The translations under genes were made by a program, and so were the position numbers. The notes beneath the pieces were generated by a model that did no database searches, was not told where the DNA came from, and saw only the letters and a program-made list of their open reading frames with translations. A stretch of 60,948 nt of DNA, counting the filler. It is 10 parts of 10 records of this genome, joined end to end, with 100 filler letters (N's around TTAATTAATTAA, not from the genome) between each part and the next. Parts side by side here need not be neighbours in the genome. Positions count along the whole stretch, not along the records: positions 8,231 to 15,327 come from SRR15195285_5520; 9 more parts are not named here. The stretch is one strand, 5' to 3'. This document shows, piece by piece, positions 1 through 60,948 of this stretch. Numbering within the stretch: position 1 is the stretch's first letter; each line of letters starts with the position of its first letter.

Positions 1-1
1 A

Positions 2-262
2 AAAAGTGGTTTCTAGACCACCCCATGAGGTAAGGAACCACTTTTAAAAGCAAAATTCAAATCGATTCGATTGAAGTGATCAACTCTAACACTCTAAATC
101 TGCTCTGCTGTTGCGGTAAAGTTTACGTTCACGATAATACAAAGCTTTGACACCGGGCATTAGGCCTTATGCCCGGTGTCACTACACATGCAGGCTACCT
201 CGAGAGGAACACAGCCGATCGTAAGGGACCCGTCATTGAGTTAATCTAGTGACGGGTCCCTT
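2..262. repeat. Cluster of three short inverted repeats (possible MITE remnants)
   Basis: AAAAGTGGTT (2-11) pairs with AACCACTTTT (36-45). TGACACCGGGCAT (148-160) pairs with ATGCCCGGTGTCA (169-181). AAGGGACCCGTCA (223-235) pairs with TGACGGGTCCCTT (250-262). All three are exact reverse complements. Confidence 0.75.
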
Positions 263-1023
263 CAGGGGCGCTCGAGCCGCCGCAGCAGCAGTTCATTTGA
301 ACGGTTTGCTCGACAGCCTAAGTCTGGCGTTGGCGCAACGAGGCGAATGAAGGTAGCACAGAGGTCGATCGTTGCAGCAACGATGCGTGCAATGCTGTTA
401 AAATTGTGTTCTCCCATTCAAACTTGTGTGGCAATATCATCAAGACCTTCGTGCTCATATCGGTCAAACCAGCAGCTGCTGACCTCAAGACTCTTTCGAC
501 GATCCAGCGCGACGAACCAGCGTGACGGAGCCCGTGGTCGGCAGCGCCCACCGGCGCTGCTCGACAGTTCAGAACTGAGTTCTGCTCGAGTCTCCCCGTG
601 GGTATTTGTTCTTTTTTGTCTTTAGTTTATTGCGGCTTGCGCATCAACACCAAGCGAAATAGCCCGGCGCTTGATCAACATAACTAATCGAGAATCGGCG
701 TAACTGTTGGACCAACAGGGTTGGAATCGTGTGGACTATCTAAATTTCACTGATAAACACCGAGCACCCTCCTGATCACCTCGAATATCGATCATGATCG
801 CTGCTTTTTCTCGCGGATTCCTCCCTAAATTAGCATTGTTTCCCCTCTGCTTCGGATTGACTTCTGACTTCCGAGCCAGCAACCCTCGTTACGAATTTCC
901 ATTATTACAATCTCGTATTACTTACCGGAAGGTGGCTGGATATTTGTATATAAAAACGCTGTCGTCAATACGTGTGTACACTGTATACACTGTTGGCAGC
1001 GCTGAGGGCTGCCGGTCACGCCG

Positions 1024-1055
1024 GCCGTTACAGCCGCCGTTACAGCCGCCGTTAC
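1024..1055. repeat. 12-bp tandem repeat (GCCGTTACAGCC, about 2.7 copies) upstream of SPEF2
   Basis: Read directly from the sequence. Confidence 0.8.
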
Positions 1056-1252
1056 CCCTCCCCCCGCCGGGCTGTGCTACCCGTCCTCGGACTACCCCTC
1101 CGCTTGGGCTGGCAAGGGAGGAGCTTGGGTGGCGAGGGGTGGTGGCTATCTGTGAGGGGAAGGGCAGAGCGCCCGTTGATCCCTTGGTGGATTGGGGGGT
1201 GGGGGGGTGCTGTCGGGTGGGTGGGGTTGTGGTTGAGTAGGGGGCGTGGGGG

Positions 1253-4200
1253 ATGTCCGAGATCCTGCTGCGGTGGCTGAACGATGAGGTGCATCTGCGC
1301 AACCCGGTGGTGGACTTCGAGTCGGACTTCTCAAATGGGTACGCCTTCGGGGAGCTGCTGGATAAGCATGAGATGCAACCGGACTTCCACCTCTTCATCG
1401 ACGGGGACCACCCCGACGCGAAGACGAACAACTTCGTGCTGCTCGAGCCGACCCTGCGCACGCTCGGGGTCAAGTTCGACTCGCGCTCCGCCAGCCAGAT
1501 CATGGTGGGTCAGGCCGGCGCCGCGCAGAAGCTGCTGTACCAGGTGATGGTGGCCGTGCGCGGCTTCGAGCGCAACGTGCTCGGGAACGACCCGGCCGCA
1601 CGGACGGTCAAGGTCGGCGGCAACGCCCTCGCAACGCTGCAGACCAACGCGACGAAGCAGGACAAGCACGACTCGAAGATGCACGACATCTTCGAGCAGC
1701 GTCTGCGCGAGCTGTCCGAGAACCCGAACAACATCATGACCGCTATGGTGACGCAGCGCTTCGAGGAGGAGATGCTGCGGCAGCACGAGCAGGCGACCGA
1801 CGGGGCGATGGCGGCGCTGTCCAATACGGTGGACCACCGCCAGGGCATGCGCCAGGCCGCCCTCGAGAGCCTGCGCCGCAACCACGACTTCCTGGCGGAC
1901 TGGGAGGAGAAGGGCCGCATCGAACACGCGGAGAACCAGCGGCGTCAGCGGGAGGTGGAGCAGGCCGAGCTTCGCTACGAGCTTGCGATGAAGGAAAAGC
2001 GCGCCCGCCGCTTCCGCGAGGGCAACACCCGCGCTGCCCACGCCATGAACTCAGGCATCGACGAATTCGAGAAGACGCTGGCTCGCATCGGAGCCGACGC
2101 AGGCGGCGGCGAAGACCTCGTGCCGGCTGTTGACAGCGAAGCGTCGCCGGCCGTGCACCTATCGACACTCAAGACCATGCTGCCACACCGCAAGGCGATG
2201 GAAGAAGAGGCCCGCCAGTACCTGGGCAAAGTCAAGGAGAAGAAGGCAGAGGAGGTCTACGCCCGCAAGGAGCGCGAGCGCCGCCGCCGCAAGGCCATGC
2301 TGGAGCAGCAGCACACGCAGGCGGCGATGGAGCAGAAGCGCCGCGAACAGCTCTTGGCCGAGAAGCTTCTCAAACAGTCCTCCCAGGAGCGTAGGCTGGG
2401 CGAGCGCTTGGCGCAGACGCGTCTGCACAAGGAAGTGATCAAGGAAAATCGCCTCATGCGCGAGCAGCAGTATGCAGCACAACGCCAGAAGGACTACGAC
2501 GAGGTGCTCGCTCGAGACGCAGAGCTGGGTAAGCAGAAGCGGGCCGAGGCCGAACACGAAGTAGCTCTCGAGCGGGAACGTCGGGAAGAAGCCGAGGCTG
2601 CTCGCCAAGCAGAGAAGAAGGTGCAGCGCACGGAGTTGTGTCACGATATCTTGACGCAGGCGGTTGACCTGGCATTGCACGTCTGTGACCACCGGGCGCT
2701 ATCCGGCGGACCGATGGCACCGAAGGAATGGCGCGAGGTCAAGCTGCTCTTCGTGAAAGGACAGAGGCTGCTGGAGGAAGGCGATGGCTGGGGCGAAGCT
2801 GTTGAAGACGTCGAACCCACCGACGAGACTACTCTTGTCTTGGACGAGCAGGCCCTGTCCGACTATCTGCAAGACACGGGTGAGTGGGCAGCAACCGCCG
2901 GCGGCGGGTCGAACGCAGTGCTCGGTAAGATTCTTCAGGACATTGACCTCACCGTCAACCCGCCCGTGGACAAGACGCGCCCCGAGAAGCTGCCACAGGG
3001 CCACCTCAAGGTCGTCATGACCGGCAAGCCATTCAGTGGCAAGTCTCTCCAGGCCGCAAAGCTTTGCGATGCGTATGGCCTCGTATCGATCGAGCCTCTG
3101 CAGCTCATGGCTGCCATCACAGCGGAGGACTGGGAGCCCTTCGTCGCCGAAGACGAGGAGAAGGGTCTACCACCTCTAGAGGCAGAGGCCAACGAACTCG
3201 CCGACAAACTTGCCGAGGAGCTGGCAACTGCCGATGGTGCCAGTGACGAAACGCTGGCTCGGCTGGTGGCACTCGAGATCCGCAAGCTGACCTTCGATCA
3301 AGAGTGGGTCGCACCGGAATCTGTCGAGCCGGCGGAGGGCGAGGAGCCCGCAGAGCCGGCACCTGGCCAGTGGATGCTCAAGTGGAAGCCCGAGGACGAG
3401 ATCGGTGCGGGTGGCTGGGTGCTCGAGAGTTTCCCGACGACGCCAGCACAGGCCGAACTTCTCGAGGCCCAACTTTCCGGCATCGATCAAGCCGAGGTGG
3501 ACGGACCACCTCCAGAGACTGGTGTCAGGGCGATGATTGCACCAGCCCCTGATGCCCCTGAGCGCCCGCCGCTAATCTCCGCCGTCGACGTGGTATTGCG
3601 CTTCGACGTTCCTGACGAGGTCGTAACAGAGCGCGCAGCTGGTCGGCGCGTGGACCCAGAGACTGGAGCCATTTATCACCTGGTGAACAATCCACCACCG
3701 GATGACGAGGCGCTCAAGGAGCGACTCCAGACCATAGACGACGCATCCAATGACGAGGCGCAGCTGCTCCACCGCTGCCAGACGTTCCGCGACCAGGAGC
3801 CAGCTATGGAGGAATGGTTTGCGAACTTCCTAACGCTGCAGGCAGTTGACGCCTCTGCTGATGAGCAGGCTGTGGAGTCCACGATTACGGAGGTGCTGCA
3901 GGCAATTGTCGACAAGAAGAATGCACCGCCGGAGCCCGACCCTGCAGAAGCAGCAGCTGAAGGTGATGCAGCTGAAGCTGAAGCTGACGCTGAGCCTGAG
4001 GCCGAGCCCGAGGCCGAGCCCGAGGCCGAGGGTGCCGAGGCCGCCGAGGGCGAAGGTGCGGCTGAGGGTTCGGCCGAGGCTGAGGCTGAGGCTGAGGCTG
4101 AGGTCGAGGCCGAGCCTGAACCTGAGCCACGAGTGGTACGCGACTTGACACTTGAGCTGGCTAAGATTTTACAAGGCCAGTGGGAGCGCATCGAGGTGGA

Positions 4201-6094
4201 GTTCCAGAAGCGTGTGAAGCGCGCCTTCCGTGCCATTCGCACCGAGCGAGGTGCCACTGTCGAGCGCGTTGCGGAGCTTTCTAAGTTCTTCCTGGATTTC
4301 GTGCGGCGACCGGACGATAAGACGTCCATTGTCGAAGACTGGCAGGCCAAATTCAATGCGCTGCCGATCGAGATGCGCGCTGACAACGAGACGAAGGCAG
4401 AGCTGCACTTACGTGCGGAAGAACTGCGAGACCAGCTTTGGGAAATCTGTGACAACCGCAAAGTGGAATGCGAAAGCACTAAAGACAGCATTGCGTCAGA
4501 CATGTGGGTGCGCGACCACGCTCGCGTCCTGGAAGAGCTGATGGTCACCGTGTTGCAGGCTGAGGTGGATCGCTACACGCGCACCAAGGCGATTATTACC
4601 GACTACTACTCAGAACGCGGCGATGATGACCCCACGATTGCCGCCATCGCCGACAGAGTTGACGCAGTGCGTGCTCCAGCAGTATCTGAGGGCGAGGCCG
4701 AGGAGGAAGCGGTTCCTGAGGAGGGTGAGGGCGAGGCTGCGGAGACGGAACTCTGCCCAAACATGCTGGCCGCGTTCAGCAAGGCCATGTCAGTAGTCAA
4801 CCCACCAGCTGAGGAGCCTTCTGACGAGGACGCAGGTGGCAAGAAGGGCAAGAAGGAGGAGGAGGAGGAGGAACCGGAGCCTCCCCCGGCTAACTTGTTG
4901 GCTGCGGAGATGGAGGATGCTCTGGCTACCGAGGACAAAATTTTCCGTGCCCGCGCAGACAAGCTCCTAGCGCAGTGCCGGTCATTCGTCCAGGACATGC
5001 AGACAATGGAAAATGGGACGATCGAGAAGATGCACGGATTGATTGGGGAGCGATTCAGTGCAGAGGTTGGCGCAGTGAAGGCTTTGCTCGAATATGTTGG
5101 TGGCGTCATCGAGCACGGCTCCGAGTTGCACTACAGGCTCGAGTTGCTGTCCGAGGACTTCATCGTCGACGAGGAGGCGCTCATGGCTGAGCTGCCAAAA
5201 CCCCCGCCCCCGCCCCAGGTCATCGAGCCAGCACATGAGAACACGTTCACGATCGACCAGCTCAGCAAACTCTGGGCACAGCTGCAGACCCTCACAGCCG
5301 GTGCGACGACCGCTCCAGCAGATCAGGTTGGCGCGATGCTGGGCGGCCTCTGTCAGCTCCCTGAGAACGTCCCTCTGTCGTGGGTCGGGTCGGACGCAGC
5401 GAAGATGACCAACATCGCCCGGGGCGGCAGCGCTGACAGCGTGCTGGATATCCGACAAGTGCTTGTCAGTCTCGCTCTCGCGTCAGTCAGCATGCCTTCC
5501 AGGAAGGATGTGGGCGATTTTGTTAATGGCCTGGGCGACGGACCAATGGACAAGGAGTCCTTTTGCAGCGCTTCGTGGTGGTTCAACGAAGACGACACGA
5601 GCGCGGATGCTGGCTTCCCCAGAATAGCATCGCTGAAGGAGGCCGTGCTGTTTGAGGCACTGAAGGATGCCGAGGGCCTGGTCTCTGTGCCGCTGCTCGA
5701 GGGTATGCTGCAAGGATCACTCAAGGCTGCGGCAGCAGCGGTAGCCGCAGCGAAGGTGGAGAAGGCCGCACAGAAGCGTTTGGCGAGGGCAAAGAAGAAG
5801 TTCGACGCGGCTGACGCGGACTCCTCAGGAACGCTGGAAGGAGATGAGCTCGAAGAGCTGGCGATGTGGGTCTTCAAGGCACTCAACCCAGAAGATAAGG
5901 AACAGGAGCAGGGCGAAGAAACTCTTGAGGAGATGAGCGAGGAGGAGAAGCAGGAGGCGGTGGCGAAGCTGGTGGACGAGGCTGACGAAAACAATGACGG
6001 CAAGGTCGATTTCGACGAGTTCAGCAAATGGTACACCGCCACCTGCGTCAAGATCGCTACCTTCCGCAGAGAGCTCGCGCAGAGCACGAAATGA
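1253..6094 (+). CDS. SPEF2: Sperm flagellar protein 2 / central-pair CPC1-like protein, 1613 aa, apparently single exon
   Basis: N-terminal CH-like domain (MSEILLRWLN...FESDFSNGYAFGELL...NNFVLLEPTLRTLGVKF). Coiled coil with RKERERRRRK. Adenylate-kinase-like domain (GKPFSGKS P-loop, GWVLESFP, RAAGRRVDPETGAIYH lid). ETKAELHLRAEELRDQLWEICDNRK motif. C-terminal EF-hands (DADSSGTLEGDE, DENNDGKVDFDE). Confidence 0.92.
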   Translation: MSEILLRWLNDEVHLRNPVVDFESDFSNGYAFGELLDKHEMQPDFHLFIDGDHPDAKTNNFVLLEPTLRTLGVKFDSRSASQIMVGQAGAAQKLLYQVMVAVRGFERNVLGNDPAARTVKVGGNALATLQTNATKQDKHDSKMHDIFEQRLRELSENPNNIMTAMVTQRFEEEMLRQHEQATDGAMAALSNTVDHRQGMRQAALESLRRNHDFLADWEEKGRIEHAENQRRQREVEQAELRYELAMKEKRARRFREGNTRAAHAMNSGIDEFEKTLARIGADAGGGEDLVPAVDSEASPAVHLSTLKTMLPHRKAMEEEARQYLGKVKEKKAEEVYARKERERRRRKAMLEQQHTQAAMEQKRREQLLAEKLLKQSSQERRLGERLAQTRLHKEVIKENRLMREQQYAAQRQKDYDEVLARDAELGKQKRAEAEHEVALERERREEAEAARQAEKKVQRTELCHDILTQAVDLALHVCDHRALSGGPMAPKEWREVKLLFVKGQRLLEEGDGWGEAVEDVEPTDETTLVLDEQALSDYLQDTGEWAATAGGGSNAVLGKILQDIDLTVNPPVDKTRPEKLPQGHLKVVMTGKPFSGKSLQAAKLCDAYGLVSIEPLQLMAAITAEDWEPFVAEDEEKGLPPLEAEANELADKLAEELATADGASDETLARLVALEIRKLTFDQEWVAPESVEPAEGEEPAEPAPGQWMLKWKPEDEIGAGGWVLESFPTTPAQAELLEAQLSGIDQAEVDGPPPETGVRAMIAPAPDAPERPPLISAVDVVLRFDVPDEVVTERAAGRRVDPETGAIYHLVNNPPPDDEALKERLQTIDDASNDEAQLLHRCQTFRDQEPAMEEWFANFLTLQAVDASADEQAVESTITEVLQAIVDKKNAPPEPDPAEAAAEGDAAEAEADAEPEAEPEAEPEAEGAEAAEGEGAAEGSAEAEAEAEAEVEAEPEPEPRVVRDLTLELAKILQGQWERIEVEFQKRVKRAFRAIRTERGATVERVAELSKFFLDFVRRPDDKTSIVEDWQAKFNALPIEMRADNETKAELHLRAEELRDQLWEICDNRKVECESTKDSIASDMWVRDHARVLEELMVTVLQAEVDRYTRTKAIITDYYSERGDDDPTIAAIADRVDAVRAPAVSEGEAEEEAVPEEGEGEAAETELCPNMLAAFSKAMSVVNPPAEEPSDEDAGGKKGKKEEEEEEPEPPPANLLAAEMEDALATEDKIFRARADKLLAQCRSFVQDMQTMENGTIEKMHGLIGERFSAEVGAVKALLEYVGGVIEHGSELHYRLELLSEDFIVDEEALMAELPKPPPPPQVIEPAHENTFTIDQLSKLWAQLQTLTAGATTAPADQVGAMLGGLCQLPENVPLSWVGSDAAKMTNIARGGSADSVLDIRQVLVSLALASVSMPSRKDVGDFVNGLGDGPMDKESFCSASWWFNEDDTSADAGFPRIASLKEAVLFEALKDAEGLVSVPLLEGMLQGSLKAAAAAVAAAKVEKAAQKRLARAKKKFDAADADSSGTLEGDELEELAMWVFKALNPEDKEQEQGEETLEEMSEEEKQEAVAKLVDEADENNDGKVDFDEFSKWYTATCVKIATFRRELAQSTK

Positions 6095-6635
6095 GTTCGA
6101 GACACTGCCTCTGTAGTGTCCCACTGTACCTATGTAGTATGAATACACTTGTTTTCTTTCGGTCTGCACTAGCGAATCAGGTGATGCGGGACCTCTGCAC
6201 TACCAGATTCTACTCAGTCAAGTAGCCACTTTATTCCATTCCGAGCTAAAGCATAATGCTGACTGTCGTTAACGCCCTCCGCCGGATTCCTCCGCCGTGC
6301 ACGCAGTGTTGCACGCCTCGAGCGAGCTGAGCTGCCCCCGAGGATCTGGTGTGCACGTGCTCTCGCTAAAGGTACGCGGGTGAAGCGAGACCAGATGGCC
6401 GCGGGTGCAGTGAAAGCGAGCAAGGCACTCGCGCCCCTCGTGCTGGAGGGTGATGATCTCCGCTTCGCTGAAATCCTTGCAGTCCAGTGGCTCTAGGTAA
6501 GGCTCCGGCTCCGGGATGTCGTCGGGATCCGTCTCGTCTGATCAACAACGCAGTGCTGTCAGACAGGGAAGGCAGAACGAAACGAAGCAGCAGCAGCTGG
6601 CACCGTACAAATTCAAGCTGGCTCGAGTGCAGCGC

Positions 6636-7841
6636 TCACTCACCCTGCATCACCCAGACTTCCAGATCCAGCTGCCCCCAGTCTGCTCCGTCTTCTCCGC
6701 AGATACTTCCCTGCTGCACGGCACCACTGCCGGCAAGATGGCAGTTGTGCAGGGTGTCGCAGCCTGGAGCACCGTATACCTCTCCCCCGCGGCAGGTCGG
6801 GGCATCTTCCTTTACGCCGCTAGCGCCAGGCGGTCCGTCGCCGCGGCCTAGGATCAAGTCGCGCCTACCAAATTCCGGCCAGCGACTGGCTCCGCAGACG
6901 ATGTAACGATCTGCCTCGGTGCTGCCTCGCGACATCGTCTCGAACTTCTGGACTGCGCTCGCCCCAGCCGGTGTGCCGAAGATGAAGCTGTCGACAGCGG
7001 CGGCGTGCTCTTCGCAGTAACTGTCGGCCTGAGTCGCGTGGCAGCCGTTAAGTCTGTTAGCGCAGCACTCTTCGAAGCCCCAGGACGCAGTGGTGTACCC
7101 GCCAAAGACAGCGCCTGACGCTGTCCGCGCGACGACTACCGAGCGGCCGTACGCGTCGCACTGCCGGTGAAACGCCTCCGCACTGGAAGTGTCATCGGTA
7201 AATGAGCTGTAGCACAGCTCCCACGTCTCAAGCGGACGCGTCTCCGGGTCCGTCGCCCCCATCCCGGCGATCCAGTTGTCGAGGGCAGTGCCTGTTGCGG
7301 AGTCGATGATCTGGGAGCCGTCGAAGGCCACGCCTGCCGCGCGCTCGGTGCGCTCGCACATGCTCACAACGGGGTCGAACACCTCACTCTGCGGCCCCAT
7401 TTTCCACGCACAATCCTCGTAGAAGCGCAAGAAGACGCGCGCGCAACCGTGGTTGCACACCGCCGGCGCGCCCGCCACGCAACGCTCCGCTGCCTCGTCA
7501 CAGCACTCCATGTTGACCTCATCCGTCCTCGCCGAGAGGTCATCGCAGGGCCCGGGCTGGCCCTCCCCGACGAAGCAAGCACAATCCAGCCCGCGCTTCT
7601 CGCACTGGTCGAGCGACGCCCCCTCCGACACGCACAAGCAGCACTCGCACGTCTCCGCACACTCATGCCTCGGCGCCTCCCCACCCTGTCCTGGAATCGA
7701 GGGGCAAGACGAGGGCGGCCAGCAGTGAGCGGCGGGGTCGTACGGCGGGCGGCTGCCCCCCTCGTTCTTGCCGTCTCCCTTCTGCGCCAGCGTATCCCCA
7801 ACCGCCGCCAGCAGCACCAGCATCAGCAGCAGCTGCACCAT
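6636..7841 (-). CDS. Secreted Cys-rich protein with C-terminal TLDc domain, 401 aa
   Basis: Signal peptide MVQLLLMLVLLAAVGDTLA and Cys-rich modules. TLDc motifs: WELCYSS, SAEAFHRQCD, SVVVART, FGGYTTASW, DSFIF, PEFGRRDL, LEVW. Confidence 0.8.
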   Translation of the reverse strand: MVQLLLMLVLLAAVGDTLAQKGDGKNEGGSRPPYDPAAHCWPPSSCPSIPGQGGEAPRHECAETCECCLCVSEGASLDQCEKRGLDCACFVGEGQPGPCDDLSARTDEVNMECCDEAAERCVAGAPAVCNHGCARVFLRFYEDCAWKMGPQSEVFDPVVSMCERTERAAGVAFDGSQIIDSATGTALDNWIAGMGATDPETRPLETWELCYSSFTDDTSSAEAFHRQCDAYGRSVVVARTASGAVFGGYTTASWGFEECCANRLNGCHATQADSYCEEHAAAVDSFIFGTPAGASAVQKFETMSRGSTEADRYIVCGASRWPEFGRRDLILGRGDGPPGASGVKEDAPTCRGGEVYGAPGCDTLHNCHLAGSGAVQQGSICGEDGADWGQLDLEVWVMQGE

Positions 7842-8005
7842 CGGTCTACAGTCTACGCCGGTCTATGGTCGAGGTTGGGTGCTGCGCCTCAACACCCTCC
7901 AGCCTACAGTACAGGCCTTGCTGTGTGATGCCGCTCTCCGACGAGGCGGCTATGCTCTGGATGGCCCGTGTGGCGTGGCTGCGTCGGTCAAGAGGGCCTA
8001 CAGTG

Positions 8006-8130
8006 CTACGAGTAGCAAGTAGGTAGCCTCGATCGTCTCCAGAGGCTACTGGCTACTACGAGTACTACGAGTACTAGCTACTACGAGTACTACTGGTGCA
8101 AGTAGGTGGTAGATAGCCTAGTCTCCAGAG
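8006..8130. repeat. Low-complexity repeat (CTACGAGTA units; duplicated GCAAGTAGGT...GTCTCCAGAG) at contig end
   Basis: Repeated CTACGAGTA units and two copies of GTCTCCAGAG read directly. Confidence 0.65.
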
Positions 8131-8230
8131 NNNNNNNNNNNNNNNNNNNNNNNNNNNNNNNNNNNNNNNNNNNNTTAATTAATTAANNNNNNNNNNNNNN
8201 NNNNNNNNNNNNNNNNNNNNNNNNNNNNNN
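8131..8230. other. Artificial contig spacer
   Basis: 44 N + TTAATTAATTAA (stops in all six frames) + 44 N. Confidence 0.99.
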
Positions 8231-8738
8231 ACTCAAGACAAGACTGTGCATGCATCAGCTCCCTGCGTCGCGCGCTTCAGCATCAGCATCAGCATCAGCA
8301 TCAGCAGGGATCATTTGACGCACAGTTCCGGGGCCCTCACCACAGCTTGCCGCCGCTGCATTACACAAACGAGGGCAACCAAGGACTACTGGTACGGCAG
8401 GCTCCGAAGCGAAGGTCGGTGAGTTAGCCCGTGCATCTCGTTGTGTGTATGGCCGCCGGGCACGGCCACCACAACTCGGTGATGCACGCGTTGGTTGCGC
8501 GCGTGAGCTGCGTGGAAATGCGTATGACGCAGTGGGTTGAACTAAATTGCGCGCCACACTCTGGGCGGGCGGATCCCTAGCACCCTGAGGCTGGCTCCGA
8601 GCCCTGCAGCTAATCGCCCGCTGAATGTGGGGGGGCTGGGATGCTGAATGCTGGGGGCTGGGAGCTTGGTGCTGGGCGCCGCACAGCTTAGCATGTCATC
8701 TGGCTTAGCTCCTTGGTTTCTCTTGCGCGCAGGCCGTG

Positions 8739-11700
8739 ATGCCCGCACGAGCTTCATTTTGGGCGCAGATTGTGCTCGGCCTGCTCATCTCAGCAGCGAC
8801 TGCAACATCGTTTAAACGCGGAGCGGCCATCGGCGACGACCATCCGTCCGCACGTAACATCTCCGCGCTGGCAGATTGTGTATCATGGGGCTACAACTGG
8901 GGGAGCTCCTACAGTGCTCATCAGGCCTCCGCGTGGGACAACATGGAGTACATCCCTATGGTGTGGAACGACAGACACTTTGCCGACAATGGTTCATGGA
9001 TAGGTCCTGCTACAGCGAAGTTCAATCATTCACAAGCCTTGTTGGGTTACAACGAGCCAAACTTTCGCGAGCAGAGCAACATGACGCCAGAGCAAGCGAG
9101 CGCAGCGTGGCGCAGCGTGGAAAGCCTTGCCACAGAAAATCACATCCCGATTGTCGTCAGCCCAGCCATGAACTTCAATGACAATCACGACCCCATTGCA
9201 TGGTTGGACGAATTTTTTTTGCGGTGTCGAGGATGCCGCGTAGACGCGATCGCTGTGCACAGCTACACGTGCTATTGGGACTATCTCGCGCATCACCTGT
9301 CGTTGTACAAGAAGTATGATAAGCCACTTTGGCTGACTGAGTTTGCGTGTGCGGACTCACCGGAACGAAAAGGCGAAGTGGGGCAAATGGAGTACATGCG
9401 AGAGGTCATTCCACACCTCGAATCTGACCCGCAAGTGTACCGGTACGCCTGGTTTAGTCACGATTTTGAATTGGGGCCGCCGGGAGAAAACGCGGCGTCG
9501 TTGGTCCGCGATGGCGGCCTCACACCACTTGGGCAGCTGTACGGCTCGTTTGCTGGGAGCGCCCTTCCTTCGCCTTGGGTAGCTCCTCTGGACTGCCACG
9601 CATCGGAATGGGTCGATCGTGACTCCCCGAGTGAAGCATGCACAACGACGTCGCTCGGAGACGGAGATACGTACAAGCTGGTGTTTTCCGATGAGTTCGA
9701 GCAGGAAGGCCGCACATTCAGAGACGGCGACGACCCTCGGTGGACGGCGATGCACATGCATCCGTACACTACACGGCAGATAAACTTTTACAACGATAGC
9801 TTGGCAGAGACGGTGGATGGCAAGCTGCGAATTCGTACTACTGCGCAGGACGTTAGAAGTCAATACTATGCACCGGACGGAGAACGCAAACATTTCACAC
9901 GACCGTACAGTAGTGCGGGAGTAAATTCTTGGAACAAAGTGTGTTACACAGAAGGCATTTTAGAGGTTTCGGCGCAACTGCCAGGCAATCCCGACCAACC
10001 GGGCTTATGGCCAGCAATCTGGTCTATGGGCAATTTGGGACGTGCAGCGTTTCAGAAGAGCAACTTCAAAATGTGGCCGTACAGTAGCCCTCAAACTTGT
10101 TACGTCAACGCGTCCGATCGCACCGCAAACTCTCAAGACAATCTCAGGCAGGATGCGTGTGCAGGACGGCGAGCACGTGGCGCTCCTGAGATTGACGTGC
10201 TAGAGGCTGCTCCTGGTCCAAACCTTCTCCCTGGATGGCAACTATGTGTCAACAGCTCTGATCCAGACTTGTGTCTGACGGAGTATTCTACGTGCAAGAA
10301 CGAATATGCTGAGAGCATTAGAAAGGGCGCCTGCCCACCAGGAAGTGGTGACCGTGCAAAAGGTGGAGACGTGGACGGCATGTATGCCTGTAAGCCGCTA
10401 GTAGCTCAAAGCTACATGATGTCTCCTGGGTTTCCAAAGTGGTCATACGAGGAGCCAACTGCAGGCTGCTATCCCCTTGGCGATCAATGGTATCCAGAAA
10501 TGACAACTGCGTCTCCTGACGTGTATGGGCCAGACACTGTACAGGGTAATGGGTTTTACGGGTTAGAGATTAGCAGGAACACTTTTGACACCAGTGGTGG
10601 AAGCAAGGAGGACAGACCTGAGCACTCAGAGAAGCTTGCGGACGTAGTTGGTTATTCTAGTGAAGAAATGAGTGAAGCGGAAGAAAACTTCTGGACTGAG
10701 TATCTTCCGATGTTGAGTCGCGAAACTTCAGCAATTCTGCAGAACAGGAAGGTCCCCGAACTGTGGGATCATTTTGCAGTGCGGTGGTCTGGATGGTTTC
10801 AGGCGGAAGTAGCTGGCGTCTACCACTTTTCGGCTGTTGCTGATGATGGCTTGCAGCTGAAAATTGCAGAAAGCGACGTGCTCCATACTACGCATGACCC
10901 ACAAGTGTATTCAGTTGGTCTCCAAAAACGGCAAGGTGTTGTAGCTTCAGGAGTTGGCGAGATTACACTGTCCGAAGGATGGCATCGCTTGTTGTTAGAG
11001 TATTACGATAACTATGAGACTGCGTTCCTGGAGCTGCAGTACAAGGTACCTGGGCAAGGTGAAGAGCTGTCAACCATCTCGCAGAATTTGTTGTGCAGGT
11101 CTGCTCCAGTTGACAATGTCTGTGAGGCGCCGGGACTACTCGGTGAATACTACTTCTACGCTACTGCTCCGCCAGTGCCTCTATTGCACGTGCTCCCGGA
11201 CGTGTCGACGCGAGAGCCTGACTTCACCAGAGTTGACTTTACACACAACAACTTGCGGCATGTTTTTTTCTCAGACAACACACCTTCAACAGGCTCAGTG
11301 AGGTATCGAGACTCGTGGAAGCAGTCGACTGATGGCCTTACCGCTTACACCAACATGACTACCAGGCAATGGCAGAGGCAGACTCTGTATCGAATGGAAT
11401 GGAAGCAAGGACCAGAGGGTTACATCATCTGGGCCATTGATGGAGTCAAAAGGTTTCAGATCAATGCGTCAGCCTTGCATGTCGACCGACCTTTGCACTA
11501 CAAGACTCAGCCACACGGTAGCACCATCCCAGGAAAAGGTCAACCGACTGGAGGCACGTTCAACGGTCCAGTAATCCCTTACGAGCCCATGTAAGTCTCC
11601 AGGTTTTGTACCATGAAGTGAAGACACTCACTATTGTTTGTCGGACAGGTACACAATTCTCAACACTGACGTGAGCAGCAGCGGTTGGGGTTGGCACCCG

Positions 11701-14700
11701 TGCCCGTCATTCTGCACCTGTTGCGACGACTGTAAAAACGCCAGCTGCACCACATGCTATGATCCAGAACGAGACCCTGAGCGCAAGTACAACTTACGGC
11801 AGTGGCTTGCTGAGCTCTGCGCGACCCTGCCAGCAGATTATCTGATAGACTACGTCAGAGTCTACCAGGAAGAAGGAAAAGAGAGCGTTACCTGCGACCC
11901 TGCCGACTACCCTACCCGCGAATGGATTCATAATCACGCCAACGACTACCAGATCGACCAAGACCTTAGTGATATCGCCGGACTGCCCATCATGGAAGAG
12001 CCGTTGAAATACGTCAACGCAGGGGGGCACGAGTGCAGTTCTGACGATGAGTGCGGCCATGGATTGTGCAGAGAGTCGACGTGTGAGTGCGTCAGAGACT
12101 GGACAGGGCCAAAATGCCTCGCACAGGCAGCAGGTCCGAGTCGCCTCTGCCAAGAGGTTACCAACCTCACCAAACAATCAGTATGCACAGCCCCTCGCGG
12201 ACTTGTGATCAACCGTGTGCCTCAGCTGCAGATGATGATTGATGCACAATGTAGCTTACTTCGATCAGCTCACTCGGCTGGAGCTAACTATGAGCAAACT
12301 GCTCGTGTCTGCGACCAAGTTGATCCAGTGCAAGGGGTGTACGGGCAGTGCAGCTCAGAAATGCGCGCTGATCTTGTGTTGCAAGCCTGGAGTGACTTGA
12401 CCGGTGGACAGCAGTGCTGTGCAGGGCTGGGTTCCAAGATATCGGAATTTGACAAGTATGATGCTTCGCTGCGGCACTTTAACTGCGTCGACACGCGCAC
12501 TCAAGTCGTCAGCTTCTACGCAGCCGGAATGTTGATTTGCGTTGCATCGGTAGGACTTCTGCTTTGCCGTCCAAGGCAGCCGACGAATCACTCCGACCGT
12601 GCACACGATGCGAGGGACAGCCGTCAGCATGAAATTGAACAACGGGCGCCTCAGCATAAATGTGAGCGTTCCAAGCTAATTGATCAGATCAGCTCTATCG
12701 TCAACTCGAATGAAGATCAGATTCAGCAGCAGTATCAGCATCTGCTCGCCGGAATTATGGATTCGTTGCAGCAGGTGTTTGGCTTTCAGGCCGACAGTTG
12801 CGCAAATCAATTGGAACACATCCGCTCGTTGCTGAAGTCACAGCTTTGTCGTATGCGATTTTCAAAGTCGGCAGCTGTGACCTACAAAGACGCCATTGTA
12901 TCTTTGCATTCCCGCCAGTTCCAAGTCTTCTCAAAGTGGAGTACAACCGTGGTCAGCAGCAACGTGGACACTGCAACGTCCTCAGAGGAGGCTGAGCTTC
13001 AGCGATTGGTTGACCTCTGCCTATGGTGGGCAATCTGGGGTGAAGCTGGAAATGTTCGTTTTGCTCCTGAGCTTCTGTTGTTTATCTTTGCGTGCGCACG
13101 ACAGTTCTACAACAATGAGCGAAGCAACACTGACTCGGCATACCCGTGCGCTCGGAGGGGAAACAACAATGACTTTCTACAGTATGTGATTCGTCCCATA
13201 TACCAACAGATCTTCCGTTGCACGGCAAGTGGCCTTGATTCAAATGGACGGCCAGTCCTGCATTCGCCAGCTATGGCCCCACCGACGGCGCCAAACTACG
13301 ATGACTTTAACGAAATGTTTTGGCGATCGTCCAGACTGCTGCAGCTTCGTGACTCTGAAGGATCAGTGATACTGTCGGCAGCAGACGACGGCAAGGCAAT
13401 CATTGATTCGTCGGTATTTCCGAAGTTGTGCCGAGCAACTTGGGCTGCATCTAAGACCTTTAAGGAATTTCACAGCTGGTCTGGTATCGTGGTGGGCTTT
13501 GGACGCGTGTGGGCGATTCACGTGATTGGCTTTGCAGCGCTGGTGATGTGGGTCTACGAAAACACGATAGCTTCTATGCTAAAAGTAGCTGGAATCATTT
13601 CGTCAATCACATCACTGGTCTGCCAATCTGTGTTGCTATACGTGTTCGATTCGAGACCCTCCGGCATTTTGCATACCGGCGTAGAGTGCGCAAGGGCGTG
13701 TGCTCAAACCTGCGTTCTAGTGCTTGCCGTGATCTACACAGAAGATTATGAGGACGAGGCCGACGGACAAGCGGCAATCTTAGCATCTGCAGTATTGCTG
13801 TCACTATTGGATCTACTATTTGTCGTGCCGATAACTACACGCGGTAGTGGCTTCGAACGGGCTCTGCAACCAACCATCTTTGGTCAGACAAGGAACGTTG
13901 CGGCTGCGGTGTTTTGGCTTGCTATCCTGTGTGCGAAGGCGTTCTGCTTCAAGTTACTGATGTTGCCTGGCTTTGTGGCAGCTGGACGACAGCTGGAATC
14001 GCAGATGGCTGCTGGTATTGACGAGCCACTTGATCTCGGTTCGTCCATCAAGATCACCCGTGCCATGCTAACTTGGGCACCGCCATTCATTGTGTGGACG
14101 GCTGATACTTTGATGTGGATGAGCGTTGCGCTAGCGTTGATCAGCACCGTCACGGCCTTTCGTGTCTACGGGTGTACTGCTGCTGCGAAGGCAGCGTGCT
14201 CCATGAGATCGCGAGGCATAGCAATGGACTTGGTGCCACAGATGTTTGTGAATCAGGTCATTTTGCCGCAGACGCGACATTCACGCAGCGATGAGCCATC
14301 CACAAAAGCAGACACAACCGATACTGCAGCGCCAGAAACCAAGGAAGTGAACGCAGTAGCGAGAGAAGTGATCGGCGAGTTTCCAATGTTTGCAGGACTG
14401 AAGGATTCAGCAGGATTGCTTGATGACCTGAGTTCGCTGCTTGTTCCTGTCACATACCCACCGCACACATTTCTGGTCGAGAAGGGAGAGATAGGCGACC
14501 GAATGTGGTTTATCCAGCAAGGCAGAGTCGAGATGCTCAGCAACAAGCATGACGAGCTGGCGTTCATGCTGAAAGGCCCCGGAGATTACTTTGGCGAGAT
14601 GGCAGTGCTGCATGATGAGCCGCGGAAGTCGTACATTCGCACTGTGGAGCACCTGGATGCACTGCAATTGGAAAAGACTGCGTTGCAGTCGATACTCGCG

Positions 14701-15327
14701 AAGCATCCTGCACTGAAGTTGCAGCTGTCTGCGTCAGCATCATTGAACCTGATGCCTCAGGAAATGTCCGCGTTTGCATCTACATGGAACGCTGTAATCG
14801 ACTCAATGACTGCCAATGACGTGTTGAGCGTGACAGAGGTGACCAACCTGCGCTTCGGAAGCGCAGCAGGCGATGACAATGTGGTGACGAATGTACCACC
14901 GATTTTCAGCTGCGACGCAGAGGTCGTTGAAAAGGCGTTGCCAAAAGATGAGGAGGCCAGGCGTCGAATCATTTATGTTGCCAAAAGTCTTCATATGCAA
15001 ATGCCCACGCCATTTGAAGCCGGGGAGATGCCAGGACTAACAGTGCTCGTGCCTCACTATTCTGAGCCGATTCTACTTTCAGCGAAAGAACTGTGGGAGG
15101 ATCTGATAGATACAGGTGAGGACGGTCTGAAGACTACTTTGGTGCAGTATCTAGTCAAATATCATGCGGAAAGCTTCCGAAATCTCCTAAACCGCTTACA
15201 GTTTGATAGCATCGATAGCGTTGGAAAGAGTCAACGTGTTGATTTAACGCTGATAGAGAAGGCTCTTGGCACGAAACAGGACGCAGAAGCCATCGCAATG
15301 AACACGGAGACACAGCAGCAGCAGCAG
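8739..15327 (+). CDS. GH128 + KRE6/SKN1-type GH16 (with PA14) + EGF + TM + 1,3-beta-glucan synthase (FKS/GT48) with cNMP-binding insertion; exons 8739-11590 and 11649->15327; 3' truncated
   Basis: A 58-nt intron at 11591-11648 (GTAAGT...GACAG) restores IPYEPM-YTILN in frame. GH128 motifs SWGYNW, LLGYNEPN, KPLWLTEFA, YRYAWF. KRE6 motifs LVFSDEF, SWNKVCYTEG, GLWPAIWSMGNLGRA, RGAPEIDVLEA, IDYVRVYQ. FKS motifs FGFQ..S..NQ.EH, WGEAGNVRFAPE, NYDDFNE.FW, EARRRI, MPGLTVLVPHYSE. cNMP motif GDYFGEMAVL..EPR. Confidence 0.9.
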
Positions 15328-15427
15328 NNNNNNNNNNNNNNNNNNNNNNNNNNNNNNNNNNNNNNNNNNNNTTAATTAATTAANNNNNNNNNNNNNNNNN
15401 NNNNNNNNNNNNNNNNNNNNNNNNNNN
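15328..15427. other. Artificial contig spacer
   Basis: 44 N + TTAATTAATTAA + 44 N. Confidence 0.99.
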
Positions 15428-15762
15428 GCAATATGCAGGTCGTTTGCCGCTTGCCAGCCAATCTCCCAGTCACTTTTCACACTATACCCAGGGAAATGTT
15501 TGCAACCATCACCTGATGCTTTTTGCTTACAGACCTGTAGAACCCCCTGCGGGCGACTGGGTGGTTTGAAAATGCGGTCGGACACGCAGCACCCAGTCGG
15601 TCTGCGTGTCGGTGCCACCGATGGAGCACGAGCAGGTACAGCTGTAGTCGGAAGTGTGTGCATATGGGTCACGCCGGCCAGCCTCGCTGAGTGAGCTCCG
15701 CCCGTCGTCGGTCGTGCTCCAGGAGACCACAGTGGCCACAGCGGCCAGTGCAGCGCACTGGC

Positions 15763-18406
15763 ATGGCAGGCCGAGAGCGACGGGCGGGTAAGCAGAAGGA
15801 CCAGCACCTGCTGACGTTCGTCTGCCTGCTCATGTGCTGCGGCCCTCCCGTGCTTGTGGTCGGTGGTGTGATGATCTACCAGTGGGCCATCATCCGTGCG
15901 GGGCATGCGGAGATGGTCGACACGTTCAACGACGCAGTGCGCGAGTGGAACGAGCCCTCTCGAACCCACGCTGCTTTCGAGTCCGCGAGTTTCACGTTAG
16001 CGCTGACCGAGGGCAGCACGCCGCGCCTGGTCGACCACCTGCCTGCGGTGCTGCGGGCGACGAGAGCACCAGAAGTGAGACCCATCTTTGCGGGCGTGGA
16101 AAAGCTGGTACAGTTCCAGCCGCTGCGCTACGAGCTGGCGCTGCCTGGGCAAACGAATGGCACCGGAATCGTCATCAAGCGAGTGTTCGACGAGTCGTTG
16201 CGGATCGGACTGAGTCTGTACAGCGTAGCTGTCGACGAGACAGGGGTGCAGCACTCGACGAAGGTCGCTGAGGTCCCAGCATTTCATGTTTTTCGAGTGC
16301 ACGAGGTTCCCACAACGGCACTCAAGTGTCGGCACTCGTACGGCGCGTACAACTACGCCGCCGGGATCTGCACTGAAAGGCAGGTTGCAGCATCAGTGTG
16401 CGTGAAGGCAGCACCGGCAGGCATCGGTAATACGACCCACTGGGCGCCCTCGAGCGACGGTGGCGATATCGGTTGCGACGCGCGTAACCACTGGGCACCG
16501 GTTCGGTACGAAGGAGTGTATACAGGGGTCAACGACGCGAGGCTCGTCGAGCACATTATGCCAGTTGTTGTACGAAATGCTGGATCGCCGTATATTCTGG
16601 CGTCGGACCTAACAGGCGGCTCCTTGAACTTTGAGAATAGTCGCACGGATAAATTCGCACTGGGGGTAACACTGACCATCGTTGGCTGCGGTATGTCTTA
16701 CCCCTGGATAGTGATGTGCAAGCGCAAGAGCAAGAGAGATTCAGGCACACGACAGCAGCGCAGAGAAGCCCGGGGCAATTATGACGAGTCAGAGTCAGAG
16801 TCAGAGTCGGAGCGACGTGACTTGCTGAGCGGGAGGCTCAGCAGCGATGAAGAGGAGGACGATAGGCCGCAACAAGCCTGGGATCAGGATCGAGGGGGGT
16901 GGCGGAGTCGAATCCGTGGTCGAGGAAGGAAAAGCCGGCAGGATACTTACCTCTCCCGGGACTCTGCTGCGGTGAGATCCATGCAGTTCCTCTCTGCTGT
17001 GTTAGTTTCGACATATCGTAACAGCGAAGTGCCTTGGTGTTCAGGCGCAGTCAGACGAGGAGGAAGACTCTAGCGAGGATGGCGAGGATGATCTACCCCC
17101 GGCAGGCCCGAGACCGATTGGAGCGCCACGAATTGGGGCAGCTTCGTCTAGACCGCCCACCGTATACCGCCCACCACCGACTGAGGCAAAGAACACACCG
17201 TCGTACAGAATAGTTGCTGCGGATTCTGGCGGCCAGGCAAGGGTGGGTTCGTACGCGAAGCATGTGCGCGCACGGCGCACTGCTGAGGTAAGTTATCCTG
17301 ATTCTGCATTTTGATTGCAAATGACAACCATTTGTTTTGTGAGCGACGAAGTCATCGGTGAATTGTGGTGCTGCAGGCATCCGTTCGCACCGAGCTACGT
17401 GCGGGTGGAGAATCAGCGGACGCAGAGAGGCCTGTGGGAGGTGGACATGTGCGTCGAGCTGCACCGGCAGCCCCCGCAGTGACCCTGAGCACGACTGTGG
17501 AGCAGGCGGATCCAGACCTCGAGTTCGCTGCGCTTGCTAGCGCACTGGATGTTGACCTTGCCTCTGAGGAGTACCTTCACGATATCATTTACGAGGCGAT
17601 TCTAGCCCCGCTGCCACGGTGAGTTTGCAACAATATTTTTCCAGTTCGGGCGAAACGCGTATGACGGTGTTATCAATACCTTCATTTGTTGTGCGTGCGA
17701 CAGGCCGTGGGCGTCCGCGAGCGACGGAAGTGCAGGTAAGAGCCCCTTCACCCACTGGTCATCTACGCTATAAGCCATGCCGCCAAATTTTCATAGTCAC
17801 CGCTAGAGCACCTTGTAGTAGGATAGACGGCGCCAAGACAGCTCAGGCTTTGGTTGAACAGAGAACTATATATATGTTGACACTAATGAACTCCCGCTGT
17901 GCTTCGTAGGTGTGTACTACATAAACGAGACGAGCGGGGCCAGCACACCCGATCACCCGCTACTTTCGACGCTTGCACTCACCATTGCGGCGCGAAAGCG
18001 CATCTTTGAAGATGAAGAACGAAGACGTCAGCACTTGGGCGCGGGCGTCACTGTCCCAGCGGCACCGACCAATCCAGCTGGCAGACCCAACCAGCAACGG
18101 TACACGCGCTCGCATTCTCCTGCATCGAATCTGGAAGATGATGTCACGCCAACGGCGGCCGCAGCAGCTGGGTTCAGAACCGCGGCAAACCCCCGTATAG
18201 AGCAGGAGCTAGAGCCCAGTGCTAGCGATGCCGAAATCTTTGGCGAGTTCTTCGAGGCGCCAGAGACGGCTGAGACGATCAATTTGCCGCGTGGGGCCCA
18301 GTCCAGTGGGTCAGTGCAACCACCAGTCTTCGCTCCTTTGGAGGTGGAAGCAGAGCTCGATTATTTTCTGAACGAGCCCTCTCCGCCAGCGATAGTAAAA
18401 AAGTAG
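15763..18406 (+). CDS. Two-TM membrane protein with Cys-containing ectodomain and cytosolic CEP164-like degenerate WW domain; exons 15763-16971, 17045-17287, 17377-17618, 17704-17735, 17910-18406
   Basis: Four GT-AG introns with consistent phases join ORFs 15691, 17365 and 17912. TMs LLTFVCLLMCCGPPVLVVGGVMIY and FALGVTLTIVGCGMSYPWIV. The spliced product contains EEYLHDIIYEAILAPLPRPWASASDGSAGVYYINETSGASTPDHPL. Confidence 0.7.
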
Positions 18407-18671
18407 TCATAGCGGTCACCCTGGGCTACTCTATGGTCGATACATGTCACGTACGCGACATAACGAACCGCCGTCCTCGGTCTCGCCGTCGCGAGCAGGA
18501 TATTTGGGTCGGCTGGAGGCTATAAGACACTAACTCGACTACGCGGGGGAAACCGTGGGTGCATTATTTCTGGACCACCTCAGAGTTGATGTTCTAAGCG
18601 GTCTCACAGCCGAGAATTCTGAATTCTTGACCTGATTTTGAACATTCCAATTCTGATTATGCTAGCAAGCT

Positions 18672-19939
18672 TTAGATGGTGGTGTGGTTGAGCCAGCGAG
18701 TGAGCCAAGTGATAGTCGCGAGTGGCTTCCACTGCGGGGACATATGCCCAGCACCTTTGACTGTCAAGAACGTGAGGTCATGTGCACCTGTAGAGTACTT
18801 TGCAACCCAACCGCCTACCTCGGTAAAACAGCCCAAACACCCACATTAGCATTGTTCCTGCACGACCAGTCAATTCAAAACACTAGACTGCTTTGCGGGC
18901 TCACCAGTCTGCAGCCCACCAGATTCTTCAGTGCCAGGTGGGCCGTCGTACACATGCGGATCTGTGTACCTGCAGCGGTGATGACAACAGACGTATGTGA
19001 GTGTACACACTGGCTATGATCATTGGAAGCCATTCGACCCGGTCGATACACGACAGGTGCATATCAGTGGTCTGCAATCTGGCTTACTTCCACGGGCGCC
19101 ATGTATCAGACACCGGAGCGCCCAGGCCATCAATGCATCGCTGGTTTGCGACATAGCTGCACGAGGGATCGACATCTCCCTGAGTCGATACAGATGACGG
19201 CGGTAAAGCAGCTCAGTACATCGCGCAAGCTTGATTCCGCTTGCATAGACAACATAGAGTAAAGTATGAGCAGACACGCTGTCACGTACGTTGTAGACCA
19301 TGATATCGAGATATGGCATGAGCGACTTGTAGATTGGTGGCATGCCCTCGGAAAACTCGCGCCGATTCCAGTGCATATTGATGGCCTCACTGCAAATGCT
19401 CCAGGTCATGGGCGAGGATTCGACGTGCAATGCCTCCTTGACGGCCGGGTTATTCAGCCAATGATCTGCACCGTCAGAATCGATGCATGGCACCTCCATT
19501 CCGGTGGTGCTTTTTTCCCGAGCTGCACGCGCCACTGCAGGGTGCGGTGGCCGAGGACCTTTCACGACTTTGATCAGTTCCGAGCTGAAGTCGCCATGAT
19601 CTCGCAGCTTCGCCAGGTCTACGACTGGGTGCTCAGCAGCATCTTGGCCATAGCAATCACGATAGAAGTCGTAACCGTTCAAGCCTTCAGACATCGACTC
19701 CGCCTGCTGCAACAGCTTCTCGCATTGGAAGCTGGTTGGGGACTTGGCGCACGTTGCTTTCGCTTGGGTAAAAAGTCTATCACTAACTGCGCCATGTCCG
19801 TGCAGAAACTGTAGCGAAGCATCATTCCCAGCGCATTCCCCACCCCACGCGCCGTTGCCGACAAGGAATCCTTTGAACTGCGGGAAATGGCCACTCTGAT
19901 AGACCTTCTGTGAAAGGGTTGGGACATAGATGCCACCGT
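18672..19939 (-). CDS. Serine carboxypeptidase (peptidase S10), 5' part missing, multi-exon
   Basis: (Y)GGIYVPTL, which normally follows the nucleophile GES (not on this contig). FKGFLVGNG and WLNNPAVKEALHV...WSICS. Spliced MVYN-GDVD (intron 19180-19289). The last exon LTFLTVKGAGHMSPQWKP carries the catalytic His, with stop at 18672-18674. Confidence 0.88.
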
Positions 19940-20035
19940 CTGCATGCGCATTGCACAACGCGGTCAATCGATTGACAAGCCACAGCTGCGCGTAGGCAAA
20001 CTTGGGCAGCAGCAGCAGCAGCAGCACCAGCAGCA

Positions 20036-20135
20036 NNNNNNNNNNNNNNNNNNNNNNNNNNNNNNNNNNNNNNNNNNNNTTAATTAATTAANNNNNNNNN
20101 NNNNNNNNNNNNNNNNNNNNNNNNNNNNNNNNNNN
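20036..20135. other. Artificial contig spacer
   Basis: 44 N + TTAATTAATTAA + 44 N. Confidence 0.99.
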
Positions 20136-20548
20136 CCACCTGCTCCACCTGCTCCACCTGCTCCATTCCAACCCAGCCTGTGATACACCGGTAATTCCTA
20201 TTAGAAAATGCAGTGTCGTCATTGTCATTGTCTATCAATCGTGTTCTGGTCCGGCGGGATCGGTCCTGCTGCACCATGCAGTCGTCCGCCCGAGTTCCGG
20301 TTTTTTCACAATCACATCCCCGGATTCATGATCAAGTTACAACTTACATTTAAGTACAGGTACCGGTAAGTTACAAACTTTTCGCGCGCGCGCGCGCCGC
20401 GGCGCGCCGGCGCGGCACCGCGCTCTGCGTGCGCAGCGCGTGGCGCTGGCTGCTGGCGAGAGCGAGCTCCGATCCGCCTGCTGGCGGCGCCAGCACCGCA
20501 TGCGTAGGTATACTATGTCTAGTGCTAGTATACAGTAGGCGTGCTGGT

Positions 20549-21100
20549 ATGTCGGTGGAGGATCGTGCCGCTGCGCTGCCCCTGGATCACTTCCTCACCC
20601 TGCTGCCCGCGGCCGCTGTACGTATACACCGCGACCCGCGGGCCCCATGCCCCTTGCAATCGCCCCCCCTTTGCCGGCGCTGCCGCCGCCTGTGTGCGGG
20701 AGGTCCGTGTCTCGCAGCGGTTGCGGCCGTGTCCCCTATGCTGGGCTTACCCCAGCTGCTCTGCCAACTGAATTCCCGACCACAGGCCGATGACGTCGGC
20801 GTCGTCTTCAAAGGCAAGAAAAAGAAGAACGCGCAGGGCCTGTGGGAGGACTCTGAGACGACCATCGACGCCTGGCCAGAGGTGCTGTACGTCAAGCCAG
20901 GGAGCTGGGCTGAGGACGAGGGCTTCATCAGTTCAGGAGCGACGCTGGTCTCGATCAACGGCACCGCGGCACCGGCGACGTTCGCGCTCGCAAAAGAGCT
21001 GCTGAGAGCTGGGGCCAAAGATTGCACCGCCCTGAACCCGTTCATCGAGTTGGTGTGGCGCGCGGGAGCCGAGGAGGCCGTTCCACCTGTCGTTTCATGA
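20549..21100 (+). CDS. Small PDZ-like domain protein (probable in-frame intron 20618-20785)
   Basis: ATG at 20549 and a 168-nt GTACGT...CACAG segment. VGVVF...PEVLYVKPGSWAEDEGFISSGATLVSING....FALAKELLR resembles a PDZ fold. Confidence 0.55.
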   Translation: MSVEDRAAALPLDHFLTLLPAAAVRIHRDPRAPCPLQSPPLCRRCRRLCAGGPCLAAVAAVSPMLGLPQLLCQLNSRPQADDVGVVFKGKKKKNAQGLWEDSETTIDAWPEVLYVKPGSWAEDEGFISSGATLVSINGTAAPATFALAKELLRAGAKDCTALNPFIELVWRAGAEEAVPPVVS

Positions 21101-21470
21101 GTGGCCAAGCGGCCTTTATATCTGGGATCTTCCAAGGATCTCCGCACGCGGCAGGAAGGAGGACTCGAGTCGAGCTCTAGTGTCTGGAGCGCAACCACAC
21201 CACCCGCTTTGCGGTGGCTGCGACAGGTGGCTACTCATAATTATATGCACCAGGTGGAAGATGCCCGCGGACATACTGTAGGATCGGCACTGCCCTAGAA
21301 TGGCACGCGTGCGACTGACGTGGGGGATCAGTTTCGCGACAGAAGTAGAGCAACATAGCGCCGGTGTGCGATTTTTAGAAGTGGTATGTGCATGCGCATG
21401 GTTCGAGGTGAAAATGGGCTAGACATATCAGTCTGCGCACAGTCGTATTGATCACGCATCATGTGCAGGC

Positions 21471-23523
21471 TCACAATGCCACCTCCGCGTGCGCTGCTCG
21501 CTCCTCTGCGAGCGCCGTGCGCATTGTCTCGAGCACGTCCGGGTGCTCGCTTGCATGGTTGCGTGTCTCGCCTGGATCGTGCACAAGGTCATACAGCTGC
21601 TCTCTGCCCTCCCCCTGGACGAATCACCACACATGACACACCATACATCAGTGAAGCTGGGGATTTCTGCAGCGGCAGGAAGGAACGTGGGAGTGAAACG
21701 CGTACGTGATCATACAACACATATTTCCACGATGCATCAGCCACACAGTATGACACTTGGTTCTCACAGTAGACATACGTGCGAGGCACGGTGGCCTTAG
21801 GATTTGTAGCCTCGGCAACGCTGCGAAGAGAAAGTCCAAGGCAGTGCTTTGGTTTCGGCACCCCTGCGTAGTCACAGCATGTTGCCATCAGGTCCAGACC
21901 CACAGATACGAGGCAGTCACTGCGGGTGCCACCAGCCTGTGGGTGCAAACAAGCAGCGGTCAACGGATGACAACCTGGACAAGCTGCCACTGGAACAAGA
22001 CGCCAACAAACTGTAGCGCCCACGGCAGCACGGATAATTATCTTACTGAGATCTTGCCGAGATGTCGCATGATGAAGGGCACGCGAGCAGCCTCATCGTA
22101 AAGTATTGTCTTGTGCTCAAGGCCGTGCGAGCCGTCATGGTCGCCGTGGTCCTACCACACACGCACGCACACTTCGTTCAATTCGAAATTACATGTAGTG
22201 CAACACTCTCAAGATTGGGACCGCTCGCTCTGAATAGATTTCTCACCGACGTAAGAATCACAACAGTATCTTCACCCTGACCACTCGCATCGAGCGCGTC
22301 CACGATCACACCAATCTGCTTATCGACACGTTCCATCAATCGGGCGTCTGCACAACGAAGCAGGACCAGCGAAACTTCAAAACACCGATAACAGCTCAGC
22401 ATTACAACCGGAACAAGCACTGGTAAGCGAGCAAAAGGATTTGTACAAGGACATGTGTGCAAGTGCAAGTGCAACAGCATGAGAGCAGCAGTCGTACACG
22501 CCCAGCGGTGCAGCTGCCAGTCTTGTGTAGTCCAGTTTTCTCGGACATGGCGGCGGAATAGCCGTTCATCCATCAGCTCGCCAATCATTTCAGGCTCATT
22601 CGCTTGTGGTCTAATATTTGTCGGGGGTGGTGGTAGATTGCGTAGAAACTCTTCGTGCGAAACCCCAGCTGGTGGCAGTAGAGCCTCGTCAAGATTGGCG
22701 ATCTCACGATTTGCAGCATTCGCAACCATCCGAGCCTCTTGCATGTCAGCATTTCCTGGCTGCTCCGCATATGCCCGGATGGCGTGAAAGCAGATATCGT
22801 GTGGATTGATAAGGGACGCGACAGTAAACCAGGGCTGCAGGCTCTCAGCAAGCTCGCCACGTAACAACGCGGCGGTCTCGACTGCTAGGCGCTCGCGCTC
22901 GTCAGAGCTGAAGTACGACTGGAAACCAAGACGCTCCGGGTTGAGACCAATCGGCCAGTGGGTCTTGCCACCATACATGGTACGGTATCCCGCTCGATGC
23001 AGCTGGTGACCGAGGGACTGCTCGTCCTCGGTTTGGCTAAATGTTGTACCGCCCTCCGTCTGGTTGTGACGCAGTCCAATCGCACTGGGCATCCGGCCAG
23101 TGAACATTGAGAATCGTGAAGGCACGCACACGGGATTCGTCGCGTAGGCCCGGGTGAAGCGCGCGCCCTGTGCCGCGAGTCGGTCGCTGTTTGGAGTGCT
23201 GAGCCAATCTGTGCCAGCACAGGAAAGCAGCGTGTGCGTCTGCTGGTCCGTTACAAGGAGGAGTATGTTCGGGGGACGGTCCGTCTGTAGTTGACAACGT
23301 TTGCGTAAGTCAGCATGGTTGAATTGAATGAGCGTTTGAAGGTCTGGGTGTCACTAAAATGGAGATCCTGTGTATAATGCTGTAATACCGCAGTAGATGA
23401 CGGATGCGCTTCCATGTCGGCAAGCGAGCTGCGTCCAGGCTCCACTATATGCGAGGCGATTGATGACAGGCGCTCCATTCTGGACCTGCCAGTGTCCGTG
23501 CTCGCGCTGCAGATGCGGCTCAT
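21471..23523 (-). CDS. Type I (Cys/formylglycine) sulfatase, 6 exons (introns 23285-23388, 22348-22497, 22152-22246, 21937-22046, 21615-21705); start at 23523 or 23478
   Basis: Spliced protein contains PNILLLVTDQQ, TPNSDRLAAQGARFTRAY, CVPSRFSMFTG, GKTH, NPHD, TSDHGD, HK.ILYDEAARVPFI, LDLMATCCDYAG, WKY and EQLYDLVHDPGETRN. Confidence 0.9.
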
Positions 23524-23645
23524 GCCGGTGTACTCGGCTCGATGCGCCGCACGGCCGGTGACCGGCGTCCGGATCGCGCGCGCGACGACGACGCGCGAGC
23601 GCCGAGCACGCGACCCCGCACCGGGGGGTCAAAGTGATGTTCGAA

Positions 23646-23745
23646 NNNNNNNNNNNNNNNNNNNNNNNNNNNNNNNNNNNNNNNNNNNNTTAATTAATTA
23701 ANNNNNNNNNNNNNNNNNNNNNNNNNNNNNNNNNNNNNNNNNNNN
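23646..23745. other. Artificial contig spacer
   Basis: 44 N + TTAATTAATTAA + 44 N. Confidence 0.99.
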
Positions 23746-23773
23746 TTGAGCGTACACATACAATTGACTGGTG

Positions 23774-24616
23774 ATGGCATGGTCCCCACGCTCGCCAGCT
23801 CGGACCCCTCGCCGCCCTCCGACCAGCCCACCGCACACCTTCTCGGACTTCGTTCCGCTGCAGGGTGAGAGCGGCGTGAGGGAGGTGGAGCCGGCGCCGC
23901 AGGGTGGGCGGGAGCTGGGCGGTTGCCTGGGCGGCTGGGAGGCGTTGACTCCACGAGGAGAGTGGCGGACGATGAGTAGCCGGACGGATCGAGCGAGCGA
24001 GGTGCTGGGTCGGATCATGAATACGCACGAGGCCGCGATGAGGCAACCGTTCGGGCCGAAGCAATACCAGCCCGGGACGAGCTCGGACGAGGAAGCGGAC
24101 GAGGGCGAGGACGACGAGGGCGAAAGCGTCATGGTCGTCATGTCCGAGGACCCGAGAACGCCGGAGAGTCTGATAAAGATATCACGAAGCAGTAGCTACC
24201 ACGTGCTTAGCTTGCCGACCTACCCTCCTTCAGCACCGAACGAGGAGGATGTGCGGCCGACGGAAGAGGAAGAACTGGCGGAGCTTGCACGCGAGAACGA
24301 ACGGCTGAAGGCGGCGATTGCGATAGCGCTGCACGAAGAAAAGGAGCGCAGCGCAAGACGCAGCGATAGGGCAGCATTTAAGCGGATGGAGCGCATTTAT
24401 GCTTCCGCTGGGCTAGAGCCAGAGCCCCAGCTGCCTGCACAAGCTGCCGCGGCGCACACTGCGCTCGCGCATCAGAATTCACTTGAGGACGACCCAGATG
24501 GGGCTTCACCCGCGCCGCAGTTGCTTTCCATGATGAAGGAGCGGGAACGGGTGATGCAACAGCAGAAGGAGGAGATCGAGAAGCTTCGCCAACAGCTCGC
24601 AATGCACTTAGACTAA
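23774..24616 (+). CDS. Hypothetical acidic coiled-coil protein
   Basis: About 280-aa ORF with coding-like composition and two short coiled coils (ELARENERLKAAI; QQQKEEIEKLRQQL). No recognised family. Confidence 0.6.
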   Translation: MAWSPRSPARTPRRPPTSPPHTFSDFVPLQGESGVREVEPAPQGGRELGGCLGGWEALTPRGEWRTMSSRTDRASEVLGRIMNTHEAAMRQPFGPKQYQPGTSSDEEADEGEDDEGESVMVVMSEDPRTPESLIKISRSSSYHVLSLPTYPPSAPNEEDVRPTEEEELAELARENERLKAAIAIALHEEKERSARRSDRAAFKRMERIYASAGLEPEPQLPAQAAAAHTALAHQNSLEDDPDGASPAPQLLSMMKERERVMQQQKEEIEKLRQQLAMHLD

Positions 24617-25137
24617 CCAGCTGACTTGCTTAGTTTTAGGTAGCCACAGCATCGTCCAATGGTTTTGCCAATGTACACTCCGGCGATTTGCAGCTTTAAC
24701 CGCACCGGACAAGCGTGTCGATTTCCAAATGGACTTCGGTGGCAGCATCAATATGACCTTTTCTGGCAACGGAGTCACCGGGACAAGCAGCCATCTGTGC
24801 CGTGTTGAAGTGCGGGGCGGTGAGACACAAGAAGCGTGCACTTGCCGAACAATCACCCGCAAGAGGAAGGCGAACTTGAGCTACGAGACAGCAGTGGCTG
24901 AATTCCTTCTTGCAGCGGATGACAGCGACGACGACTCTGCGATAGACATAGGCATGCAGCGTAGCTGGCTGTTGATGGCAGAACATGGCTTCGTCACGGT
25001 TTGTCTATTCAGCTGAGTCACTAGATATCAACAAAGCCTCCTTTGCTGCTGGTCCCAACCAATGCTTGTGCATCCACTTCAAGCTAGGATCGCCCATCAA
25101 CTCGTATTCTAGCCCCTTGCGTAGGTTCCCATCTTCT

Positions 25138-28100
25138 CTACTCTGCCTCCGGCATGCATCGTGTCCCAGCAGGTGGGACGGCCTCAGGTACTTCAGTTGC
25201 GTTGTGTGCGTCATGTGCCAGCGGACTGTCAGCTTTTTCTTGGTCTTGATCTTGGCATCCGACTCGCTCTGGCGTTGCGTTTGAGTTGTGCTGCAAGGCT
25301 TGTTTAGATACGCCAGGTCGTGACGAGGACACAGTTCTGGCACCACCCGCCTCTGCGTGCTGCTGAGCTTTCGGCGATGGAACGCTGGTGTCTGCGTGCT
25401 GCTCGTTTGCTGTTTGCGTTTGGTCCAATGGATCTGAAGCTGGGGACAGATCTGTGACCTTGGCAACATTTCGTGCCATGATGGTCTGCAGTTCCTCTTC
25501 TGCAAGCACTTCCTCAAGGATAACCTCCCCTGTATGCGTAATACGGTCGATCCATGGGCCTCCCGACTTCTGAGAACCTATGCGGATTCGTGTATAGCCT
25601 TCGACAACCTGCTCTTCCAATGCGGTTACGACCATACCGCGTCCCAGCGAACCTACAATGTTTGAGGCCTGGGACGCCTCGGCATGCACTGTCGCCTGAT
25701 CGGCCACTACCATGTACATCTTATGGCCTCGTATCAGCGTGGAGAGCTCCTTTTGAGAGACTCTGCCATCTCCGTTGGCGTCGAGTTTGTCAAACAACTC
25801 AAACAGCTCCTCGCGGTCCAGCTCGCCGTCTCCATCAGCATCGAAGCTGTGCCCAGAGCCGTGCTGGGTTCTGTGAGCCTTCGCCCGCAGATCGTTGCAT
25901 TCTCTCATCTGGGCATGCTTCTTTTGGTGTTTGGACAGGGACCTTGTCATCAGCGCAAGAAATATCCCGACGACGAATACAACGATCAGCATCACAAGCC
26001 CGTAGGTGACCGCACTACTAGCGTAAAACTGTTCACTGGCATTGATGTGTAGCACCACCATTAGCACCACCATCACAATCACATCCATCAGATTGTCTAT
26101 GTGCTCTACGTATGGCTCGACCTCGATCTCGAGGCAGACGAAGCATGCCAGTGCCAGCACAAGTGCGAGACGCCAGTCAAAATTGTCGTCGGCGTTGTAA
26201 CCGCGCAGATAAATCACGTTCACAAGGTTTTTCCTCATGAGCAGCATCACAAACCACCACCATCTGTTTGGGTGATAGTAACAGTGCAGGTCGACGAAGT
26301 AGTCGCGCTCAGTCTCGGTTGACTTGGCGTTTTTTACGTCGATTAGGTCTTTGCGTTCCGTCTTGACGAATGTTTTCGCATGCCCTCGTGCGCTTGCTAC
26401 GCGCTGTTTCAGGTTGTGTGCACGCTGCGCAGGGGGTGCGGTATTGTCGGCTCCTTGGAGCGGCTCGACCTGTTCTTCCAAATCGTGGTCAGTCGCAGTC
26501 TCGAACACCTCATCTTCCGGAATGTCATCTGGGCCGCGACCTGTGGTTGCGTTGCTGTTGTTGTCCTGCAGATGTTTTGCCTTGACAAGAACCTTGTGGA
26601 CACCGTTAGTCGAGCGATCCACGAGCGGTAGTTCGGGGTTGTTGTAGAGCTTGAACAAGTACTTGACAGCGGCAAGCGGGGCTACGAATATCACTAGAAG
26701 CAGCAGAAGAGAAAGAGTGATGGTCATGATGTGCCATCCAGTACCGCATTCTTGGGCCAAGTCCCGTTTCAAGTACCTCTTCTCGTCGCCTGGCACGACC
26801 GCACTACAGAGCAGCATCTCCATCGCGCTGCGAGAAAAAGGCATGTAAATGAACATAGCAACCCGGACAAAAGCGCGGCGCTCATTCCATGCTTCGAACA
26901 TTTGTCCGTCTTTTTTCTCGAAGGCCATCAAGGCTTTGTGCAGCACTTTCCACAAAATATGGTGCACCTTCTCTGAAGCAGTCAGCAATTGTTGCGTCCG
27001 TTCGTGATGTGGGTGCTCATTGGCCCAGAAGTTAGCCTGCTCTAGGCTCATCAGGTCGAGTTTCTCACTGGCAAGCACAAGTACAGTCTGTAATTCTGAG
27101 TCTTCCTTATAACCGTACCACACATCATCACCGTCGTGATTCGTGTGCCCATCTGCCCCGGCAGGTTTGTGTTGCTCAGGGGCAGGCCAATGAGCAGTAG
27201 TACCGGTGCGCGTGTCACCCACATGGGTGATCACAATTGTATCACCGACGTGGAACTCGAGCTCACCGCTTTCGGGATCTGGCATGTGGTCTTGAATGGC
27301 GCGGCAGACGACTCGCTGTAGATCGAACAGGGTGCGCTTGTCTTGCATCTCTAGCTCACGCTCGACAGATGCGGGGATGTGTGCCTTGATCCATTTCTCT
27401 ACACCGCTGAACTCGTGCAGGTCTTGCAGCTTGTTCCAGGCGGTACCACAGAGATGAACACAGAGAAACAAGTAGGCCGGCACGAATAGGACTTTAAGGA
27501 AAAACTGCCCATAAACACCCACGGGTAACGTGCATTGGCCGAATGATTGCCCTGGGTCAATGTTGAATAGGTCAAACATCCCTGCCGCCCCAGAGTTTAC
27601 AACGAACGAATCTTTGCCAACCAGCGCCAGCGTCTGAACCAGAAACAGTACCGTGTCACTAGCGGCGTTCTGCTTGAGGTCGCCAAGACTCTTCATCACC
27701 TGTAGGCCTGCAATGAGCAGGTATGTGATCATTTGAATCAGTATTGGTCCGATCCTGATGCCATCACATTCTGTACAGTGTCCTTTGATCCGGACGTAGC
27801 TAACGTCAGGGTCCGACTCGTCGCAGCCTGCGCAAATCATACCTACGTGATGTTCTGCGCATTTGACAATATCCGGTTTGTCTGCAGTGGGTAGTCGGCA
27901 AATATCGCCACCTACTGATGACGCAGCTACACAGTGCTCTTTATCCCCACCGTGGCATGGGACTGCGAGTGCCAAGATGACATTGCCTTCGACGTCACGG
28001 TCAGACAGACGGAAAATCCCGCCCTTGGAGTCTGCACCATGCTCCAACATTGCAGGAAATGTCGTCACATAGTATCCTTCGATCGGACAGATAGGAGAAG

Positions 28101-31100
28101 CTCCCTGCCAACCGCCAGGACATGTCTGGTGCGTCTGATTGTTCCACAGTGGAGAATCAGGTATTTCGCCTAGACTAACGTTTGGTGATAGCATGTATTC
28201 TGGCGTCCCGACCTCGTCACTAATCCATTGAGGCACACTGATCTTGCTGCACTCTTGGCAACCGCGGCTGAAACTGTAGAAACCAGGTGGGCATGCACAT
28301 TCGCTCTCATCACGTGCACCCGAGAATTGCATCTCTAATCCTGCTGGCGGAGCAATTGAATGTATTGCCCACACTAAGCATGTGCTACACTTGAGCCCAT
28401 CTTGACCGTACGTGCCTGGTGGACAGTTGTTGCAATGCGACTTGTCCGGGGACGGAACCTGTCCAGGTGGACATGTTTGGCATATGAAACCAGTCTCTGC
28501 GTTGCTATAGCCTGACTCGCACACAGTGCACGAGGATGCATCATTGGTCGTCATATCGGTTGAGACTTCAGGTGTCATGCCCGAGGGACAGGGGAGGCAA
28601 GCGCGGCGGCCTGATGGGTTGATTTGGCCGAGCCGAGCTCGGACCGGACGATCATACGTGTCTCTGAGGCATTCGCACGCGGTCCCATCTGCTGAGGGGC
28701 TCTCCCCTGTCTCGCAAGTGACTGGAACCGGTTCGAATGCGAGTGTCCCTAAAATGTAGTCATCATCAGAGATTGCAAAAGAGAATGTCTGCATGATTTC
28801 GCTACGTTCAGAGAGCCGTCGTCCAGCGCCACCATTGTCAAGCTGTACTTCATGAACACCGCCATTTGAGTCCCCGACCTCCAGCACGCCAACCCATCCT
28901 GCCGCATCAATCGTTGCACTATAATCGCCGGGTAACAGCACGCACGTCGTTGGGTGTTCGATTTCATCTATGAACCAGCTAATGGTTCCGTGATCCTGCA
29001 TGTGCACATACACGACTACTTGTTCACCAACAGGAGAAGTGAACTGCGCCTGCCCGTGTTCGGCGCAGATCGAATCGGCACATTCTGGAGACCCTACTCC
29101 CGAGACAACTCGCAGAGCAAGCAGTGTATCGTTCAACGTAGTGACCTTGATTGCAGTCGCCATCCCGCGGTAGACCAGCCTGTGCACTGTGCTATTGCCG
29201 GGAGGCGCAACGACATCCCTGTGCACTTGCGGCCCCACCCACGGGTCGTTTGACTCAAACGTGGCAAGCCAATCGTTGTCAATTTGCCAATGCACTACGC
29301 AGCCTTGTGGTGGCAGTATTTCCAGCGCCACAACAGACTGCGATGGCGCGCACACGTTCTGGACCTGAACGCACGTCCACGATAATGTCATGGGCGATGC
29401 GTACAGCTGTGCTGCATCAGAGTCTTCGGCTTCGCTCCCACTGTAAGTAATGACTATCGTCATATTGTCGCCCACCGAAGTAATCTCTTCTCCAAGACCA
29501 GACACCCCCCTATATGATAGGTATTGGCCTGGTGCACTGATCATGCAGCTGCCCGATGCTCCATCGTGGTTGGGGTCATACTCGAACTGCGTGTCAATGC
29601 TTCGTAAATTGCACGTGCCCATAGACGAGTAGAGTGTACACACTCCATCCGGGCAATATTGAGCAAAATGGGCCCCGGCCGCGACGGCACGGTCATTGCA
29701 CGATGCCTCTGTCTCGCCAGGGAACTTGGATGCTGCATCACCTCCAGCAATCCGCTGAGAATTTCCGCGGCCATCGCAGCCACTAGAGGCAACGGTGTCG
29801 TACTCGCGCGTTCCGATGCGCACCATAGCCTCATAACCAGCATAGAATCGGGCTTCTTGCCAACTTTGGTCGCTCACCTCGAGGTCGAACGCTACAATTT
29901 GGACCTGCACAGCCTGCCCTTCACCGCATGAAATCGTATGTGTCATTTCTATACCACCCTCGCTGCGCTCCACGGGCAAGAAACTGGTGCCCACCGAGGG
30001 TTGCATGTAAGTAATAGTAGCAGATGGGAGGTCTTCGCGTAGCTCGGTGAGCACAGGGGCTTCGAAAATTCCTGATGCCAGCTCCAGATGCAGACAGCCG
30101 GTTTCAAAAGGCACCCTCACCCATGAACCAGCAGAAGAGATGCAACCAGACCCTATGGTACAACTAGGAAGCGAGGCGTTGGCCACAACATGGCCTGTCA
30201 GATTCTTGACGGTTGCAGACCCACCTTGGCAGGTGTTGTCTGGTTTGGTCATCAAGTAAAGGCTGTGATTTCCCGTGGGTGTTCCAAACAACTCAACCAG
30301 CTCGTCTGACCCCATACCATCCGACAACGCAGAATTGACACAGGCAGTTCCCCTAGCTACGCCGCAGTGCGCTTCCAAGTCCGTGGCATATGTGCGCGTG
30401 GCCACATCTACAGCTCCGCGAACGGATGTTCCGAAGGCAAACGGGCCACCGGCACACTTGCATGTATCGATGTCATCCAAACAAAACGAATCTCGATCGA
30501 AATCGACGCTCCATGAGAGCGAAGACTCTGCAACGCCGACAGCACGCAGGCTGAGTGTAGTTGGAGCCGCTGAGTAGACAGTCACATCATATTGCTTGCC
30601 GTACGCATATGGCTTCGTATCTTCGATGATACACTCAAACGCGTCCAAGAACGTCGAGAACAGGCATTGTGATTTGCCTAAGCCCTCCCCTACACGTGCG
30701 CGGACTGATTTGGCCTCACTGACCTCGCTAAAAATCTGCATACCTGGAGCGTACTTTGCTCCGAATGCGTTGCTGTAGGTGTCTCGCGCAGTTACCCGAA
30801 CACGCCACGGGCGCCCCGCAATCGCGTTTCCGATAGCCTCGCAGTTCGAATGTCTCGGGCTGAACGCTCCCGGAACAACAGTCACAGCAATATCGACTGA
30901 GAACCACGACTCTAGTGGTGCTGTTGATACCACATCAAGAACAGTGTTGTATACACCTGCCGTAGCTGACCCGGCAAATCGCACCTGCAGCGTTGAAGTT
31001 CGCTCTCCGACTTCCGAACTGATTTCACCAGCACCATCTACATCCAGCAAGCCGTGAAAATCTCTGAAGTGTGTGTACCACGGAACGTCGCTTTCAACGA

Positions 31101-34100
31101 AGTTGAATAGATTCAACTGGGTAGTCAAAGCTTCATTTGGTTCAACTTCGACAGACAGCACCTGTGGCGTCACAATGAATGGAGACGAATCGACCGAAAC
31201 TGTGATGCTGATGGCGAAGCGTAGGATCTCACGGTCCACGAGAATGAGCACTTGTCCCTCGTCAAAGCATTCTACATCGGGGTCACAAAGAACCGCATTC
31301 GCACGCATGCGCACTTCTACGTGTAAAGATCGTTTTGAAGCAAATGTGCCCGTCTCATCGAGGTTTACAGCACGCACCTCGGCCCAGTCGACAGTACTCT
31401 GGATATCATACACCTGAGCGCTTGCTGCACCATCGTTGATGATTTCGATCGTGCGCTTCACATCACCACCCCTGGCGACCACGGCATATATAGCCGAGCG
31501 CATGTTGCCAGAACAGTCTGGCCTGTCAGGTAGCATTGGCTGACTTAGTGTGACAGAAGCGCATTCTGTTTCCACCAGCAGTTGGATGCTCGTGCTGCGT
31601 ACACCACCAAACGTCCCGCTGCCCACTTCAGCGCCTTGATCATCGAGCAAAACCCAGGAAGGGAGGTCCGATGGCAAGCAGTCGGAACATTGTCCTTCGA
31701 GTGTCCAGCAGCCGGCACGGAGTCGCGGTAGGGCAACCGTGAAGCCCCGGGCAGAAGAAGCCGGTATAGGCACACCGTTTGGCAGTGTGAACGAAACGGA
31801 ATATTCTCCTGGGTTCGAAATTTCGAGCGACCAATCAACCTCTCTCAAGCCACCACATTCACAGTTCGGCGGGTGCAAACAACTGTATTGGCATGATCCA
31901 TCGTCAACCCAAGCATCCGGACTGAAGTTGTTTGCCCAGTGACTATCGGTGCAGCCCGTCGATGTCTTCAGGAAAGATGGCGTTGTAGTGAGCATGTCTC
32001 CTACGTTCATGTGGAGAGGGAACGTGCCGACTACCAGGTCTCCACACTGCAAATGAACATCGTCACCATCAGGCCACAGCTCACCTGTGAGGAGTGCCTT
32101 TGCATGACCACTTTCTGCCCTCACAGTCTCGACAACAACGTCGTCAAGCGCAACAAAATCTTTTGCATTTGCATTGATAACTCTTCCGCCGCTATCAACT
32201 ACATTCGTCAACACGAGCTCGAGGCTTGGATTCCGGTGCTCCACTAGTAGACTAACAGTAATGACTCTGTCGGGCCTGTTAGATCCACAAATGCTGTCGT
32301 CGCTGCTTTCAATCATTGGCAGATCCATTCGCCACTCCTCTACGCCATCGACAGTCAAATCAGCGACTGAGTTTCGAGTTTGGTCTAGTAGGAGGAACTT
32401 GAAGCTGATTCGAACTTTTTCGTGGGGAAAGCCCACGCTGAACACCGATGTGAACGTTGTGGTGGCTGTGGCCCCCGCGCTATGCCCACCGAGAACAGTT
32501 CCACCGTTGCAAGAACTCAGGATATTAGACCATGAGTCTGTATCTTTCGCTGGAACGGTTCGATATGAATAAGTAGAAATGAAATTGTTGTAACCTGTCG
32601 TGGTCATTCGCCATCGTTGCGCATCAGAGTCACTGGTGCTATCTGATTCAAAGGTTGACCGATGTGAGTACACGCGCCGACCTAGCACGATGGCAATATC
32701 TCCAACGCTCGCCATCGCCAAGTCTAGAGTGACGGTTGAGTCAGGTGTCGCAGTCAACCGCGTGTACAACAGCATATTTGGTGCCTCGTCATCTGGCATA
32801 CGTGCCCATCCGTCCGCGGCTAGTGCTTCGCTGATTTCATGGCTGAACTCTGCCTGCGTTCGAATCGCAACAAAAGCTTCAGCAGGCGCCGTCATGGTCA
32901 GCTCAAGAGATTCACCGAAAGCAGAATCTTCAAGTGACACTAGCAACTTGCCAACGAGTACGCTTGGTATCTCAAAAAAGTCTCTGGCGTCACCAAACAG
33001 ATCGGTGCTGGCATCGACTGCAATAATGTCGATATCAGCTTCTTCTCCACTAGCAGTGAAAGTAAGCTCAGGCACAAGAGCATCGCCATACGTCACCATG
33101 TGCCACGAAACAGCCTGATAGGTCCCGATGCTATCATGTGCACCAGCGGTTGCATTGCAGTCATCAGCTGCACAAGCACAAGACCCAGACGCGTCCCAAG
33201 AAAACTTACGTGAATGGTGACATCGGTCGTCATTTAACGTTGCGGCAGCACACGTCTGCAGTGAAATTTCCGCACCAAAGTGAATAGCTGCATCACACTC
33301 TGTTTGAGGCTGCAGTAATACTCCATCTGGTTCGAAGTACATCCGTGCTTCAGTGGGACTGGAGACGTCAGTGGGTGGTGCTGTCGTCCACTGGCGCATG
33401 CCGTCAACAAACAGTCGATTTGCTGAGAGAATTATCTCACTTGAAAGGTCGGCAGCGCCTGCACACAGCTGTGGCATTGATAGAACATCTGGGGAGGCGC
33501 TTCCGATAGATTGAATGGGGAAAAAGCTGTTGCCCTCAGGGTCGATCACTCCAACCTGTATTGGTGATGCCGTTCTGCGAACCAAGTCTTGGATCGTCTC
33601 CATATAGTAAAGTTCACCTGCCTGCAGAGTGACGATGACTTTCTCTTCTCCTCGTGCAGACCAGCCTATCGTGCCACGTTGGCTAGTCCTCGCAATAGTG
33701 CTAGCACCGACAGCACGATGACCACCACTGAACTTCAGTATACTTGTGCTGCCACAATTGAGAACAAAAGTGTGCTCTCCCGAGATCGTAGGCGCAAATA
33801 GACCACGTATCCGCTGGCTAAAGGGCCGATCGCGAGCGTCAGAGAGCTGCAAATCCCATGTACCAACGGACGAGAAAGTGCGATTGAGTGGCCGAACGAA
33901 ATCGGGCAAAGCAGCAAGTGTCGTTACAGAAGACCAAGGCGTCCCGAACCAACGCTCCAGTACAGCTCCGGCAACGAGCACATCAGCATGATCGCCAACA
34001 AAGATGCGATCATACTCGCAGGAGCTGTCATCATCAACCCAAGCTTCGGCGTCAAAGTTTTCAGCCAGTGAGTCACGACATCCAGATGGTATCGCCTCCT

Positions 34101-35843
34101 CTAGTGTCGCAGGTTCTTGTGTCACGACTGCATCAGCCAGCGAACCAACGTCTACAGCGAACACAACATCACCGTACTGCATCGGGATGGGCGTTTCCAT
34201 GGTGGCACGGGTGTTCAACAGAGAAGCGATCTGATGGGCAACGCTCAACGGTGCCACGATGTGAAACCTCACTGTCGTGTCGCGACTGCCTGCTTGAAGC
34301 CGACGTCGCTCATGTTCCACAATATCATCGATCACGACATCATCGGACCTGACCGCTCCCCAAAGCGCTGCGGCGATAGCTGCCTTCATGACTTCTTCGA
34401 AATCACTATTCGTTCTGAGACTTTCACTTTGTATGTTTGCCAGTGTGAGCCCCTCCCCTGGAAGGAGCAACTCTGATGCAACCCAAACCAAATCGGATGG
34501 TTGCTCCTCCTCCTCCTGCTGCAGCATTGCAAGTGCTACTGCTGATGCCATTGCCTCGGCAGCCATTGTGCTGTAGGTGATAATCTCGACGGGCACAACT
34601 CTTCGTTTCGGCTCAGCCGGCAGCGACGTGTACCGTACCTGCTCCCACATGTCACATGTCAGATCCCAGCATAGAATTGAGACAATTGCTTACACGCGGA
34701 CTTGCATTCAGAGTATATACTTGAAGGTTTGCCTGTGAATCGATCAACAACGCTGCACCGACGGTCAATGAGCTCGAAGACGACACTGCAGTTTGATCGG
34801 CACCAAGAGCAACACCTGTCTCGACAAAACAAGCCTGGAACGTCTCGGCAGAGGCGGAAATAGTCGTCGCCAACGACGCGACTGTTGCGCGTTCAACCTC
34901 GGCTACAATCTGGGTGTTGATCGCCATGATCATCGTAGTCGCACTGTGTACATGGACAGTAAACGTGAACTCGTCTGAAGCTGGCCTGTACACGGACCAG
35001 GATGAACCTGCACCCAGTGCAGTCCGAGACGCGCAGCTATCTGTCGCGCATCTGCACATCCCCGATGAGCTATGAAACACAAATGCCGCTGAGCTATGGC
35101 ACTGGGGTGCCTCCACTGTCTCAGCAAAGCATGTTTGCAGCGTGTGGTCGCGCCCGAGGTCATGCTCTGCTGCACAAATCGCATTTTCCTCGACAACGTT
35201 CAGTTTCACAGTTGATGCATTCCAAACAGGTACTTGTCCGCACTGCGTTCCATCGCAGAGCAACGATCCAGCAGCGCGTACCGTTTCAACGTGCAACGTA
35301 CCCGAGAGACTACCACTGTTTTCAATGGTCACTTCCCATTCTGAACCATCAACGGGCCAACTGCCTTGGCAGTTTAGCCACGATCCCTCTCCAAACTCTG
35401 GCACCAGCAGGGGTGGCGCACCGCTGGCAACGGTCTCGGATAGTCGCAGTGCCTCTGAGAACATCTCCACTCTCAGCAAAACTAGTTGGTCTGCTTGGGC
35501 TTTGATCACTGTTGTGCACAGCCTGCCGTGTTCATCATCTGCTGGCGTTAGTGCAACCAGCCTACCTTCCGACTCGTGGATTGCAGGAGATGCACATACG
35601 TCTGTTACAAACCCGGCAGCAGCTGTTTGACCATCCATGCATCGAATCAGAAAGTCTTGCGGAGACCACGAAGTCGTTTGAGCAGTGCTTGCCGAGCTGC
35701 CGTCACGAGCTGCTAACAGCGTGAAAACTGTAGAGCCTCCACTCCCTTCCACCCTACCATCAACATCTCCTCCCGCAATTGCATCAACACCCTGCGCGCT
35801 GACGCTAGTCAACGAACCAGGAAGGATCTCCCACCAGCCTCCG
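25138..35843 (-). CDS. Giant (>3500 aa) receptor-like protein: multi-domain ectodomain, about 9 TMs, cytosolic SH3, EF-hands and SH3b-like domain; intron 34639-34693; 5' truncated
   Basis: A 55-nt GTAAGC...GAGCAG intron joins ORFs 34652-35812 and 25138-34650 in phase 0. Ectodomain has PA14-like (FSQRIRGLFAPTISGEHTF), PAN-like, Ig/filamin-like, CUB-like and CxxCPxG modules. CAEHHVGMICAGC precedes the TM bundle, which contains YYHPNRWWWF..L.RK and EPY....N. Confidence 0.85.
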
Positions 35844-35943
35844 NNNNNNNNNNNNNNNNNNNNNNNNNNNNNNNNNNNNNNNNNNNNTTAATTAATTAAN
35901 NNNNNNNNNNNNNNNNNNNNNNNNNNNNNNNNNNNNNNNNNNN
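35844..35943. other. Artificial contig spacer
   Basis: 44 N + TTAATTAATTAA + 44 N. Confidence 0.99.
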
Positions 35944-38710
35944 GCTGCTGCTGCTGCTGCTGCTGCTGCGTGCGACGTGACTGTGGAAGACCATCCCAAA
36001 TAGTTTCATCAATGCCCTGTGCACTGGAAACGGGAGGGCGGCTAGTAGTGCCGGCACTACTGGCCCGTCGCTGGTCACCCCCTTGCGTTGGCCTGCGTGG
36101 CGGTAGTATGAGACTGTCAGCATCGTCAGCGTTGTGTGCAGTTGCATCTTCTGTAGCTGCATCTTCTGTAGCTGTCGCGGCGTCTTCCTCTTCGGGGATC
36201 TCTCGCAGTGCTCCCACTTCGTATTCATGCCGTTTGCCTGCCATGCTTTCGCTTTCGGCCTCGCTTGCCACGCTGCTGCCTCCGCCGCCCCCCTTCATCG
36301 CAGCTATCCTTGGGGCATTCATCACGATCGCATCAACCCACCGCTCTGCATCTTCTGGTGACTCTGCCTTCAGCGTGTACGGTGGACGTTGAGAGTTCGC
36401 AATCACCACGACAAACTCGGTGGAACCTTCGTCCCACTGCACCGCAATTACGTCCTTCATCGCTAGCTGTCCCAGCTGAGCATGAGCGCGTGTGTCAGAC
36501 TGTGCCTTGAAGTAGCTCAAACGAGAGCGCGTGAGGATAAAGAAGCGCAGCTGCCAAAAGAAGCCTAGACCATCGGGTCGTCGCTTGTTGAGAAAGCCCG
36601 ACATTACCGCTTCCTGCGCAGAGATTGAGGAACCTTTTCGAGGCTGGATATAGCTGCCTTCCCCAAATTGACTCTCATGCTCCTCTGCAGACCTCTGCGA
36701 GGTGATCGTAAAGTAGACCTCTGAGTTTTCTTCCTGGTCATCATCATCCTTCTCCACAAAGTACCTGTCGCCAGGCTTCTCGTCAGATTCGGCGTTCAGG
36801 CCAATGGAAGCAGGACCACGGCTCTTCGCAGTGACCCTCTCGACCTCAGCCTCGCAGTAGCGCCCTCGATCCCCCGCGATAATGCCGTTTACCCACCGCA
36901 GACGGAATTCAGAAGGCGGTCCTTCAGTTTCGCCTCTATTATCATACGCTACCTCCGCCTCGGTGCCACCAACCCATTTGGTCTTTGAAGTTGATGCAAA
37001 GATCACCTCGGAGTGTGGATCAATCGTGGTCGGCGGGGAGTAACCGGCGAACCAAGAACCAGAGTTGATCCGCCTGGTTTTCAGGTGCAGCGAGACGTCT
37101 GTAGCGTTCGTGATGTGTACCATGGTCGATCGGAAGTACTGTCCGAGCTTCTTGCGCAATTGTGTCGCATCAATCTCATCGACTGCGGTCACCTGAGACG
37201 GCGTGCGTGATGCCCGCGATGGCACGGACGAGGTATCGTCGATGGTACGGCTCCGCCGTGTCCCCCCTGGACCCCGGTGGCTGACAGCAGCATCCTCGAT
37301 CTCCTCATCGTCGTACAGTAGCTCCTCCAAGCTGTCGTCGTCATCGTCGTCATCGTCAGCATCACCGTTGGCCTCGCGTTGGATCGCGTGCTCCACACGA
37401 TCGAAGTGACGGCGAGCAGCATGCCGAGCGCGACCGAGAAGCTGTACCTCCGTCAGGATGTCCGACATCCATTCATCACGTTGCCAATCCTCTGCCTTGG
37501 TGTCCTTCTCACGCTGTTCGTTCTCTTGGAACATCTTCCACGCCTTCTCCAGCAGCTGCTCGGTCTTAGCCGCCTTGGCAGAGAGGGACGACGCACGTGC
37601 AACTCCGAGGGCCTCGGGGCAGTAGCCTCGAGCACGGGTCTCCTCGCTGCCTGCGCGCATCATTACTTGACTTTCGCTTACATTAGCAGCATCAGTGTCT
37701 GTTGCCACACCCTGACTCCGCAGAGGCTGCTCCTCAAACAGCCGCAACTGATTGAACTGATCCTTCAGGGAGGACGTGAGCTTATTGACCCACGGGCGTG
37801 CATACACTCCTTCCTTCTGCTTCGTGAGCGAGCGCTCATGGTACTCGATGGTGATGATGGCGAGAGACACCGCGCAGAGGATGAAGAAGAAGGCGGACCC
37901 TGCGTTGTGTACTAGGTTTCGCAGTTCGAAGCGCATGTGGATCAGGATGGATGCGGCGAAGAACAGCGTGATCACCCCAGCAGAGAAGCCATACATCGAC
38001 ACGTCTGCCAACAAGCCGCAGTGCATCTGGAACCAGCGGCGAAAGTAATCACGAAGCAGCGCCGCGTCCAACACATCGTCGACTCCGCGCTTCGCTCGCC
38101 AGGCCTTGTTCAAGTGCATCTCGACCTGCATCACCCCCGCGGTGTATTGATTGAGCCGGCGGGTCACAATGAAGTTCGTCCAGAGCGAGAGCGAAAGCAG
38201 ACCCAACGCCGAGCCGAGCGCGGCCGAGTACATCCAGGAGAAGGTGTCCCACACCTTGTCCGTGCGGACCTCAGCCTCGTCCCAGGGCAGCTCGATCAGC
38301 CCGAGCTGAAAGGCGCAGGTCAGCATGACCGTCTGGCAGATCATCAGTGCATTATATCTATTGTTCTTCTGCCCGAACTCGTCGCGTAAGCCGGCGCGTA
38401 TCTCAGCGCGCATTGCGATATCGCGGTCGACTCGGTGCTGCAGCTTCGCCTGCTCGAACGAGCGGCGGTGGTGACGGTCGGACTGGTAGTACGCTGCCTC
38501 ACCCTGCGCGTAGGACTGTGCGTGATGCCGCTCAGACTGCGCGTAGGCCTCACCGTGGTGCGCGATGGACTCCGTGTAGCCAGCGTAGAAGAAGCGCTTG
38601 TCCTGCTGGAACGCTTCCTTGTGCACCTTCAGCGCTGTCGTGATCTCACCCGTCGCCAGGCCGCTGGACATCGCGCCAGCGGCCACGGACAGCCCGCCCA
38701 GCACCGCCAT
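35944..38710 (-). CDS. 4-TM (Orai/PGG-like) protein with aegerolysin-like and PH domains; 3' truncated at a CAG repeat
   Basis: Uninterrupted ORF of about 920 aa from ATG 38710, with four hydrophobic helices (about 38360-37840). Aegerolysin-like RSTMVHITNAT...GSW...PPTTIDP...GTEAEVAY...FRLRWVN. PH domain SGFLNKR...WQLRFFIL...LSYFK...YTLKAES..DAERWVDAI. Confidence 0.8.
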
Positions 38711-38949
38711 ACTGCTGCAGTTGAAGCCTGTGGCTGGCACACCAAGCCGCCCCGGCGCTTGGCCAGGCGTGACACCACAGACAAACAGCGCTGTCTGCTC
38801 CGGAGGGCGTTCGAGGCGCAGCGGCAGTGCGCACCCACAGCTCGTGCCACACCCACAGCCCGCAGCTCGCAGGCTAGCTAGTCGAGCAAGGTCTGCCGGG
38901 GGTACTATCTACAGTAGGATATGAATAAACAAGCGCCGGAGTGTATTTA

Positions 38950-39049
38950 NNNNNNNNNNNNNNNNNNNNNNNNNNNNNNNNNNNNNNNNNNNNTTAATTA
39001 ATTAANNNNNNNNNNNNNNNNNNNNNNNNNNNNNNNNNNNNNNNNNNNN
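38950..39049. other. Artificial contig spacer
   Basis: 44 N + TTAATTAATTAA + 44 N. Confidence 0.99.
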
Positions 39050-39668
39050 CCCCCCCTGATTCCATGCGCCGGTACTGATTTATTCGTCTGGCCAGGGTCA
39101 CGAGAGCCTACGAGTACCGTACCGGTACGGCAGTAGCCGCCGCGCGGCCGACAAGTGGCCGCGCGACCGCGCGACTAAATCTTAAAGTCATGGATCCGAA
39201 TACAAACGTACGGCTGTAGTGTATGATAATTGATATACTAGTATGCGGAGCCACCGCGCGGTCGGTCAAGCGCATGTAGCGTGCAGTGCACAGACCACAC
39301 ACACCCTCTCAACGTTGGTCTCCGTTCCCGTGACGCATGTTCGTTGTTGACTCGACCCCTCGCGACCCAACCCTTCTCGCACTGCAAAGATCACACTGAT
39401 CGTACTACTCGAGTACGTACTGTACTGTATATGGAGAGAGAGACTCAGACTGAGTGAGGTGCCACCCTGATTTCTGCAGGGTCACTGCGGGCGGTCCGCC
39501 GTCCTCCTCTCACTGGGCGCGGGCGGTAAGTACCACAGTACGCTGTCGCGCTGGGGCGCGGGGCGGAGGCGGGGGTTGCCGTGGCTCCGGGGGGGTTAAG
39601 TGCGTAGCGAGCTTGGGCTTGGCTGCGGCTGAGTCGCGAGGCCAGCCACAGCACGAGGCGCAGGCGAG

Positions 39669-42620
39669 ATGTACGAGCCGCCGAGCCTTGCGCACCAAGG
39701 GGTCGACTTTGATAACCCGGCAGCAGTCGGAGGGCAGGCTGCGCTGCGACCGAGTGTCGGGCTCATCGGGTATCAGGGCCAGGCCTTCAACGCCGATGCT
39801 TCGCTTTCTTTGTTTAGTGATGACGCGGCTCTCTACAGGTCGTTGAAACGCACGCGTCAGCAGTCGATCGTGGCAGTAGTGATTCTGGGGGCGCTGCTTG
39901 TCCTAGTCTCCGTGTTATACTACACCAAGGACGGTTCGGTCACGTTGCCGGACGAAGCACAGGCAAAGATGGCTGAGTTCAACAACCGCACCGACCTGAT
40001 TGACTTGGATTTGGACGCGAACAACAATCACGGGGCGTGCATGTCGCGGGCCGACCAGGCCTACCTCCTCTTCATGAACGGCATCTTGGTCGCCCACGGC
40101 TCAGACAACTGTGGCCTCGAGCTTGTCGACAAGCAGCTCCAGGCCCCTGAGTGTAGGCAGAACATGCATGGGCAGGAGATGTGGGTTGCGATCGAGGCTC
40201 AGGACAGCGAAGCTGTGGACAGCATAGGAACGAGCTTGGGTGGAATTAAAGCGTCGATGGAGTGGTGCGGCCTGGAGATCACGACAAATGGGAACTGGCA
40301 GTGCAGCACAACCGCGGAGCCAGGGTGGCAAAACCCGTCTGCGCCAGGGCCGGGTGACGAACGGGCGACATGGGCAATGAGCAGCCTCGATCCGTTTTCC
40401 GTTACATGGAACGAGGACGATGAGGGCAACGATCTTTGGGGTGAACCTGCGATTGTGCTGGACAGCACGAAGGTTGAACAGCAGGCAGATGGCCCCATCC
40501 AGTCGCTAGGAAGTGGCCCGGAATATACAGGCTCACCCCTGGAGGCACAGTGGATTTGGATGGGCGGAAAGTCCGTGGCCGGTCACAAGAACACGGAGTC
40601 CACTGACTCCGTATACTGCCGGCGCAAGGTCTCATGCCACGATCCTGAGTTTAGTGAACAGATACATCACACAGGTTACCGCTGCGAGTCGGCCTTTGTG
40701 AACCAAACTGAGGTCCAAGAGGAAGCCGTTGGTTGTGAGCACGAGGTGGAGAAGGACGAAGGTGAGGAGGCGGAGTGTATCGTTGGGTTGATGGCATCCC
40801 CAGAGAACTTCCTCAAGGGTGTCGGCGGCTGCATGCTCATGATCTACATGTTCGTTGGCTTCCATATCGTATGTGACGACTTTTTTGTACCGGCTCTCAA
40901 CGTGCTGTGCGACAAGCTCAACATGCCAGATGACATTGCAGGTGCCACGTTCATGGCCGCGGGCGCCTCGTCGCCAGAGCTCTTCGCTTCGCTTATCGGC
41001 GTGCTCACGCACTCTGCCGTTGGTGCTGGCACAGTTGTAGGGTCTGAACTTTTCAACATGCTGGTCATAATTGGCGGCGTTTGTCTCGTCACGCCGACCG
41101 CACTGACTCTAGACTGGCGCCCACTTGCTCGTGAGGTCCTTTTCTTCGCGCTCTCACTGGTCGGGATCTTGCTTACGCTGAACGACTCAGTCGTGTACTT
41201 GTATGAAGCATGCCTCCTTATGGGAGGTTACGCCCTGTACGTAATCGTGTGTGCCAACTTCAACAAGCTGGTCAGGTTGATGTGCCCGGTTTCGAGTGCA
41301 GAGGACGAGGCCATAAGCTCAGAAGGTAGTGAAGATTTGAAGGGATTCGCTTTGGAAGACGGGCTGACTGAGGCAGACATTCGTGAGAGTGTCAAATACA
41401 GTGCAGATCAGCTTAATGGGAAAGCCTTTGGTATGGACTACGGCCAGGTGCTCATGCACGGGTTCATGTTCAAGAAGAGTGAGTTCTATACGAAAGTACG
41501 AAACTCGAAGCAGATGTGGCAGAAGCGCTGGCTAGTGCTGAATGAGGAAGTCGGGCTGTTCTATACAAAAAAGAATGGGAAGGACCGCGTGCTCCTCTCT
41601 TTGCCAGCGTCGTGGGCAGGCACATCAGTCGAGAAACTGTCTTACACAGAGTTCGCGCTCAAAACTCCGGGCAACACATTGGTCTTCAAGGCTGCCAAGC
41701 CCGCGTTCTGCAAGGCTTGGATCAGAGTGATAGAAGCTAGGATTCAGCACTTTAAGACGCTTTCACCGGGCTCGACGGCAATCGCACCGACAGATGGCGA
41801 AGACGTGGAAGACTTCAGTAAATTGCAAACGTTATGCTACGCTTGCTACCATTATCACTGTTGCGTGTCACCATCGGAAACTCACAGGATTGCATTGCTC
41901 CCCCGCAGGTGAAGAAGAAGCTCACGACATTTTGAGTATGCCGGACAGCATGGGTGCCAGAATCTTCTTCATTTACTGTTTTCCAATGCTTGCGCTGTTT
42001 AAGTATACCATTCTAGATGTTCGCAAGAAGAAGTGGACGAACTGGTACCCTGTTACGATGGCCACCACTGTCGTCTGGCTGGCGTTCATGGCCGAGGGCA
42101 TGATGACCGGCGCGGAGACTGCGGGCTGCATCATGGAAATCCCGCAGGACGTGATGGGGTTGACAGTCGCAGCGGCAGGGACATCTTTACCCAACCTCTT
42201 CGCGAGCTTGATTGTCGCGAAGCAGGGCCTCGGGAACATGAGTGTCTCTAATGCCTTTGGGTCCAATACCTTCAATATTTTCATTGCCTTAGCGGTGAGT
42301 AAACTCAACTGAGCGCTGCAACCAGGCCTTGGTCTGTGCACCCAGCTAATCGTCGTTGTGTCCATGTCTGCGCGTCCTTGAAACAGCTTCCATGGGCGGT
42401 CGGTGCTTTTCTTCAAGGCTCATCGCATGATCCATGCGGTCTGGGTTACGCGTATCTGGTGCCCGCGGGAAAGATCTTCACGTCCTGCATGATCCTTGTG
42501 GGGGTTCTACTTATGATTATCGGCTGCCTTGTGGCGTTCAACATGCAGCTCACGAAGGAGGTCGGATATTTCTTTAACGTGTGCTATCTTGGAATCCTGG
42601 GCTACTTGCTGGTAGCATGA
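39669..42620 (+). CDS. NCKX/SLC24-like cation/Ca2+ exchanger with N-terminal lectin-like ectodomain and PH domain in the central loop; exons 39669-41817, 41909-42294, 42387-42620
   Basis: Alpha-1 repeat CDDFFVPAL...DIAGATFMAAGASSPELF...GTVVGSELFN. Alpha-2 repeat VMGLTVAAAGTSLPNLFAS...GLGNMSVSNAFGSNTFNIFIALA-LPW. Two phase-consistent GT-AG introns. Confidence 0.9.
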
Positions 42621-42769
42621 CAAGGCAGGGCAGTCACGTGTCTACGGTCACCTCGTAACTTACAGAATTCGAACACGGATCAAGGGGAGACTCAACCGTT
42701 GAAACCGGGACGGTTCAACCGTTGAAACCGTTGAGCGAAAGTGCCGCAAGGCAGGCCACTGCTGCTCGG

Positions 42770-42880
42770 AAGCGGCAGCAGGCATCGTGGACGACGCCGA
42801 CCCGGTGGAGGGCAACACCCCCCTGATGGAGGCCGCGTGCTGCGGCAACACCGAGGTCGTGCGCGAGCTGGTGCGCAATA
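42770..42880 (+). pseudogene. Isolated ankyrin-repeat fragment
   Basis: Translates as IVDDADPVEGNTPLMEAACCGNTEVVRELVRN, which matches the ankyrin consensus. No start codon or full gene is apparent. It could instead be an exon of a gene truncated by the contig end. Confidence 0.45.
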
Positions 42881-42989
42881 CCGCGAGATCACCACACCGG
42901 CCCTGGAGAGTGGGATAAGAGCGATCACGTCATATTCCCTGAGCATGAAATATCCCCACTCCCCCGCAGCTGTGAGGCTGAATGCATCC

Positions 42990-43089
42990 NNNNNNNNNNN
43001 NNNNNNNNNNNNNNNNNNNNNNNNNNNNNNNNNTTAATTAATTAANNNNNNNNNNNNNNNNNNNNNNNNNNNNNNNNNNNNNNNNNNNN
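42990..43089. other. Artificial contig spacer
   Basis: 44 N + TTAATTAATTAA + 44 N. Confidence 0.99.
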
Positions 43090-43090
43090 A

Positions 43091-44230
43091 TGGCACCGCT
43101 TCGTGCGATGGCGTGTTGACGAAAATCAGCTCGGTACATTGCGCATCTTTTGGTTCCGGTGGCAGAACTGGCTGCTTTGCCATCAACACTCCAAGCAGAA
43201 GTCTCGTCTGCCGCAGGTACACTCGACCCCGACTGCAGATCGGCTGTCCGGCGCGCAGGTAGTGCTGCATCAGGCGCTGACCTCCTACATGCCCCAGGAG
43301 GGACCTACAGGCATTCCCAGCTCGCCGAGCACCGTGATTACGGAAAGCCCCGGCTCCTACAGCAATTCACGCCGCGAGTCTATGTATGGAGTGGAGTTGC
43401 AGCCAATACACCGGGAGGAGAAAGCGGCGACGTTGTCAACTCCAAAACCTCCCTGCGATGATCGGTACATTGAGACCAAGAACAGCGGCAGCAGCAGAGG
43501 GTTAGCTGACGAGACTGAGAGTGCTGCAACCATAGCCATGTCTCCAGATATGACATCTGCCCCGCAGCAACAGCTGCCCGATGCTCCCAATCCAGTCGGC
43601 CTGCCCGCACGGGCTGCGTCGGTCTCGAATGAAGCCCACGGTTGGTCGACTCGACTGCAGCTTGTTCTCAGGGAGCGTAGTAGTGCTGTCGCTTTACGAA
43701 ACGCTTTGGTGACAGAAGGTGTCATCGATCGTGCAGAGGTGACAGGTGCTACAGACATCTGCAGGAGAGTCGTGGGTGGCTGGCGTGGTGTGACTCTAGC
43801 AACAAAGCTGATTCGACTCGGGAAACTTGCAGCGTTCATTCGCTATGCACATTGGCTCACGAGGAAAGCCTTTGCAAAGTGGTTAGCAAGAGAAAGACGA
43901 GATGGAACGCCGGGCAGCGACGGCGAGGTGAAAGTCAGCCCAGGCACGCGAACGGTGAGGAAGATCGCAAGGATCGGTGACGAAACGCGGCGTTGGAGTG
44001 GAATGGGGAGCTCAACGGAAAACAGCGCGCAGCACAAACCGGGCGCGCTCGATGGCAACGCTGTCTCTGCCGCGTCGACGCCACTTCGCTCGGCTCAGCA
44101 GTGCCTATCTCCGAAGTCGACTTCGGGTCCTCGAAGACCCGCAGAGGATCGCTGGCTTGTGCGTATGCGCCGCGAGATGCGGCAGGCGACACAACCGCCG
44201 CCCGTCTACCACCGAGGCGCGCTGCCGTAA
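43091..44230 (+). CDS. 3' part of a hypothetical protein (5' truncated)
   Basis: Frame is open from the contig start. Mostly low-complexity Ser/Pro sequence with Trp-spaced helical segments. Confidence 0.55.
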   Translation, partial: WHRFVRWRVDENQLGTLRIFWFRWQNWLLCHQHSKQKSRLPQVHSTPTADRLSGAQVVLHQALTSYMPQEGPTGIPSSPSTVITESPGSYSNSRRESMYGVELQPIHREEKAATLSTPKPPCDDRYIETKNSGSSRGLADETESAATIAMSPDMTSAPQQQLPDAPNPVGLPARAASVSNEAHGWSTRLQLVLRERSSAVALRNALVTEGVIDRAEVTGATDICRRVVGGWRGVTLATKLIRLGKLAAFIRYAHWLTRKAFAKWLARERRDGTPGSDGEVKVSPGTRTVRKIARIGDETRRWSGMGSSTENSAQHKPGALDGNAVSAASTPLRSAQQCLSPKSTSGPRRPAEDRWLVRMRREMRQATQPPPVYHRGALP

Positions 44231-44283
44231 GACGTAAATGATTGCAGCGCAGATACGTTCGCAAAAGAGTTTTCAATTGAAAA

Positions 44284-45838
44284 TCAATCCCGCTCCTGCG
44301 GCTTAGCTCCACAACACCCACCGCCACCACCAGCTGGCTTCTTCCGTCGTGGTCTACTCGCGGCGCCATCCGTGCCGCCACTGGGTGCTGCATTTGCCTC
44401 CACGGCAGGGCTCAGTGATGGGGCCCGCAAAGCCGCTAGCGCGTCTAACTTTTCGGCCTCTGTGCAAAGCCGTGCAAAACGCGGGGTCGCAGGAAAGTTT
44501 TTCACCTCGTCGCGCGCCCGAACCTGCGCGGATCGCCAGGCACATGCACGCATAATCGCATGGCTGCGTCTAACTGCGAGCGCGGCAGATATATGCCAAC
44601 TTGTTGGCGCTGCAATCTGAAGTAGCCGCGAATGGCGAGCAGCGTACCTTGTACCCTCTGTACCATCCTTCGATGTGCTCTTCTTCGTGCGTGGCCTTGC
44701 CTTCGACCACCACTACATCACCAATCTCAAGTTCCAAGTCATCCACGGCTCGCCATTGCTCCGGGTCCTGGTACGTGCTGCCATTAAACTCGTGCAGTAT
44801 CTTCACAAAGTCCCCGACTGCAAAATTGACCACTGTTGCCGCGATAGGTGGCTCTTGGGCAATTTTCATGTGCAGATCCTTACGCTTAGCTTTCGCTTCG
44901 TCGATGTTGGTTGCGTCGAAACCAAGGAGCTCCCTAGTCCGAGGGTGGTGCATCACCTGCGAGATGGCAATGCAAACTGAGTGCCGTGGCTTCTTTGGAC
45001 TTCGCTGGTTGTAAGGAGGCAAAGGTGCATGCGCTGACCTGCGCATTCGTAAACAAACTGGCGTAGTACGCGAGCAGCTGCTGTCCGCGCTGCTGCTGTG
45101 CGTTCTCATCATCGGAGTGGTTAGTTAGCCATGACTTCGCAGGGAACTCAATCGGAAAGGCGCTGAGGCAACCAGCGGCTTTCATGTTCTGGTGAACCGA
45201 CCGTAGTCTTGAATATCGGTCGAAGAACTTGTATACCGTCACTCCAAACACCTGCACAATTCGTGGATGAGAGCTGGGCAAGCCGCGCCGCAGCGAGCAG
45301 CAACGTCACAGGTGTGTTCTCAGGCGCACCTTCACATCGAAGGCGTAGAGCACGGTGTTGTCGCCGTGCATGGGGTCCTTCGTGATTCCCGAAAGCACAA
45401 CAGTGACCTCGTGCTTGTGGTCTTCCTTATCGTGCTCGTCCTGCACGACAGCCGCGGGCAAATCACGTTGACGCCGAAGAGGCAGGTGCGCGCGGCCCCC
45501 GGCAGCGCCCGGCAGCGGGCGGGAGGGGGGGGGGGGAGGGGGTCACTGTTTCCTCTCACCGGTTCGGGGGCATCAGGGTCGTCCATCCTCACAGCTTCCC
45601 ACCCCAACGAGGTCCACCAGTTCTCAAATTCGATGAAGGACACGGTTCCATTGCCGTCCGCATCCATAATCGCCATCATGTGGTCGAGCTCGTCCTCCGT
45701 GACTTGCCGTGTCTTATCCGGGCAGAAGAGCTTCTCGGCGACACCCCGGACCTCCTCGCGCTCCAGCACGCCACTCCCGTCCACATCGTGCTCGTCAAAC
45801 AGCAGCCGCAGGTGGCTGTCGTCGTCCGAGGCCTCCAT
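44284..45838 (-). CDS. EF-hand + PX-like + SH3-like protein; exons 45838-45560, 45440-45330, 45251-45039, 44956-44648, 44523-44284
   Basis: Four phase-0 GT-AG introns. EF-hands DVDGSGVLEREE and DADGNGTVSFIE. PX-like DRYSRLR.VH...FPAKSWL...QRGQQLLAYY. SH3-like DLELEIGDVVVV...GWYRGYK...NFP. C-terminus RRKKPAGGGGGCCGAK. Confidence 0.8.
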
Positions 45839-46411
45839 CCGCACTAGCCCGGCTCTCCCAGCGCTCACCGCCGCCGGAATACATTGCATTAACAGCGCTC
45901 ATATTTATATAGAAATTCAGAGCCACGCAATGCAAATAAATCCGAGATTATACCCCCGTCCTTCCACCGGCCACTCGATCGTCAAAACTCGTAGTTTACA
46001 TACGTACTAACTCGCATTAATCGAACGGTGTAGATTCTCACATGAATATGACAAACTGCAATTCAGAGGGGAAGTTAGTATGAGTTTGCAATGGGATTCA
46101 CTGGCCGGTAAGAATTCTTGAACCACCGCACCGGCATCACCACCATCACCCGTGATGTACGTATCCTAGGAATTCCTACTATAATTGCAATTGTACAGGA
46201 TCCATACATGTATTGCATGTACTTACAAGCTATCTATTACAATATAGTACTGTAGAGATCTTGAAATACCAGGTGATTTCTGATTACTCGAATTACTCAC
46301 GTGAGATGTGAAGGCAAAATCAAGTTCAAGAGCCGGGGTATGTTCATTTTTCGCAAAAGCCGGTGACCCGTGCGCCGGATAATTGTACAATCAAGCGCCG
46401 GGATGTATTGA

Positions 46412-46511
46412 NNNNNNNNNNNNNNNNNNNNNNNNNNNNNNNNNNNNNNNNNNNNTTAATTAATTAANNNNNNNNNNNNNNNNNNNNNNNNNNNNNNNNN
46501 NNNNNNNNNNN
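46412..46511. other. Artificial contig spacer
   Basis: 44 N + TTAATTAATTAA + 44 N. Confidence 0.99.
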
Positions 46512-46512
46512 G

Positions 46513-47535
46513 CCAGAGCCAGAGCCAGAGCCAGAGCTGGAATTGGTGCGCGAACAGCAGCAGGAGGAGATGGTAGATGTGGTACCAACTGACGGTGGTT
46601 CCCCGCCTCTAGAATTGGAGCAAGGGCCTGAATCGGAGTCGGAGGCAGAGCTGAGATCCCAACCTGAATCGGAGCCCAACTCAGAGCTGGAGCTGCTGGT
46701 ACAACCAGTGCCTGAATCTGAATCGGACCAATCTGCTCAACTCACTGAGCAGGGAAAGCAGACAAAAGATACTTCACCTGCTGGTGATGGTGACGAATAT
46801 GACTGCGATTACATGTGTGGCTATCATGGATCCTTTCAAGACGTGGAGCAACATGAGGGCTCAACATGTCCAAACCGACCAACGAACGACGAGGGCGAAA
46901 ATGAAGGAGTGGTAGGGCATCTACAAAAGGAAGAGAGCAACAACGAGGTGACGAAGCCACCTGTAGGGGCCGCTAAGCGGAATGAGCAAAGTGCGGCGGC
47001 TGAGTCACAGGACCAAAAACCAGCAGCACCAATAGCACCACCAGCGCTGGCACCACAGAAGGAGAGCGAGGAGGAGGCGAGTGTAGAAGGCACTGGGCAA
47101 GATGAGCAGAATGAGGCACCAGCGCCACCCGAAGTACAAACGCTAGAACCACCAGAACCGTTATTACCTGCACAAGCAGCTGTGCCTACTTCGGACATAC
47201 CACTGGGTCAGGGTGGGATTCAACATCCCGGCGACTCCAATGCTACTGATGAGCGTGGTGGTGGGTCACTACCTGAAGGGCTTATGCTAAAGCTTGAGCT
47301 TGACCCTGATGTCAGGGTTGAATCAAAGGCTCCGAAGACGGACGATCCCGGCGACATGACTATCACCACTACGGTTGTTCGACCAGGGGAGATCGAGAAA
47401 GTTCGAGAGGAAGATGCTGCCAAGTTCCGCAGAATGGAAGAGCTGATCGCCTACGCATGGTATGCTGCAGGCCGTGAGGACGAGGCAAAGGCAATTGCAG
47501 CGAAGGTCGGCAGCGAAGTTTCGAGGGAGCCGTAA
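46513..47535 (+). CDS. 3' part of an acidic low-complexity protein with a small C2HC zinc-finger-like motif (5' truncated)
   Basis: Open from the contig start through a PE repeat. Contains YDCDYMCGYHGSFQDVEQHEGSTC. Confidence 0.6.
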   Translation, partial: PEPEPEPELELVREQQQEEMVDVVPTDGGSPPLELEQGPESESEAELRSQPESEPNSELELLVQPVPESESDQSAQLTEQGKQTKDTSPAGDGDEYDCDYMCGYHGSFQDVEQHEGSTCPNRPTNDEGENEGVVGHLQKEESNNEVTKPPVGAAKRNEQSAAAESQDQKPAAPIAPPALAPQKESEEEASVEGTGQDEQNEAPAPPEVQTLEPPEPLLPAQAAVPTSDIPLGQGGIQHPGDSNATDERGGGSLPEGLMLKLELDPDVRVESKAPKTDDPGDMTITTTVVRPGEIEKVREEDAAKFRRMEELIAYAWYAAGREDEAKAIAAKVGSEVSREP

Positions 47536-47574
47536 CTCAATGGAGCGTTTAGTTTATGCAAGCCCTAGGTACAC

Positions 47575-49629
47575 CTATACGTCAGTTGACAGCAGTCGTG
47601 CCTTCTCGCCTTCTCGTTCCCCACCGCCAGCCACGATTGATACCGCGCTGCTGGGAATTCGTCTGCCGCGATGCTCTCCACTATCGACGACAGTGTGCTC
47701 GTTGTCGCGTGTCAATCGCCGCATACTGAATGTAGGACCACAGCACAAGCCAAGAACTGACACAAAAGCAATGCAAGAAGTGACTATACCAACCAACATT
47801 ACGTTGTCCTGGCTGTTCCCATTTCTACTGCCATCGTCCCGGTCGTGCGCAACGATTGCCGTTGCCACTGCTGGAGCCGCGCCACTAATCATTGCCGCGA
47901 CATTGTATGTGAGCCCCATTGCTGTATTCCGTGTGGCGACATCAGGCAACTGTAGACTCATCCACCAGGTCATCGGGCCGATGTACAGCCCGAGGAACCC
48001 ACCAACCACTACTGAACCAGCTGTGTACGCCCATGTACCGCTCAGCACTGTGCTAGTGCCACCGTCAGTGCCGGTAGCTGTGGCAGATTGGTAGCACAAG
48101 AACGCCAGAGGTGTTGCAACCAGAACCCCACAAGCTCCGATGGCCATAGCAAAGTCAGGTGACCCTCGTCTATCAGACAGCATCCCTCCGTAGACCTCGA
48201 CACTCAAGACATAGACCATGAACAGAGCGTTAAAAGAGTAAGCGTTCGGGAGTGGCCGCCCGCTTTCCCAAGCACACGGCATAGGGACAGACTCACTGGG
48301 CAGACCGGGTGCAGAAGCTGGCATGTCTGGATCTGCAGCAGCAACGACGCAGTATACGCGCTCAGCAACTTTCACGGCCATTAGATCGTCCATATCAGTC
48401 GCATTGTCAGTGCGATCCCCAACTGCTGCCGCGGCACCTGCGCTGTACTCAATGGACGGGTCAGCCTGCCACTCGCAGCCCGGCGACTTTTCACACCAGT
48501 ACTGCGCGTTCGTTAAGTACGCGGGCAGCCATGTAAAGAAGACGTAAAAGCCAATGTTGTTGAGGTTAATCACAACGATGACGCGGACAATGGCGGGCGC
48601 AATGGACCACAGCCCTGCGCCTAGGCCCATTGCGTCACCGACCAGCTGGCCTGAGGCCTTGGCTTCCTCGAACTGCGCAGCCTCGCGCAGCCCGCGCCGC
48701 ATCCAGATACCGACGAGTGAGACCCCGACCCCCAGCGCAAACGGCAGTCGCCACGCCCAGTCTAGCAGCTCTGCATCGGTGTAGACGGTGTGCATCAGAG
48801 CCGCCACAAGTGAGCCGACGAGTGTTCCCGCGGAACTGAAAACTTTCAGCAGCGCCGAGACAAAGCCCACACGGTGTGGTGGCGTGACCTCCATGGCATA
48901 AGTCATGAGCCCACCAAACGCCCCGCCGACAGACAGCCCCTGAATCAGCCGTATCATGGTCAAAAGAACGGTTGAGAAGATGCCGAGCGTAGCGTATCCG
49001 GGCAATATCGCGATGGCAGTGGTCGGCAGTGCCATGAGCGACATCGCCAGCCGCATTGAGTACACGCGACCAAACTTGTCGCCGATGTATCCGAAGAGCA
49101 CACCTCCTACCGGCCTCATCACGAACGCCCCCGCGAAGACCACGAACGACTCGAGCAGCTGTGTCGCCGCATCCGCGTCCGGAAAGAAGGTCTGGCCCGG
49201 GAAACACAGTTGCACACCGCCACGTCAGCGCATGCATGGTCCAGCATAGGAATACCGGCGAACACAGGCATTGGGGCCTGGAAGAGGCGCACCGCGGCGA
49301 TCTCGTTTGCGAACAAGCCGTACAGCGCAAAATCGAACCACTCAAGGAAGTTTCCCACCGAGCCGCTGCGGGCGTCCGAAGCACACTGACGGTGTGAGTC
49401 CAGCGCCTGGCTGAATGGCGGCACGCAGGGGCGCACAGCGACGCCGCGCGTACGATACGTGCACGTGTGGAGCACCGTACTGTAGCGTACGCATTCCGCA
49501 CGCTGGGCACATCTTGTGGGTGGAGGGCACGGTGGGTGCGGCGCACGCGATGAGAGCCTTCCAGAGCTCCGAGCCCTCCAGGTGCCCCGGCTCTCGCTTT
49601 GTGCCGCCCCCCGCCGCTGCCGCCGCCAT
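47575..49629 (-). CDS. MFS metabolite:H+ symporter (ProP/MHS-like); exons 49629-49547, 49365-49293, 49191-47575
   Basis: Splicing restores KALIAGSVGNFLEWFDFALYG. Also MRPVGGVLFGYIGDKFGR, LPGYATLG, RLIQGLSVGG and WAWRLPF. Confidence 0.9.
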
Positions 49630-49902
49630 TCAGCTCGCGCGCCTGCACGACTGTCGTTCTCTCGCTAGCACGTAGTAGCTATCAGTTGCACATTTGCATG
49701 CGTTGCACACAAGTTCTTGATCTTGGTATTCTTGTACGTAGCGTGCACGCTACAAGTACGGCGTACGGTAAGGTATACAGAATACACTACACAGTCCGAG
49801 CAGCCGGCGGCAGCAATCGAGAAATCTTTCTCTCGCAGTACGTACGCGGCAACAGTCGCGAGCTTCACCTTCAGCACGTCCGCGCCGGCGTACAAGAGCG
49901 CT

Positions 49903-49946
49903 CCTACCTAAGGCTACCTAAAACCTACCTAAAACCTACCTAAAAC
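49903..49946. repeat. Short tandem repeat (CCTACCTAAAA-like, about 4 copies) between divergent genes
   Basis: cctacctaaggctacctaaaacctacctaaaacctacctaaaac read directly. Confidence 0.75.
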
Positions 49947-50360
49947 GCCCCGGGCGCTGTTCAGGTACGTACAGCTCGCGTACCGTACGTTCTACGTACC
50001 AGCTACCACGACGCCGGCGATGAACTCGCATCGCGGCGCCCGCGCGTGCGCGTCCGTCCGTCCCGCGCGCCGGTCTCGGAGCTCGTGCCCAGCGCGAGCG
50101 CATGCAGTGCCCAGATTGGAGATTGCGGACTCGTCTCCTACCTACAGTCTCGCATTTAGTTCGCCACGTGCTGACACCAATGGTATGAGTACATGAATGG
50201 GCCTTAGGCAATAAGCAGCAATTTAAAACGACTTCCGATGGAAATTTTCGATTGGATTGCGACGCCCGTAACGGCGAACGGCGCCGCGTGTGCCCGTCGC
50301 TACCGTAGCTCTCTTAGATCTCTCTAAGAAAGAGAGAGAGAGGGCGAAGAGGGGAGGTTC

Positions 50361-52727
50361 ATGCTGCTCTACTTCGCCCTCCTGCCCTCCATCGCCGCTG
50401 CCCCTGCCGCCCCTGCCCCTGCTGCTGCTGATGAGCCGGCAGCCCTGTCGTGCGAGGCGCTCTCCTCCTCGGCGCTAAGCGTCTCGTGGCCGTGCGTAGA
50501 CGCGACGGACCTGTACTACGTTGCGCTCTTCGCCACCGCAGCCGAGGCTGGCGGTGAGACGCCAAAGCCAGCCGCCATTCTCACGAGCCAGGCCTGCCAC
50601 ACAGTGCTGGAGGACCTGCTACCCTCGACCACCTACTACCTGCGAGTGCGCTCACATCCTACGACGGCGCCGTCCACGGTGTGGGGGTGGCGCAACTACA
50701 GCAGTGGTCCATCTCTGGGCTGCGCCACGAAGGCCGCACTCGCTTACACAGTGCAGCGGCACGGTGCGCTGATGCATCACCAGCTTGGGTTCCAGTGGCG
50801 CGCAAACGCAGGGCACGAGCTTGGCCTTGCGCGTGGCGAGATCACGGCGCTGTGGCGCCACATCCCGAGTGGCGTGGTGGCCAGTGTGCTAAGGCGACCA
50901 CTTGGGACGGTCGACAGCAGCACCTGGCAGCAGGCCACGCTAGCGTCTACTGGTGGCCGTGGCGATATAGCGACCGTGGCAGGCCTCTCTCCTGACAGTT
51001 CGTACGCAGCCCTACTGCGAGGGCCCAACGGCGCCACGCTGTCCGACCCAATTCGGCTCCGAACAGCGGCGGTTGGCAGCTCTTATGAAACCGTGTACCG
51101 CGTTGCGGAAGGCACACATGACATCGACCTGCTCCTGAACCACAACGCGGGAGATCTGCAAGGCGAGGCTGCTTTCCTCAGTGATTCTGGGAACTACAAG
51201 CTCACGCCACAACAGATCTCCAACGATCCGTGTGCGCAGGCTCTGAATCGTACAGAGTGCGTCCCTAATAGTGGCGGCTGCATGACCTGTGCTGGGTCGG
51301 TCTGGGTCAACGGCACAGGTGCTGTGGCGGACGCGGTTCGGAAGCAATGCAGCAACCCAGCGTTGCCCTTTCCCACTGACAACAAAGCTGCTGAAAACTG
51401 GTGTGGTGATGGCTTCGCATTCTTCGACTGGACCCTGACTCCTGTCACAGAGTACTGGTGCGCCGAACCACACAGCCCACTCAGTTCCTTTGTCACGTCG
51501 CTGTGACTTTGGGTGAGTTGACACCACACCTATGCGTGTTGCCACGGACAGTGTTGAGCGACTAGCGCCTGCCCCGCACCCACCACCACGTGGTTGGGGA
51601 GTTCCAGGCTTTGCTACCTACGTTTCTTGCAACGCTCCGGAAGCTGGTGAGGCCACGACGTGCCTTTCGTGTTCGCTTTGCGACTTTTGAATACAAGGAA
51701 CGTCGGCTGTTGCGGTGTAACAGGGAGTCTCAACTCTCACGCGGACCCAGTGTGTATATGCGCCTGCTACGCTGATCGCCTCATCGCCATGCAGCCAATA
51801 TCAGATCTCGAGGCACACTGCGGCACGAACGACCCTGCTCACCCGACCTACAAGGACTGCAACTGTACTGTGGGTGGCGGTGTACGAGAGCCTGCTGGCT
51901 CAGACTCCATTCGCTATGTAAGTGGATTTCCGTTGCCCGAATCGATTACGTTGAAGTAGAAATGGTGCTGACAGAATGATTGTTGCATCCCAACACAGGT
52001 TGGCGCGATGGGGGTTCAATGCCCTTACTTCTACTGGGACATGCCACAGAGAGACTACGGCTGGCAAACTAGCTGTGGGCATTGGTACACACTCATTTCT
52101 ACACTGACTTTACCGAATCGCGTCGGTACTGCCTATGGATTTTTCGGTTGAATCTCTCATGAAACACAGCTAATGTGAGTGGTGCCGCGTTGCCAGGTAT
52201 TCGTTTCCTCGGGCTGGTGTGCAGCAGATTGTTCTCTCTCAGTTCCGCACTTTGTGTTGTCAAGAACGTACTTTGCAGACGATTTCCCACGGCTCACCAT
52301 TCTGTGAAACAGTGTATCGTTGCGTGCGGTTGGTGCACGGCAGGAGCATGCGTAGCTACCGACGATGACTCACCTCAGGCGAGATCGTCTGAGTTCACCG
52401 CGGGGACATGTACCTGGCGTCGTTCGTCACGTGCGCGGAATGTGTACGGCACGGCACTGCTGAGTCACGGTTGGGACAGATCATCTTCATTCAACGACAA
52501 AACTGGCCACTGTAAGTTCCCTACTGCTACGGCAACTGCCTCCGCGCCCACTGTTGTTCGAGGAGAGGCAAAGAGAGCGCTCCTCTCCTGATTAATACGC
52601 GGTCGGTTTCGTGGTGGAATGCACAGACAAAAATACGACGCACCGCACGGTTGGCAACGCGCAGGCTCTGCAGCGTGCTTTCGACTCGCTCGAGCAGCTG
52701 TTTACGCCGCGCTGTTGTGGGTGCTGA
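50361..52727 (+). CDS. Secreted fibronectin type III protein with Cys-rich C-terminal domain of unknown function, about 7 exons
   Basis: Signal peptide and FnIII motifs (ALSVSW...YYV...LEDLLPSTTYYLRVRS; a second AGLSPDSSYAALLR). GT-AG introns link later exons encoding YVSCN, CICACYADR, WYSFP, CTWRR and a terminal PRCCGC with stop at 52725-52727. Some internal junctions are less certain. Confidence 0.65.
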
Positions 52728-52992
52728 TGCTGCCGAGAGATTCAGCTGGACCTACGCAGCGGTGCACGCCTGAGCGGAATGCTCGAAACCTTCACGTGCC
52801 ATACATAAATGTTGAGTAGTACTATCTCTTCAACAACGCGACAGTGCACGGCGCCAGTAAGAAGATGACCAAGTGCTCTTACTCCTTACAACTAGTATGA
52901 TTATACCTGGACGCTTGCAAGTGTATACCAGCGACATGTACTCTACTGCGTAGTTTTGTCGCCATTTCGCACCCTTCATTCAGTTCCACATG

Positions 52993-54225
52993 CTACCTGG
53001 CCGTTGCCATGTCTCTCAGGAACATTCCCGAGTTCACCATCTCGTTCGATCCCAGGACAACCCGCTTGGAACCTTCGCCAAAACTACTGCTTCCGGGACT
53101 GTGCTTGTTGTTCCATCGCGCGACAACCATCGCCTCTGCATATGTAGCCCCGCCCACAATAAACACAACGGCTTCGTGACAGCGAGTTGCAGTAGTTTCG
53201 CCACCTCTACTGCCACCTTGCGCAGATAGCACAGGGTGCGTCGCAGTCGGAAGCCCCTGCCCCTGCCGCGAAAATAAAGCTTCTAAGGTCGATTCTAACA
53301 GTGGCTTATGTCTGGTGTAGACATTCTCGACCCCCACAAGACCTTCCTGAATGGATTTCTTGATCGCACCGCCCACGAGCGACACACCGCCCATGAGTTT
53401 AGAGCCCGCCGTCCCTCCACCGGCCGACTTGACACCGCCGTCGTATAGACCAGTCGTGCGCCGCCGCAACCCCGCAAAATCCCGCACGCGGCGGAGTAAC
53501 CCAATCTCATGTGCTTCGCAGCCGTGGCCTAGAAGTAAATCTTTGAGCGAGTCTAGCGTGTCCGCCCCATCATGGTGCTCGAGGTCAGATTCGTACCGGA
53601 GCACAAACAGCAAAGCCAGACGCAGCTGCTCAGCTGGCCGCGTCCTCGGATCTTTGACGACTTCGCTCAGTGACTTGAACGCCACCGACATCTTTTCAGC
53701 ACTACATGCAAGATCCTGCTCCAGCTCTGATATCTTCATGAGGTTCTTCTCGCTCACCACGCGACTGAGCTCTCCTACCGTCGCAACGTGTTTCTCGACG
53801 TTGGTACCCATGGCTCGAAACTCAGGAAAGTTGGCGACCACGCGTTTCATGTCGTCAATTGTCTGGATGTTCTGTGCTGTGCGGGTCTTCTGCCCAAAGT
53901 CCTCCACCAGTGCCTTCATATTCTCCCCTAGGTCACCGAAGTTGCAATACATATTGTCGCGGAAGAACTCATCTTGCTGCGAGTCCAGGACCACCTCGCG
54001 CTGATCGGCCTTTGCGTTCGGCAGATGCACGCGGTTGTTCGTCACACCGAACAGCTCGTGGACCATGGCCTGGTACGTCCACTGTGCGAGGAGCGGCGTC
54101 AGCGGGTCGTCGCGCCTGTCCAGAAAGAGCAGCGTGGCGCCGCCCTCCGCGCCCGACGACTTGCGAAACTCAAACAGTGCTGCCGCCTCGCCAGTGATGC
54201 GCGCGCTCACCATCTCGGCCAGCCG
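52993..54225 (-). CDS. VPS45: Sec1/Munc18 family vacuolar sorting protein VPS45, 5' truncated
   Basis: LLFLDRRDDPLTPLLAQWTYQAMVHEL, QDEFFRDNMYCNFGDLG, DDMKR...FPEFR...NVEKHV, ELEQDLAC, GVENVYTRHKPLL and VFIVGGATYAE. Confidence 0.92.
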   Translation of the reverse strand, partial: RLAEMVSARITGEAAALFEFRKSSGAEGGATLLFLDRRDDPLTPLLAQWTYQAMVHELFGVTNNRVHLPNAKADQREVVLDSQQDEFFRDNMYCNFGDLGENMKALVEDFGQKTRTAQNIQTIDDMKRVVANFPEFRAMGTNVEKHVATVGELSRVVSEKNLMKISELEQDLACSAEKMSVAFKSLSEVVKDPRTRPAEQLRLALLFVLRYESDLEHHDGADTLDSLKDLLLGHGCEAHEIGLLRRVRDFAGLRRRTTGLYDGGVKSAGGGTAGSKLMGGVSLVGGAIKKSIQEGLVGVENVYTRHKPLLESTLEALFSRQGQGLPTATHPVLSAQGGSRGGETTATRCHEAVVFIVGGATYAEAMVVARWNNKHSPGSSSFGEGSKRVVLGSNEMVNSGMFLRDMATAR

Positions 54226-54325
54226 NNNNNNNNNNNNNNNNNNNNNNNNNNNNNNNNNNNNNNNNNNNNTTAATTAATTAANNNNNNNNNNNNNNNNNNN
54301 NNNNNNNNNNNNNNNNNNNNNNNNN
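54226..54325. other. Artificial contig spacer
   Basis: 44 N + TTAATTAATTAA + 44 N. Confidence 0.99.
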
Positions 54326-54391
54326 GCCTGCTTGCTTGCTTGCCTGCTTGCCTGCTTGCCTGCCAGCCTGCTTGCTTGCTTGCTTGCTTGC
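54326..54391. repeat. (GCTT/GCCT)n microsatellite at contig start
   Basis: Read directly from the sequence. Confidence 0.9.
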
Positions 54392-54534
54392 CCCTGCTGC
54401 TGCCGCGCTGCAGGCGGTACGGTACCCGGGTTGCACGCTCTCTCGGCCGGTATACGTACATTTCAATACGGCGACGATGATGATGGTCTGAGTGGGGTGG
54501 CAGCGGCGGAGCCCACTGCACTCTCCAGGAGGTG

Positions 54535-57500
54535 ATGGGCTCGGGGCGCCTCCTCGTCTTCGTCTGGGCGCTGCTCGCCGCGCAGCCGGCGCTCGGGCAG
54601 CTCGGGCAGCTCGGCGCGCCCTCCCCGACCCCTCTCGAGGACGATCCGGGGGCGTGCGACTTACTCGAGGACGGCCCGGAGCACACCTGCAGCCTCGCGG
54701 AGCGGCGCCTCGTGTGCTTCCATGGTTGCAGCCGCGGGAGTCTGAACTGGACGAACTGGACGGATCCCAACGAGCAGGGGATGCTCGTGCAGTTCTCTCG
54801 GCCGCCGGGGAAGCTTGGGGGGGAGCTTGGGCCTCGCAGCTGCGTCAAGCTCGTAGTCACCGAGGCCAGGAACGTGCTGGGCTACGTCCTGAAGGATGGC
54901 CACCAGAGCTTCGCCGGCATCGACACGTGCGGCGAGCGAGTCGGGCAGCTCGACAGCCACATTCTACACTGGGACGATCCCGCTGGCGGGTGTGCACACG
55001 AGTCGTGCATCTCGTGGTTCAACGCGAGCGGCGCCAACTTCAGCGAGCGAGTCGAGCTTGCCCTGCTCGACGACGTCGACCAGACCGGGTTTGACCTGCA
55101 GCTGACGCTGCGGCCGAACCCGCTGCAGGGCAACGACTCGGAGGCCGAGTGGCTGAACTTCTCATCGTTCAAGTTTACCATCGAGCCCTGCAACATGACT
55201 GCACCGGTGACCGACCGAGCTCTGTTCTTGACGGCCGCACTCGACCTGACCGGGCTTATGATTGCCTTCGCGTGGGTGACGTGCTCCTGGACGTTCTTCG
55301 GCCAGGTAAGGCACTGGCGGGACATGCGCGAGTCGCGGCGACAGAGCGGCGCAGGGGGCTTTTTTGGCTCCCACACTCGTGCCTCCGGAATCGACGATGA
55401 GCTGCTGGACGACCTCCTTGGCCATCAGAATGCGGCCATGGACGGAGAGGTGTCACCGGTCGACGAGGACGAGTCGGAGTCGCAGCATGCTGTCCTGAGG
55501 AGACGAGCGAGACAACGAGCGTGGCGCGCCGACTTCATGGCCAAGCATCGGCTTACATGGCCTTACTACGTATGGGTAGAGCCTGACAGCACGATTTTAC
55601 GGGTTGCGGGCCAGCGGGCGCTGCAGTACATGGAGTTCCAATGGGCTGTGATTCGGCTACTACTGGGGCTTTGCATCCCCATGACTGTGATCGCCATCGT
55701 TAACTGGCAGGGTGAGTGGTGTCAAGACAGCAATACAAAGGCCATGACGACTGTCGTGGATCCCAAGTGGGGCATTCCCTTGCTCGATGGAGTCGGTAGC
55801 GACAACAACGACTACCTGTGCCGCCTGAGTTCGAATAACATAGCAGAGTCGCAGAGCGGCCTGTACTGGATACACCTTGCCGTGCTGATCATGTTCTCGG
55901 TCCTAACGTACGCTGTGAGCAAGCGTGATATCCTTGGTCGCACCGAACACAACTCTGTGTTCATCCAGCTGTTCAAGCTGTCGAAGCTGGACGCATTCGT
56001 GCCATCGTCCTTCTGGCACGGGGCGCATTGCCGTAGAAACAACCTGCCGCAGAAGCAAGTTGCTGGTGCAGAGCTCTCCTTGCCACTCGCCGAACAGCTT
56101 GCCGATGACCCTAGCAATAATGATCCCAAGACAGCAACGGTGACAGAGGCAGATGCGGCGACGACAGCAGGAAGTATAGCTGCGGTAGCGTCCCAGGCAG
56201 ATGAGGAGGAGGCGTCGCCTCAACAGCGGGTGGCTATTGGCTTATCGCGACCGGCGTCGCCGAGACGCATTCCTGCTGTGAGTGAGGACTTGGGTCTGGC
56301 AAGCAGTGTTCAGGGAGGGAGCAGTGATGACGAGTCGTGCAACAGCGCAGGAGCAGCTATTCAGACCAGTGGAACTGCTGGGGCTGCTGCAACTCAGCCC
56401 AACCTGCGTCAGACTGGATTTGAGTACGCGCACAATTTCTCGCTACAGCGACTGAAGGATGTTGCGCAGCCTGGTACAAGTGGCCACAAAACGAGCGTCG
56501 AGAGGCATCAGGTCTCACCTGCACGTCACGCGTTAATGGTGCGGCGTGTTTCAACGCGACATGAGGCAGACGCCCCGAATGGTTGGCTGCGCAGTACCCT
56601 TTACCGAGTGTTTCACCGTCCACCACACTGGAATGTTATCGATATTTTGGTGTTTCGCTCGTCCAAGTGGGACCAGTGCACGGCATTCGTCGTGTTTGAA
56701 TCGCCCGAGACACCTCTTGATATCATGAGGCGACATCGTGATGCGGCACAGAGGTCCTGGGTGGCAAAAGCGTGCTCGCCTCTTGCTAGCTGCTGCAGGC
56801 TTTGCGTCTTTCTCTGCCCGAAGCTGCCGTGCCAACGAGTCTCGTCGAGCTCATCGCGACGTAGAACACGATCAGGGCCCGTGAGCCAGGGCCAGCTGAT
56901 TGACAGCAGCATTTTCGGCTCGAGCCCTGACACTGACCGGCTGGGAATGCCAAACTGGGATCTTCAGCCTGGACCCATGAAGGAGGACCTGGAGGTGCGT
57001 CTACAGAAGAAAGGACGCATGCGGCATTTGAACAGGCCAGAGTGGCAGCGGACGGTCAGTGTTTTCGTCGGCACAACAGTGCTCATTATGCTGAGCGCTG
57101 TTGTTGTCTGCTCGAGCACATGGATGCCGGCGTTGGTTCATGGCTACAACGATGCGGTCACCGTGACCGATAAAACTGGGCAGGCTGCTGTTACGTACAG
57201 ACCAGCAACAGGCACGATGCAAGTTGCTGGAGCGTCAACCGCTGTCAATTTCTTTGCCACTTACATCCCAACTCTTGTGAATTTCGTCGTGATTGTTGGA
57301 ATACTGCCTACGCTGATTGACCTGGTCGCATACGTGTTCGAGCCACACTATCTTAAGTCTGATGTCCATCGCAGCGTGCTGCGCAAGAATCTCGGCTTAT
57401 TGCTTGCCAGCTCACTTATCTTCCCGAGCTTGGCGCTCAACAGGCTGGACAGGCTACAGTTGATCCTCTTCCAGATGTTTTCCAGATTTTTGTTGCTTGC

Positions 57501-58437
57501 AGAGCAGGAACATGGCCACATCCAGCAGCGACAACAGTGTAAAACAGATATGGATGATTCGGACGTACCTGAATTCTTTCAGGTGGCAGTCAGTCTCGGC
57601 ACCTACCCACTGCAGATCCTCTGGAATGGCTTCGGGTCGGCGTTTTCGGGGCAGGCTGCTGGGTACTTCTACCGCTATATGACGCACGCATCTCTCCTGG
57701 GGTTGGGTTCACAGCTAATGCTGATGCCAGACAAATTCTACACTGTGCTGAGCTGTCTGTTTCGGCGCAAACACGAAAGGAAACTGGTTTGGGAGTTCCC
57801 ACTGGAGTACAATTACGCATACTTTGCTTCGACGTTGGCGATCATCCTGGTTTACTCCATTCCACATCCACCGATCTTGCTGCTAGGCCTCTGTTATGCT
57901 TCGATGCGAGCGTTCGGGGACAAGTACGCACTGCTCTTCGCACACGAAGGCAACTTGGACAGCCACTTCACCGACGTGGATGTGGACGCGGACGGTGATG
58001 CAGATGCTGAAGAAGGCGAGGACGTCCAGTCGAGTGCACACTACCATGCGCGTACCCTGAATCTGACAGTCCACCATTTCCTGTTGGCGAGCATTGCTCT
58101 TCTGCAGTTTGCCATGTATAGTTTTCTCTACTCTGATGATCCGAATAGTGGAAAGCCAAGGTTCAGCCATGCTTGGGTGGCGTTGCTGCTCTTCTTCTTC
58201 AGCATTCTGGTGTTCATCCGGCGCATGTGCTCTAGGCGCTCGACAAAGATGGAAGCGAACAGCGAATCGTTGCCAGCAGCGATGGTTGAAGAAGGAAGCG
58301 CGATGCCCGACACTCTCAGTGGCTTCGGATACTACAACGACGATGGCACGGACCTGACAATCGATCCGACTGGGAGTTCACGCCTCACGCAAGGCACTGT
58401 ATCGATGACGCGCGCGGACGGGTGGGCACTAAGGTGA
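54535..58437 (+). CDS. OSCA/TMEM63 (CSC1)-like channel with added signal peptide and Cys-rich ectodomain, about 1300 aa
   Basis: G..ALQYMEFQ..VIRLL...VNWQG; LSSNNI....LYWIHL; HALMVRRV; TAFVVFE; W.LQPGP; FEPHYLKS; FYRYMTHASLLG; FPLEYNYA...ILVYSIPHPPILLLG..Y......DKYALLF. Confidence 0.82.
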   Translation: MGSGRLLVFVWALLAAQPALGQLGQLGAPSPTPLEDDPGACDLLEDGPEHTCSLAERRLVCFHGCSRGSLNWTNWTDPNEQGMLVQFSRPPGKLGGELGPRSCVKLVVTEARNVLGYVLKDGHQSFAGIDTCGERVGQLDSHILHWDDPAGGCAHESCISWFNASGANFSERVELALLDDVDQTGFDLQLTLRPNPLQGNDSEAEWLNFSSFKFTIEPCNMTAPVTDRALFLTAALDLTGLMIAFAWVTCSWTFFGQVRHWRDMRESRRQSGAGGFFGSHTRASGIDDELLDDLLGHQNAAMDGEVSPVDEDESESQHAVLRRRARQRAWRADFMAKHRLTWPYYVWVEPDSTILRVAGQRALQYMEFQWAVIRLLLGLCIPMTVIAIVNWQGEWCQDSNTKAMTTVVDPKWGIPLLDGVGSDNNDYLCRLSSNNIAESQSGLYWIHLAVLIMFSVLTYAVSKRDILGRTEHNSVFIQLFKLSKLDAFVPSSFWHGAHCRRNNLPQKQVAGAELSLPLAEQLADDPSNNDPKTATVTEADAATTAGSIAAVASQADEEEASPQQRVAIGLSRPASPRRIPAVSEDLGLASSVQGGSSDDESCNSAGAAIQTSGTAGAAATQPNLRQTGFEYAHNFSLQRLKDVAQPGTSGHKTSVERHQVSPARHALMVRRVSTRHEADAPNGWLRSTLYRVFHRPPHWNVIDILVFRSSKWDQCTAFVVFESPETPLDIMRRHRDAAQRSWVAKACSPLASCCRLCVFLCPKLPCQRVSSSSSRRRTRSGPVSQGQLIDSSIFGSSPDTDRLGMPNWDLQPGPMKEDLEVRLQKKGRMRHLNRPEWQRTVSVFVGTTVLIMLSAVVVCSSTWMPALVHGYNDAVTVTDKTGQAAVTYRPATGTMQVAGASTAVNFFATYIPTLVNFVVIVGILPTLIDLVAYVFEPHYLKSDVHRSVLRKNLGLLLASSLIFPSLALNRLDRLQLILFQMFSRFLLLAEQEHGHIQQRQQCKTDMDDSDVPEFFQVAVSLGTYPLQILWNGFGSAFSGQAAGYFYRYMTHASLLGLGSQLMLMPDKFYTVLSCLFRRKHERKLVWEFPLEYNYAYFASTLAIILVYSIPHPPILLLGLCYASMRAFGDKYALLFAHEGNLDSHFTDVDVDADGDADAEEGEDVQSSAHYHARTLNLTVHHFLLASIALLQFAMYSFLYSDDPNSGKPRFSHAWVALLLFFFSILVFIRRMCSRRSTKMEANSESLPAAMVEEGSAMPDTLSGFGYYNDDGTDLTIDPTGSSRLTQGTVSMTRADGWALR

Positions 58438-58550
58438 TGCAGTTGCAGTGTATGTTATAATGCAGTCCATGTTGACCACCTTCACATTCACAGAAGCAGC
58501 AAAAGTGTGCAATAGACTAGCCGGATCTAGACTGCATCAGTCCGGGATCA

Positions 58551-60740
58551 TCATCGGAGTGCCGTCGCTATTCTTTCGTCCTCGCTGTCCGTTTGAGCTG
58601 ACACCACTGTGGATCCTGATGCCACAGATGCCACAGACGCTGCCGAGCCACGTCGCTCTTTGGCGCCTAAGCCTTTCGCAGGTTTCGAGAAGACCGGGTC
58701 TCGACTGTCTTGTTCGGAGCTGCCATCTGTTCTCGCGGCTGGCCCAGCAGTGGTCTTTGGGTGCGAGCTACGACTGCTACCACGTGAATGGCTTGGGCGC
58801 GAGCGCGAAGAGTGTCCGGCGGGGGTGGTGCTAATTGCCATTCTGCTGCTCGCGCCACCCTCAATCTCCGGCAAATCGATCGGGTCAGCACCAGACCCAA
58901 CATCAGCGATCGGATCACTGCCGGCTGCGTCAGTTGTAATCACAATTGGTGGCAACCTAACCGATCCGTCATTTCCGTCAGTCTCGGCGTCAGGCTGGGC
59001 GAGGTGGTTCAGTTCCTTGCCATTGCTCGACGGATCGTCACCACGCCGATGGTGGTGTTTGTGATGAGAATCATGGTGGTGGTGGTGGTGGTGGTGTTTG
59101 CGGTGAGAGTCATGGTCGTGGCGATGGTAATGTCCTGAGTCATTTTCTGCTTTGTCCGACTCAGTAGCTGCCGTGGGTTCTTTGTCGCTGGGTTCTTGCG
59201 ATCTCGGCAGATTGCCAGCATCCTTCGCAGGATCAGTGTTGTCATCATCGGCAGCAGGATTTGCGTCCGGAGTAGTACTACTCTCCGATTGTTGTTCTGC
59301 AGAATCAGCTTTCGAGCTTCCACGATGGTGTCTTGAACGATGACGATGCCGCTTCGAATGATGAGTGCTGTCGATTACGAGCGCATGTAGACCTCTGACG
59401 AGTTCCGGGGAGAGATCGTCGAGCTCCAGCGTCACCCCATCTGTGTTGCCGTCTACTGCCAACATATCCATGGCAAGTTGGTAACCTTTTTTCGAGAGCA
59501 AGCCAACAGAGTCCACGATTTCTCTTTTCATCGCAATCAACTGGTCCGCATCTCTACCGATTGCTGCGCCGCGTCGCATGGTGGTAGATAGCTTTGACAC
59601 GAGCCGGAGTTTCGCCCATGCAGGTGCTACCGTGCCAGCATTGTCGTCATCACTGCCGCCCTCTGCGCTCTGGGAGCCGCTGCCCGTTGAACGAGACCGA
59701 ATGGACGCGGACGACGATGGGCGTTGATCGACTGCTGGTTGGTCGCTGTCGCCAGTTTGACCCAGGCCGAGGCTGGCGAATGCGCGCGCTCCCCTACCGA
59801 GTTGCTGCTGAGCGTGTCCTGCTGAGCCGGGACCCTCCGAGGGTGCTGCGGATTTAGCACCGAGCCCCTGCATGACCTTCGCGCTTTGCTGAAGTCTTTT
59901 CAGCCGTTGCATCTTGCTTACTGCCGGACGGCGCCCTTCAACAATCGCCAAGCTTTCGCTGATGATCTGCCGCACCTCAATGTGCCCGTTCGCAGACGCA
60001 AGCGAGGCAGCCGTCTGGCCGTCGCGGCGGCAGCGCTCAGGGTTGGCACCCGCATCCAGAAGGCGGGTTGTGGCCGCGACGTTGCCACACGCAGCTGCCA
60101 TGTGAAGCGCGGTCGCACCATTCGGCAGTTTCATATTGACGCACCCTGGCTTCGCTCGCAGGATTGCGTCGATCACAGCGACGTCGTCTTGATGCGCTGC
60201 CACAACTAGCGCGTTCGGCCTCCAAGCCGTGCTCCCGTTCGGCTCTGCATCAGATTTCAGCAGCAGTTCTACCACCGGTGGATGCCCGTGCTTAGCAGCC
60301 AGCAACAGCGGAGTGCTCTCGTCGCTGTCAGGCGAATCAATCGCTACACCTGCCCTGACTAACACCTGGATTACCTCCGTGCGGCCGTGCTTGGCTGCTG
60401 TGGCGAGGGGCGTCGATCCGTCCGAAGACCGCCGGAGCTCTGGGTCGGCGCGCGCCCCGAGCAGCAGCATCACCACCTTGGGCCAGCCATTCCGCGCGGC
60501 CACGAAGAGCGGCGTCACCCCGTTTGCATAGGACGCAGTGCTGAGCCGACGGTTCGCATCCGCCCCGTGCTGCAACAGCACCGAGACGACATCGTCGTGC
60601 CCGTACCACGCCGCGAGCATAAGCGGCGTGAAGCCAGAGGCGCGCTCCTGCTCCAGCAGCGCCACCCCCCCCTCCTCGAGGCAGCGCAGCACGGCGCCGC
60701 TGTCGCCCTTCTTGCAGTAGTCGTGGATGGACGGCGCCAT
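58551..60740 (-). CDS. Ankyrin-repeat protein (about 7 repeats) with ET/NET-like helical motif and His-rich tail, 729 aa
   Basis: GFTPLMLAAWYGH, GVTPLFVAARNG, GSTPLATAAKHG, STPLLLAAKHGH, GATALHMAA and GQTAASLA repeats, plus a poly-His tract. Confidence 0.88.
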   Translation of the reverse strand: MAPSIHDYCKKGDSGAVLRCLEEGGVALLEQERASGFTPLMLAAWYGHDDVVSVLLQHGADANRRLSTASYANGVTPLFVAARNGWPKVVMLLLGARADPELRRSSDGSTPLATAAKHGRTEVIQVLVRAGVAIDSPDSDESTPLLLAAKHGHPPVVELLLKSDAEPNGSTAWRPNALVVAAHQDDVAVIDAILRAKPGCVNMKLPNGATALHMAAACGNVAATTRLLDAGANPERCRRDGQTAASLASANGHIEVRQIISESLAIVEGRRPAVSKMQRLKRLQQSAKVMQGLGAKSAAPSEGPGSAGHAQQQLGRGARAFASLGLGQTGDSDQPAVDQRPSSSASIRSRSTGSGSQSAEGGSDDDNAGTVAPAWAKLRLVSKLSTTMRRGAAIGRDADQLIAMKREIVDSVGLLSKKGYQLAMDMLAVDGNTDGVTLELDDLSPELVRGLHALVIDSTHHSKRHRHRSRHHRGSSKADSAEQQSESSTTPDANPAADDDNTDPAKDAGNLPRSQEPSDKEPTAATESDKAENDSGHYHRHDHDSHRKHHHHHHHHDSHHKHHHRRGDDPSSNGKELNHLAQPDAETDGNDGSVRLPPIVITTDAAGSDPIADVGSGADPIDLPEIEGGASSRMAISTTPAGHSSRSRPSHSRGSSRSSHPKTTAGPAARTDGSSEQDSRDPVFSKPAKGLGAKERRGSAASVASVASGSTVVSAQTDSEDERIATALR

Positions 60741-60948
60741 CCTCTACAGCACCCCGTGTCGATGGCGCTGAGCCGCGCAGCCGGCAGCGAAACCGCCCGA
60801 TGTTGGTGGCGAAACGGCGCGAGGTTGGTGGCGTCGCGCCCCTCAGCAGTACAGTGCCCGGGAAGGAGAGAAAACACGGCGACCTGTCTCCGCAGCGCCC
60901 TCGTCGCCACCGTGTCCTTCACAGGCTGGCTCAGGATTCAACACTCCG

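Follow-up and report, generated by a model that had tools for sequence, protein, structure and literature searches.

Can a β-glucan synthase of family GT48 be switched directly by a cyclic nucleotide? This question is raised by a locus in the analysed window, a stretch of DNA of 60,948 nucleotides made of ten parts joined end to end, in which a complete cyclic-nucleotide-binding (CNB) domain had been predicted inside an FKS-type glucan synthase, with the suggestion that a second messenger may switch glucan synthesis. The analysis described here points to a CNB domain that is a fixed part of a marine-protist β-glucan synthase and that probably binds cAMP or cGMP and alters glucan output.

Layout of the gene and its contig

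The window is made of unrelated contigs, which are joined by N44-TTAATTAATTAA-N44 linkers, of which those at 8131-8230 and 15328-15427 delimit the contig in question, and the gene is cut by the contig end at 15327, inside GT48. Only about the first 130-190 GT48 residues are present, because the gene runs off the contig at this point. A tblastn search with the ortholog P0020 as query detected no further gene piece elsewhere in the window, the match being confined to 11650-15210. The features of the contig are as follows.

8231..15327, no strand: contig with the finding, bounded by linkers; the adjoining stretches are other contigs
8739..11590, + strand: exon 1, starting at an ATG, with a hydrophobic and signal-like N-terminus (translation)
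8847-9542, exon 1, + strand: Glyco_hydro_cc (Pfam, E 5.6e-56)
9594-10211, exon 1, + strand: first part of the SKN1/KRE6 GH16 domain (Pfam SKN1_KRE6, E 1.1e-50, profile 92-295 of 501)
10764-10883, exon 1, + strand: PA14 (Pfam, E 3.7e-5, with a score exactly equal to the cut-off, 24 bits)
11591..11648, + strand: intron of 58 nt, GT-AG, phase 2 (GTAAGT...CAG)
11649..15327, + strand: exon 2, open to the contig end; KRE6 C-terminal part, Cys-rich stretch, single-pass helix and FKS part
11827-11952, exon 2, + strand: KRE6 C-terminal part (Pfam)
12505-12567, exon 2, + strand: single-pass helix (hydrophobicity scan)
13003..13344, + strand: FKS1_dom1, part of the GT48 cytosolic accessory domain (Pfam, E 4.9e-20; aligns with Fks1 296-463)
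13486..14142, + strand: first FKS TM cluster, six hydrophobic segments (Kyte-Doolittle scan, rough; between Fks1-aligned blocks)
14242..14331, + strand: helix following hydrophobic segment six (MFVNQVI), and a weakly conserved linker (alignment; linker pLDDT <55)
14332..14745, + strand: CNB domain, with N-helices, beta-barrel, phosphate-binding cassette (PBC), alpha-B and alpha-C (Pfam core 14449-14706)
14581-14634, + strand: PBC, with G986-E987 at 14593-14598 and R996 at 14623-14625
14746..14814, + strand: connector NLM (three residues), then the first GT48 helix (PQEMSAFASTWNAVIDSMTA), aligning with Fks1 from 740
14938..15228, + strand: start of Glucan_synthase (Pfam, E 3.3e-16, profile 2-94 of 819), with EARRRI at 14953-14970
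15314..15327, + strand: CAG repeat, at which both the contig and the gene break off

When the 58-nt intron was taken out, 2177 codons without a stop were obtained and the KRE6 motif became whole again over the junction. Two KRE6-FKS fusion proteins, P0098 and P0030, aligned straight through the junction residue 951 (BLASTP). KRE6/GH16 and GT48 accordingly belong to one polypeptide, the SKN1_KRE6 match being split over both exons and brought into a single frame by the GT-AG intron model. From the N-terminus, the protein carries the signal-like segment, Glyco_hydro_cc, a KRE6/GH16 region split by PA14, a Cys-rich stretch, one TM helix, the FKS accessory domain, the six hydrophobic segments, a flexible linker, the CNB domain and the cut GT48 domain. 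The gene is, as read from its translation and domain matches, a fusion with a predicted product of at least 2177 aa that combines a signal peptide, Glyco_hydro_cc, KRE6/GH16 with PA14, a single-pass helix and FKS. The GH part would lie outside the membrane, with the single-pass helix placed between the GH and GT48 parts.

For the downstream part, the + strand frame starting at 11638 was taken as protein P0001, to which the CNB residue numbers refer. In P0001, FKS1_dom1 covers residues 456-569, the six hydrophobic segments 617-835, STWNAVIDSM 1048-1057, the beginning of Pfam Glucan_synthase 1101-1197 and EARRRI 1106-1111, in agreement with the flanks that had been described for the CNB domain. 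FKS1_dom1 and Glucan_synthase, the two matches that mark a GT48 protein, were thus both found, the latter being limited to the start of its profile because the contig ends. What the original prediction had called the glucan synthase does contain the FKS and GT48 parts, but the gene is cut in the window and belongs to a far larger fusion interrupted by an intron. The enzyme is predicted to make beta-1,3-glucan from UDP-glucose.

Identity, position and conservation of the CNB domain

Pfam cNMP_binding matched P0001 residues 938-1023 with an E value of 3.6e-16 and a score of 59.3 bits (gathering cut-off 27.5), and the match spans profile positions 2-89 of 89, that is, the whole profile. Searched against the PDB with phmmer, the domain matched PKG, SthK, PKA and CRP, with E values of 1.6e-24 for an apicomplexan cGMP-dependent protein kinase and 4e-15 for the SthK CNBD. 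An AlphaFold2 model of 14215-15327 gave block pLDDT values of 74-97 across the domain, with strands between residues 77 and 153, a PBC helix at 128-133, and helices at 154-163 and 165-177 (model numbering); an eight-stranded beta-barrel with a PBC helix followed by alpha-B and alpha-C, as expected of a CNB fold, is thus seen in the model. Foldseek placed the modelled domain with the CNBDs of SthK, HCN, CNG and PKA (rmsd 2.2-3.5 A over 129-147 columns, probability 1.00). The profile, the PDB matches and the model with Foldseek agree on a cNMP-binding domain between the FKS TM cluster and GT48, as had been predicted, and confirm, at the level of sequence and predicted structure, that the segment encodes a genuine CNB domain. 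The span originally given, 14375-14715, was correct to within a few bases, as in the frame from 11638 FPMFAGL starts at 14380 and ...PRKSYIRT ends at 14643; position 14375 itself is out of frame, and the frame it would set contains stops. Matches in the ESM Atlas, to ion-channel and CNB clusters, reached 0.77-0.80 at best, a level below that which counts as more than a lead.

In the reading frame of the gene, the CNB domain follows the first FKS TM cluster and precedes the first GT48 helix. The helix that follows the TM cluster and the first GT helix are 171 residues apart here and 193 in P0020, versus 11 in P0054, 14 in P0010, 17 in P0086 and 34 in P0030, and P0098 is likewise without the insert in the alignment. 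This comparison shows that, in the aligned sequences, the CNB domain fills the short loop by which other FKS proteins connect the post-TM-cluster helix to the first GT48 helix. By DSSP on the model, alpha-C (H165-177) is followed by three residues and then by the GT helix (H181-200). As only three residues part the CNB domain from GT48, it would be cytosolic. The insertion site corresponds to about Fks1 735-740, and the GT domain of Fks1 is given as residues 712-1294 in the cited part of PMC11871024. The Fks1 numbering of the upstream edge is approximate, because the segment from TM6 to the linker returned no PDB match at E <= 10 (phmmer).

The insertion is known from three sequences, all of one lineage. 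P0020 (Picozoa sp. SAG31, 2701 aa) is 63% identical over the queried region, has the CNB domain at the same site, and carries PF03935, PF14288, PF00027 and a full PF02364 (Glucan_synthase 1138-1941, E 3.8e-180). P0021 (Picozoa sp. SAG22) is 38% identical, has the same domain order, and ends inside the CNB domain before the PBC. Both are predictions from separate single-cell assemblies, and supply the other GT48 proteins with an insertion at this position for which a search had been proposed. The intact enzyme is seen only in P0020, since the window is without most of GT48 and without the second TM cluster. The gene is from a marine protist whose closest known relatives are Picozoa.

A word-based protein search with the CNB-to-GT48 region retrieved P0020 alone among longer proteins, 16 matches of near length (none with both domains) and two shorter ones, both with the CNB domain only. 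No CNB domain was present in the examined GH16-GT48 fusion proteins without a Picozoa label. Scanning of JGI metagenomes with alignment A2 gave 122 pattern matches with none confirmed, and a degenerate 33-nt pattern for KG[DE]IG[DN][KR]MWFI gave no match in JGI metagenomes.

Identity to P0020 was 69/107 in the CNB core, 17/21 from the C-helix connector to the GT segment and 14/45 in the linker, compared with 36-53% in the three long flanking regions (accessory 117/240, TM 83/229, GT48 start 98/184). The CNB core is the best-conserved long segment in this comparison. Further, a single 2160-nt contig of run X3, from a different study, covers 13180-15327 with 31 substitutions and no gaps, and ends 12 nt past 15327; the CAG repeat at this point seems to interrupt assembly from short reads. 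It represents a diverged environmental strain, for which the full 2.5 kb compared shows 16 synonymous and 18 non-synonymous differences. Within the CNB domain it has three differences, all synonymous, one of them in the R996 codon, and two just outside it (14379, 14799) are also synonymous. In these comparisons of coding sequence, the CNB domain was shown to be under purifying selection.

The X3 contig bridges the stretch without indels, which, at the level of contigs, speaks against the concern that reads might not support contiguity. Run X5, which belongs to yet another study, contributes six short, near-identical contigs that span parts of the stretch. The metatranscriptome run X19 yielded a single 233-nt contig at 14245-14477 with zero differences, which passes the boundary between linker and CNB domain unspliced; DNA carry-over in this library is possible. 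The CNB insertion is not an assembly artefact.

Nucleotide binding and control of the synthase

In the proposed mechanism, the CNB domain would lie in the cytosol beside the catalytic domain and bind cAMP or cGMP. Binding would rearrange the PBC, the hinge and the alpha-B and alpha-C helices in the usual way, and the short, highly conserved connector would then pass this on as a shift of GT48 with respect to the membrane channel, altering glucan output. The effect may be activation, a guess that draws on the way Rho1 displaces the GT domain of yeast Fks1. Outside, the fused GH domains would then act on the emerging glucan by trimming or branching it.

The first step of this mechanism depends on the binding site. 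The PBC Gly-Glu and Arg proved intact, as had been claimed: G986, E987, A989 and R996 line up with the Gly-Glu-x-Ala...Arg of PKG domains, and the Gly-Glu, Ala and Arg are also found in P0020. Past the PBC Arg, this protein has K-S-Y and P0020 has S-S-Y, versus T/S-A-T/S at these three positions in the aligned PKG domains; therefore binding, and the choice between cAMP and cGMP, stay putative. Nucleotide binding typically requires a cap, and the alpha-C helix, as read from the sequence, has no aromatic residue that would obviously serve as one. Both features would fit a CNB-homology domain that no longer binds nucleotides and acts as a spacer, as a dimerisation or docking module, or as a sensor of another ligand. 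The CNBHD of KCNH channels is nucleotide-blind, and some CAP-family domains bind other ligands; the strong conservation also suits any function, not nucleotide binding alone. However, the Gly-Glu, Ala and Arg, which make ribose and phosphate contacts in known CNB domains, persist in the two sequences long enough to include the PBC, the R996 codon changes only synonymously in X3, and the nearest solved sequence relatives are nucleotide-binding domains of PKG, SthK and PKA. We take loss of binding as the less likely reading of the domain.

A nucleotide might also be bound and yet exert a non-catalytic control, over trafficking, localisation, turnover or the oligomeric state of the synthase. The data do not separate catalytic from non-catalytic control, and the N-terminal linker is long and flexible, while the conserved three-residue connection of alpha-C to GT48 resembles direct mechanical coupling, which is suggestive only; we consider purely non-catalytic control unlikely. 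That the CNB segment is absent from the mature protein, as an assembly or gene-model chimera or by splicing, is highly improbable: the window is a chain of short contigs, the gene is incomplete with at least one intron, and RNA cover is confined to 14245-14477, but the X3 contig runs from the TM cluster through the CNB domain to the GT48 start, the domain recurs at this site in two Picozoa proteins, the segment keeps the frame, is the best-conserved long segment in the protein comparison and has only synonymous internal differences, and the RNA contig crosses its 5' boundary unspliced. For the specific proposal of a Picozoa-type β-glucan synthase switched directly by cAMP or cGMP through a CNB domain at the junction of TM cluster and GT48, we see the chances as even.

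Comparison with known systems and meaning for Picozoa

The FKS part resembles Fks1/Gsc2 (GT48; PDB 7xe4, 7yuy), with a phmmer E value of 4e-27 and aligned blocks on Fks1 296-463 and 740-882, and has the accessory domain, the first TM cluster and the GT domain in the same order. Unlike this gene, Fks1 has neither a CNB domain nor extracellular GH domains. Its known regulator Rho1-GTP binds between the GT domain and TM7-15 and also at loop 1511-1521, according to the cited part of PMC11871024, a site far from the CNB insertion site. The domain itself resembles the CNB domains of PKG, PKA, SthK, HCN and CNG (PF00027) in sequence, predicted fold, PBC Gly-Glu...Arg and alpha-B/C, but its host is a glycosyltransferase, not a kinase, channel, GEF or transcription factor, and the residues past the PBC Arg are atypical in comparison with PKG.

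A possible functional parallel is bacterial cellulose synthase. Like BcsA with its PilZ domain, the protein is a membrane polysaccharide synthase with a cellulose-synthase-like fold and its own, here putative, receptor for a nucleotide second messenger by the catalytic domain. The two differ in family (GT48 versus GT2), in receptor domain (CNB versus PilZ) and in messenger (presumed cAMP/cGMP versus c-di-GMP), making this an analogy and not a membership. The PilZ domain of BcsA sits C-terminal to the last TM helix, whereas the CNB domain here is at the start of the GT domain, and PilZ was not among the Pfam matches at E <= 0.01. Fks and BcsA are compared in a 2025 review, which sets the Rho1 dependence of Fks1 against the bacterial messenger c-di-GMP; under Fks1, its comparison table has activation by Rho1 and inhibition by drugs (PMC12715860, in the passages cited). 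In the literature searched, including that on Picozoa and glucan, no GT48 or other glucan synthase with a cyclic-nucleotide domain was found, in line with the original statement that no GT48 directly gated by cAMP or cGMP was known.

Single-polypeptide GH16-GT48 synthases are described in oomycetes (PMC13612389, citing Judelson 2017 and Morris 2009), and the cited section of this 2026 paper gives the fusion as confined to them. The present gene is alike in having KRE6/GH16 N-terminal to GT48 in one polypeptide, and differs from the oomycete fusions in adding Glyco_hydro_cc and PA14. The environmental proteins P0030, P0098, P0054 and P0094 share the KRE6/GH16-GT48 fusion. The domain orders of the Picozoa proteins and of this gene suggest that the fusion reaches beyond oomycetes. 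In S. pombe, the GT48 synthase Bgs3 works with Ghs2, a KRE6-like GH16 protein, near the glucan exit, according to the same paper (PMC13612389). Synthase and KRE6-like remodeler are paired in both cases, here covalently joined and in S. pombe as two proteins, and Bgs3-Ghs2 is without any cyclic-nucleotide domain. The GH16-GT48 fusion backs this pairing in Rosetta-stone fashion.

If the proposed control is true, the enzyme would be the first polysaccharide synthase of a eukaryote to carry a second-messenger receptor of its own, a convergent counterpart of the c-di-GMP/PilZ gating of bacterial cellulose synthase that acts at a site other than that of Rho1. The GT48 regulators named in the excerpted review are activation by the Rho1 GTPase and inhibition by drugs (PMC12715860). 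A CNB domain three residues upstream of GT48 would constitute a testable small-molecule allosteric control for this enzyme class, and would offer a natural handle on the GT-domain movements that gate glucan extrusion. Picozoa are an uncultured lineage, known mostly through single cells. From the genes described here, they appear to make a regulated extracellular β-glucan, and, if the switch is real, one signal would be coupled to its synthesis and, through the fused GH domains, to its remodelling outside the cell.

Gene structure and domain order

Nine linkers split the 60,948-base window into ten contigs, and because the contigs are only chained by these linkers, neighborhood across a linker carries no meaning. 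Several genes are cut off at contig ends. The synthase gene bearing the cyclic-nucleotide-binding (CNB) domain lies on a 7.1-kb contig, 8231–15327.

8131–8230, 15328–15427 and seven further sites: linkers, N44-TTAATTAATTAA-N44
8736–11594: upstream ORF; Pfam matches to Glyco_hydro_cc, the front of SKN1/KRE6 (profile 92–295) and PA14
11638–15375, plus strand: long ORF; four Pfam matches, namely the C-terminal end of SKN1/KRE6, FKS1_dom1, CNB and the start of Glucan_synthase

On the long ORF, translated as P0001, Pfam placed the C-terminal part of SKN1/KRE6 (profile 437–478), FKS1_dom1 at residues 456–569 and Glucan_synthase at 1101–1197, the latter covering the first 94 profile positions. The accessory domain and the beginning of the catalytic domain identify the enzyme as a GT48 synthase of the FKS type; a complete GT48 catalytic domain was seen only in the ortholog P0020. 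Because the KRE6 domain is divided over the two ORFs, an intron is indicated; the DNA has GTAAGT at 11591, and a CAG has its last base at 11648. Removal of these 58 nt gave a single frame of 2177 codons that opens with the ATG at 8739 and meets no stop before the contig ends, and BLASTP alignments with other KRE6-FKS fusion proteins crossed the exon junction unbroken. A rough Kyte-Doolittle scan revealed one hydrophobic helix (P0001 290–310) between the N-terminal glycoside-hydrolase (GH) part and the FKS part, and six hydrophobic segments after FKS1_dom1 (617–835). We infer a topology with the GH domains outside the membrane and the accessory, CNB and GT48 domains in the cytosol. The GH-bearing N-terminal part (8739–12567), presumably extracellular, comprises Glyco_hydro_cc, a KRE6/GH16 domain split by PA14, and a Cys-rich stretch; at the corresponding place, P0020 and the FKS-type protein P0021 gave EGF_Teneurin-like matches.

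The synthase gene ends with the contig at 15327, directly after a CAG repeat (15314–15327) coding for poly-Gln in a GT48-domain insertion, and no further piece was found when the rest of the gene was searched for within the window. An independent contig of the public run X3 ends 12 nt beyond this contig end, and the repeat seems to break short-read assemblies. P0020 carries a low-complexity insert of >100 residues at the same site.

By Pfam, other contigs hold ordinary eukaryotic genes; their products include a sulfatase, an MFS transporter, a Na/Ca exchanger that also has a PH domain, ankyrin repeats and an RSN1_7TM protein. A gene for a SPEF2/CPC1-type flagellar central-pair protein (1241–6091, plus strand; CH_2, SPEF2_D5, SPEF2_C and EF-hands) fits a flagellated protist as the source. 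The only Pfam matches of a 3183-codon uninterrupted ORF (25141–34689, minus strand) were single EF-hands near the C-terminus.

The CNB domain and its insertion site

The original prediction had claimed a complete cNMP-binding domain with an intact phosphate-binding cassette (PBC; Gly-Glu and Arg) inside the glucan synthase, between the FKS TM cluster and the GT48 blocks, and these claims were borne out. The peptides it quoted lie on the plus strand in the frame from 11638 (FPMFAGL from nt 14380, PRKSYIRT to 14643). The Pfam cNMP_binding search it proposed matched P0001 938–1023 (nt 14449–14706) over the whole profile (E 3.6e-16; 59.3 bits, cut-off 27.5). Among PDB sequences, apicomplexan PKG was the top relative (E 1.6e-24), with mammalian PKG I, the SthK channel CNBD, PKA RI-alpha and mycobacterial CRP as further ones, and in these alignments the PKG cassette Gly-Glu-x-Ala...Arg is in register with G986-E987, A989 and R996. 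For the structure prediction, also proposed there, an AlphaFold2 model was built for window 14215–15327 from a 20-row alignment (A4); its mean pLDDT was 74.6, ten-residue blocks over the CNB domain lay at 74–97, and Foldseek superposed the model on the CNBDs of SthK, HCN, CNG and PKA (rmsd 2.2–3.5 Å, 129–147 columns, probability 1.00). Together, the Pfam, PDB, AlphaFold2 and Foldseek matches show that the domain is real and complete, well above chance.

An eight-sequence alignment was used to place the insertion. The helix after the TM cluster reads MFVNQVI in the window protein, where fungal-type proteins have LPKRIxSKI; for the first GT48 helix, the two readings are STWNAVIDSM and SQVWxxxIxSM, respectively. 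From the former helix to the latter there are 171 residues in the window protein and 193 in P0020, vs. 11–34 in the four other FKS-type proteins measured (P0054, P0010, P0086 and P0030); P0098 is also without the insert in this alignment. The first GT48 helix aligns to Fks1 from residue 740, and PMC11871024 assigns residues 712–1294 to the Fks1 GT domain, so the insertion falls right where the GT domain begins. According to the same paper, Rho1 sits on Fks1 between the GT domain and TM7–15, and also at loop 1511–1521, away from the position matching the CNB insertion. In the model, only three residues lie between alpha-C (P0001 1024–1036) and the GT helix (1040–1059), and the segment upstream of the CNB domain is predicted to be disordered and is poorly conserved. 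The domain is tethered to the post-TM helix by a floppy linker and to the first GT48 helix by a three-residue, highly conserved connector.

Relatives carrying the insertion

P0020 (2701 aa; labeled Picozoa sp. SAG31) was the sole relative from a word-based search of longer proteins, and carries PF03935, PF14288, PF00027 and a complete PF02364 (E 3.8e-180). Its identity to the window protein, 63% over the queried region, is highest in the CNB core (69/107) and the C-helix connector (17/21), and lower in the accessory domain (117/240), TM cluster (83/229), GT48 start (98/184) and linker (14/45). Beyond its GT48 TM region, P0020 has a C-terminal extension of ~600 residues (~2100–2701) with a weak, below-threshold GHMP_kinases_N match (E 0.008, 16.8 vs. 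22.3 bits).

An exhaustive HMMER search covered 1.84 billion representatives, and four pieces of the window protein served as local phmmer queries to assign FKS-like and CNB status. Among the best 150 matches listed, 52 were FKS-like, and one of these, P0021 (labeled Picozoa sp. SAG22), had a CNB match, at the same position; its sequence terminates within the domain. The 170 proteins compared included 56 FKS-like ones, the window's own among them, with CNB matches in 2 of the 55 others, P0020 and P0021. Since a CNB-bearing FKS protein would score tens of bits more and should rank within the listed 150, the absence of the domain elsewhere is meaningful, if not proof. P0020 itself is missing from these best 150, which are headed by P0021 despite its greater distance; this may be due to clustering or to the content of the representative library. 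KRE6-FKS fusions lacking the CNB domain occur in environmental eukaryotes (P0030, P0098, P0054 and P0094). No further relatives came from near- and shorter-length protein searches, from the ESM Atlas or from two scans of JGI metagenomes.

Putative second-messenger control of the synthase

In other CNB proteins, nucleotide binding moves the PBC, hinge and alpha-B/C helices. In the window synthase, the domain would bind cAMP or cGMP in the cytosol, and this motion would be passed via the connector to the GT domain, shift that domain over the membrane channel and so alter glucan output; we guess that the effect is activation. A movement of the same kind, displacement of the Fks1 GT domain by Rho1, is reported in PMC11871024 and PMC12715860.

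Such second-messenger control is plausible and agrees with every sequence-level test, and we consider a nucleotide-regulated synthase the probable reading. That the segment is a CNB-homology domain blind to nucleotides is rather unlikely. The core cassette aligns with those of PKG; the PBC Arg is followed by K-S-Y in the window protein and S-S-Y in P0020, vs. T/S-A-T/S in the aligned PKG domains. Less likely again, and overlapping with nucleotide-regulated synthesis, is control by the nucleotide of something other than catalysis.

Parts of the stretch occur in 19 public runs from 12 studies, and cover and differences were examined in 4 of these runs. In X3, from another study than X1, the best of these runs, a 2160-nt contig spans 13180–15327 with 31 substitutions and no indel, and joins the TM cluster, CNB domain and GT48 start, which supports the contiguity on which the original prediction had been staked. 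X5, from a third study, gave six short contigs of at least 99% identity. The metatranscriptome X19 gave a 233-nt contig (14245–14477) that crosses the linker-to-domain border without a difference, only a weak hint that the CNB segment is expressed, because DNA may occur in RNA libraries. It is very improbable that this segment is an artefact or is spliced out. Over 12835–15327, X3 differs from the window at 34 positions (16 synonymous, 18 non-synonymous); the three differences within the CNB domain (14415, 14625 in the R996 codon, and 14709) and the two just outside (14379 and 14799) are synonymous. Small as these counts are, their direction is clear. The CNB domain is complete, keeps its core PBC intact and is fixed under purifying selection.

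The nearest functional analogy is BcsA-PilZ, gated by c-di-GMP, although BcsA belongs to a different enzyme family and Pfam found no PilZ domain in the window protein. PMC13612389 (2026) describes the GH16-GT48 fusion as restricted to oomycetes; the Picozoa SAG proteins and the window gene widen it beyond them, and the environmental P0030, P0098, P0054 and P0094 have it too. For Schizosaccharomyces pombe, the same paper presents Bgs3 and its GH16 partner Ghs2 as an obligate pair; in the window synthase the pairing is covalent. Searches of the open-access and bioRxiv literature yielded no glucan synthase or GT48 protein with a CNB domain, no such callose synthase as judged by title and abstract, and, among the papers listed and judged by title, no Picozoa glucan synthase. 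The window gene would represent a GT48 glucan synthase into which a putative cyclic-nucleotide receptor is built, a combination known to date from Picozoa-type protists alone.
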